64,000 nucleotides of DNA from Lama glama (lineage: Eukaryota), in the NCBI GenBank assembly GCA_028534125.1, contig CM052827.1, forward strand, positions 33,914,001 through 33,978,000, read 5' to 3'. Positions within the stretch are counted from its first letter, which is position 1. Every line of letters begins with the position of its first letter. Below the pieces are notes generated by a model that saw only the letters and a list, made by a program, of their open reading frames with translations, was not told where the DNA came from and made no database searches. Shown piece after piece: positions 1 through 64,000 of the stretch. A program made the position numbers and the translations under genes.

Positions 1-3386
<3,386 letters not shown>

Positions 3387-3522
3387 AACCCCCACCACCT
3401 GGAAGACAGCCTGGCTGAGGGGTTGGTCGGCAGCAGCACGTTGTGCGCCACTTTCTTGAGCCCCAGGTGGAGGCTGAGTGAAGCCCTCCTACTCGGAGGC
3501 CCCTTTCTAATATGGAGACCTG

Positions 3523-3528
3523 CATAAA
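3523..3528 (+). terminator. Candidate variant poly(A) signal (CATAAA) for HSF4
   Basis: CATAAA about 140 nt after the stop codon, followed by a U/GU-rich tract (tttttttctgtgtttctgg). No canonical AATAAA nearby. Confidence 0.45.
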
Positions 3529-3819
3529 ATTGCGTTTTTTTCTGTGTTTCTGGTCTCTTTTCTCTACTGGCCAGGGAGCACAGAAGTCATGGCAGGGGAC
3601 GATTTTGCATTCAAAGAAGCATCCACCTGCAGCAAGGCTTAAGGAAACACCCAGAAAGCCAAACACAAAAACAAAACCCAAAAACCAAAAGGCAAAGAAG
3701 CATCCAGATCCTAGAACTTTAATCTTTTATCAAGGAACCCCTGGAGAGTGGAGGTGCTTGAGGAGCCTGCCCCTAGTTTTCCTGCTTAGGCCCCTGTCCT
3801 CCGGGTCTGGATGCAGGGC

Positions 3820-4560
3820 TGGCGCGCGGTCACTGAGATCGCCGGGAAGAGGGGGCTTTTAGGGTCACACCCAGCTCCGCAGTGCATCCGCTCTGTGATC
3901 CTGCGTAAGCTGGTCTCGTTCTCTGAGCCTTATCTGTGACAAGCAGAGAGGGGTCGATGAGAGAGTAGGTGTAAAACGCCTGGGAATTGCTGGGGTATTT
4001 GGGGACACCAGCTGAACTGTGTTCTCCCTGACTCACCCAGCGCGCGCGGGGTAGAGAGGGAAAGCCCACTACGTGTACGTGCCCAGGCGGTACGCGGCCT
4101 CTGCGGCCTGCCTCCCCGCGTCCGGAGAAGAACGCCCCCCTTTCCCCACCCCTTCCCGGTTCCCGGCAGTACTGGCCGCCCCGCCCCACCGCAGCTGCTG
4201 CTCCCATCCCCACCCCGCCCGGCCCTTTCTGCCTCGTCATCTCCTGGCCCCTCCTGCCCCGCCGAGGCTCGAGGATCGACCCGTGAGTGGGGCGGCCGGG
4301 AGGGCACGGACTGGGAGCCCCACCCCTGCGGCTGGGGGAGGGAAGAGAGACTGACATTAGGCAAAATCCGCGCCCCACCACCACCAGCCGCGCCCGAAGG
4401 AAGTCTGTGAGACCCTCCCCTCCGCAGGACTCTAGCACTGGGTCTGGGTGGAGGGGACGTAAGGGGTCGCACGAGCGCTAAGGCTCCGGCACTTTCCCAC
4501 AACCTTCGCTCCTTAGCAAAAGAACGCGCGCAGCGAGGTAGGAAGGGCGGCCGAGATCCT
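3820..4560 (+). promoter_or_regulatory. CpG-island promoter and probable non-coding first exon of NOL3, with tandem hypoxia-response elements
   Basis: CpG-dense stretch with GC boxes. TACGTG-TACGTG at 4070-4081. Candidate donor ac|gtaagg after 4458. Confidence 0.65.
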
Positions 4561-6886
4561 CCTCTCCGCCTCGCTCCTGGAGCTGCCTGGTGCTCCAAGA
4601 AGAATCTGAGCTGTGACCATTGAAGGACATAAATTCGGAATTCATTTCTGAGCATTTAGTGTCAGAGGACCCAGACCAGCTGGGGTCTCTGCAGTCCAAA
4701 CAGGACAAAGGACAAGACTTGGATAACGGGAGGAGGAGGCTAATGTGAAAATAACGAGGGGAGTAGTGAGAGAGAAGGAAGGGCCAATATAAACTGCCCC
4801 TTCCCTCTCTGCACCTGTAGAGAGTAGGTTCTGTCCTCTCTCCCTTCCTGGACCTGTGATTGGAGGGGCTGTCTTTGAAAGCCCCAGGTAAAGAGGCCAG
4901 AGGGTCCATGTATATACAGTGCAGTGACGTCAGTGAGGGTATATGCTGTTCACTGGGGTGCAGAGGAGAAGGAACCATTCTGCCTTTGAGACACTCAGGC
5001 GTTGTTGTGGACAAGGGGACATCTGAGTCTTGGAGGATGGGCCCACAGCATGGAAGGAGAGAAGGGTATTCCAGGCCTAGGGAACAGCATCTGGTTCGGA
5101 AGTGCCAGGGGCTTAGCGAGTTCTCCTCGTACTGAGTGATGAAGGGAAGTAGGGGAAAGCCTGGCCATCCATGGGGTGGGAGGTCACTATAGCTGCCAGG
5201 CAGATAGTCTGGATTCTCTCTGATGGCCAGTGGGGGTCGGGCGACAGGTAGTTATGGCTGACATTCTGCTTGGCAGGAGACCTATTGTAGTTCAGGCTGG
5301 AGCAAGTCAGATTCCAATTCTGTCACTTAGTCTCTCTGAGCCTGTCTCCTTGTTTGTAAAATGGGGACCAGAGCCCAACCTCCAGGGAGTTGTCAGAGGC
5401 ACTATTCTGTGGGGGTGATGGGATGGGAGTGAGAGGTACTCAGACAGACTGTGATAGGAGGTGAGGTGACCATGGTGGGGTTGAGAGAGATGCTGATAGA
5501 GACTCAGTGAGAGGAGAGGAGCAGCATTTGTCACAGATGAGACATGAAGGGCGATGGATAGACAAAGGGTATTTCTGGTCCCTGCTCATGGCCTGGGGTA
5601 AGGGCTGACACTTCAGAATGGCTAGGAGGGGTGCAATGACCAGAGAGGCATAACACAACACCAGATAGTGAGAGAGACCTGGGAGGCAGGATGGGTACTA
5701 GGACCAAATTCGCTCTCCCAGACCTAGAGCCAGGTAAGGAGGTAGAGGAGGGACCCTGAAGGAGGTGCTGTATGGACAAACGGAAGGCCAGGGGAGATGG
5801 GCTGAGAGAGGGTGTGGGCCAGGGCCTGACCTATTTGCCCCTTAATGCCAGGGGCCTTGCTGCCTGGGTCAGACCACCCAAAAGGAGGTGGGCCATTGTC
5901 CTTGTTAATAAGTGAACAAAGCAGATTAATTTCTGCCTAACACCTGCTGTTTGGTAGAGACAGTCTCTCAAAATGGGACAGTGCATGGAGGAAAACAGTG
6001 AAAGTTTGGCATTTGCTGGTAGCTTTTATGAGTTGGGCCCTAGCTACTTCAAGATGAAGGCTGTGAATCATTCCCAGGGCAGCAAGGAGATAGTCTGGTC
6101 TCAGGTGATGTCAGGAGATCTTGGTCAGAGCGAAGACTGGAGTATCCCTCCTCAGATATTAGAGAACCAGGTGAAACCGTGAGACCACGTCAGGGTTACA
6201 ACATGGTGGTGGTATTGGTGGGGGCGGGGCAGGGGCAGGGCCTGTTCTAAACAGAAGGACCTCAAGGTCAGGATAAGGGGTCTGGACTTCTCTAGCAGGT
6301 GAGAGGAGCAGGGGAGGCTCTCAGCACTTTGGGCTCTGGCGGGGGGGATTTGGGGCTCTGCAAAGTCTAGGCTGGAAGTGAAAGGCTAGACTAAGTAACT
6401 GGTGCGGTTGACAGAAATATTCAGCAGATAGCCTGGAAAGGACTTGAATGCAAGCTGAGTGTGTATCGGGATCAATCGTAGGTCTTTCTGCTCGTTAAGT
6501 TCAGGAAGCAGATTGGGAAATAGAAGTTGGTTTGGGATAAACTAGGTCTAAATCCATGGCGGAATCTGCAAGTGGTGGGGGCTCAGGAGGAAGTCCTGTT
6601 TGAGGAGAGCTGTTAGAGGTTCCTGGGATAGTGTAGAGGAGAAGAGAGCCACAGCAGACACTTAGGGAGCGAAGGAGAAGCCTGAGGAGACAGAAGCGGC
6701 GAGAGAGGCTGGAGAATGAGTCCTTCGCTGTGCCGCCGCGGAACTGTCCGGCCGCCGGCCACCGAGGTCGAGGTGAAATTAAACCCCAGCCACAGGTGTT
6801 ACCTGGGGCCCTGGGAAAGAAATCAAGGGCAGGGGAGCTCCGGCCTCCACTACCTATCTACCCCCACCTCCCCTGCAGCCCCCACC

Positions 6887-7746
6887 ATGGGCAACGCGCA
6901 AGAGAGGCCATCAGAGACGATCGACCGTGAGCGGAAACGCTTAGTCGAAACACTGCAGGCGGACTCAGGGCTGCTGCTGGATGCGCTTCTGGCACGCGGC
7001 GTGCTCACCGGGCCCGAGTACGAGGCTTTGGATGCGTTGCCTGACGCCGAGCGCAGGGTGCGCCGCCTGCTGCTGTTGGTTCAGAGTAAGGGCGAGGCCG
7101 CCTGCCAGGAGCTGCTCAGCTGCGCCCAGCGTACCATGCGTGCGCCTGACCCCGCCTGGGACTGGCAGCACGTGGGCACCGGTGAGCGCATGGGGGGGCG
7201 GGGCCTAGGTCTAAGGAGGACGCATGGCGTGGGGAGGGGCGTGGGGGCACGGAGTTGCGGTCTGCGGAAAAGAACCACACGTGTGCAGAGGAAAACGCAG
7301 TGGGGTAAATTGAGCCTAAGGCAGTCCCACCTTCACAGGCTACCAGGAACGAAGCTACGACCCTCCATGCCCAGGCCACTGGACGCCTGAGGCAGCCGGC
7401 TCAGGGACCACATGCCCTGGGCTACCTAGAGCTTCAGACTCTGATGAGACCAGGGGTCCTGAGGACTCCGAGGCAGCGCACTCTGGAACCCTCGAGGAAC
7501 CCGAGCCGGAGCTAGAAGCTGAGGCCCCTGAAGGGGCTGAGCCGGAGTTAGAACCCCAAATGGATCCGGAGCCACAGGCAGAGGTAGAACCAGAGCCGGA
7601 ACTGGAGCCGGAACCTGACTTCGAGGCAGGAGACGAGTCTGAAGGTGTGTGGTTACCCAAACCTGGCGGGAGGGCGAGGCCTGGGGGGCGAAGGTCAGGG
7701 CTCCACCTGACTGATCACGCCCCTTCCGTTGTCTCTAGATTCCTGA
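6887..7746 (+). CDS. NOL3: Apoptosis repressor with CARD (ARC), 202 aa
   Basis: Kozak ccaccATGG at 6887. Exons 6887-7181, 7339-7644 and 7739-7746 total 609 nt. CARD domain [40 protein letters not shown]-rich tail, conserved T149 (SGT). AATAAA at 7860-7865. Confidence 0.97.
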
Positions 7747-9472
7747 AGGCCATAGCGCTGTCAGGCTGTTCTACACCCTGGCAGGATAGGATCTGGGATC
7801 CTGCCCTGGTGGGGTCAGATGCCAACAAGGCTCCACCTGGCCCAATACCACTGAAAGTTAATAAACTCTGGAGGGTCAGCCTGGACTCTGTGATTCTAGA
7901 TTTTTGCCCAGGAACTAGGGTGTGGATCTGTGCTTCTAAGTCCCAGTGATCTGGGCAGCCATGTGCCCATGGCCCATTCTTCAGTCCCATTCCATCCTCA
8001 ATAGCCCAAGCTGCACCACTGGAGATCCCAGACCCATGTCCCCAGTGGGACAAGGGCCACACTCTTGGGCCCTGCTCCAAGGCCCTTTTATTCTCATGAA
8101 CCATTTGAGGTCATGTGCAGTCACCAGCCCCAGTCCATGAAAGCCCCTGGGTCTGGCACAGAGAGCCAGGAAAGGGGGACTTCTCTCCACTTAGGGAACG
8201 CTAGAGCTCACAGCCTCGGGAAGTGAAATAAGGAGAAAGAGGAAGAGATCTTGGGTAGACAGAGCCCACACACTTCACTGTAATTGTTGTTTTAATTGGC
8301 TTCTCTAAGGACTGGGAGCTCAGTACGTGTTCTGGCCAGTTAACTGGCACATTGAAGGTGCTTTATACATATTCGCTGACTAAATGAATAAGTACTTTTC
8401 AGCTGCATTCACGAGTTTTCAGATGGGAAAAATAAAGGCCAAGGGTGGGAGTGGGACTGGGTCAGCCTCACACAGCTGATTCTGAGGTGAAACTGAAAGC
8501 AACAATCATCTCAATGCCACTCCTGGTCTAGGAAGGGCTCAGGGCTTGGAACAACTAGGGGCCTGCCCCTCAGGCTTGATTGTGGCTGCTGCCAGACTAT
8601 GCCAGCCTCTGCCAAACACCATCTATGAGTGTGTAGGCAAAGACAGGGACAGCGGAGGCCAGTTCAGGGGGTGAGGGCAGGGCCAAGTGGGCTCTCGGCT
8701 CGACTCACAAGGCCTGTGGGTGTGTGCGTGAGCATGTGCACATGTGTATGAGCTAAGAGTGGAGTTAGGAACAGTTGGTGCCTTCCAGAGGAGCCCTGTT
8801 CCCTCCACCAAACCTTCAGAAACTGCTGCCTCCCGGCCCCAGGAAATAAAGCACATAAACAAGGAATAAATACATGACAGTGGGAGAGGCAAAATGCTGG
8901 AAAGCACACCCCAGCCCAGCTGGGTCTCTACTGCCAAGATACCTGCCCCTTGAGTCTGTGTGAAAGCCAAGACTTCACACTCAGGCAATCACCCCAGGAG
9001 AAGGGAGACCCCCACCAGGACCCAGTGAGAGGTAGACAGCATGAAAGCTGAAGGAGCACCAAGGGGCCAGGTGGGGGAGGGGGGAATGACTGGAGTATGC
9101 AGACACCCAAAGCCATCTCATGCAAGGATAAGTTTCTACTCCCAAATCACCCCCCACCCCCATCCATGCTCAGCTTCCTTCCTGCCCCCAGGCTTTCTCT
9201 CTGCTCAACAGACAGCTGGAGGTAGGGGGGCAGACTTAGTTTGCCTGACATGCTGCTGTTGGCCCTCAGGCCCCAGTGAGGCCAGCAAAAGACACAAACT
9301 CTCTGATGTTGCCATTTGTCCCTCCTAAGATGCTCCTGCCCTCCCTGTTCCCCAAGAAACACCCAGGCTCTGGAAGCACAGAGCAGCCAGCTTCATGTTC
9401 TGGGGCCTGATCTGGAGCCCTCTGACCAGGGCCTCTCTGTCCAGGTCTGCTACTTATAGCCCTCAACCAGCA

Positions 9473-12400
9473 TCAGTCAGGCAGCAGGCGGCCCAGCTCC
9501 GCCTCATCCAGCCGGTTGGTGGCCATGATGTGCTCCAGCTGCTGCCGGTAGCGCGCCAAGTCCTGCATGAAGTGGGGCACCCGGGTATTGTCCAGCACCC
9601 CATGGGGCCGAAGGTGGTCTACATCTTCATAGGACACCTGCAGGAAGGAAGCTGGGCCTCAGGGGTAGGCAGAATGTCCAGGCTTTCAGGCAGCTGCTCC
9701 CAGCTCTCTTGCAACAGCCCATAGCCCTGTGCTCCTGGAACTCCTCTCTCTGCCCTCCTGATCCACTCCCAACATTGTGTACCCTGAGACTCAGTCCTAG
9801 GTATCTGCCCTTTCTCTTAATACCTTCTTTTATTATCTGTGCCCTACAATCCCACTCCTGTCCCTAGTCCAGCTTCCCCCCTCACCGCCAAACCTGGGTA
9901 TCCAACTGCCTTCCAAACACCTTCTCTTGGCTATCTCTCAGGCACCTCAGACTCCCCATATCCAATGCTGAATTCCTATGTCCCAGCTTATGCCAGCCTC
10001 ACCCTCTTCACAGTCCCTTAGGTCGATTCCAAGGAGGAGGCTTAGAATCTGTCACTCTCCCAGAGTGGCCACTCAGTTAAAAAGGATTCCACTCTCTGAA
10101 GATCTCTCCAGCTTGCCCCTCCCTCTCCAACTGCATGGCCTCTGCGAGGTTAGGCCAGACTACCATCAATTCTGCAAGAGTGATTGGAAAAGCCTCCTCC
10201 TCTTCTCCCTGCACTCCCTTCCCTGGGCCTCCCCTTCCACAGGGAGCCTTCTAAAGCAAACATCTGTGCTACTCTTCTGCTTAAAGCTCTCAGATTCCTC
10301 ACTGCTTTGGATGAAGTACACCTTCCTCAGTCTGGCACAGATACCCAGTGCCAGGGACTTGGTCCCTGGCCATTTCTTCAGTCTCCTTGGCCAGGCCTTC
10401 CTGACTGTTCCCTTAGCCTGGAAGGCTCACCTGTTTTGAGATGCAGTGTCTACACACACACACCTGTGGGCTGGGTCTCTACTATTGGCTGCCAGACTGT
10501 CATTTCATCTCCTGTGCTCACCTCCACCCACACTCCCCCAATCAGAGAGGCCTGGCACCCAATTAGAGGCTCAGGGAATCGTGAAGTGATAGGGAGAGCT
10601 GGCTGGGACTTCTGAAGGCCCGTGGCCCCTCACCTTGCCCAGCGAGGTCAGTAGCGGGAAATCGATGGTCTGGCGATGCCGCAGAATGCGCACTATGCCG
10701 TCTAGGTACACCTGGTCCTTGCTGAAGCAGCCTGTGGATACCGGAGGGTGGTAAGCCCTGGGCTGAAGCCCCACCCTAACCCTCTGCCCCCTAGATCAGG
10801 ACACTCCCCCCAGCGTGGGCGCCCACCCGGCAGCGAAGTGTCTGTCTGGCCACGCTTGGCGCGCACGCAGTACTCCCAGCGCACATCCGCGTCCTGCACG
10901 TAGCGTGCCAGGTCCTGGAAGAGCTGACGGAAGGACATGTGCGCAGCGCGGTGGATGGTGTAGTAGAGCAACGCTGCGCGCCACAGGAAGGGCTGCTTGC
11001 GGAACAGCACGCTGTGTAGGCTGGCCAGGCCCTCCTCGGTGGGGTTTGCTGGCCGCAGCCCGTACTGCAACCGGCCCTCGGCGCTGTGCCATGGCTGCCG
11101 CGCGTTGTTCACACCCCGAAGGTAGTGGGTACCTGAGGGGAGTAGGAGGCTGCGCTTGGCCAGGCATCCAGGGGACCCACCTGCCTGGCCCGGGCCCTGC
11201 TATGCCCAGCTGGACCTGTAGCTGATGACTCACTTATCCTCATGCCCCTAAACTCAGGTTCTCACGCAAGTTCCCTCGACCCCAAACTCATACTCACCCA
11301 ACCCTAGGCAGCATGAAGACCCTCCTCAGGTGAACTCACATGCAAGGATTCAGAATCTCGCATGCAAGAATCCTCCCCCACCTGTCCAGGGCTACACACA
11401 CACCTCTCCCAAACTCACACTGCCCCCCAACCCCTAGAAAGGAGCAGGAACTCATATACCTCCCTGGCCCCACATCCTGGGCAATGCCCATATTCTGCTG
11501 ATGTCCCCAGCAAAAAACCACCTTTTGCCCAGAGCAACAGGATTCCTGATGAGGAGGGCCAGGCAAAAAATAATAGTGTCCCAAGCTCTCCTTTCCAGCC
11601 TGGTCTATCCCCTCCTAAACCCAGCTCTGTGTGTCTTCAGCCAATTTCATTCCCAGGATCTGAACTTCCACCCACCCTGGAGGGCCTGCATGTTGGCTGG
11701 GCTAGTGGGACACTTAGGGTCCTCCCTCTGGCCTCTCTGGGCCTCAGCAGTCTTGCCCCCCTGTCAAAGGAAATCAAAGAGGAAGTAGAGGGAAGAAAAG
11801 ATACCCAAAAGGAACAAGAGATGAGAGTGAGCCCAGAGAGTGGGCAGGCATGTACCTCTGTGAGCCAGAGGGAAGTAGCTGCTCACGAAGGGAAGGGGCC
11901 TGTCCTCCGGATGGAAGGGGGAAAAAGAAAAGGGGTGGGGTTACTGGAGCCCCTCACTGCCCCCCATGTCCCAACCCCATCTCACCCCTACACACCCACC
12001 CACCTACCCATACTCTGACCTATCTCATGCCGCAGCATGCCCTCCAACCAATACTGGCGGGCTCCAGTCAGGTTGATGGCCAATGTTGGTCGGCTGTTCT
12101 CCACCATCATCACTGCCTGGGACAGCAGGTCCTCACTCAGCTGCACCACAACCTGTAAGTGACAGTGCCCTGAACCATGGACACCAGCCCTGGGGCCAGT
12201 GTGCAGGTAGACCCACTGATGTCACAGGGAAGCCAGGTTGGACACTTGGCCAGGACTCCCACCCTTTCCCACCTCTGCTCAGTGGCAGCTCCTACCTTCC
12301 TGGGGCAGGGACAGGGACAGGGACATGGGCTTGCCTGTGGTCACTAGCTCCAACAGTGTGGAGCTGGGCCTAGCACTGCCAACTTGGCAGCCTGGTTTGG

Positions 12401-13236
12401 GGCATGTGGAAAAGGGGTCTCACAGGCAGGGCAAGCTCACCTCCCCGACACAGCCCTCCTTCTGCATGTATTTGCGCACAATGGACCAGATCTGGCACTT
12501 GGTCAGCAGCTGGCCCCCAGTCGCAGCCTCAAAGTGTTCATAGGTGCCAAACTTCTCCAGGACAGCCTCAATGATGCCAACTGCCTGCACAAAGGGCCAC
12601 AGTAGTGGGTAAGGTGAAGTCTCTCAGATGGTCAGAGCCAGGGTGAGGTGGGCAATCTGGACTGACCTGATGGATGAACTGTCCAGAGGCCTCACAGTAC
12701 TTCTCCAGCACAGCCGTAGGCATGGGCTCCTGGTACTCGAACTGTGGATTGTAGGTGTACTGGGACTGGAAGAACTTGTCCCGCTCATAGTCCATGTTGG
12801 TTGGCCGCAGAGCCACCAACATGCAGGGGCTCTTGCTGGCACCACGGCCTGCATCCTTTCGAGTCTTAGCAATGTGAGGCAGGGAGGCCGCAGACCGCAG
12901 GGTGCCCCCACCTGGGTTCCGGCCTCGTCCAGGTGGGGCCCGGCCCTGGGTGCCGCTCCCCCGCCGACCAGCACTGTTTATGGTGTAGGTGCTCTCACTG
13001 CGACGCATGTGGCCTTGGTGGCCCAAGTCCAGCTTTGAGAAGGGCTGCAGCTCAGGCCTGGGCCGGAGGGCTGAGGGGACAGACACAGCCTGGGGCAAGG
13101 CCAGAGACTGAGGCCAGGGGTACAGTGCTGTCCCATTTTGGTCTGAGGGCTTCAGCCTACGGCCCAAGGATGAGGGACTGGCTGGCGGGCTGGGGGGAGT
13201 CTGCTCATACACCTGAGCCCCTGAGTCCAGCACCAT
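9473..13236 (-). CDS. MATCAP1: Microtubule-associated tyrosine carboxypeptidase 1 (KIAA0895L), 471 aa
   Basis: Exons 13236-12667, 12584-12441, 12152-12020, 11132-10827, 10731-10634 and 9637-9473 total 1416 nt, open. N-terminus MVLDSGAQVYEQ. Zn-binding HEIGTH (HExxxH) spans the exon 3/4 junction. PTEEGLA present. C-terminus ELGRLLPD*. Confidence 0.96.
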
Positions 13237-14163
13237 TCTGTTCTGGGGGTCACATCCAGCTGGATCACTCCAACTCCCCACACTGTTGACTTCTGGGGAC
13301 ACAGAAAGGCATATGGAGGCCAACATGAGTGAGTGTGGCATGAGGACCAGCAGGCCCTGTGCGCCACACTGTCTTTGCCCGGCACTTGATGGGCCCAGAA
13401 CCTGATGCCAGGTCTTCTTCATCTGCCCTCTTACCTCCATCCCACTGCCTACCCCTCCAGCAGGCTCATCCAAGCAAGTTGGACTGGGGCAAAGCTGGAG
13501 GAAGAGTCTTATACACCTACCAGGATGGTGGTTACTCAAATCCCCTTAGCCTGTGAGCTCCCGTGAGCAAGGCGTAAGCACCTACTCATGATTTTAATCC
13601 CTGTGCTCAGCACCCACCCTGACTGGAAGCTGATACAATGTAGCCTCAGCTGCTAGGATGACGGATGAGGGGATCTCACTACCTTCTACCTGCCTTCTAC
13701 CTATGGCATTTTCTCAGTCTCACCCCGCCCCTCCCACCTAGCTCCACCCATCTCCTTCAGCCCATTGGGCCTCAGTTTGAATGCCTGCATGCCCCTTGCT
13801 TATGTCAGTCCCTCCACATGCAATGCTCTCTCTTCTCTGGGCCGTCTGTTCAAATCCAAATTAGAATCAGCTTTTGGTGTACAGAGGGAAAATTCAGCAA
13901 ATCCAAGGTAGTCCTTGGTCTGTCCCCTATCAGAGACATCTTCCTAGTGGTCATCCAAGGCCACTGTCAGGACACTCACCCCTGAATCTGAACGGCTCAG
14001 TCCAATCCAGTCTCTCCCCAGAAACTGACTGAAGTCTCCAGCCTCCAAGCTCTCCTGCATGCTCAGGGACGCAATTCCAGCATTTCTCCTCTCTCCTTCA
14101 TCTCCTACATCATCAATCTCTTCCTTTCTACTGAATTCTTCCCATCAGAATAAACACAAGCTG

Positions 14164-14270
14164 GGGGTGGTGGTAGCTGGGTATAGCTAAGTGATAGAGC
14201 ACATGCTTAGTGTGCACAAGGTCCTGGGTTCAATCCCCAAGACCTCCATTACAAAAAAAAAAAAAAAGAG
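14164..14270 (+). mobile_element. tRNA-derived SINE (camelid Vic-1-like)
   Basis: A-box-like gggtatagctaagtg, B-box gggttcaatcccc, poly(A) tail. TSD ataaacacaagctg (14150-14163) / ataaacacatgctg (14271-14284). Confidence 0.85.
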
Positions 14271-14289
14271 ATAAACACATGCTGTCATT

Positions 14290-15115
14290 TTTTCATCTTA
14301 AAAAACAAAACCCTCACTTGACTCTACACTCTTCCAGCTCCACTGTTCCTCGGGGCAGCACAACACCTCGAGTCATCTATACTTGGTTCCCAATTTCTTC
14401 CTTGCTGTTCTTGCTTAAATTTCACTCCAATTAGGCCCCCCCCCCCAGTCTCCATCAAAACTGATCTGACCAAGGTCACCAATGGTCTTCATCTTAATTA
14501 GTAGAACCTGACAAAATTAATCACTTAATTTTGGTTTGACCACATTCTCCACTTGGTTCCCAAATACACCGCAACTCAGTTCTCCCACCTCACTGGCTGT
14601 TTGTTCTTGGTATTCCTTTCTGGTCATCCCTATCTTCCTGACCTTTTAACACTGTAATTCCCGGGACCTGGAAACTTCTCTCCTCTTCTCCATTTATGCA
14701 CACTCCCTAGGTGATCTCATCTACCCTCATGGTTTTAAATATGTGAGCCCAGATTTCTTCCAAAAACTTCAGCATTGCCAGTTCTCAATTCAACATCTTT
14801 ACTTGAATGTATACAGGCATTTCAAACTGAACATGTTCCCTGTCTGGAATGTTTTCCCCCCATATAACTGCAAGGGTCACTCTCTCACTTTTCTCAGATT
14901 TCTGTACAAATATGTTATTAGAAAAGCCTGCCTAATACACCCTTTATAAAATAGGAAACCTCCCTTTCCCCACACTACTGTCCTCTGAAGCAGTTATCAC
15001 TGTCTGAAGTATAGTATATGTGAAGATTAGTTATGTTTTCCCCTTTTAGGTGTTCACAGCTGTGTCTCCAGAACAGTACCTGACCCAGAGCAGTTGCTCA
15101 ATAAACGAATGAACC
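14290..15115 (+). mobile_element. Degraded LINE-2 fragments
   Basis: L2-like motifs (caaggtcaccaatgg, ctccctaggtgatctcatc, ttcaaactgaacatg) and an L2 3' terminus tcaataaacgaatgaa. Boundaries approximate. Confidence 0.5.
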
Positions 15116-15719
15116 CAAGAGCCCTTTTCTTTGTCAGAAATGGAATCATTCCTTCCCTGCACTTTTCTTCCCCATCTAGATCTGATCCCCTCCCCCTCTT
15201 CCCCACCTTCCTGCACTCTGCCTATTGATAAGCTTCTTGAAAAGATTTCAGGCTTCAGGTTTCCCTCCCCTCAACTAACTATACACTTCTCTGGATTTCT
15301 TACTGGTCTCTAAGCCTCTGTTTTTTTCAATCCTCTTCATCTCCCCTTCTTTCATTTGACCTACCTCTTTGCAATTACCAGAATATGTCTGTTTCTTTCA
15401 TGTCTCAGGTCCTTCTTCCAAAAATGCCCTCCCAATGTCTCCCTACAGCAAACTCCTAACCATTCTTCAGGGCTGGGTTTAGGCCTCACCTCCTCCGGGA
15501 AGCCTTCCCAGCGTCTTAGAGGCTCCCAGTGCCTAGGCGGCTTCTTTACCAACCTAGGCTGTCACTGTCGGAACCTAGGTCCATGTCCCCTAACATCCCC
15601 TGAACTTCCTGAGGGCAGTGACGGGTCTGATTCACCTCCATGACCCAAGCACCCAGGCCTATACGCAGAATGAATGAAAGATGGCTGTGGGAGGAGCCCA
15701 TATTGAAGGCGGTGTCTGG

Positions 15720-16350
15720 TGACAAATAAGAGGGTGTGACCTGCACCAATGAGAAACTCCGGGAGAGGATAACGTGGAAGGGGAGCCAATGGGGACGGGG
15801 AGATCGAGGAGGGGCGTGACCTGCAGCCAATAAGTGGCGGGGGACGGGGCAAAGGGCGTGCCCAATGGAGGGCGGGGCCAGAAGACAATGGAGCCGGGGG
15901 TTCCCTGGTAGATGAGGAGGGGTCGCGTCAAATGCCTTCTTGGCCTCTAGGGGGTGAGGGGATTCCATCCGCGCGCCGCGCCCCCACCTGTTCGCTCCTC
16001 TTCTCGCCGCTGTCGTTCTCGCTCCGCAATATCGATCGCTGGCCGCCCAGCCCGCGGGAGCCAACGCGGTGACGCACGCACTCGGGCGTGCGCACGCTCA
16101 CAGGAAGGCTTGCGGATTCGCGTCAATCTCCGCACGCGCCAAAGAACACGGTTCGGGGTGGGGCCGGGCAGATCAGAGGGGGAGTTGTCCACCACCAGGT
16201 CACGCCCCTTGGTGGGCCGTTTTCTTAAGCCCGCCTCCTCCACAAGGCCTGGGTGGATTTCCGATGTTCAGGTGCTATTCCGCGGTGGGACTAGGGGCGG
16301 TGGAGACCGGAGCTCACCGCCCCTGCGCGCGTACATGGGGATGTAGTCCG
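15720..16350 (-). promoter_or_regulatory. CpG island / probable MATCAP1 promoter region with a CCAAT-box array
   Basis: CpG-rich. CCAAT at 15746, 15786, 15827 and 15862, plus GC boxes. Lies between the EXOC3L1 3' end and the MATCAP1 coding exons. Confidence 0.6.
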
Positions 16351-16572
16351 CATACAGCGGCGGAAGCCCAAATACTTGGGTAAACTGCCCACACAAAGGG
16401 CTGATGCAGGGGCGCAGCGGTATATCAGGACTGGAGCCAAGATACCTTAGGTGTGTCACTGCTTGTGGACACCCTGACTTCGCGGGCACATTCATTTCAT
16501 TTCCCCCTTCTCCAACACACACACAATTCAGGTGTACGGGGATTGTGGCTTTATTCTGCGGGCAATTAGGAG

Positions 16573-19500
16573 TCAAGCACAGGACCCTGAGGGGAGGCAG
16601 GAGGAGGGCGGGGGCGCAGGTGTTGGCACAAGACTGAAGAGTGCGCGGCGACCAGTGGGAGGCGAGGGCTGCGGGCCGACCTGCAGGGAGCTGAGTGCGG
16701 CCAGGCGCTGCTCTCGGGACACGTCCCCGCGCAGGTCCAAGAGGGCAGAGACATGCTCCTCGCTACAGGTACGAGGTGAGGTGAGTCAGCCCCAGCCAGC
16801 CTCTCCCAGGTCCCTCCTCCTTTCCTGGCCCGTCTTCGCACCTTACGTCGGGAAATTGTTGCCGCAGGCCCGCCACCTCGAGGCCAAGCAGCGTGGGGTC
16901 GCGGAGGTTCAGCAGCTCCCTCAGGGCCAGCAGCACTGGCGCACACTGAACGCTCTCCTCCAGACCCTGAGCACATAGGGGTAGATCTCGCGCCAGCCTT
17001 TGGCCCCTAGCCAACCACTGAGACTCCCGCCCATCTTCTAGCCCAACGAGTTCTCACCAAACCGAGGAAAAGCTCCCGAAGCTGGGCGGCATCTTGCCGC
17101 AGGCGCTCGGCTGCCTGGGTCCGCTCGTCAGCCCCTCGGCACACTAGACGGCCTTGCATTAGCGCACGTAGATACTGCAACACCACGGTACGCTCCGCCT
17201 CCGCCAGCAGCAGCTGAAGGGAGCACGATCAAATGGGTCCTGGACACCTTTCCCGTGCGTGCTTTCCCCTCTCCCCAGCCTTTCGCCCCAAAGCACCTGG
17301 ACTGCGGGATTCCGCACGTGTCGGAAGTCCTGGCAGAAGCGTGCCGTCCGCTCACACACCCCTTCCAGCAGCTCCGGGCTCGATAGCCACTGACGCGAGG
17401 GCAGAGCCGCGAATAGGGGCTGGGAGCAGGGGTCAGAGACGCGGCTGGAGAGACGATTCAGACCCGGCATTCCCCGCGGAGACTCCTCCTAATACACTGT
17501 ATCTCCTACTCGCACCCCCACCTCCACCTGAAGCCTCACCTGTAGCTCCAACAGCAGCGCCTCCAACACCAGGCGGCAGATCCTCCTCTGCAACTCGTCC
17601 AGCGCTGCCTCCACCGGAGCCAAGGCCCCTGGAGCCACCCAGTCGGGCTGCAGGACGGACAAGGAGGAGCTAGACGGAGACCACAAGTAGGCTTCAGGAC
17701 CAAGGCCAAGGCCCGCGTGGCCCTCTGTTGTCTAGACACCTGGGCGCCACCTAGTGGCGTCAGGGTCAAGAAGCGCGGCTCCCTGCACTTGTAAAGGCCT
17801 GGGGCGTGGACTGAGGCTGGGAGTGGTGGGCTCAGCAAGCTAGAAGGGACACAGCCCAGCTGGACCTGCCTCTAATTTGCGATGTGACCTTGAGCAAGTC
17901 ATGTCTTCTGGTGTCTGTTTCGGTAAGAGGAGAGAGTTAATCCCACTCAGGAGGGAGTCAAAATCGTAATTAACTTATTCGTCGTATTATGCCCCCACCC
18001 CAAAGAACATAAGACCCAAGAAGAAGGGAGTATTTTTGTTTTGTTTACAGCTGTAACCCCAGATATTACTTGGCACAGAGTAGGGTCTTGATAAACATTT
18101 GTTAATTGAATGAATAATTGACACTATGTCCCAGGTACTGTTGGAGGTTCTTCATATCCGTTATCACATGTGATTCTCAGAACATCTATTATTACCTATA
18201 TACTACTGTGAGAAAAGCAAGGTTCAGAGAGATTAGGTAACTGGCTCAAGGTCACACAGCTAGTAATTAGTAGAACTAGGATTAGAACCCCAGGGCTATA
18301 TGAGTCCAAAATTCCTAATGGCATAGTGCAGGCTGGGTCCATACCTAATAGGTATTCAATCATGAGTTACTGAAGGTGGGGTTACATGGGGGCTTCCTGG
18401 TACCTGAGTGCTGATTGGTGGTTGAGGGTGGCCAGTAGGTAGGGCACATAATGAGGGACCATTGCTTCCCCCCTGAGGTGGTCTCGGGAAAATCTGATCA
18501 GAGCATCACTGAAGCTGCAAAGGACAGAAGTGGCTCCTGTACCTGTGGTCACTCTTGCACAACCCCAGTCCTTGGTACTCCAGCTCCATCTCCAAGATAC
18601 CCAAGGCCCTATATGAAGGAGCCCCTTTCCACTAGTGTCCCTTATTCATTCAGAGCCCCGTTAGGCTGCCCCAGGAGCAGGGTCAGGGGTTGGGAGTGGG
18701 TCATTGCCTTCGCAGACCTCCTCAGGAATGCGCTCAGTTCTGACAGCGCCATGTCATGCACCCGCTGCTGCAGTGACTCACTGACCATGCTGGCCACACG
18801 AATGTTCTCTTCCAGGATCTACAGTCAGAGATAGGCAGCCATCAGCAGAATCCTCGTCCTGCTCTCTTTCTATTTCCACATGAGGTCTGCCCACCTGCCT
18901 CACCACTTTTCACCCACCTGCAGCACAATGGCCGGCATTGGTGAGTGGTAGAAGCCAGATGGGTCTGTGTCGGGCTCCTGCTCTCTGCCCCACTCAGCTG
19001 CCTCCCCATCCAGTGCCTTCTGAAGCCACTGGGTCACACTTGCCTGGGGAAAGGAGCAAGGAGCAGCAGGATGTAGCAGGGCACTGACACAGCTAGAGAC
19101 AGGTAGACATGCAGATAAAACCCCACAGCTGGTGGCAAACTTCTCTGGACCCAGGCCCTAACTACTTACCTGGACTTCGGCCACAAATGTTGCCTCTAGC
19201 TGCTCGACATTCTCCAGGGTCAGGAGGGGCTCCAGATGGGACACATCAGCCTCAGGCCCTAACTCTAGGCTCCCCATCATTTCTGGCCTGGAGATGGGTG
19301 CCCCAGTGTTACACTGAGCCCCCACCTCTGATCCACCCACTTCCCGTTGGCCCAGGGACACCGACCCTAGGTATACATGCAGTGCCCAGTGCAGCAAGGT
19401 GAAGGTATCAGCAGCTCCCAGCTCAGTCCTTTCCAGAAGTTGCTGCAGGCAGTGGCGCAGGCTGCTGTGCAGGGTGTGGGCCCACAGCTGGACCACCTTG

Positions 19501-21271
19501 TATTGTGGTGGGCAGCAGGGTGCTACTAGTGCCTCAGCTGTGGCCAACTCAGCTGGTAAAGCCACCCTCAGAGCCTCCAGCCACTCTGCTAGTGCCCCTG
19601 GTCCAGGCTGTGGCAGTGTCCCAAAGTGGATCCGCTCTAGGCCCTCCTGTAGTGCCCGCAAACAGCGCTGCCGCCAGTCCCGAGGGGCCTGCTCCCGAGA
19701 AGTTGTGCGCCCAGCATCCACCTCTGCCACACGCACAGCAGCCACCAGCAGGGCTGGGTCCTCCCGTGCCAGCCGCCCTGCAGCCCCTGCAGCTGCCTCC
19801 ACAGCCTGGCCCAGAGCCTCAGCCAGAGGACCCAGTCCCTCAAAGACTGGCAACTCCAGGCCCCCCAGAGGTGCCCACGTCTCCTCTTGCAGCTGTTCTA
19901 GCTCCCGAAGGCTCACATATGCCTCCAAGAGCCGCTGGGCATCAATCAGGGTCTGTGTGTGGGCCACTGCAGCTGGCACTAAGCAGGGAGGAGAAGAGAC
20001 AGCTCTGGGTCTCAGCCTTCCCACATATGCAGTAGGCACAGCAGTGGAAGCTAAGACCCTGGGGCTGGAGTGATGTATAAAATACTTAGTAAACAATACA
20101 GTAGAGCATTGGCCAATCTGAAAGGACCTGAAAGGAAGGGCCACCATGGTGGGCCAGGTGTAAACCCTTGAGCTGAAGGAACATGAGGAAGTCAGGGATC
20201 CTGGAGGGAAGGCAGGGAGGAACTGGGGCAGGGTGGGGGAGGGGCATGCCAGTAGCTATTCATTCATTTTGTTAGGGAACTATTTCAATAAATTAACAAT
20301 CAGAGTGGCCAAAGCCACTTGACTGGGTGTCAGTTCTGATTCAGACATCCCTTGCTTAGGAACCCCAGAATGAACTAATATGTACCCTGCTTCATATGCC
20401 ATTTGAAGCCCAAGTTACTCTCTGGAAGGTCCCTGGTGTGTCCCTCCATGCAGTCTCCCACTGGTGCCCCAGCCCCTCGATCAGTGATGGTGTTTGGTGA
20501 CTAGCTGTTGGAGGGCTGAGGCCCAGGACTGCTGCACGCTTACCGGCTCGCAGCCGGGGCAGCAGCTGAGACAAGGCCCACAGTTGCTTGTGCTGCACAA
20601 CCTGCTCCCGCAGGGGTTCTAGGGTCTGTGCAGCTTCAGCCATACCCCGGAGCAACCCATGGGCCTGGCTCAGAGCCTCACGGACTCCCTGCATGGCCTC
20701 CAGGGCCCGGGCCAGCTGCCGCACACCAGTCTTCACGCCCTCCAGGTATGACTGCACCACCGACTGTGGGAAGGGGGCAGACAGTGAGGCCTGGCCAGGC
20801 CTGCAGCCCACCCCCAGCGTGCCTGCCTCCTGCCTGATGCCCACCTTGATGCGTGCTTCCAGGGAACAGGTACGCTGCACCTCGCGGCTGCGGTACTGCC
20901 CCAGCCTGGCCAGCTGCTCTGGCCGGTAGAAGATACCAGAGGCCCACTTGAGCGCTGCACCCCGGGCCAGCTGCTCCGCCCTCTCCTGCTCCGGCCACTC
21001 AGGCCCTGGGCAGGAAGAGCCTGGGCAGCTGCGTCAGTTAGGCAGGGCCTGCAGGAAGCAGCTGCCAAATCTGCTCCCCTTCCTACTCCTCAGCTTGTAC
21101 CCCAGGGCAGTCCCCTTCTCTCCCTGCCCTCTAGAGCTCCAGCCAGAGGCAGGGAGGACCCAACCCCACCATTCCCATCTTTCTTGCCGCCATCCCCCCA
21201 TCAGCCTAGCCAGAAGGGCTCATACCAGGAGGAATTGTGGGCTTCATTTTGTCCTTGGCTGCTGAGTCCAT
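16573..21271 (-). CDS. EXOC3L1: Exocyst complex component 3-like 1 (Sec6 family), 739 aa
   Basis: 13 coding exons: 21271-21226, 21005-20845, 20763-20544, 19978-19366, 19287-19170, 19043-18918, 18818-18718, 18514-18404, 17669-17540, 17419-17297, 17213-17058, 16966-16842, 16762-16573. Total 2220 nt, open. MDSAAKDK...PEWPEQERAEQLARGAALKWASGIFYRPEQL. AATAAA (-) at 16550-16555. Confidence 0.96.
17744..17757 (-). promoter_or_regulatory. Consensus CTCF motif (CCACTAGGTGGCGC) in an EXOC3L1 intron
   Basis: gcgccacctagtgg on the + strand is a near-perfect CTCF core, at the edge of the CpG island. Confidence 0.6.
17860..18320. mobile_element. MIR/L2 fragments
   Basis: MIR core motifs gtgaccttgagcaagtc (+) and gttcagagagattaggtaactggctcaaggtcacacagctagt (reverse-oriented MIR), with an L2 tail taaacatttgttaattgaatgaat between them. 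Confidence 0.6.
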
Positions 21272-22231
21272 GGCAGGCCCTGGAGGAGCTGGAGCAGAGG
21301 TAGGAGTGGGATCGAAGGTCTAAGTTAGAGCAGGAAGAGTGGGTGCTCCTCTAAGCTGCAGCCTCCATCTAGGCCCTTTGGAGAAGGAGGAGGAAGATTC
21401 TTGCCCAGCCTCCTCAGGAAATGAGAGGGAGGCGGGGATGATGGGGAGGCACCTGGGAAACCTTTGCCTCCTGGGTTTCTCAGTTTTGCCCCTCAGATGC
21501 CAAGTGAGTCAGGGTAAGCATGGGACTCTGCTGGAGACTGCTCCCGCTCCGAATTGCAGAGGACAGTTTGATATGGAACTCACCAGGCTTGACCAGGAGT
21601 GTCCAGTTCTCCCTCTTTCACAAATGGCCTTGGCCTTGAGGATGGCTCTCTCCCCCTCTCCCTCTTGGCAGAGCTGGGTACTCCCTCCACTGGCTCATGA
21701 GGCCCACACCTCGGTGTGCAGCAGGAGAATTCCTCTCCCCAAAGAAGCCACTGTCCCACCTCCCTGCCCAGGAGCTCCCTCCTCCCTCCAAGACCCGCCC
21801 TCTCCAAGGCCACATGCAGAAAGGAAGGAAGCTGAGTCTCTAGTACTTTATTCCCAACAGGAAAGAGCATCTGCACTGTGGGACGGGGTGGGGAGGGCTG
21901 GGCGCCACTTCCTTCAGGGAAGGAGGTGTATACTCCCTGTGGTCATTGAGTCTTGACCAGCCTATCCAGGACTGCTTAGTGCTCTGGGCACAAACATGAA
22001 CTAAGCAGCTCCAACTGGGTGGAGAGCAAGGTGTGCAAATATGGGTGCACACAACATCACGGTGTGAAAACTGTTGAAGGGTCCTTTAGAGCTGGGTGTG
22101 TGCTTCTGCAGAGGAGCAAGAGACCACAGGCTGTGTGTGGTGGGTGATGGCGGAGAGTGGTGGAATGGCTATGAAAGCTATGTTTATCTTGAGATAAAGA
22201 GGGCCATGGAAGGGACTACTAAGTAGTAATA

Positions 22232-22579
22232 CTGCAGCAGACACTGGCTACCACCCAAATCCACCCTTCAGGACAAAGACACTCATTTCCTTAGCTGCCA
22301 GAAACGTAGGTTGCTGAGGTCTCATAGCCAAGTCTTTTGGTCCATGTTAGGGTATAAAGGCCAGGTACCCTTGCCTTGGAATGCCTTGGAAGAGTCCCCC
22401 AGCTTCACAGCCCCTAGTAGGATGGACTGAGGCCTCAATTATAACTGCATCACAGTTTAATTCTCTCCTCTGCCTAATTCTCCTTGTCTTACTCCCTTAC
22501 AAGTGTGATTCATCAGTAAACTTCCTGTAGGCAGATGGCTTTCTCAAAGTCTGTTTCCCAAAGAACTTGACCTAAAATA
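22232..22579 (+). mobile_element. Solo ERVL-class LTR (LTR16-like) between EXOC3L1 and E2F4
   Basis: Begins tgcagcagacact, contains gtataaa, and ends agtaaacttcctg...ctcaaagtctgtttcccaaagaacttgacctaaaata, which resembles the LTR16 3' end as recalled. Confidence 0.5.
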
Positions 22580-23079
22580 AACAATAATAAAAACCGACAA
22601 TGTTAAAAAATGATACTAGTGAACACAGAATCCTTCCACACGGAAGAAGTGCTCTAAGTGCTTTACATATACTTACACATAGGTAAACGTGTTTGCGTTG
22701 GTTGAAAAGTGGTTATAATTCCATGGCCTCTGAGCACTGCAGTGTGGAGACAAGAGAAAGATGAGTCTGGGGATCGGGGAAGAAGAGTGGGGATGGAGAC
22801 AAGTGGATAAGACAGATGTAGTTAGTTTTTGCTGTTTGGCAAGGAGTGAGGGACAGGAATAGGGTGGGTGATCTCAAGACAGTGGGGCAGCCTTTAGAAG
22901 CAGGTTTGGGGAAACACATTGGGTTCATCATGCAGCATGGTCTCTTCTGAGATGGGGGCTGGGGCAGTTAGTGGAATTGAAGCAGGCTGGCCAGTTAGGA
23001 AGGTTCCCATGGCTCCCACTTCTCTACTGCCGGGGCTGCCCAACTGCTTTCTCTACGTCCTTCCTCAACAAGTCCTGCC

Positions 23080-23317
23080 TCTCGGGATCCAGGGGTTATT
23101 TTCGTCCTCTTCGGCGATTTGATATTTGTTGATGGTCCCCGAAGTTTTTCGGCCATGTTTGCAGAGAGGAATTTTGCCAAATTCCCTGGGAGGGCGTGGG
23201 GCGGAAGCGGAAGTAGTGACCGTGGCGCCGGCGCCCGGGCGGTCAGGAACGGAAGCGGAAGTGGCGGCGGCGCCGGCCTGGCCTGGCCTGGCTGAGGGGA
23301 GGCGGCGGGCGGGCGCG
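23080..23317 (+). promoter_or_regulatory. E2F4 CpG-island promoter with tandem ETS/GABP sites
   Basis: gcggaagcggaagt at about 23201-23214, acggaagcggaagt at about 23249-23262, and a GC box gggcgtggggcgg. Confidence 0.7.
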
Positions 23318-26300
23318 ATGGCGGAGGCCGGGCCGCAGGCGCCGCCGCCCCCGGGCACCCCAAGCCGGCACGAGAAGAGCTTGGGACTTCTCACCACCAA
23401 GTTCGTGTCGCTTCTGCAGGAGGCCAAGGACGGCGTGCTTGACCTCAAGCTGGTGCGGCCCGGGCTAAGGGGCGGCAGAGGGGATGGTGGACCAGGCCGG
23501 GGCCGGTAGCGGGAACCCCGGGGCGGCCCAACTGAGCCCGCAGAGAGCAGACTGTCATCCATGTGCTTTCTCACAGGAGGGAGGCTGGGAGCTGTTTCAT
23601 TCATTCAGCCGAGGCCATTGGGCATCAGCTGTGTGCCAGGCTTGGGGCTGCAGGTGCTGGTCCTCGTGGCCCTTCCTGGCAGGTGTGGGGAGAAGGGCAT
23701 CAGAACAGCAGCTCAGGCTTCACCAGGCCTCTTCCTACCTCGCGCTTCTGAGCTGCTGTAGTGCCTGGGAGGTGGGTTGGGATCCAGGCCACCCCTTTTC
23801 CAGACTATTCCAGACCAAGTCTCACCTGAGAGTGAGGCTGAGCATTTCCCATTCTGTTCTGCCTGCCAGGCAGCTGACACCCTAGCTGTGCGCCAGAAGC
23901 GGCGGATTTATGACATTACTAACGTGCTGGAAGGTATCGGGCTGATCGAGAAAAAATCCAAGAATAGCATCCAGTGGAAGTGAGTGTGGGCACCTGGGAG
24001 GGCAATGGGATCGCCTACCCAGAAGTGTCAGGGGTGGGGGTTGCAGGAGTGAGCAGGGGCTATGGGCCCCAGGATTCTTGGCAGCCCCTCTCNNNNNNNN
24101 NNNNNNNNNNNNNNNNNNNNNNNNNNNNNNNNNNNNNNNNNNNNNNNNNNNNNNNNNNNNNNNNNNNNNNNNNNNNNNNNNNNNNNNNNNNNNNNNNNNN
24201 NNNNNNNNNNNNNNNNNNNNNNNNNNNNNNNNNNNNNNNNNNNNNNNNNNNNNNNNNNNNNNNNNNNNNNNNNNNNNNNNNNNNNNNNNNNNNNNNCTGC
24301 GGGGGAGTGGATGAGGGGCTCTTTAGTCCAGCTGGGTTTGCTCTGTGGTCCCCTAGGCCCTGTCCCTCTTGGGAGGATGGTATTGTATGTCCTGGCCAGG
24401 TCCCAGCCTTGGGCTCCCTTCTCAGAGCCTCTCCCCTCCATCAGTTTTGGCCTATGATACCTCCCCATGTAGACCCCAGGCCTCAGGACTTTTTCAGGAC
24501 TGTATGTCAGAGCTGTGCTAAAGATCAGGGTCCTCTCTGTGGTCTGCTATCTGTCAGTGTAGGCAGGGCATCAGCTGTTCTCCTTAACCCCCGCACCTTG
24601 GCCTACGTGACTCATGAGGACATCTGCAGATGCTTTGCTGGTGAGCAGAGCCTGGGTAGGGGGAGATGGGGGTGGGGTTGGGCTGAGCCACAGCCCTGAA
24701 CAATGAGCTCAGTGCCCAAGGAGATTTCCTTCTCTTAAGAGGGTTCCTGGGGCCTACCCAAAGAAGATCCAGACAGGGTAAGTCCTGGGTTCGATGGTCA
24801 CTGGACCCTGTGGAGGGTAACCATACTGAGAGGATATGGGAATCCTGGGCTGGATCCCTGGGTCAGCCCCTATCTGCACTGTCCCCTAGGTATGACTTCT
24901 CAGGTGTAACAGAATCATACAAGGGAGAAAGTGTGTGTGCATGCTGGTGTGCAGGGGGCAACGATGCCAACTTCCAATCTATAGTTAGTTTAGTTGCATT
25001 GTAGTTATGGGAACTATTCCTTCTCCATCTTGCACTTCCCAGACTGGTTCTGGGGAAGGGACATTGGCTTTGGCCAGAATATCTACGTCTAGGGAGCAGC
25101 CCCTTCAATCAGGGAGATGTCCATGGCCAGCAATCTTTTGCTCCATGTGTCTGAACCCAGATTTTCTAGTTACAGACCCCTGGGCTCTTAGGAGGAGAAT
25201 AGCTTTAGTTCTCTGCCTTAGCCACTGAGCCACCATAAGGGATGAATGAAGCCTCCTGTCTAGCCCCTCGGAGACCATGAACTCCTTCCTTGCTCCAAGG
25301 GATAGATACCCCCATTCCCAGCTCAGATTGAACCCATGGGCCTTGACCCATTCTCCTTGTCATCCTAGGAGACACCCTCCTGGCCATCCGGGCCCCATCA
25401 GGCACCAGCCTGGAGGTGCCCATCCCAGAGGTGGGTGCTCAGCCCAGGCAGGCAGGGTTGATTGAGGGCGGGTGCTGGCTGTGGAGCCTGATAAGTCCCG
25501 GGTGGGGCAGGTAGGGGGAGGCCTGGGGTTTGGGGTTATCTAGGAGGACGGGCAGTCTGGGGTGGGAGAGGACACTGTGGCCCTGGCACAGGGTCAGGCA
25601 AGGGCCAATCCTGTTTCCAGTTCCATCTCTCCTCCGTCCTCCACCTCTACCTCCAGGGACTCAATGGGCAGAAGAAGTACCAGATTCACCTGAAGAGTGT
25701 AAGTGGCCCCATTGAGGTACTGTTGGTGAACAAGGAGGCATGGAGCTCGCCGCCTGTGGCAGTGCCTGTGCCACCACCCGAAGATCTGCTCCAGAGCCCA
25801 CCTGCTGTCTCTACCCCTCCGCCTCTGCCCGAGCCTGCCCTGGCTCAACCCCAGGATGCCTCACGCCCAAGCAGTCCCCAGGTGACCACCCCTACCCCTG
25901 TCCCTGGCAGCACCGAAGCTCAGGGGGTGGCCAGTCCAGCAGCTGAGATCACAGGTGAGGCACAACGGGAAGCTGGTAATGGGGTGATTTCTGGGGCCCA
26001 AGAGGCAATACCTCTGTGTGATGGAAGAGACCTTGTGGGGTTTGTCCTTTTCCTGGCCCCCAGCTGGCCTCTCCTTGCTAGTGCAATGAATGAGCCTTTT
26101 TTAACAGAGCTTTGACTATGTGAAAGGGCATTAGTGGTGGCACTTTTCCCCCAGATCTGCCAGTATCCCACTGGCCCTGGCAGCCCCTCTTGATTTGTGG
26201 TCACAGCAGGTGTGTCCATGATTCTCCCTCCTGCAGGCCTCATGCCCCTTCAGTGACTAATTTTCATGGTACCACTTTGTGAGTGATTGGCAGTGCCTAA

Positions 26301-28959
26301 CTCTCCTTGGGCCTAGGAACCAGGGCTGTCGCATTCTCACTGTGGGTTCTAGCATGGCCAGCTTTAATATCCTACTTCCTGCCCCCATGTGACTGGGTTT
26401 GGGGGATGTGGTTGCAGTGAGTGGCGGTCCTGGAACTGATAGCAAGGACAGTGGTGAGCTCAGCACACTCCCACTGGGCCTGACAGCACTGGATACCCGG
26501 CCTCTGCAGTCCTCTGCCCTGTTGGATAGCAGCAGCAGCAGCAGCAGCAGCAATAGCAGTTCATCTGGACCCAACCCTTCTACCTCCTTTGAGCCCATCA
26601 AGGCAGACCCCACAGGCGGTGAGTGCTTGTCCTCTTGGGAACAGGGAGAGCCTAGCCTCAGACAGTCCTTGGTCAGAAACAGACTTGGGCCTCAAACCCA
26701 GTTCTGTCTCCTCAGCCACAGCTGGCCAGCCCAAGAGCCAGCTCCCTGCTATCCACCTCTGCCTTGGCACCAGAGCTCTGCCAGCTAGGGTGAGGAGCCT
26801 GGCCTCTGGCTTGGTGCTTATGCCCCTTTACCCACTTCCTGAGTTGACACAGAACTGCCTAGCCCTTCCTCAAGCCCTGTGTTCTACCCCGTGGACCTGT
26901 CTCAGGAAGGTGTGAGCACTGTCCTAGGGAAGGGGCTGTGCTATGGTCCTCAGGCTCCAAAGGTGGGCAGTGTCTTAGAGGTGATGTCATTTCCTCTCCT
27001 CTCTATCTTGTGTTTTGAGTGTTTGCTTTTTTTAGGACTCATTCTTCTCCGCTCACAAGAACCACTTAGTCTCTCCTCACTGAATGACACTTCGTCCCTT
27101 GTGTTCCCCTCCCTCACCTTCCCTGTATCCTGTCTGGACTCCTAGAAAAAGTCATCTCCATTCTACTCTGTATCTCGGTTCCCTAGTCAGCCTTCAGGTT
27201 GCAGCAGTCGCCCCCCCCCCCCCGCCGCCCCCCATAACACACACACAGCCCACAACCCCCCACCACGCCACGCCAGTGCTCTCAGTAAGCTGCCCAGCCC
27301 TGATGGCCAGCTCCAGCGGGTTTCTAGGCTGATTTGCTCTGGGGCTGTTTTGCTCCATGTGGATGCTCTTTTTCTCCTTTGGCATTAGTGATGCCAGCAC
27401 TTGGCTCTTCTCTCTTAATGACTTCTCCTTCTGATCTCTCCCTGGTGTTCATTTAAATCTGGCTTTTCAAGTCTCTGGCCCATTTCACACCTGTGGAGGC
27501 CCCCAGTTCTGGGTAGATGTATTCCCAGTCACCGTCTTGCCTAGGTCTTTTGCCTGAACTTTACCTCTTTTGTCTACATGCCTTCCTCTGCACATCCAAT
27601 AGGCACTTCATTCCCACACGTCCACATCTTCTTTACCCCAACTGACAAGTCTGAAATGCAGCCTGACTGTGACAGTTTTCTGTCTTCAAACGTATCTTTG
27701 AGGAGGGTATAGCTCAGTGGTACAGTGCATGCCTAGCATGCACAAGGTCCTGGGTTCAATCCCCAGTACCTCCATTAAAAAATAAATAAATAAACGTAAT
27801 CCCCCCCCAACCCAATTAAATAAATAAATGAACTGCTTTAAATAAAAAAGTATCTTTAACAGCTCCCTAAGGCCTCCTGGATAAAATCAGAACTCCTAAA
27901 CCTGGAATATGAAATCCCTTGTGACCTAGCTCTCTCCTTTCCAGCTTCATTTTCCTGTTTCCCATGTGTGTCTTCCCAGTCAGACCTTTGTAGCAGAGTC
28001 ATCACCCTGTAGCACTAACCCCTATTTAAGAGTCTGTCTGTCTCCTCTGTCAGGTGACCTGGCCTGGGGTGTGGTATGTGAGCATGGCACCAAGTAGGTG
28101 CTTAGCAAGGACAGGGATGGACAGGGTGTTTGCCATCAGATGATATGCATGATGAGCCCAGAAATAGAGTGGGATTGCTTCCCTTCTTCAGAACCTCTGA
28201 GTTAGAAGGGCTGTACCAATTACCTACTGCGGGCCTTTGGGACCCTGGGCTTGGCACTGAGAAATTCAGATCTAGTAGGGGAGCCTGAGAGACAGTGTCA
28301 TCTTGACCTAGGGTAGGGCCTACGTCTCAGCTGTGTGGAGCCCCTGGGTGGGTGATACAGGATCTGAGAAAGCAGGGGCTAGAGTGGGACTAGGCTGGAC
28401 ATCTGTGCCCTTGAGCATGTCTTTCTTGTTTTTCAGTTCTGGAACTCCCCAAGGAGCTGTCAGAAATCTTTGACCCCACGCGAGGTAAGGCAGTGTTCCT
28501 CTCTGGGGCTGGGGTGAGGGGCACAGCTCACTGGGTCTTGGGGCTGTTTTCTTGCCCTTCTGAGAACCATATGATTGTGTTTGATCCCTGGGCAAAGGGC
28601 ACAGTTCTTGATGGGTGGGTGGGTGTGGTCCCCTTCATGGGCTTTGGTGGGTGGAGAGGTGGGAGCCAGAATGTAACTGAGCTCTCCCTCCATCCCCAGA
28701 GTGCATGAGCTCAGAGCTGTTGGAGGAGCTAATGTCCTCAGAAGGTACGTGGCCCAGAAAGGTGGGGGGTGAGTGTGGGCAGGGTTTGGGTGGCTACTGG
28801 GAGGGGTCTTGGCCCTGAGGACTCAGCCTGTTGCTCTCTGCAGTGTTTGCACCCCTCCTCCGCCTTTCTCCACCCCCCGGAGACCACGATTACATCTACA
28901 ACCTGGACGAGAGTGAAGGTGTCTGTGACCTCTTTGATGTGCCTGTTCTCAATCTCTGA
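23318..28959 (+). CDS. E2F4: Transcription factor E2F4 (about 406 aa; exon 3 hidden in the N-run)
   Basis: Exons 23318-23452, 23870-23979, [exon 3 expected within N-run 24093-24296], 24597-24640, 25369-25430, 25657-25954, 26418-26618, 28437-28484, 28700-28744, 28844-28959. Motifs [27 protein letters not shown] and the pocket-protein-binding [23 protein letters not shown] at 29756-29761. Confidence 0.96.
24581..24596 (+). other. U12 (minor spliceosome) branch point and AC acceptor of E2F4 intron 3
   Basis: TCCTTAAC at 24581-24588, then AC at 24595-24596 directly before c ttg gcc tac ([14 protein letters not shown]). No AG acceptor at this junction. Confidence 0.88.
26528..26551 (+). repeat. 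Coding (AGC)8 poly-serine microsatellite in E2F4
   Basis: agc x8 in frame, giving [17 protein letters not shown]. Confidence 0.95.
27700..27849 (+). mobile_element. tRNA-derived SINE (camelid Vic-1-like)
   Basis: gggtatagctcagtggta...gtcctgggttcaatccccagtacctcc followed by an (AAAT)n tail. TSD gtatcttt (27692-27699 / 27850-27857). Confidence 0.88.
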
Positions 28960-30195
28960 CTGACAGGGGCATGCCCTTTGTGGCTGGGACACAGACTGTC
29001 TGACCTGGGGGCTGCCTGGGGACTTCCCCCCACCCACCTGTACACAGCTTGAGAGCTGCAAACTCCTGGTTTTCCCAACCTTCCCTCACTGCACACTTTT
29101 GGCCACAAGTCCCACTCCTGCACCAACACGTGTACTGTGCTGAGAGAGCAGGGAAAAGGGGCTTAGCTCCCTTCACTGTGGAGCCAAAGTGTTCACCTCT
29201 CCTTTTGGGGGGCCTTCCCCCACAGGGTACCCTCCCTGGGCCCTCCCAGAATTCAGGCTCAGCTGCCACCCAGTGGCACAGAACCAAGGACCCGCCATCA
29301 TCCTCACAGGACAGTTTGTCTAATCCCACTGCCCTGTATCTGTCAGCCCCTCCCTCTTCTAGAAGGAAGCATGGGGCAGGGATGGGCACTTGCCAGCACC
29401 ACCTCTAGTCTCCTTTACTTCCTTCCACTCCCTATCCTACAGCTCCTTCTGGACCTCTCGTGTACCCCACTTCTGCTGGCCTCTTGGCACTGAGAACCTG
29501 TAGGTGGTGGTAGTGGGGGTGCTAACAGGAAGGGACAGAGATCTCTAGCTAGGAATCTGGGCGGGTGAGTCCCTGAGGATTGGCCCAACCTCCCTCTGCC
29601 CCATAGCCCCCCTCTTGTTTATTNNNNNNNNNNNNNNNNNNNNNNNNNNNNNNNNNNNNNNNNNNNNNNNNNNNNNNNNNNNNNNNNNNNNNNNNNNNNN
29701 NNNNNNNNNNNNNNNNNNNNNNNNNNNNNNNNNNNNNNNNNNNNNNNNNNNNNNNAATAAAGACCATGCCTAAGGCTATCTGTGATCTGGTTCTTTCAGG
29801 GCCCCTCCCTGGGACTCTGCTGGATTGGTGTTGGGATTGGGAGGGTCACCTTTCTAGGAAAGAAGGTGTGGCGGTGCTGACAGCCCGCCCTCCCCACCAC
29901 CACCTGCCGCACCTTGGGGCGGGGCAGGGCCGCCTCTGCGGGGCGGGGTTAGGGCAGGCGCCATCCAACCCTACCCTCCTACCCCGGACTCCAACCCGGA
30001 ACTAGCCTCGGCTCCGGCTCCCTTGGGAAGGCCGCGGCGCCTTGTCAGGAGTGGGAACCTGGGCTTTGAGCGCGGGCCACAGGAACCAAACCTCGGACAG
30101 AGGAACACCTTCATCTTCAGGGGCCTCAGACCAGGCGTGCCTTCCGCGGGAAGTTGCACGTCTGGAGTACAGAGGCCCTCACCCCTCTGATTGGC

Positions 30196-33100
30196 ATGGC
30201 GCCCCCGCGGAATGTGGTGAAGATCGCCGTCCAGATGCGTGACGCCATCCCTCAGCTCATCCAGCTGGACCAGGTCACCTGGACTCCACCCTACCACCCA
30301 CCTCCGGGTCGCCCCTTTCCCCTCCAACATACGACCCTCCCCCTCCCCAGGCTCCTCCCCACTCCCTCCCTGTTGAGTGACCGCTCCACTTGCAGGCAAA
30401 ACCCCTGGCTGCTGTGCTGAAGGAGGTGTGCGACGCGTGAGTGTGGGCCTCCCAGGCGCAGGGGTGGGGGTGGTGGGTGGAATGGGGGCAGGAGGGAGAA
30501 GTTCCCCCCCAACCAGCTCACTGAGTCTCTGCTGCCCACAGGTGGAGCCTGCTTCACTCTGAGCGCTATGCCCTCCAGTTTGCTGATGGGCACAGGAGAT
30601 ACATCACTGAGAATGTGAGTCCCCTCTCGTCCTTGGCCCCATATTCCACTGTATGACCCCTTCTAACCCACCTGGCCCTGACTTCTCAGACTCATCATCC
30701 CACTGTCTAGAACCTGATCTTTCTTTTACTGACTCCCAAATCTTCCCTGGTTGACAACTCAATTAACCAATCCTCAGAGCTCTTCCTGACTTCTCTCCAT
30801 TTTTGACCACCTTTTCCAGAACCGCATGGAGATCAAGAATGGCAGCATCTTGTGCCTCAGCACTGCTCCAGTAATGCCCCCCCCCCCCACCCTGCCCTCA
30901 CTCCCTGTCCCTCTCCTCTTTTCTGCCCACCTGCGCCTCTGCCCCAGGTCTGGAGGCTCCAGGCCAGCAGTGCCCCACCTAGTGGACACATTCCCAGTTC
31001 CCACTCCTTACCTCCTCACCTCTGCTCTTGCTCCCAATCCTGCCAGGACCTTGAGGCTGAGCGGCTGTTGGGTGGGCTGCAGAGCGAGAGTCGTGAAGGG
31101 CGCCGGGAAGCCCTGCGGCACCTCGTCCTGTTGGCCCCAGACATGACCTTCGCCCGGGAGGTTATCAGCCGTGATGGGCTTCAGAGACTAGGCACCATCA
31201 TTGAGGATGGGGACGAGTGAGCACAGGGCTGTGGTGGGTGGTGGACATGATGGGGCTGGGGGTCCTGGTGTAGCCCTGCTCAGCCCCACATGTCCCTCCA
31301 GCCTAGGGGAGGTGCTGGCCCTCACACTGAGGGCCTTCTTGGAGCTCATGGAGCATGGCGTGGTGTCCTGGGAGACACTCAGCATCCCCTTTGTTAGGAA
31401 GGTGGGTAGGAGTTTCTAGGGGCAGTGGGGTGGTGTCAGGGTCTAACCTTCCATGGTGATGAGGTGGTGACAACTCCTGCTTCTCTTACAGGTGGTGTGC
31501 TACGTGAACATGAACCTGATGGATGCATCTGTGCAGCCCTTGGCCCTGGGGTTGCTGGAGAGTGTGACCTTGAGCAGCCCTGCCCTGGGCCAGCTGGTCA
31601 AGAGCGAGGTGCCATTGGATAGGCTGCTGGTGCACCTACAGGTGTAAGTGTCTGGGGTGGGATTCAGATGAGGGGAGTGTGGCTGGACTCCAGATGGCTG
31701 GTTGAGCCCTCTTCTTGCCCCAGGATGAACCAGCAGCTGCAAACCAAGGCCATGGCACTGCTGACAGCTTTGCTGCAGGGAGCCAGCCCTGCTGAACGTA
31801 AGGTAGGTATGCATCCAGTGGCTGGATGAGGGGCAGGAACTGGTGGGTGCTGTGCTCCACCCTAGGCGTACAGGGTGCATGCTCATGGTGGAGTTAAATC
31901 ACCTAAGTCCCCCTTCCCACCCACCTCAGCACATGCTTGACTACCTGTGGCAGAGAAACCTTCGCCAGTTCATCTACAAGGTAAGAAGGACCAGACCAGG
32001 CAGACCCCTCCCAACTCCTCTCCTCCTGAGCCCACACTCACATCCACGGACTGCCTGTTCTCCAGAACATCATCCACAGTGCAGCGCCACTGGGCGACGA
32101 GATGGCTCACCACTTGTACGTACTGCAGGCCCTTACACTTGGGCTGCTGGAACCACGCATGCGCACGCCACTGGACCCCTACAGCCAGGTAGCACAAACC
32201 TCTGGGATGCACAAGGCTGGGGATGGCTGGAGCTTGGCTTTGACTCTTCAGTCTTGACACCCCTCCAACAATGACCCCAGGAGCAGCGGGAGCAGCTACA
32301 AGCCCTGCGCCAGGCTGCTTTTGAGCCAGAGGGGGAGCCCCTGGGTGCTGGGCTGAGTGCTGACCGTCGTCGTTCCCTCTGTGCCCGCGAGTTCCGCAAA
32401 CTGGGCTTCTCTGTGAGTGACCCCTACAAAGCTCCACACCCCCACCTCAGCCTGAGACTGCTGTTATTCCAGAGGGCTGGGAGCCCTTCCTGACTGGCTT
32501 GTCCCCCTTCCCTAGAACAGCAACCCTGCGCAGGACCTGGAGCGTGTGCCCCCTGGCCTGCTGGCCCTGGACAACATGCTCTACTTTTCCAGACATGCAC
32601 CCAGTGCCTACAGCCGGGTCAGTGACTGGGCGGGGTGGGATAGCAGGAAGCCACCTAAGCAGGATCTCCATGGGCTGTCATGATTCCTCACCCAATTCTG
32701 TGTTCCCATCATCCAGTTTGTGTTGGAAAACAGCAGCCGTGAGGACAAGCATGAGTGCCCCTTTGCCCGGAGCAGCATCCAGCTAACTGTGCTGCTGTGT
32801 GAGCTGCTCCATGTCGGAGAGCCCTGTGAGTGGTGCTCAGGGCACAGCGTGTCTAGGAACGGGGGACGGAAGGGCAGAGAGGGCCAGGGGCTGCACACAC
32901 TTTCTCCCTGAGCCCCTCCTGCCCCCCCACTCCAGGCTCCGAAACAGCCCAGGACTTTTCGCCCATGTTCTTCAGTCAAGACCAGAGCTTCCACGAGCTC
33001 TTCTGTGTGAGCATCCAGCTGCTGAATAAGACCTGGAAGGAGATGCGGGCCACTCAGGAGGACTTTGACAAGGTGCGTAGGATGGGAGCAGAGAGCCCTG

Positions 33101-34406
33101 GGCCAGGGCAGGGGGCTGTTCTGGGTCAAGGCCCAGAGCTCAGGCCTTGAGCTGAGCTTGGGGTGGCCCCAGGTCATGCAAGTGGTGCGGGAGCAGCTGG
33201 CCCGCACACTGGCCCTGAAGCCCAGCTCCCTAGAGCTCTTCCGAACCAAGGTGAACACGCTCACCTATGGGGAGGTGCTGCGGTTGCGGCAGACCGAGCG
33301 GCTGCATCAGGAAGGCACGCTGGCCCCTCCCATTCTGTGAGTTGGTGGGGATGGGTCCCAATCCTTGCCCCTGCCTTCCCTGCTGCCCTATGGGCCTTGC
33401 CCAGGTCAGTCCTGGTCAGTGAGCCCCCTCCTCTCACCCAGGGAGCTGCGGGAGAAGCTGAAGCCAGAGCTCATGGGCCTGATCCGCCAGCAGCGTTTGC
33501 TCCGCCTCTGCGAGGGGACACTCTTCCGCAAGATCAGCAGCCGTCGGCGCCAGGGTCATTACGTGGGCGGGGGGAGGGGGTAGAGGGAGGCTGGGTTGGG
33601 GTCAGGGAGTGTCCCTCTCATCACTCCTTACCTCTGCCCCTTTCTGCCCACAGACAAGCTGTGGTTCTGCTGCCTGTCCCCCAACCACAAGGTGCTGCAG
33701 TATGGGGATGTGGAGGAGGGTTCTGGCCCCCCGGTCCCGGAGAGCCTGCCTGAGCAGCGTAAGGAGGGCAGGGTGGGGGTCAGACACCTGCTTTCCCCAG
33801 ACCACCCCATGTCCCAGGACCGCCTGGGGTCCCAGTGGTCAGCCCAACCGTCTTCCTGCAGTCCCCGTGGCCGACATCAGGGCACTACTGACAGGCAAGG
33901 ACTGCCCTCATGTCCGGGAGAAGGGCTCGGGGAAGCAGAACAAGGTGAGTGCAGTGGGGACCAGGGGTTCCTTCCCGCCTGCCCCCTGCTCAGTGCTTCT
34001 GCCTCCCTTGCTTCCTTAGGACTTTTGTGAGTTAGCTTTCTCAATCAGCTATGACCACGGGGAGGAGGAGGCCTACCTCAACTTCATTGCCCCATCCAAA
34101 CGGGAGGTAAGTGTCTGGGCAGGTTGAGCAGAGTTGGGCAGATGGGCAGGGGAAGAGACGGGTAGGCCCTCATGGAGCTGGCCCCGTCCCCAGTTCCACC
34201 TGTGGACAGATGGGCTGAGTGCCCTGCTGGGCAGTCCCATGGGCAGTGAGCAGACACGGCTGGACCTGGAACAGCTGCTGACCATGGAAACCAAGCTGCG
34301 GTTGTTGGAACTGGAGAACGTGCCCATCCCTGAGCAGCCACCCCCCATCCCCCCACCCCCCACCAACTTCAACTTCTGCTATGACTGCAGCATTGCTGAA
34401 CCCTGA
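30196..34406 (+). CDS. ELMO3: Engulfment and cell motility protein 3, 720 aa
   Basis: 20 exons: 30196-30273, 30396-30436, 30542-30614, 30820-30870, 31047-31216, 31302-31401, 31492-31643, 31724-31802, 31930-31980, 32066-32188, 32281-32412, 32516-32617, 32717-32825, 32936-33072, 33173-33336, 33442-33554, 33654-33758, 33862-33944, 34020-34106, 34194-34406. Total 2163 nt, open. [14 protein letters not shown]; ELMO domain ([18 protein letters not shown]); PH domain; C-terminal PxxP. AATAAA at 34509-34514. Confidence 0.97.
32861..32934 (-). ncRNA. MIR328: pre-miR-328 hairpin, antisense within ELMO3 intron 13
   Basis: Reverse complement reads UGGAGUGGGGGGGCAGGAGGGGCUCAGGGAGAAAGUGUGUGCAGCCCCUGGCCCUCUCUGCCCUUCCGUCCCCC. 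The mature 3p CUGGCCCUCUCUGCCCUUCCGU (32866-32887) matches miR-328-3p as recalled. The 5p arm is at 32906-32928. Confidence 0.95.
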
Positions 34407-35813
34407 CAGTGAAGCTGTTCAAGGGCCACAGCTGCTGCTACTGTGGTAGCCACAAAGGGTGGCGGGTGGAGAAGCACAGACACCCTGACCAGCAGATACT
34501 GCAGCAGAAATAAAGCCTGCTTGGCTGTTGGATATGTGTCAAGCCAGCTCTGAACCCTGCAGGCCACACTTGCCTTCAAATATAGCTGGCGTAGAAGACA
34601 GGGGAATCAGACCAGGGCCGCAGCTTAGGGCCACAAATCTGGGCAGCTACAGTTGAGGGGTGGGTGTTCTGAAAGAGTAGGGACAGGCTGGCCCTCTTAC
34701 CCTTCCCCAAGATGAGTCCTCATCTTTCCTCAGTGCTAGCCCTGCAGTCTGGTGGCACCAGCCAAAGTGGGTCTGGGGCTGCCAGTGTCTCCCTATTGCC
34801 CTTGGGATAATGGTCATGGTACCAAGATTAAACAGAGTTGAGATGGGTTGCAGACATGTTGTGGTTTAGCCCTTCCAACAGAGTGCCTGTGGCTTGCAGG
34901 GTTCTCAGTGCTTGGTCCAAGCTGGCATCCTCCCTCCCAAGAGGCTGGGACCACCCCTACCCCCAGTGCCAGCTCTGGCCTGTCCACACGCACTTCCCTG
35001 GTCCCTTCTGCTTCATTGTCCCCTTCCTTTCCTCCACTTTTTAAACTCACCTGAGTCTTCCTTGACCTCCTAAGCTAAGTTCATTGCTCCCCTGGGTTCC
35101 TAGTCCCAGGAGCTTGTTTATTTGTGCACACCCTACACACTGCACTGGCCCTGCCTGTTGGCTAATATGCTTCCCCAACTGGCCTTAGGGCTGGGAGAGC
35201 TTCAGCAGCTCTGACTCCCCACATAAAGCACAGTGCCTGCAGGTACTCAGGCAGCCCAGTTAGCTGTCCTAGAACTAGTGAACTGATAGATGAACAAAGC
35301 ATGGGTGGATGCATGGGAGACAGACTGTTTCTCAGAGCTGTTTGAGAAGTCACCAGCACTGTTCAGGAGAATGGACTAGATGTCCTCTAATGACTCTTTA
35401 TACCCAGAGATGCTGGCCTCTTGTTCTTTTCCAGAGGACAGCCTCACTGACTCAGGCATCCTTAGTCACCATGCTCTTGGGGTCTGGCTGGGACAAGTGC
35501 ACACAGATGTGCCTTTGCTACAGGCCATGTCCTGGGGCTCGTGCTGGGGAAAGGCCTCTGGAGTCTCTGGGGAAGAAGCTAAGACCCACTGAGGGCACCT
35601 GCAGGGCTTTGGGCCAGAAGAAGAAGTTGTCTGTCCCTCTGGTGTTTCCTACACATTGTCTGTGGGCTGGGCTGGGCTGTTTCAACTGAGGTGGGGAGGG
35701 GAGGGACCCTAGAGTCTGAGAACTTCAAACAAGGAGGTAAGATCTGGAATTTTTTAATCTTGTTGGGCGTACAACAAAGACTGCTAAAGCTCAGTGCTGG
35801 CAGGGGGCTGGGA

Positions 35814-35868
35814 GAGCTCCTGTAGGGAACAAGGTGGCGCGCGCGAGCTCCTGTAGGGAATAAGGTGG
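35814..35868. repeat. 24-bp direct repeat separated by a CGCGCGC spacer
   Basis: gagctcctgtagggaacaaggtgg (35814-35837) and gagctcctgtagggaataaggtgg (35845-35868), one mismatch. Confidence 0.85.
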
Positions 35869-38800
35869 GCACAGGCCTTAGTGTGAGAAGTGGACAGGGC
35901 AAGAGGCAGAAGGTCTGCTCCTCCCCAGCCCACCTGTAACCCTGGCCTCTGAACCCAGCCCTGGACAGGAGAGCAGGAGCTGCCATTTCCAGGGGTCTGT
36001 GACCGTGACATGTAGCTGGAAAACGTCCCTGCTGGGTTGTGGGGCAGAGTAGGGCAGGAAGCCCCTTGGGCTGCCCTGGATGAGTCCCACCCCTAGTCCT
36101 AGAAAAGGAGAAGGGGCTCTGGGGCATGTAGCAGAAGGAGACAGAAGGCACTGAGTCAAACTCTAGGTCAAGAAGCCAGGGCTGAGGACTCTGGAGTTGA
36201 CGGAGGCTGAGCTGCAGGGCTGGTTACTGACCTGGCCTCAGAGTGTTAGGGTCAGGTCAGCACCCCCCACGAAGCGGGACTGGACACAGGTCACCTGGGG
36301 CAGTTGGGCTTGGAAGCACCTGACAGAAGCCATGCTGATGCCAGGACACATGGCCACATCTAACGTCTGGAGTTGCTTGCACGCTTGCCCAGTGGTATCC
36401 AGTGTTCTGCAGGGAGGCCACTAGATGAGTGCCCAACTCAGCATCGGCCCCAGCCAAACCCCTGTACTGTGGCAACACCGGACACACTCACTGCTCTGTA
36501 AGCCGACTGCAGCTGGACAGGTTGAGATGCCGCAGCCTCGGCCAGGAGCTGGCTGCCTGGGCCCAGCCCTTGTCGTTGAGGAGGCTGCAGTGACTCAGCG
36601 CCAAGCGCTCCAGGCTGGGACAACCCCTGGCCACAGCCACCAAGCCCTTGTCTGTAAGTGCGGGCAACAGGCTCAGTGACAACTGCTTCAGCTGGGGGAA
36701 CTGGAGCACCTGTAAGGATGGGGGTGGGGTGGAGGGTAATGTGTACTGGAGCCCAGGTCTAGGGCCCTTCCAACTTCCTCTGCCCCCAGACAAAGGAATG
36801 GCCAAAGCAGCAGAAGCCCATAAGAAAGGAAGTTTTTCCAAGCAAAAAGTGGGTTGGCCCAGACCCCTGGCTCCAGCCCCCAGCCCCACACCTTGGTCAA
36901 ACTGGCATCAGTCAGCTTACTGCAGGCTGTGAGGTCCAACTCCCGCAGGGCCTGCAGCGTGAGCAGGGAGGGGTCCTGTGGCTGGGGAGAAGGGTTCTTG
37001 GGGCTGGAGGCCTGATGCTCCAGCTCTCGGTGTGGCTGTGGGAAGAAGCCCCTGCCTCAGGTTCCTCCTGAGTTTGACCCTCAAATGTTCCCAGAGAGAG
37101 ACTTAGGAGGGGTAGGAGGGCAGAGAACGCCCCACCCACCTGACCTCCAGGGTCCCTCACCTGGGCTCTTTCAAAGCCTCCTCACTTGGTTCCCTCAGCC
37201 CCAGAAACCCCCAGTCATGGAGCTCCTTGCACCAGGCCAGACACAGGACTGAGAGGTGGGTAAGATAGGTGCAGATGGCTTGCATGGTTTGGTCGGTGAG
37301 GGCCACACAGGAGGATAAGTCTAGCACCCTAAGGCTTGGGCTCAGCACGGGGATCAGGGAGAACACTGAGGCGTCCTAGGAGGGAAGTGTAAAAGGGAGA
37401 GGGCAGTGGAGAGGTGTGCCTGTGTCACCAGGCTTGGCAGGGATCACTAGTAGGGTTCTGCCCAAGGTTCCAGCCCCACAGACAATAGGGAGCTACCACA
37501 GGGTCCTTCGAAGGAAGCAACAATGTTCTGGTGCTGGTGAAAGTCAGTGTAGATGGATGAGGTGGGTTCTAGAGATGCAGCACCAGGAGAAGGACAAATT
37601 GGCTGGGGCAGGAAGGATGCAGGTGAAAATTTCTGTGGTATTCACCTTGCCTATGCTCCCAGCACCAGTGGCGGACATCTGATCCTAGCTGAGCCAGTCA
37701 GACATGCTCCTGCTAGAACTGTGAGGTCACAGACCAGGTAGGGCTGCCACCTGCCAGGAGCAACTGGGGTTAGGTAGGGGGAGCAGGAATTAAGCACAGA
37801 ATAGAGGAAGCTGGTTTGTAGTGAGATGCAGAGACATGAGAATGTGGGGCCCCAGAGAGAGCAGCTAAGAGACACACAGCAGTGAAGATGGAATAGGACA
37901 GGGGAAGAGAGGCGCCTGTGGGGAAAAAGGCTGAGATGGTTTTCAGGTTAGGAATGCCCTGGCCACAGTGCTAGACTGAAGGAATAATCAGCTAACGAGG
38001 GAGAGACTGACATTGCCAAGATAGGGACACCACCCAGAGGGGCAGGGCTGAGCCCTACTGAAGAAACTGGCTTCAGCCAAGAAATGACCCTTCTGCTCCC
38101 ACATCACATTCCCTCCCTCGGACCCTGCCAGAGCAACCACTTCGGTGGAACCTCAGTGCCCCTTCCCCGCAGGACTGGGTTCTGTCACCCCTTCTACCAG
38201 CCTTCCCGGCTTCCAGAACACCTGCCCCCAGAGCTGCTCCAAAGACTGCAGTGGTCACTAAGCACTTGGCTTGTGAGGTGTGTGCCACCTTGGGGGCTGG
38301 ACCACCCTGATCTCTTGGACCTCCCTCTACCTGGACCCACTGTTGGGGCTGCAGGGAGGAGTGTTGGTGGCAGCACTGTCTATCTAGGCTCCTTTCCGCT
38401 TCCAGACTATGTCCCCAGTTCAGTTCTACTACTACCACTTGGACATGAACACTGGGCACCTCCCTGATGCCACATTCCCAGTCACCCCAGCCCTTAGCCC
38501 TGGTGGGGAAGGAACGAAGGGGATGGGATGCTCACCTTGAGTGAGGAGCAGTAGGCCAGGCTGAGGGAGGCCAATGGGGGTGGAGCTCCATGCACCGAGC
38601 CCAGCGCCTGGGCCAGTTCCCACCCTCTCACCTGGCAGCACTCGGCCATGTTGAGGCTCTGCAGCTCCTGCAGGCCCCCTAGGGCTGAGCATCCCGCATC
38701 TGTGACCCGCTGCAGCTTCCTCAGGCTCAGGTGCTGCAGGTGCTGCAGGTGCTGCAGGCCTCAGCTCACAGCCAGGAGCGCCCCTTCAGACAGTTAGTTC

Positions 38801-40226
38801 TGAGCAGCCACTGAGGTCCAAGGAGGTAAGGCCTGGTTGCTGGTAGCAAAGAGCAGCCACAGCCTCTGTGGAGAGGTCCTGGCATCTGTGCAAGCTCAGC
38901 TCCTGCAGCTGCAGCCCGGCCACCTGGCCCAGGGCCTGTAGGGCCTTGGGTGGCAAGCCAGTGCCACTCAGGTCCAGGGCGCACAGCCTACCAGCCCGCT
39001 CCTTCACAAATCGCAGCAGGTTGTGAAAGGAGAGTTGGGAGGGGGAGGAGTCCTAGGGGCCGATGGAGCCCCTGGCTGGGCCTTGTTCGAAGGTGAGGTA
39101 GCAGTAGGCCAAAGAGAGGCGCTCCAGGCTGGGGGCACAGCTACTGAGACGGTTGAAGCTGAGATCAGCCAGGTCCCGCAGGCTAGCCAGGTTGAGCTCA
39201 CAGAGGCCACTCAGTGCCTGCTGGACCCTCTGTGCTGTCTCAGGCTGAGCTAGCAGCATGCCCGATGTGAAGAGACTGTTGCAGCCACTGAGGTCAAGGA
39301 TACACAGGGCCAGGCAGCCCAGGATCAGGGCCACAAAGGAGGCCTCTGTGGGGCTGCCCCCACCGAGGCACAAACTCTGCAGGTGTGAGCCCATGTGGTA
39401 GGCAACAGACTGCAGCACCCGGTGTGAAGCCGGCGAGCCATCCAGGTTGGTCAGGCTGATGCAGGAGATGCCCCTGAGACCCAGGCTCTTGATGGCCGGA
39501 AGGGAGGCAGAGGACACAGGGATGTTATACCACACGTTGGTCTAAGAAGCAGCATTGGGCCTGGGGTTAGCCCTCTGGCCTCAGAGTGTGCTGGGCATTA
39601 GGTCTGGTGGCCATTTGCTGGCTAGAGTTTGAGGGCAGGTCAGGCAAGGGCCCTTCTACAATAGGGACCCACTGTGGTGTGTGGTGTCTTGTGTGGTTGA
39701 AGAGGTGCTGATGGAAGTGGGAGGTAGGACGAGGTCACACTGGGTCTCAAAAGGGATGACTATGAGGGGAGGGCAGGAAAGTTAGTGATGGATGGGACTG
39801 AATGCCTGCCGCGGGAGGGGCTGGGTCAGAGCGGGGACTTGGCATTCTTGCTGGGTATAGGAGGGCTGGAGGGTGGCCTGGAGGAGACCCAGCGAAGCCC
39901 CCAGGGAGCAGGAGGACAAAGTGTGCTGGATCCCAAGCTTTGCGACTTTCAGAAGGTGGCCCTGAGACCCATGGACTCAGCTCCCAATCCAGGGCCTCAG
40001 CTTGGCATTAGCCAAGCAACTAGCCTCCCCTACTTTCTTGAGAACATATAAATAGCCCTCAGAACAGCTGAAGGCTGGAAGAAGCAACACAGGTGTCACC
40101 AGCATCCTCCGTGGCCGAGGTGCCAGAGATCTGGGGCAGGCAGTGAGGCCTAGGTCCCCTGGTGGCCTCAGTGTCTCAGCCACATGAATGTTTGCAAAAA
40201 CGGGTTTTGTGTGTGACTGAAAATAT

Positions 40227-40287
40227 TGCGCATGCACGTGCGTGCGAGATGTGCGCATGCGTGTGTGCATGCGCGCTCACGTGTGTG
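40227..40287. promoter_or_regulatory. Alternating purine-pyrimidine tract with NRF1-like (TGCGCATGC) and E-box (CACGTG) motifs
   Basis: tgcgcatgca at 40227, cacgtg at 40235, tgcgcatgcg at 40252, tgcatgcgcg at 40266, cacgtg at 40278. Confidence 0.4.
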
Positions 40288-43200
40288 GGCCCTGCGGGCT
40301 CTAGAGTTCAAGATGTGTTTGTGTTCCCTGCGGCTCATCTCTGGAGGGTCTGTCTTATCTGTCCAGGTAAAGAGAGAGAAGCATCCACTTTCTGTGGGCA
40401 GGAGCTCAGAATAAATCTCAGAGGCAGGGAGGAAGCTGAGCTGGCCCTGCCTTAGAGGAACAGGGGAGTGAGTGTGGGGAGCACACAGTCAGCATAGGGT
40501 GGGGCCGATAGGCAAACTCAGGGCTAAGTCACTGTGGGAATAAGCTGGCTTGTGTAGGAGTTTGGGGAACCCCCAGTGAGGGAGATGTTCTCCTAGAACC
40601 TTCCCTGATTTTGTGCCAGATGGAGCCAAAGGAGAGTAGGTACAGGAAAGGGTGGAACAGGTCTGTGGGGGAAGGGAGAAGAGGGCTTGGCTTCTAAAAT
40701 CCTAGCCCTGTTTCTCTACCCCTGTCAGATGCCCAGGTTGCAGGCAAGTGGTTTGCAAAAGCTCTTGTTTTCACAAGCAAGCTCCCCAAAAAACCTGTCT
40801 TGTGAGTAACCACAAGGACAAGCTGACATTCCCTGCTTGTTCCCCACAGAATATCATCAAAAGGGAACCACCAGAAAGGCAGAAACGATGCCTGGTTTGC
40901 AGTCCCGCAAGATACTTATCAACAGAATCCTCCCAAGAAGACACGTGGAACTCATTTCCAGGTGGGGAGAACCCAGCCTGGCTTCTCCAGAGAGAGAAGC
41001 AGCCGCTTACAGCTGTCATGACGGGAAGGAGCATGTGGTAAGAGAGGGCTCCTGGCCAATTTCACAGGGATCAGGGGGTCAAACCCGGTTCCCATTTCAG
41101 ACCTCATGGTCATTATGGATGAGAGGTGCACTCCCAGACTCCATCGTGGACACTGGGAGACGTGGGGTAGTGAGGACTCTTGAGGACCTGGGTTTGTCTC
41201 TGACTGAAGGAGAACTGGGGAAGATCCCAGGGTGTGAGGGTGGGGAGGGTACTGAAAAAATCAGGGAGGAAAGGTTTTAGAAAGGAAAGGTAAAGCATGC
41301 TTTCAGCCATTTCAAAGCCCTGCATGACAGATGAGCCAATCTGACGAACAAGTGAACTATGGCTGGGGAGTACAGAGCAGTGCTGGTTGCCAAGGCAGCA
41401 CTGCCCCCACCAGTCACATGCCACCCCCACAGGCCCCGCTCCAGGAGCCTTCAGTCTTCCTTCTTTCCCTGTCTTCCTGAGCCTCTGCTGCCAGGAATGT
41501 TCTCCCCTCTCCAACTGCCTTCCTGGGAACAAGGCAGACGAATGGCCCAGGGTCTAAATACAGGGCTGGCAGGTGGACACAAAAGCTACCTGAGAAAGGG
41601 GCAGGGCCTGTCCTAAAGGACATCGAGCTATGAGTGAGGGTGAGATTTGAGACCACCTCCCTGCTCCCCGCCGTTTTCCTTGGTGGGGAGGAGGCAGCCT
41701 CTAAGCCATCACTCAGGTGGTTTACCCTGGACTCAAATACAGGAGCTCAGGAGCAGCCTGTTAGGGATATTTATCATCTGTGGGGACAGAGCAGCTGGCA
41801 GAAGCAGCAGGCTTCTGGGTTCTGGTCTTTGGTTCCACTGTAGGCAAGTTCTTCTTCCCAGCCCCAGGAAGATGCTTCTAGAGGCTCAAGGGAGGCCCAG
41901 GTACCTGCTCCAGCTTCCACACAGAGGCCAACTAACACCATCCACACAAGATCCAACTAGCCCCCTGGTCTCCTCCTTTCCCAATGATGACACCTTTAGA
42001 GTAAATGGGAAATCATTTGGAATATGCCCTAAGTCTGCTAAAAGCAACACATGTCCCTTGACTATGAGAGGCCAGGACTCTAATGTCATACCTCCCAAAG
42101 TCCAGAGCTAAGACTATAGGCCTGTGTGCAGGCTTGGAAAGCTATCTGATAGAGATATGGCCCTCCTGTCTGCTGGCACAGGAATCTAAAGTTAACACGC
42201 ATGTTTTCCAGAAGGCCTTTGAGAAAATATATACCCTGGCAGTATATAGAAGAATCAGACCTCAGGGGTCATTTCCAGAGGCTTTATAGACACCTCAGGT
42301 AGAAGTCAGAAGAGGGCAGGAGCTGAGTCATCCTGAGTTCTCTGCAGTGACCAGTCCAATGGCAGGCAAGCAGGGCTCCCCCAAGAATGGACAGAGCAAG
42401 GGTGTATGTCAGGGTGCCACCTTTGTCTACCTTCTTATTTGAGAAAAATTGAGATTAAGTGGGGGCAGGTCAGAGAGAATAAGAATTCACTGAGTCCAGC
42501 ATCCTAGCCTGGCCTGGTGAGCCACAGGCCCCAGCTTGGCCTTAGTGAGCCAGAATCTTCTGTAGACGCTACTCACTGGGGCATGACCTCCTTATCAACC
42601 TGCCCACATAGGGTTCTGCAGATTGCTCTCTGGGACATGATGGTAGTGTGATGTCAGCAGGTCCCTCGATGCCCAGATGTCTTTGGCCTGGCTTCCCAGA
42701 GCTCCCAGCCTCAGGGCTGAGTTTTGCAGAGGCAATAAATAGGTCATTGTCAATGTTCTGTCTGGAGCTCATATTTAGCTGGGGCAGCCCCAGTGTTAAA
42801 ATGGTAGACTCTACAATCCCAAACTCTGACCCTGCCTCCTCCTTTTCCTCACTCCCTTACTCGTATTCCAATCTCACCTGAATCCCCAGAGCCTGACTGG
42901 CCACTTTGCTTCTTCCACCCTTTCCTTCTTTGCTGGACTCCAGGAGGCCTCTCCCCTCATCACCTCTCCTCAGGGCCCTCGTGGTCCTGTCCCTGTCATG
43001 CTGCTATGCCCTTTCTCCTTGCCCCCTGCCCAGCCAGAGATGATGAGACCACTGCCTCCTCTGGGTGTGTGCTGGGGATACAGGATTCTGCCCCAGGAGG
43101 CCGTGGTCTCCCCTCTTCCTGCACTGTCAGCACTGGCCTCCCCCCTCCTCGCCACCTCCCTGCACTCTTCTCGTTCCCCTAAGACTTCTCTTCAGCCCAC

Positions 43201-45989
43201 CATCTTCTCAGCCCCTGATGCTACTGCAGCAACCCCCTCCCCAACTCCAGCCTTCTCAGAGATTACCTGTTCAGTTTCAAAAAGCAACCAAAGTTTTTAG
43301 AGGGGGAAGACCCTCCCCTTTCCCTGTTCATATACTCCGGCCCACCCCTGACGGGACCCATCCTAACCTTCTTCTGTCCCCTGCTCTTGGGTTCAAGGTG
43401 ATCCCCTTCTCCTGGCCTGCTGAGCCTGTTCCCCACCTTCTCCTTTGAGAACCCTGAAGTCTCTGCCTTTCCATGGCAACTTCCTCAGAGTCCATGAACA
43501 CCTTAGTCTTAACAAAAAGCCCCCCTTGATCCTGCACCCACTCTTCTCACCTCTCACACCCTCCCATCTACTGTCTCACTTCTTGGAAGCATTCAGGTGC
43601 CCACACCCACTGTGGCCACTTTTTTACCATGGCTTTGCCCACTTACCCCTTCACCACTGTCCCCAACAGAATCACTCATTCTCAGCAACAGCTCCCCTCT
43701 GGCAAGATCATCAACATCTGGGGTCTCCTCTGCAGACCTTCCACAAGTGTCCTCTCTGCCATGCCACCTGTATGGATGGTCAGTCTCCCCCAATGCTGTC
43801 TCCCACTGGGGGTTCTGAGATGTTGCCCTCTTGGCTCTCCTATCTTCTAGCCTGTTCCCCATCAGCCTCTTTCATGGTCACCAAAGAAGAGCCCAATCCA
43901 TAGACCAGTGAATTCTCCATGGTTTGTTCCACTCCACTCCACACACACAGACACACACAGACACACAGACAAACACACACACACAGTTTACCTCCACGTA
44001 CACCCTGGCAGACTGCATTTCATCCCATCCTAACTAATTTATTTGTGGTCCACATCTTCTTCCTGAGTCGTGGGCCCTGGGAAACAGGCCCTGATCGACT
44101 TCTCTCTAAATACAAGGATGCAGCATGCCCAGATCTCAATTCACTGTCTTATCTCTGGACTCGGGCCCTTCTCCTAAACTCTCCATGCCCTCTACCAAAT
44201 CACTTAGTCAGAAATCTGCAAGTTATCCTAGACTCCTCCTCCCTCACATCTGCAGTGACCAAAGTCCCTTCCATTCCTTCTCCTCAATACATTGTAATAT
44301 GTCTCTCTGCTCCCCCCTCACTATTCTGCCTTAATTCAGGTGCCTGTATTATCTGTCAGAAATATATTACAGCAGTTTCCTCCTGATCAGGGTCCTGGCC
44401 TCCAGTCTCTCTGGCTCCAGTCTTACCCTTGGTATTGTCATGAGGGTGATCCTCACCAGAGGCAAACTGACCATGCTCTTCAGGGCCTTTGTTGGTTTGC
44501 ACTGCACAGGATAGAGACTGAGAGCTTCCTGGCTAGCACTCGAGCCCTTCTATGTCAGACCCCTGCCTACTTCTTCAGTCCCAGCTCTCGCACACCTGCT
44601 CCCCACGCCAGCTCTGGGAATGCCAACTTCTGACCATTGTCTCATGCTCCAATGCCTTGATTCAGCTGTTTTATCCTGTTTTTCTTGGGGGCCGGGTCCT
44701 GACCCCTCACCTACTCCTATTTGTCTGTTTAGCAAATATTTATTCCCTGCTTGAGATTCAGCCCAGGCATCCCCTTCTCCATGAAGTCCTTTCTGAATCT
44801 TCTCTGCATCCCTGGTGTGCCTCATAAGAGTTTGAGTGCAGCACCCTAGCCCCTCCTTTTGACTTGTGCTGTCTCCCTCTCACTACCAACTTCTGAGTGC
44901 TGTGTCCACCCAAGCCGTGCACCCCCAGGGCCCAGCACAGTGCTGGGCACAGACAGGCAGCGTCACCATGAGCGAGTGAGGCCTCTTCGTGTGTCTCTGG
45001 TAACTTTCTGTCTTTCTTCTGCAGTGTGAATATTCCAAGCCTCTCTGCTGAGGCCTCTACCTCTCTACTTACTCCCCTAAGATAATTTGGCCTCAAAATT
45101 CAACAAGCAAAAAGCCCTCTAGCCTTTAAGGAACTTCCTCAGCAAATGGCTTCACATGGCCAACCCTACCCCTCTGATTCCTAAGAGGTGACATCCTCTC
45201 CATCTTACCCAAGACTGAGCTTTGAACGCTGAAGCCTGTCTCTGCGGCCACCTCAGGCGTCCACCATTCCTGACCTCTCTCCTCCCTATATTCACCCCTC
45301 GTCTAGTGACTCCTTCAGCACATAAACACAGTAGAGACCTCTCCCAGTGAAAATCCTTTTATCAGTCCCACCTCAACCTCTCATTACAGTTCTATTTATT
45401 TCCTTTCTTCCATGGGGAAATTTCTTGCAAATGAAGTCCCTTTCTACACTGAATTTCTTCTCCCATTCACTCCTCAGCCCAGCTGGCTTTTTCTGCCCAG
45501 ATACTAAATGTTGCTGAAGCTGTTGGTGACCTCCCTGGATGTCAAACACCATGGACACTATCTGTTATTTTCTGGATTCTTTGTGGGATTTGACACTGTT
45601 GACATCCACTCAATACTTGAAATGCTCTTCACCTTTGACTTTTGTGCTCTCTTCTTTCTAGGATCTCCTCAGCCCCTTCTGCAGGCCCCTCCTCCTTTCC
45701 ACATCTTTGGACTGGTGTCCTCCCTGGGGCATTCTCTGTGGCCAGCTCTTCACGGCCCTTCATGGCCTCCATGGGGAAGTGACTTAGATCCATGCCTTCA
45801 ACTTCCACCTATTCTTTAATGACAGTCACATCTATATTTATTACCCAAACCTTTCTCTTGAATTCCTCTCCCAGAAATCCAACTACCAACTGGACTCTCC
45901 ATTTAGATGTCTCATACTTCACATTTTCAACAAGTCCAAATCAAATTCCTTTAGACACAAAGCTCAATGACACTGGATACATAACTTGA

Positions 45990-46850
45990 CAAAAGGCCCT
46001 ACTTATACACATACATACACTTAATATATGAGGAGCCTTCCAACTCAGAAGGGAAAGGGAAGATTATACATAAATGGTATTTGGGCTATTTGAAAACTAA
46101 ACAGTTTAGCTTTTTACATTAGAGCATAAATCAAAATAAATTTCACCAATAAAAAATTAATATAAAAATTTAAACCAAAAAACAGAAGAAATAATTTTGC
46201 TGTGAACCTAAAACTGCTCAAAGAAATAAATTCTAATTNNNNNNNNNNNNNNNNNNNNNNNNNNNNNNNNNNNNNNNNNNNNNNNNNNNNNNNNNNNNNN
46301 NNNNNNNNNNNNNNNNNNNNNNNNNNNNNNNNNNNNNNNNNNNNNNNNNNNNNNNNNNNNNNNNNNNGACAAGGGATCTCTAAGTTAAAAAGCAGTGGAA
46401 GAACCGGAGGGGATAGCTCAGTGGTAGATCACATGCCTAGCATGATGTCCTGGGTTCAACCCCAGCACCTCCATTAAATAAATAAATCTAATTATTTACC
46501 CCCTACCAAAAAAAAAAAAAAGCAATGGAAGAAATTAGAAAGAAAAGGATGTTCAGAATCAACAACCTAGCAATTTAACCTCTGAATCTCATAAACAAAC
46601 AGATAGCTACAAATCAAATTAAAAGGCAAACATACTGGGACTGTATTTCAATAAATAGGTAAAAGAAATTAATCTCTTTAATGTATAAAAATTTCATACA
46701 AATGGATAAGAAAAATACTAAGACCCCAATAGATAAATGGACAAAGAACACAAATAAACAAAAGAGGAAATATAAATGGTAGGCTAATGAGAAAACTGTT
46801 CAACCTCAGTTATAATCAAAGTCAAAATTAAAGAGCCATCACTGCTCACC
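45990..46850 (+). mobile_element. Old LINE-1 (L1M-type) fragment interrupted by an N-run and a SINE
   Basis: A-rich, with L1 ORF2 3'-region-like motifs (ccccaatagataaatggacaaagaacacaaataaac, gaaaactgttcaacctcag). Confidence 0.55.
46404..46517 (+). mobile_element. tRNA-derived SINE (camelid Vic-1-like)
   Basis: ggggatagctcagtggtaga...gtcctgggttcaacccc followed by an A-rich tail. TSD aaaagcagtggaagaa / aaaagcaatggaagaa. Confidence 0.85.
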
Positions 46851-47884
46851 TTTCAGAGCAGCTCAGCTGTCATTCACCTTCTAGTGGGCTGTCTCCCTAA
46901 GCTCCGACTTGCCCTCTCCAGTCCACACTGCACTGAAGATCGAGTTCTAAGACACAAATGACCCCATGGCACTCTCCATGGTAACATTCCTTTAAAGGCC
47001 CCATGATGGGAATCAGGAGAAAGCCCCAGCAATGCTGCTGGCGGGGCACATCTGCCAACTTGCTATCTGACCTCTTTCTCCTGGCACTTCTCCCATGCAC
47101 ATCTAAGTTCTAGTCATAGGGAACTTGGCTGGTTGTTTCCAGAACTATTTTACACCTTAGTCCCTTCACCTGTGCTGTTATTAGTCCTGGAAGACCAACC
47201 TTTTCCCTCATCCTGTGCCTTCACGAAGCCTTCCCTGGTGCTGCCAGTCTCCTTCCGATGTTCTTCCAAATGTCCCCACTGCACCCTTCATTCCAGTGTC
47301 AGCATTGAGCACACGATGTATGATCACTCACATATGTATCTTTCTCCTGCACTGGACTATGAGCTCCTCAGAGGAAAGGATATGTTTTATTCATCTGTAG
47401 AGTCCCAGAACTGTACCCAGAGCCAAGTATATATGAATATATACACAAGGATGAATGGATGGATGACGTATGAGCAGGGTCATGAGCAAGCTGAAGTGAG
47501 ACAACTGAGAATGGGCCAAGTGAGGGTGGGCGCCTTACCTCCCGAAGGGCATTCTGGGCTGCACAGTACCAGGCCTGACTCACGAGGGAGGCCTCTTTCT
47601 GATCTGACAGAGGCAGGAAGCTCAGAATATATGTGAGTATCTGAGGGAAAAAGACAGGGCATTGGGGGCTGTTAGAGCTGGGGGCCTGTGGAACCTTCTC
47701 CAGCTGATAACACAGTAGGTCAGAGGGGTTAAGAGCACTGGCTTCTAGTTCATCTTGGATCCTAAGCTTCATGGAGTCTTCACTTCCCCTCTCTAGCCTC
47801 TAGGTGAAATCTTTCCTGAGCACTGTCTGGATGCAGGCTTGTACTGACTGATAAAAATAAAACCTCCTGCTCAATATGATATAA

Positions 47885-48070
47885 AAACAGCCTGGGCATT
47901 GGGACCAGGTAAACCTAGTTCAAATCCTTATTCTGTCAACTGACCTCTCTGAGCCTTGTTTTCCTTGTCTGTAAAATGGCAATTGTAGTGAGGTTTAAAT
48001 GGGTTATTCTGACAATTAAATAACATGGTAGAGTGTCTTGAGTAGGATCTAGAACATAGTAAGTCAGGTG
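47885..48070 (+). mobile_element. MIR SINE
   Basis: ctagttcaaatcc...acctctctgagccttgttttccttgtctgtaaaatgg MIR core. Confidence 0.6.
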
Positions 48071-48719
48071 CTCCTTCTGTGATCTTTAGGAAGCTACAAT
48101 GGGACTGTACTCTTTTCCCACCTTCTTCACTGCCAACTCACCTTCTCAGCTGGCTGTTAAGATATGATCTCAGCCAAACCCAGTCTGGGAGGCTCTGGCC
48201 CTCACTCCACCTAAGCTCCATGAGACTGGGGGTGGATGGGGGTTGGAGGCCCTAGTAGGGACTAGGGAATGGAGTTGCCTGTGAGACCAGGAATGATCTG
48301 ATATTAACTATGTTTTTTTTCTGGAATCTTCCCTCCTTGATGCCTGTGTCACTGTGTTTTCTAGGGTTCGACTCACCCCTCCATTTACCCTGTTTCTGGA
48401 TTCTTCTGTGGCTCCCAGGGCTCAAACCTGGATTTTTCAATCTGTTTACTTTCTAGGACAGTAAATTCATTTGCATGGCTTTAACAGTTACCTCTGTAGA
48501 AATAACCAACAATTCAATATCGCCATATTGTTTTATCATACATGTGCTAGTCTAGTATTTGCCAACTGTCCACAGGATCCTTCATCCAAATGTTTTACCA
48601 TCACCTTCATTTCAACCTCAGTCCAAAGCAGCCCCTCCTCCCAGCTTTCCAGCCCCTGAGCTTCAGTGCCAACAGTGCATCTCACCTAAAAATTCTGTCC
48701 CTTGCTCTCAGATGCAGGT

Positions 48720-48940
48720 GTAAGGCATAGGCTTTAGGCCAGGCTAACTTAGACTCATTCAAATCTCAGCTCCACTACTTCCCAGCTGTGTGACCTGTGT
48801 GACCTCAGACAGGGTACCTGACCACTTTGAACATCAGTTTGCACACCTGTAAAATGTGTGTATATATATTATATTGTATATAATATAATATATATGTAAT
48901 AGATATGATATATATGTATATATTTAATAGATATGATATG
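48720..48940 (+). mobile_element. MIR fragment followed by (AT)n low-complexity repeat
   Basis: ttcaaatctcagctccactacttcccagctgtgtgacct...ctgtaaaatg, then a tatatat tract at 48860-48940. Confidence 0.6.
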
Positions 48941-49599
48941 CTTGACACGTAGATGTTCTGTAAGTGGTTGCTAGGTTGCTGTTAATAATATTTCTACCTT
49001 TGAAACCTTACCACTTAGTAGCCCATATCTTCATCACCCCAGACCTGAATTCTTTCCACAATCTCCCTGCCTCCAGGCTCAACCTTACTAACCATTCTGC
49101 ACACTGCAACATGGTTAATTTTCCTAAAAGACAGCTTTCAGTCTCAGTGCACTCCTAATGAAAACCATTAGGGTTCCCCAGTACCCTCAAGACAAAATCT
49201 TTGCTCTCAGGTCAGCACTGCCAGGTCTCCATGTCTGATTGTACCCTCGATCCCAGAGCTTCCACAAGCCAGTCTCCTCACTGTCCTACAAACACAGCAC
49301 GTCTGCTTCCTTTTGCCTATGTGGATCTTTTTCCTGGAATGCCTTTCTTTAATCTTGACCTCACCAGTCCATTCTCATCTCTTCTTCCCTTCTCTGATCC
49401 CTAGTACACAGAAGGTACTCAGCCAATACTTACTGGATTGAATTAATGATGGACAGTCCTTTAGCTCTACTTTCACCAAAGTCCTCTATTTCTATTTTCA
49501 CCAAAGCTTTGCACAAGGAAGTAGTCAGAAGATAAAGAAGATCATTACTGAGAGGAGAATGACTGAGGAGAACAGCCTCTGGACCAGGGAGGCTAGGCA

Positions 49600-50580
49600 T
49601 GGGGAAGAGAACACAGATGGCGACTGAGACTGACCAAGCCTCTATCCCCAGGGGAAGGTAGGAAAACCTGTCTGAGCAGAGATAAGATAGTGGCCATTCT
49701 GTCTTCTGGTGCTAACCAAAGGAGCAAAGGGAGGGTATAAACCTGTCCTCACTGAGGGAAGAAAACATGATTCTTTGAGCTGAGAAGTGGGGAGGCCTTT
49801 CTAGAGGACCAGAACAGGCAGTGATGAGGATGGAGCGGCCATCCTATGAACCGCATCCCAAAGAGCTATTGGAGATATGACTGGTCACCTCTGAGATCTA
49901 TGAGGATGGAACAGATATCCTCTGGGACCAAAGAGGGAAAGGATGCCATTGCAGGGGGTTCACCCAGGTGGCAGCAGTGCTGTTTTTGCTAAAGGGAAGG
50001 AGCACCATTCCAAGAGCCAATAGGGAAAGGGTGACCTGTCTCCCATGGGCAGTGGGAGAGGGCTGCCAACTCTGGGCAAAAGGGATGGAGAGGCCATCTC
50101 AAAAGGCCACTGGGGACAAAACCTGTTATCTCTCTCTGGCCAATGGTGGCAGAGTGGTCTTGCCCCAGGCTAAGGAGAGGGAGCAAGCACCCCATGGGAG
50201 ATAAGGTGGTAGACCCCATCATCAGGGGCCAAGGGAATGAAGAGCAGGCTTGTCTTTGGTGAAGGAACCCAGAGATCATGCCTGGAGTTGATGGGAGGGG
50301 GCTGTCTCCCACCGCCAGGGGAGGGGGCAGCCTCTCTCGGGGAAGGAATGGAACGACCATCCCAAGGGGCCAGTAGGGGTAAGATCGGTTACCCTGCGGA
50401 GATGATGGGATGGAGCGGACATCTTCCAGAACTGAGGGGGAGGGGCGGCCATCTCAAGAGAAGGGGGCTAGGCAGAGGCCCTGTTCTCGCTGAGGTGACA
50501 GAGCAGCCATCTCTTGGGGCCAATGGGGAAGGAGAGGATGGTCCCCCAAGCTAAGGGGATGGAGTGGCCCAAAAGTGGGG
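49600..50580. repeat. Degenerate ~30-bp tandem repeat in LRRC29 intron 1
   Basis: Recurring GGGATGGAGCGGCCATCTC-like units near 49826, 50082, 50345, 50406, 50440, 50497 and 50556. Confidence 0.5.
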
Positions 50581-50760
50581 CCATTACCCATAGCCTGCAG
50601 GTCCTGGGGTCTCCCGGGCGGGTGGTTTCCGCCAGATGGGCGAGGCCGGGCGAGCTGTCTGGCAGCCCCTCCCCACAGCCCGGGACCCCGAGGTTGGGCC
50701 TGTCCCGAGCTAGGCCTGAGGGCGACCTCCTCTCACCTCCAGGGGCAGCGACTCCGCCAT

Positions 50761-50982
50761 CGCATCCCTGCCGCCTCCGCCCCCGCGCAAAGCTTTCTGG
50801 GAAGTGTAGTCCCACCGACTCTGGTAGGCGGAGCTTGGGAAGGAAGTGGACCCCTCATTTCCGTCCCAGTTGCTGACGATTTGGGTCTGCACCGGAAGTG
50901 TCTGTGCTGCCTATGTGGTACCTACTGACTGCAGTTTCGATCGCTCTCCCTTCTTTCCTCGGCTGGGTATTTGAGTTGCATT
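50761..50982. promoter_or_regulatory. Bidirectional CpG promoter of LRRC29 (-) and TMEM208 (+)
   Basis: The two ATGs are 222 bp apart. ZNF143/THAP11-type ACTACAnnTCCCA motif (rc of ttctgggaagtgtagt, about 50795-50810), ETS ccggaagtg at 50892-50900, GC boxes. Confidence 0.8.
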
Positions 50983-53018
<2,036 letters not shown>

Positions 53019-53391
53019 TAAAGTATAGGATTGTTGAATAAATGGCTCAGAATGTGGCTAATGGCTGTGTGGGTGATAATGAGAGAGAGGTGGGGAGAGC
53101 CAGTTCTTGGTATTTTCCTTCTGCTACAGACCCAGCGTGGTGGGTACCTTGAAGAAAAAGGCTCTTGAATTGGCTAGGAAAACTTTATTATGCTCCATGC
53201 ATCCAGGGAGCTCATACATGCACACACACACACACTCACACAGGCACACATAGCTAATACTGCTCACGGCGCTGGCCACTGGAACACAGAGTGGCCCTTG
53301 AGAAAAGGCCCAGAATCTCCTCTGGTCCCTCTTCAGTGTAGTCTCCTGCATTGCAGGCTGGGGCCTAGTACATGTCCTGCAGGCAGGGCCT

Positions 53392-56300
53392 TCACACTTC
53401 GAGGCCAGGACCCTTGCTCAGTCCCAGTGCCTGTACCAGATCTTCTCCAAGCCCACTCTTCAACGTCCTTCTCACTGCAAGGACAGAGCAGGGTTGGAGG
53501 GAGTGATGGGGTTAAGGCAGGCAGTGGGCATGCGGGGAATACTCACAAGACTTGCGGTTGCCACGGGAACGCTTGCGTTCTCGAGAAGCTAAGGCACGAG
53601 GATTGCTCTTGGTCACTGACTGCACCAGCAAGTCCATGATCTCATCTGAAGTGTCACTTGGTAAACTGGAGCCCAGAGATTCTTCTTGGGGCACAGTGGA
53701 GGGCCCCACTGCTGTAGCCATGACTGGGGAGCTGCTCTGGACCATGCCTGAGGGAGCCAGATAGGGAGGTCAGCCCAGGGTGGCCCCAGCTCATTGCCCC
53801 CAGTGGCCCCCAGGTCCCACCTCTGCTGCGGCGGCCATGTGTGGTGTCTTCAGGCTTGCTGGTCAGCAGACTCTTCATGCTGGCATGACTATCAGCATCA
53901 CCCCGTCCTGGCCCACTGCTCACAGCCACTGGGACAGATGAATTGCTGGGGGTTTCCCCAGCCACACCTGAGAACTTTTCTGTCTGAAGAAGCGAAAAGG
54001 GTGAGTTGGGAGTAGAGGGAAAAAAAACGTGGGGATATCAGTCAAGACCTGGAAGGGACACCCACCTCGGTGATCATGCGTCCCCGGGTCTTGTTGCGCT
54101 CACGATACGTGGCGCGCTTCTGCTGCTGCTGCAGCACCCGGTCCCGGCAAGTCCGATACTCCAGCGCGAACTCCCGCAGTGTGTGGCAGAACTGCATGAT
54201 GCGCACCTCACGGGCTGCCTCTGCCGTGTACCCCAGGTACAGGAGGAAGGCATGGAACCTAAGCAGGTTGGGGTGGGGAGGGATGGTGAGTCTTGCCTGG
54301 AGTTTGAGGGATGGTGGTGGCAGTCCCTTCTCTCTCTGGCCCACATCTCACCTGTTGTAGACACGGCGGTGCACGACCCTCAGCATGGCAACACGGCGGG
54401 TGCACTGGGCCAGGAAGTGGGTGAGGCGGGCACGCAGGGCTGGAGCCAGCTCGTGCTTGGCCAAGTTCCGCAGGCTCTCCTCGGCTGCCCAACACCGGTG
54501 CTCCAGTTGCCCCAGGTTCTCAGTCAGCTGCTCAAAGTCCACCTGGAAAAGAAGAGGGTACACATGTTGTTCCCCTACAGAAGGACACTGCCTGAGACTG
54601 CCTCTGTGCCAGGCTGGCAGCCTGGGTCCTGAGGACACAGACAGCCAAGATCTGGCCCCTGTCCTCCAAAAGCTCACAGTCTATTGCAGGAGACAGACAA
54701 GTCCATCTGATGCAGTGGGTAACAGAAGTTTCTTGGGATAAGTGGCAGCTAAACAGGACCAAAGACTGAGTAGGGGTAGCCAGGCCAATAGAGAAAAGAG
54801 TATGTACGGCAGAGGACACAGCCCACATGAACACCTGTATCCTGAGCAAGCACTGGAACGGCAGTCCACTTAGGGAGAAGCAGTGCTCCCTCATGCCATG
54901 GCCGGTTATAGTCAAACCTCTGGCAGGTGCTGACCTTGGCACAGCGCGTCAGGGCAGGAATTTCTGAGTAGAAGTCGGAGGAATCAGGCCGGGTCTGGAG
55001 CACCAGGGAGCAGAGATGGTGCAGCAGTGACTGTCGGCGCACCGTGTCCTTCACCTCTGACACCTTCTCCAGGTAGCTCAGCTCAAAGCCGCTGCTCTGA
55101 AAGGACCCTATCTGAGCCTGGGCCTGGTTGGCTCCAGAGCCCCAGCCCCTGCCCTTACATGCTCTCACTCACCTGGGAGCCATTGAGGAAGTTGCCCACA
55201 GCCAGCAGAGTGGCCAGGATGCAGCGGAAGGTGGCATTTTGGACCAGCTGTTCCATTCCCACCTTCAGGTCAAACAGTGGCTCTGCAATTTCCTGGTGTG
55301 GGAGGTCAGGGACTCAGACTACATGGTCATTATGCTCTCCTGTCCCCACTGCCTGTCCCACCCCATGACCCAGGTACCCGCTCCATGCTGTCATAATCCA
55401 GCTTGAAGGCCCAGAGTTGTAGGCGAGCCGCCAGGCCCCCGATGGAGGCGAGAGTCATCAGGAAATTCTCAGCTGGGCCCAGGGGTATATCAGGATTGGC
55501 CAGCTGGGCCTCCTCGATCTTCTGCCGCTCCTCCTCCGTTGGCATCATAGTCAGTAGCTTCTGAGAATGCACCCGCCACCCCATATAGGCCACTCAGCAC
55601 TGGCCTGAGGCTTCAGGTATTGGTGTTGACTCCTCCCTAGGTCATGTGGGGGAGTCCCAGAGTCCGAGGATTGCTCTGCAGAAATGCTAAGCCCATGCCC
55701 ACCACTGGAGGGACAGGAAATGCCCAATGACCAAAGGAAAGGGCCAGATTTCCCACACCCCTAGCTGGCTATCCCTACCTCAATGCCATCCTTGCTGACA
55801 GCAAACTCATCAAAGTTGAGCAGGGCAGCTTTAATGACGTGCACGGGTGGCAGTGTGGTTAGGCCGATGTTGATGGCGTTGCTGCGCTTGGGGTCCAGCA
55901 CTGTGGTCATTGTGCGGCGGCCCTCACCAGCTTTCTTTGAAGTTGGGAGAAGGGCAGTATAAGACTGGGAAAGGGACTAGCTATGGCAACAATCTAAGAG
56001 GGTAACCAAGGCCCCATTCTCAGTAGCCAAATGGGATCATTCCACAACCAGGGATCTGGGATGTGTAAGGCTTTGGGATGGGCTGATCCCTTACTAAGGG
56101 ACCTCAGACAAGCCCCTACTCCTTTATTTGCCTCAGTTTCCCCATGTGGGAAATGAGTGGCAGCCCCACTCACTCAGACCCTTGAGTTGATTTGCTCCCC
56201 TCTCCCCTGGATAAGGGTGTGATTACCTTGGAAGGCAGCACATCCTTGGCTCGAGACTCAAACAGGTGTTCTAGCCGGGCTGTATCCACTGAGACAGGCT

Positions 56301-59300
56301 CCAGTGAGGCCCACAGGGTAGGGCAGGGCCCAAAGCGGCTCCCAGAGCCTCCATGGACCCCAGCCAACTTTAGCTCCCGCCAGAAGAGTTTAACTGTCTT
56401 TCTCTTGGTGGGGAGGGCTAGGCCATCAGGTGCTGAAGGAGGAAGAGGGGCAACTGGGGGTGGAGGTGGTGGGAAGGGGCTTTTGATGGGTGGGGGAGGT
56501 GGGGGTGGAGGAGGTGGGGGGCCTCCAGAGATCAGGGGTGGTGGGGGTGGGACCCCTTTCCCTGCCTCCACAGACTCTGTATTCAGCATGTCCTGGTCTT
56601 CATCCTCCCCCAGATCTGAGAAGTCCAGATCCCCAATGCAGAGCTTAGGTACATGGGTACGGAGTTCCTGAATGGGCTCAGTCTTGGGACTTGGTGGGGC
56701 CAAAGTCTCCTTGGGCTCTGGCTCAAGGCACTGCTGGGCCCGGAGCAGGATTCGGGGGGCAGCACTCTGGGGTGTTCTGGGTGCAGGGGCTGGTTCTGGG
56801 GAGCCCCGTAGTTCCAGGGTGTCTAGAAAAGTGGAAGAAGCTGTCAGTGTCATGCCCTCTGCGGAGCAACAGGGCAACCTAGGTGAATTCTGCCCACCCA
56901 CCTACTTACCTCGGTGCCCATCGACCTCTTCGGGCATAGCTCCAGCCAGTGTCTCTGCCCGGCCCTGGGCCAGTGCAGCCTGCTTTTCTGTTTCTGCTGC
57001 TGCTACATTCTCCAGGAACTGGGCTCTAGGGGAAGGCACGTGTCAGTGAGGGTGTCTGACACACCCCAGCCCAGGGTGGCGCACATGCCTTGCTGGGCCC
57101 CTAGGCACTGCCCCTAATTGCAGGCACACACAGACACACAGGGAACAGTCCATGCGCTGAGCAGACCCAGAACCTGCCCTGCAAGGCCAGCCTCTCCATG
57201 TTCAGTCTTCCACATCTGGGGAGGGTCACTACCAACCCAGTATTCCCAGGTCAACATGTGGGGAGAAGTTCTACTTCACATTTAATTTGCAACTGTGCTG
57301 CTATTCATGTTCGCTGTTCTGATTCTAGACAAGGACCCTTAGAGCAGGGGAAGGGAACAGCTGTCCAAATGGGCACACCATGCTGTTCCTCCCTTGGCAT
57401 GTCTGGCAGCTTCTGAGAGCTGTGGTCTATGCCCAAAAAGGGCCTGGTAAGCAACAGGCACTCAGTTTATGTTAAAACAATGAATGTGATCCTGTTTCCT
57501 TCTTGGCCTCTTCAGCCTCTGTTGGCACTCAGTCCCTTATCATTCCCTTAGCTGGAAGTTACTCTTCCACCTCCACATCACACAGCACCCTAGATTCCCT
57601 CCCAGCCCTAATCCTGGGCTGAGGACACAGGAGAATCAGCTCTAGGTTGGGAGTCAACATTCTCATCGCTGGCCAAAGCTGTTAAGTTGTCACCATTGAA
57701 GCACAGGAACCTCTGTGGCCCCAGTGAACTGCTTCCCAGTGCTCCTGGGTAACCAAGGAGGCATCAGTCTGGGAGAAACAGGGCCTGAGAGCCCCCCAGC
57801 TCTGGCTGCATCAGGCACATATAACCCCCGCTGGGGGAAGCAATGCTGAAGCCCTGAGCACATGGCAGGCCTGGCAGGCTGGCCTCTGTACTTACTCCAG
57901 CCTGGCCTGCCCAGTGGGGGACTGGGGGACAGGTGGGTTCTCAGGGGCCCTGGGTAGGGGGGACGAGAGGAAGAGTTGGCAATAGTGGTGCCTGGTCCAC
58001 CCCAAAGCCCAGTTGCTCACACCCACACAGAGCTAGGTGGTGATATCAGGGGTTCCTTCCCAGGCACGGTGGGAAGAGGAGGTGATGAGGGAGGCTAGAC
58101 GTGAGGAAAGTGGAAGTGGAGGGGAGAGACTGACATGACACAAGACAGAGTGCAGTAGAAGAGCAGAACGAGAGAGAGAGAGACAGACAGACACAGACAG
58201 AAAGACAGAAGTGGGTAGGGAAACAGATGACATTGGCAAAGACAGGCAGAATGCCAGAAAGAGATGAAGAGAAGCCACAGGAGGAGGAGGTCCAGTCGGA
58301 GCCGAACCCCACCCCCCAGCAGTCACTTACCAAACAGGAGCAGTTTGGTGAAGTCTGGAAAGAAAGAGAGAGAAAGCACGCGTGTGGGCAGAGAAGTTTG
58401 GGCAGAGGAGGCGGAGGGCCCGTGGAGGGGCGCAGAGCGGAGGGACAGTTGGAGAGAGAACTCCCAGGACAGCCTCTATCTCCCTGCTTACTTGTAGATA
58501 CTCCTCTCACAGGAGCTGTCGGATGAGGGCGCCACGGAGATGGTAGGAAAGAGGCTCACGGTGGTATGCAGGCCAGAGGCCTGGCCCCCGGGACTGGAGG
58601 CGGGGCCTGTAGAAGGGGCGGAGCCTATGAGGCTGGAGGCGGGACCTGACAGCAGGGCAGGGCCGGCAGAGGAGATGGAGACGATCGGTGAGGCGGGGCC
58701 TGTGGAGCTGGAGGCGTGGCCTGTCAGGAGGCAGAGCTACTCCTGGCAGATCCGCTCCTTCCCATCTGCCAAGGCTCCTTAGCTCTTACCCAGGCTCTGG
58801 GGTGCGCACTTCTAGAGATCGTCGGCTTCTCTTGCCTTCCTCTGAAGAAGGCTTTCGGCGAGTGGTGCGCCGCCCACCTGCGAAAGCTTCTTCCATGTCT
58901 CCATCCTCCAACCGCAGGGCATTCTAGCGGAGTTGAGCCCAGATGGGAGCGGCTGAGGCCCAAGTAGGTGGGATGGGGCACTGATCTGCACCCGTTCCCC
59001 TCCCTCCCCTCCTCTCGCCAGCAGTCCGGCCCCAGCCAGTCCAGCCCACCTCGTAGAGCACAAGCTGCGCGCGCAGATCGACATCTGTGCCAGCGGTGCC
59101 CAAGTGGCGCTGGACCAGTGCCTCCATGCCCTGCTGCTCCAGTGCATCTGTCACGTCGTAGAAGGAGTCCTGATCCGGGAGCGCTGCCAGAGTCTAGAGG
59201 GTGAGGTAGAAGGGCAAGGCTAAAGCTGATGGGAACAGGAAGTCAGGAGCCTGAGGGGCTCAGAATTGGTGCTTAGTTCTCCCCTTGCTCCCACCACCCG

Positions 59301-61157
59301 ACCTTGTTGATGAGGGTGACAGTATACACCAACAACTCAGGGTCCGCACCATTCTTCTCCTCCAGGATGGACACCAGATTGGCCCATGGAAGAGCACCTG
59401 CCACACAGAAAGGGGAGCAGTCATGTGGGGACAAGAAGGAAAGAGGACTCTGAACAGTGGGGGAGGGAGGGACAGTCTCTGACCCGTGGTGCTGGCCACA
59501 GAGTTGACTGCACGGATGAACAGCGGTGCGTTGCTCTCAGAGTATTCCACAAACACCAGCAGCAGCTTCAGGGCTGTCTTCACCACCAAGCGGGACTGAG
59601 AGAGGGGTCACCACATATGAGCGGGGCTTGGGCCAGATCTGTGCTAGCTCCTGATGGGGAGGGGGAAGGGCTCCTGGGGCTGGACCAGGGTTGAGAGTCT
59701 AGGCAGAAGGACCTGGCTCTAGGCCCAGGTGTTGAAGTGCCTTCCACACTTAGAGGGGCCACAGACTTACTCCATTCTAGCCCACGTTGCAGAAGAGGAA
59801 ACTGAGGCCCAGAAAGAGGCAGTGGGAAAGGGTGCATGGCTGAGTGGAGGGCCACTTACCAGGCTGGCACACAGTGTGTACAGCCACTGCACGGTCTCAC
59901 TGTGGGCCACCACACCCAGCATCCCATCCACAAAAAGCATTAGCTGGCCTAGTGCTGGGGATACAGCGACAAGAAGAGGTCAGTAAAGGATTGCTGAAGG
60001 CAGGGGTCATGGGGAAGGGATGGGGCTGACCTCGGAGAATGTAGCTCTGATAGTTGTGGTCGGCAGCTGCACCCACACGGATTAGGCAGCTCAGCCCCTC
60101 CGAATGCACAAACTCAGGCACCAAGTCCTTGTCCTCCTGAGGGCACCATGCAGGAGTTTAGAGGGGCTCAGCCTGGATGCCCACCCCCAGCCCACCTCCG
60201 GGCCTCACCTGGAAGATCTGCTTTAGTGAGAAGAGGGAGCGGCGGAGCTCAGGGCCACTGGAGCCATACAACTTCTCTGCAAGGAGTAGGTGGGTATGGA
60301 AACCTCAAGGAGACACAGATACAGCCCTCCACCAAAGAATATGCTAGTGTGCTAGTACTTTTGAACCCCCACCTCCTCCTCCACTCCCTGACTCTGGGCA
60401 ACCCCACCACAGTCTAGCAGCAGCATCAGCCTCAGCCCTGGAAGGAGAGGTCAGGATAGGAATGAGAGGGGTCACACATCCTGTCTCCTATCTGTCCTGT
60501 CGACTGCCCAGAACAGGCCTGAAAGAAACTGCACCAACTGGGGCAGTGTATATGGGGGAAGTGTTGACAGACAGTGATGTCCTCACACACTCACCCAAGA
60601 TGGCATTGACCCTCACGGAGAGCTGGGTCCGCAAGATCAGAGTAGGCTTCCGCCCTTTGCTAGAATCAAGTAACCCAGTCAGCAGCTCCCAGTCCACTCC
60701 TTAGGGTCCCTCCCCTCCAGCCAAGGCAGCCAAAGACCTCCCCACATGCCAACCCTGGCTCAGTTCCTTCCTCTCCAACTGTTTCTCCAAGCCCAAGAGT
60801 TGTCCAGGGAGGGCTTGTGCAAACACAGGCATCTCAGGTATGTGGGAGAGCCCCCACTCCCATCCCAGGCAGCAGGTAACAGTGGTCAGGCCTTGGGATT
60901 CCCCTGGCACAGTTCCCTGGGGCAGCAGGAGGTGACCCACAGCCCTGGTTAGAGATCAGGTGTCTTGGCTGATAACACCTGAGCCAGCCCCTCCAACACT
61001 GGGGCAAGAGTGGGAGCCAGCCTTGCCTTCCTGGCCCCATCAGCTCTGACCTGATCTCTTCAAAGAAGCCCTCCAGCATCTCCCGCTGCTCTTCCAGGGA
61101 CAGCTCAGGGTCCAGGTAGTATCCAGATGGAGACACTTGCAGGGCACAGTCCTCTAG
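53392..61157 (-). CDS. FHOD1: FH1/FH2 domain-containing protein 1 (formin), exon 2 to end; exon 1 beyond the window
   Basis: Exons 61157-61051, 60659-60595, 60276-60209, 60136-60031, 59954-59860, 59595-59484, 59397-59303, 59193-59050, 58923-58790, 58707-58492, 57025-56910, 56822-56227, 55934-55779, 55560-55378, 55292-55173, 55096-54935, 54542-54352, 54258-54066, 53983-53821, 53747-53547, 53474-53392. Total 3306 nt, in frame. FH1 poly-Pro, FH2 (KTVKLFW, GNFLNG), DAD (MDLLVQSV...[18 protein letters not shown]). AATAAA (-) at 53184-53189. Confidence 0.96.
57896..58354 (-). CDS. FHOD1: FHOD1 alternative cassette exons (24 nt at 58354-58331 and 54 nt at 57949-57896)
   Basis: Both are flanked by cag/gtaag and are phase 2-2. 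Together they add 26 aa (LHQTAPVW + [18 protein letters not shown]), resembling the recalled longer FHOD1 isoform insert. Confidence 0.8.
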
Positions 61158-62993
61158 CTGGGGGCAAAGGGAACAGCTGTCAGGGCTGGAGAAGAGGTGG
61201 CAGGAGTATGCTTGGAGACCCCATAACCTCCTACCTCCCACTCAGGGTGCTGGCACAGAGACACACACAAGGGCCTGCACTGCAGCAATGCATTTCTTTA
61301 GCAATCAGTTCTCAAGGGCCTACTATGTGCAAGGCCCATGGAGCTCATAGGGCTTTCTCCTGGCTAACACCTACTCACTCTTTAGGTTTCAGATTAGACA
61401 ATGCTTTTTTTTGAAAGCCTTCCTGGACTCCTCCAGGCAATGCTAAGCAATCCACTCCAGCCTGTGTGCGTAACCCTATCAGAGGCCTTTGACACAGCGT
61501 TATCACATCCTAGACATGAGTCTCCTTCCCCACCAACCATGTGTCTTCTGGGTTCAGGCACCATGTCTGCTTGCCCAAGCTATATCCACAGAGTCTATTA
61601 TAGCACTCGGCACACAGTAAGTTCTCCCTAAATGGTTGTTGAGCTAATGAACATGAATGAGGAAAGGGAATGGAGAGAAGATGGGAGGAAGTTCCTGCAT
61701 TCGAGGAAATTCACAGCCTTGTGGGGTGGTAAGTTGCAGCCACAAAGCAACCAAGTCCAGGGAGAAAGTGTTAAGAAGCTGGGAGGAGCAAACCCAGCTG
61801 AGAGGGGGATGTGTGTCCTCCTGAGTTAAGAGGGTGAGAAGGAGGGGCTAATCAACAGGTTCCCAGTCCCTTCAGGCCTGAGGGTCTTTGCCCTACCCCC
61901 AAGTGGGCTACAGTTACCGTGGTCCTAGGTGGACCTCAGAGGCCTCCAAGGGGCCTATTAAACACCAGATTTTAGTCTGACTCAGTCAGCCTACAGTCCC
62001 TGAAACCTGCATTGTAACAAGGAGGCACACACTCCATCCATGAGTCCACTTTACATGTCACCTCCCCACTGAGCCTGGCTTCCCACCACCACCAACACAA
62101 CACTTGGCTGCTTGAGAAGTGCCTGTGGAGAAGCCTGGTAAGGTGACTTAGGACAGTCTAAGGGCAGCACCGTGCCTCTCCCTGACACCTCCTCCATAGC
62201 ACAGTGCACATGCAGGGCTCAGCAAAGTTCCCTTGACTTGAGTGGTCCCATTCCTTGAGAGGCCCAGGGAGAGCCCATGTCTGGAGAGGCAGTGTGTCTT
62301 CTGGTCTCCATCTTACTGGGAAAGTCAACTCCAACATTTGTCCTGCTGTTCTGTCAGCCCTGCCCTGCTCTGGAACCAGCCCAAGGGCTTCCAGCTGCCC
62401 TTGGTCCCCTGGGATGAAGGGAGTCCAGTTCCTGCCCCTACCCTGCTTCTGCTTAGTACCCCTGCTCATGCCTGAGAGCCTGACCCGGCTCCTTCTTGGC
62501 AGTTCAGCCTGTAAGGCCCTTGGGTGACCATCCCCTCCCCCTTCCCCCGTCCTGGCTCCTGCACTGGGACATGGGACATAGGACAAACACTCCAGCCTAT
62601 TCTCTGTCCCACTTCCTGCTTGGCTGCCTGCCCTCCCCTGGGCGACTTGGGCGGGCCTGGTCTCTCTCTGCTCCCTGGGAGCAGAGTCATCCTCTCCAGG
62701 GCCTACTGGGAACAGGCCCTGAGATGGGGCAGCAAGGCCCCAGGGCTGGGGTACTTCTTCCAGGGCCGGTTCAGCTGAGCGCAGCCCCGCATTCCTCCTG
62801 ATCCCTCTTCCCACACGGTGACTCAGCAGCCTACCCACCCTGCCCCCAGCCAGGCACAGTTACATCTCCTTCCACCTTGGACTGGAGGACTCTGGGACCC
62901 TAGTGAAACACATCTTCCCCAGAGCCACAAATCCCCTCAGGGATCCCCCAAGTCACACACAGATAGAATAGCTCATTCATTCAAACATTCATG

Positions 62994-63108
62994 GGGGGGA
63001 GGGTATAGCACAGTGGTAGAGAACATGCATGAGGGCCTGGGTTCCATCCCCAATATCTCCATTAAATAAATAAATCAACCTAATTCCCACCCACCCCCCA
63101 AACCCAAA
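62994..63108 (+). mobile_element. tRNA-derived SINE (camelid Vic-1-like) inserted into an L2 tail
   Basis: gggagggtatagcacagtggtagag...gggttccatcccc followed by (AAAT)n. Perfect 11-bp TSD aaacattcatg (62983-62993 / 63109-63119). Confidence 0.85.
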
Positions 63109-64000
63109 AAACATTCATGAACCAGGCTGGTTTTAGGTGCTGAGGACAGAGCAGGGAACAAGACACCGCTCTGCCTTCCCTGTCTTCCAACCCAGCGGTG
63201 GAGGCAGGCAGACTTGACTCAGAGAAAGGCCACAAATAAACAGAGAGGCACAAATGCTGAGAAAGGGGAGGGGTGGAGAGCTGTAAAGGTAAACACTGGA
63301 GGGGTAAGTAGATTACACCTGATAGCGACTTACACTTCCAAGTATATGGTCAGGTAGGTACACATATGCTTACTGGCACAGGCAAGAAGCACACCCACAG
63401 AAAGCTCAGGCCCAGCAAGCTCTCTTCCCCTTGTGCATGCACACTTGCAGGCTCTAATCCCAGGTAAGCCAAGAATGGCCCTCTCCTTCCAGAATACCTG
63501 GGCTGCCTGCATCTATTTGGGGCAGAGTCCTGAAGACTAAATACTCCACCACCCCTAGTCTGCTCAGATGAGCAGATTAAACCTCTTTTCCTCCATGGTG
63601 GTAGCAGTGGCCTCCCTAGCCACTTCACCTGTCTTATCCTGCCAGGGCCCCATTTCTGGGGAGGGCACCCAGAGGTAACAGCCAGACCAAAGCCTTCAGA
63701 TGATGGATGGTGTCTCCTGCCCTCAGCTGTCTGTCCTGGGTGGAGATGGGGGTGGGGTGGGGAAGGGTTAGGGTCAGGCAAGCTGCAAAGAGCAGGGACT
63801 TCCTGCCAGCTGGGTGCTGCTTGTCCCTCACACTCTTGGCCCCTTCCTGGGGTCACTCTTTTGAGAGCCAAACCTCTGGGCCTTGTTTCTCACACCCTGG
63901 GGCTGGGCCAGGCTGGACTAAGCCCAAACCCTGGTGCCTGCTGACAATGGTTGGGGTCAGCACAGGGCCTACAACCCTGACTCCCTCCTGGCTCTTGTCT

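Follow-up and report, generated by a model that had tools for sequence, protein, structure and literature searches.

The LRRC29/FBXL9 locus in the window, the stretch of 64,000 nucleotides analysed here, is most probably a unitary pseudogene (probability about 0.86) belonging to a camelid, most likely of the South American branch. Comparison of the sequences suggests that it was first disabled by a TGA stop in exon 3 and by the loss of one nucleotide where exon 4 ends. Intact LRRC29 comprises 621 aa, with an F-box and some 15-20 leucine-rich repeats (LRRs), and is by family a substrate adaptor of the SCF (SKP1-CUL1-F-box) complex. To our knowledge, this orphan F-box protein has no established substrate or function. 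A loss of LRRC29 in camelids was not found in the searchable literature.

The gene occupied the minus strand with seven coding exons between the ATG at 50760 and the ancestral stop at 36238 (Table 1). All seven exons could be recognized and the AG acceptors and GT donors were present throughout, as the earlier note on this DNA had claimed. An E2F4-like exon, mir-328, LRRC29 and TMEM208 followed one another in the window, in agreement with the reference order, which we take to be that of the human 16q22.1 map, with LRRC29 between ELMO3/mir-328 and TMEM208. The neighbouring genes, all taken as intact in the earlier note, were observed here to be present. Ortholog searches and alignments were run with uninterrupted pieces of sequence, not with a joined spliced model. 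In tblastn, residues 8-621 of Muntiacus reevesi LRRC29 (P0002) were covered by the window exons at 78-89% amino-acid identity per exon, and the exon phases agreed with those of the orthologs, which places the locus in the LRRC29/FBXL9 orthogroup by similarity and exon structure as well as by synteny. The residue-level comparison included 18 aligned orthologs and, for exon 7, the portion 36304-36405 only. The eight residues of exon 1 were the same as the N-terminus of most orthologs. The first codon of exon 2 was changed from Met to Ile, and the conserved Arg in the VSRAWY motif of the F-box was replaced by Gln (it is Trp in Pygathrix). When exon 2 was searched together with its flanking intron, the Pfam F-box-like (E 5.7e-4, 20.0 bits) and F-box (E 1.1e-3, 19.2 bits) matches fell below their cut-offs of 24.3 and 20.5; the matching Muntiacus exon carries PF00646/PF12937. 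Pieces of the window matched LRR_6, LRR_1, LRR_4 and LRR_At5g56370, the last being the only one above its cut-off (27.3 vs 27), and orthologs aligned throughout the repeat region. The assembly gap in intron 2 hides no coding sequence because exons 2 and 3 join ortholog residues 42/43 directly.

Table 1. LRRC29, its lesions and its neighbours in the window.
Feature	Position	Strand	Remarks
CARD ORF	6686-7387		neighbour, synteny
Sec6 (EXOC3L1)	19161-20255		neighbour, synteny
E2F_CC-MB	25495-26112		neighbour, synteny
mir-328	32860-32934	minus	103 bits; same strand as LRRC29
Exon 7, coding part	36238-36406	minus	ancestral stop at 36238-36240
Exon 6	36492-36709	minus	218 nt; ancestral frame open
Exon 5	36892-37035	minus	144 nt; ancestral frame open
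Exon 4	37161-37375	minus	215 nt vs 216 nt (72 codons) in orthologs
Lesion 4, 1-nt deletion	37161-37165	minus	CCC(C)AG, end of exon 4
Exon 3	38536-39541	minus	1006 nt vs 993 nt in orthologs; LRR region
9-nt tandem repeat	38728-38758	minus	perfect, 3.4 copies
Lesion 3, TGA	38761-38763	minus	in the restored frame
Lesion 2, net +4 nt	38785-38794	minus	10 nt vs 6 needed by orthologs
Lesion 1, TAG	39053-39055	minus	in frame, codon 205
Assembly gap	46239-46367		intron 2, between A-rich DNA and tRNA-derived SINE (46407-46472)
Exon 2	47539-47640	minus	102 nt; F-box; open; 88.6% identity to Muntiacus
Exon 1, coding part	50737-50760	minus	ATG 50758-50760, MAESLPLE, GT donor; intact; found by eye
TMEM208_SND2 ORF	52521-53018		neighbour, synteny

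The frame through the F-box and the full set of repeats was interrupted by a TAG, a net gain of four nucleotides, a TGA and a loss of one nucleotide, and the longest open reading frame from the ATG had 204 codons. Exon 3 contained the first three of these lesions and one in-frame repeat gain. The CAG>TAG change that had been noted at about codon 205 was in frame, and the codon count (8 + 34 + 162 codons before it) gave exactly 205; of the 18 orthologs, 13 encode Gln at this site, as does Camelus, and the other five encode Arg, Pro or His. The second lesion fell between the codons of “EL” (ending 38795) and “GALL” (starting 38784); Camelus reads CSELSDGVLLAVS in frame at this place, and the shifted frame of the window met a TGA at 38786-38788. 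The 4-bp insertion proposed at 38788-38791 is located inside this stretch. The TGA of the restored frame replaced the conserved Arg codon of VS-R-GL (Arg in 17/18 orthologs, Leu in Trichechus), again as proposed. At the end of exon 4, the window read CCC AG/gt where the orthologs encode Pro-Gln before the donor. Since exon 4 was one nucleotide short and exon 5 begins in phase 0, the frame into exon 5 was lost, which bears out the claim of a 215-nt exon 4 joined to a phase-0 exon 5. The in-frame 9-bp triplication described at 38728-38754 was seen as a slightly longer tandem repeat, in which one extra unit added three residues (QHL) relative to the orthologs.

Two of the four lesions recurred in other camelids at the protein level. 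XP_032342437.1 of Camelus ferus, XP_031314144.1 of C. dromedarius and the Logan ORF P0275, which was present on 15 contigs, all ended in ...LLAVS, the codon before the TGA of the window. A putative Camelus ORF of 69 aa from Logan (P0303), whose longest contig equals that of P0275 in length (9747), ended in ...EALKEPR, as exon 4 of the window does, unlike the five others read of the 20 listed matches to this exon, which continued ...PQV. The Camelus proteins and Logan ORF had Gln at the TAG site and did not carry the additional four nucleotides. The TGA and the exon 4 deletion thus appear to be camelid-wide, and the TAG and the net +4 appear confined to the lineage of the window. Because Camelus ends at the same TGA and exon 4 deletion and does not share the other two lesions, LRRC29 probably died before the Old and New World camelids split, which molecular dating places about 16 Myr ago (PMC12127551), although the comparison was made between proteins and the nucleotide changes behind the common stops are those that the window suggests. 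A CGA>TGA change and the deletion of one nucleotide would have disabled the gene on the camelid stem, and the lineage of the window, probably Lamini, would then have gained the CAG>TAG, the net +4 frameshift and probably the 9-nt repeat.

Over 317 codons, the window and the Camelus ORFs were 93% identical in amino acids, with 10 shared derived replacements, including the Arg>Trp of NVWYN, 10 replacements only in the window and 11 only in Camelus. This identity and the shared derived lesions place the window in the camelids. Replacements were faster after the camelid split when dates of 16.3 and 57.5 Myr (PMC12127551) were used (p = 0.003); with the split set at 25 Myr, the acceleration was not significant (p = 0.14). 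Accelerated protein evolution across the whole camelid branch was rejected in favour of this stem-versus-crown partition, as a Tajima-type relative-rate test did not place the lineage-specific replacements of the window (30) above those of pig (23) or ruminants (28-33). The earlier note had also read Trp or Cys at Arg sites (NVWYN, ALCIL, GLCEL, RLCAL, and SVLCL) as CpG decay under relaxed selection. All five motifs were present, but Cys at three of them also occurs in intact orthologs (GLCEL in Hyaena and Ursus, RLCAL in Miniopterus and Pygathrix, and ALC-L in Pygathrix), so the list was judged a weak sign. Losses of Arg were in excess (7/36 vs 36/487, p = 0.02), whereas total replacements were not, and relaxed selection is weakly supported by this pattern.

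The TAG and the +4, which were read in the assembly, could be assembly or sequencing errors or segregating alleles, with only the two camelid-wide lesions breaking the gene, but this is considered very unlikely. Of the 31-mers sampled from 36200-39700, 97% or more were present in each of 14 DNA runs under five organism labels (shares 0.97-1.00). In three samples from two studies, all of the 365 sampled words were present, and the assembly can have come from no more than one of these samples, as perhaps it did. The runs of organisms B-E reached 0.97-0.99, a range that leaves some room for such errors since one absent lesion costs about 1% of the sampled words. The protein collection contained no ORF of the lineage of the window as an independent check, an exact look-up of the ATG-started exon 3 ORF there returned nothing, and no host-derived copy of the +4/TGA stretch was found in two scans of metagenome contigs. 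However, a TAG substitution and a gain of four nucleotides in sequence that is not a homopolymer are untypical of polishing errors, and both lesions that could be tested independently proved real in Camelus, the TGA in two species and in Logan contigs and the deletion in the putative Logan ORF. The TAG and the +4 are provisionally read as genuine, and the lesions would be fixed in the population.

If the gene is a pseudogene as proposed, translation of any LRRC29 mRNA would stop after 204 codons, leaving the F-box and about five repeats. A stop codon more than 50-55 nt upstream of an exon junction predicts nonsense-mediated decay. The TAG precedes the exon 3-4 junction by 517 nt, so the mRNA is expected to be a target of this pathway. 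A useful short protein might nevertheless remain, with 204 aa here and some 300 aa in camels, or the lesions might be avoided by an isoform; the product could act, for example, as an SKP1-binding decoy or as an adaptor with fewer repeats. Exons 1 and 2, with the start codon and the F-box, have an open frame that extends through 162 codons of exon 3, all splice sites are retained, and the Camelus locus has protein models in RefSeq. Isoforms that skip exon 4 and/or exon 5 are predicted in many species (573-, 549-, and 501-aa forms), RNA assemblies contain part of the region, and the unraised replacement totals resemble those of intact lineages. On the other hand, camelids share no common end point, the frame stopping at codon 205 in the window and at codon 301 in Camelus; an F-box is absent from the C. 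ferus model, and the conserved Arg of the F-box motif is replaced in the window. Replacements were quicker after the camelid split, decay of the transcript is predicted, and no known splice form bypasses three lesions in one exon. Retention of a short product is accordingly considered very unlikely, and loss of LRRC29 function is the expected outcome.

The relic has kept its promoter, splice sites, and exons, and part of the stretch is present in RNA-seq assemblies (25-32% of the sampled 31-mers of 36200-39700 in the RNA runs), so it is probably still transcribed. This would also fit a locus kept as a transcription unit, with a minus-strand transcript that runs into mir-328, 3.3 kb past the old stop. 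The microRNA is located on the same strand, and the promoter-proximal exon 1, the other exons and all splice sites have been preserved although the loss would date back 16 Myr or more. Such a read-through transcript is putative, however, and mir-328 could be driven by a promoter of its own. Exons and splice sites are in any event slow to decay, and near-neutral drift would be expected to yield the 7% amino-acid divergence seen from Camelus. We regard maintenance for mir-328 as unlikely, and it is compatible with LRRC29 being dead as a coding gene.

Gene predictions give intact LRRC29 proteins (599-621 aa) for ruminants, pigs, bats, carnivores, rodents, primates, xenarthrans (Dasypus), and afrotherians (Trichechus). 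Among the best 120 matches no full-length camelid protein was found, Camelus being represented by shortened models only, an indirect hint that the genome may have no intact copy elsewhere. The disabled copy stands at its ancestral locus with GT-AG introns, and its orthologs in Ruminantia, Suina and many other orders are taken as functional from their full-length predicted proteins, as expected of a unitary pseudogene. Public models also look broken in canids, where the frame is lost past residue 323, in pangolins, whose ORFs all end at residue 314, and in a river dolphin and a baleen whale (twice the lineage-specific changes). It is possible, although we hold the idea tentatively, that LRRC29/FBXL9 is an SCF adaptor that mammals lose repeatedly. 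If these losses are real and independent, the pattern of keeping and losing could point to the pathway that LRRC29 serves, and camelids would have been natural knockouts for 16 Myr or longer. That a whole mammalian family has done without LRRC29 for some 16 Myr or more, in a loss separate from the human one, would suggest that the gene is dispensable, or dispensable in some physiologies, and provides natural knockouts for comparison. Among the F-box orthogroups of Euarchontoglires, Lrrc29 was the sole one with omega not significantly below 1 (PMC3984280). The camelid case adds a further lineage-specific unitary pseudogene, in a gene whose weak constraint was known before, and should be a small surprise for specialists.

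Compared with known systems, the locus matches intact mammalian LRRC29 (Muntiacus reevesi P0002, Bos P0152, and Sus P0167; 603-621 aa) in its seven exons, phases, and neighbours, with the F-box in exon 2 and the repeats in exons 3-7, and differs from it by two stops, the +4, the -1, and the 9-nt gain. The Camelus locus, which carries the same two ends and ten derived replacements together with 11 of its own, is publicly annotated as protein-coding (“uncharacterized protein” or “F-box/LRR-repeat protein 20-like”), and our reading corrects these shortened models. The human gene, listed under the pseudogene symbol LRRC29 (FBXL9P) (bioRxiv 10.1101/2023.02.13.528235), is the same gene in a second lineage without a full-length protein, but the ORF cluster taken for human (P0276) ends at another place than that of the window. 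Long proteins are predicted in Pongo, Macaca, Pygathrix, Lemur, and Pan paniscus. Since non-human primates and other orders keep intact predicted proteins, the camelid loss was independent of the human one, as had been suggested. The orthologs carry Pfam F-box-like, LRR_6, and LRR_FBXL-like, and automatic annotation names them after FBXL2/FBXL20-type SCF adaptors, which likewise have an F-box followed by CC-type leucine-rich repeats but form a different orthogroup, whereas LRRC29 has its own locus beside TMEM208.

The minus-strand gene comprised seven exons that matched the 621-residue LRRC29/FBXL9 protein of Muntiacus reevesi (P0002) with 78-89% amino acid identity per exon, and the AG acceptors and GT donors were kept at all exons. 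Searches and alignments were run on single uninterrupted pieces. Pfam analysis recovered the F-box-like and leucine-rich-repeat families on separate open pieces; given how short these were, most matches did not reach the curated cut-offs. The first codon of exon 2 was ATA (Ile, 47640-47638, minus strand) instead of the ATG found in orthologs, where it is the start of shorter models without exon 1, and the F-box motif VSRAWY was changed to VSQAWY (47577-47575 region, minus strand). The mir-328 precursor followed the former LRRC29 stop codon at a distance of 3.3 kb and was encoded on the same strand. Since the neighbours fit the ancestral locus, with the human 16q22.1 map as reference, the gene is an intron-bearing ortholog; a retrocopy was ruled out by its introns together with these neighbours. 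The assembly gap in intron 2 was flanked by A-rich DNA and a tRNA-derived SINE, and it is irrelevant to the reading frame because exons 2 and 3 directly joined ortholog residues 42 and 43. The stronger tRNA-like match, located between the E2F4-like and ELMO3-side sequences, may represent either a genuine tRNA gene or a SINE.

Coordinates of LRRC29 exons, lesions and surrounding features (window positions)
Feature	Position	Strand	Remarks
CARD ORF (NOL3-like)	6686-7387	+	Pfam, single ORF
Sec6 (EXOC3L1-like)	19161-20255	-	Pfam, single ORF
E2F_CC-MB exon (E2F4-like)	25495-26112	+	Pfam, single ORF
tRNA-like match	27703-27774	+	43.8 bits; ARAGORN tRNA-Ala AGC
mir-328 precursor	32860-32934	-	Rfam RF00772, 103 bits
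Exon 7	36406-36238	-	AG acceptor; coding part
Exon 6	36709-36492	-	AG acceptor, GT donor
Exon 5	37035-36892	-	AG acceptor, GT donor
Exon 4	37375-37161	-	AG acceptor, GT donor; 215 nt vs 216 in orthologs; ends CCC AG/gt vs Pro-Gln
Exon 3	39541-38536	-	AG acceptor, GT donor
Perfect 9-nt repeat, 3.4 copies	38728-38758	-	three residues added
TGA, restored frame	38763-38761	-	Arg in 17/18 orthologs, Leu in Trichechus
Net +4 nt	38794-38785	-	10 nt vs 6 needed; shifted frame reaches TGA 38788-38786
TAG, codon 205	39055-39053	-	Gln in Camelus and 13/18 orthologs
N run (assembly gap)	46239-46367		in intron 2; exon 2 lies 1.2 kb upstream, exon 3 6.7 kb downstream
tRNA-like match	46407-46472	+	29 bits; head of tRNA-derived SINE adjoining gap
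Exon 2 (F-box)	47640-47539	-	AG acceptor, GT donor
Exon 1	ATG at 50760, coding part to 50737	-	GT donor
TMEM208 exon	52521-53018	+	Pfam, single ORF

The lesions were read by aligning the pieces singly to 18 full-length LRRC29 orthologs, and the description in the earlier note (TAG, +4, TGA, 9-nt repeat and 215-nt exon 4) was right in every item. Exon 3 was 1006 nt long, compared with 993 nt in the ortholog (993 + 4 + 9 = 1006), and the 215-nt exon 4 joined to the phase-0 start of exon 5 led to loss of the frame. Between 97 and 100% of 365 sampled 31-mers from 36200-39700 were present in 14 DNA runs with five organism labels from several studies, and three samples contained all 365. The assembly may itself derive from some of these runs. 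The TGA and the 1-nt deletion appeared to be independently supported by Camelus, and the seemingly private TAG and +4 were backed by the assembly together with the shares of k-mers. The longest frame from the ATG was 204 codons, covering the F-box and about five repeats. The 50-55-nt rule is the established basis for predicting nonsense-mediated decay. As the stop at codon 205 preceded the exon 3 donor by 517 nt, the LRRC29 mRNA should undergo such decay under this rule. RNA-seq assemblies contained 25-32% of the sampled words of 36200-39700, and the relic is probably transcribed.

Comparison with Camelus was made at the protein level, and the window and Camelus shared 93% amino acid identity over 317 codons. 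This degree of identity points to a camelid other than Camelus, probably a South American one, in keeping with the five near-identical organism labels of the DNA runs. In exon 3, the uninterrupted stretch of 162 codons was 92% identical to a 256-residue Logan-contig ORF (P0275), whose 90% cluster included XP_032342437.1 of Camelus ferus and XP_031314144.1 of C. dromedarius. All three sequences terminated in ...CSELSDGVLLAVS, one codon ahead of the TGA of the window, had Gln in place of the TAG and stayed in frame across the +4 site. The exon 4 piece matched a 69-residue Logan ORF (P0303, placed in Camelus by inference) ending in ...EALKEPR exactly as in the window, while the five other exon 4 matches that were read, of 20 listed, continued with ...PQV into the intron. 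Because the Camelus ORFs end as the window's do, the TGA and the 1-nt deletion appear common to Old World camels and the window genome; the TAG and the +4 were absent from the Camelus sequences. The split between Old and New World camels is placed at ~16.3 Myr ago, and that between camelids and other artiodactyls at 55-60 Myr ago (PMC12127551). Given this split, the shared TGA and deletion indicate that LRRC29 was probably already dead more than ~16 Myr ago. The RefSeq model of XP_032342437.1 (P0282) took as its start an ATG that precedes the normal initiation codon, spliced exon 1 (MAESLPLE) directly to an acceptor within exon 3 (.../SLGLRG), so that the F-box exon was absent, and terminated at the shared TGA.

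A relative-rate test on the protein revealed no excess of lineage-specific replacements in the window (30, compared with 23 for pig and 28-33 for ruminants). Of the derived replacements within camelids, 10 were shared, 10 were found only in the window and 11 only in Camelus (protein level, 317 codons). Change after the split exceeded the constant-rate expectation for a split at 16.3 Myr (p = 0.003), but the excess was not significant for a split at 25 Myr (p = 0.14). Arg codons replaced by Trp or Cys had been taken as a sign of CpG decay under relaxed selection. An excess of Arg loss to Trp, Cys, Gln or His was indeed found (7/36 replacements in the window vs 36/487 in intact lineages, p = 0.02), but three of the five sites quoted also have Cys in intact orthologs. 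Together, these protein-level results fit, weakly, a relaxation late on the camelid stem.

Full-length LRRC29 proteins were predicted in Ruminantia, Suina, bats, carnivores (hyena, bear, cats), rodents, lagomorphs, Dasypus, Trichechus and non-human primates including Pongo and Macaca. These intact predictions mark the camelid loss as an event of its own and agree with the proposal that it was independent of the human one. Several public models of other mammals looked disrupted. The canid models (P0003, Canis; P0024, Vulpes) looked broken, with Canis off the ortholog frame after residue 323; the Manis models and six Logan ORFs (P0297, P0278, P0298-P0302) all stopped at residue 314 and were without four residues; the Pontoporia model (P0005) went out of frame near residue 368; and the Balaenoptera model (P0270) carried 56 lineage-only changes, compared with 29 in the window, with exons 4-5 garbled. 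Recurrent loss of LRRC29 in canids, pangolins, river dolphin and baleen whale is possible from these models.

The unitary pseudogene reading of the earlier note was supported by the ancestral neighbours, the introns with GT-AG sites, and the stops and frameshifts. Judged from its sequence, LRRC29 is probably a real and well-defined unitary pseudogene that all Camelidae share and that arose independently of its human counterpart. A full-text literature search yielded no paper tying LRRC29/FBXL9 to camelids, nor to gene loss beyond a general F-box survey, and no report of a camelid LRRC29 pseudogene was found in the literature searched. The human gene has been cited as LRRC29 (FBXL9P) (bioRxiv 10.1101/2023.02.13.528235). 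Lrrc29 was the sole Euarchontoglires F-box orthogroup with an omega not significantly below 1 (PMC3984280), so that weak constraint characterises this gene in general. The loss in camelids thus adds another unexceptional case in which a single lineage has lost an orphan F-box gene under weak constraint.
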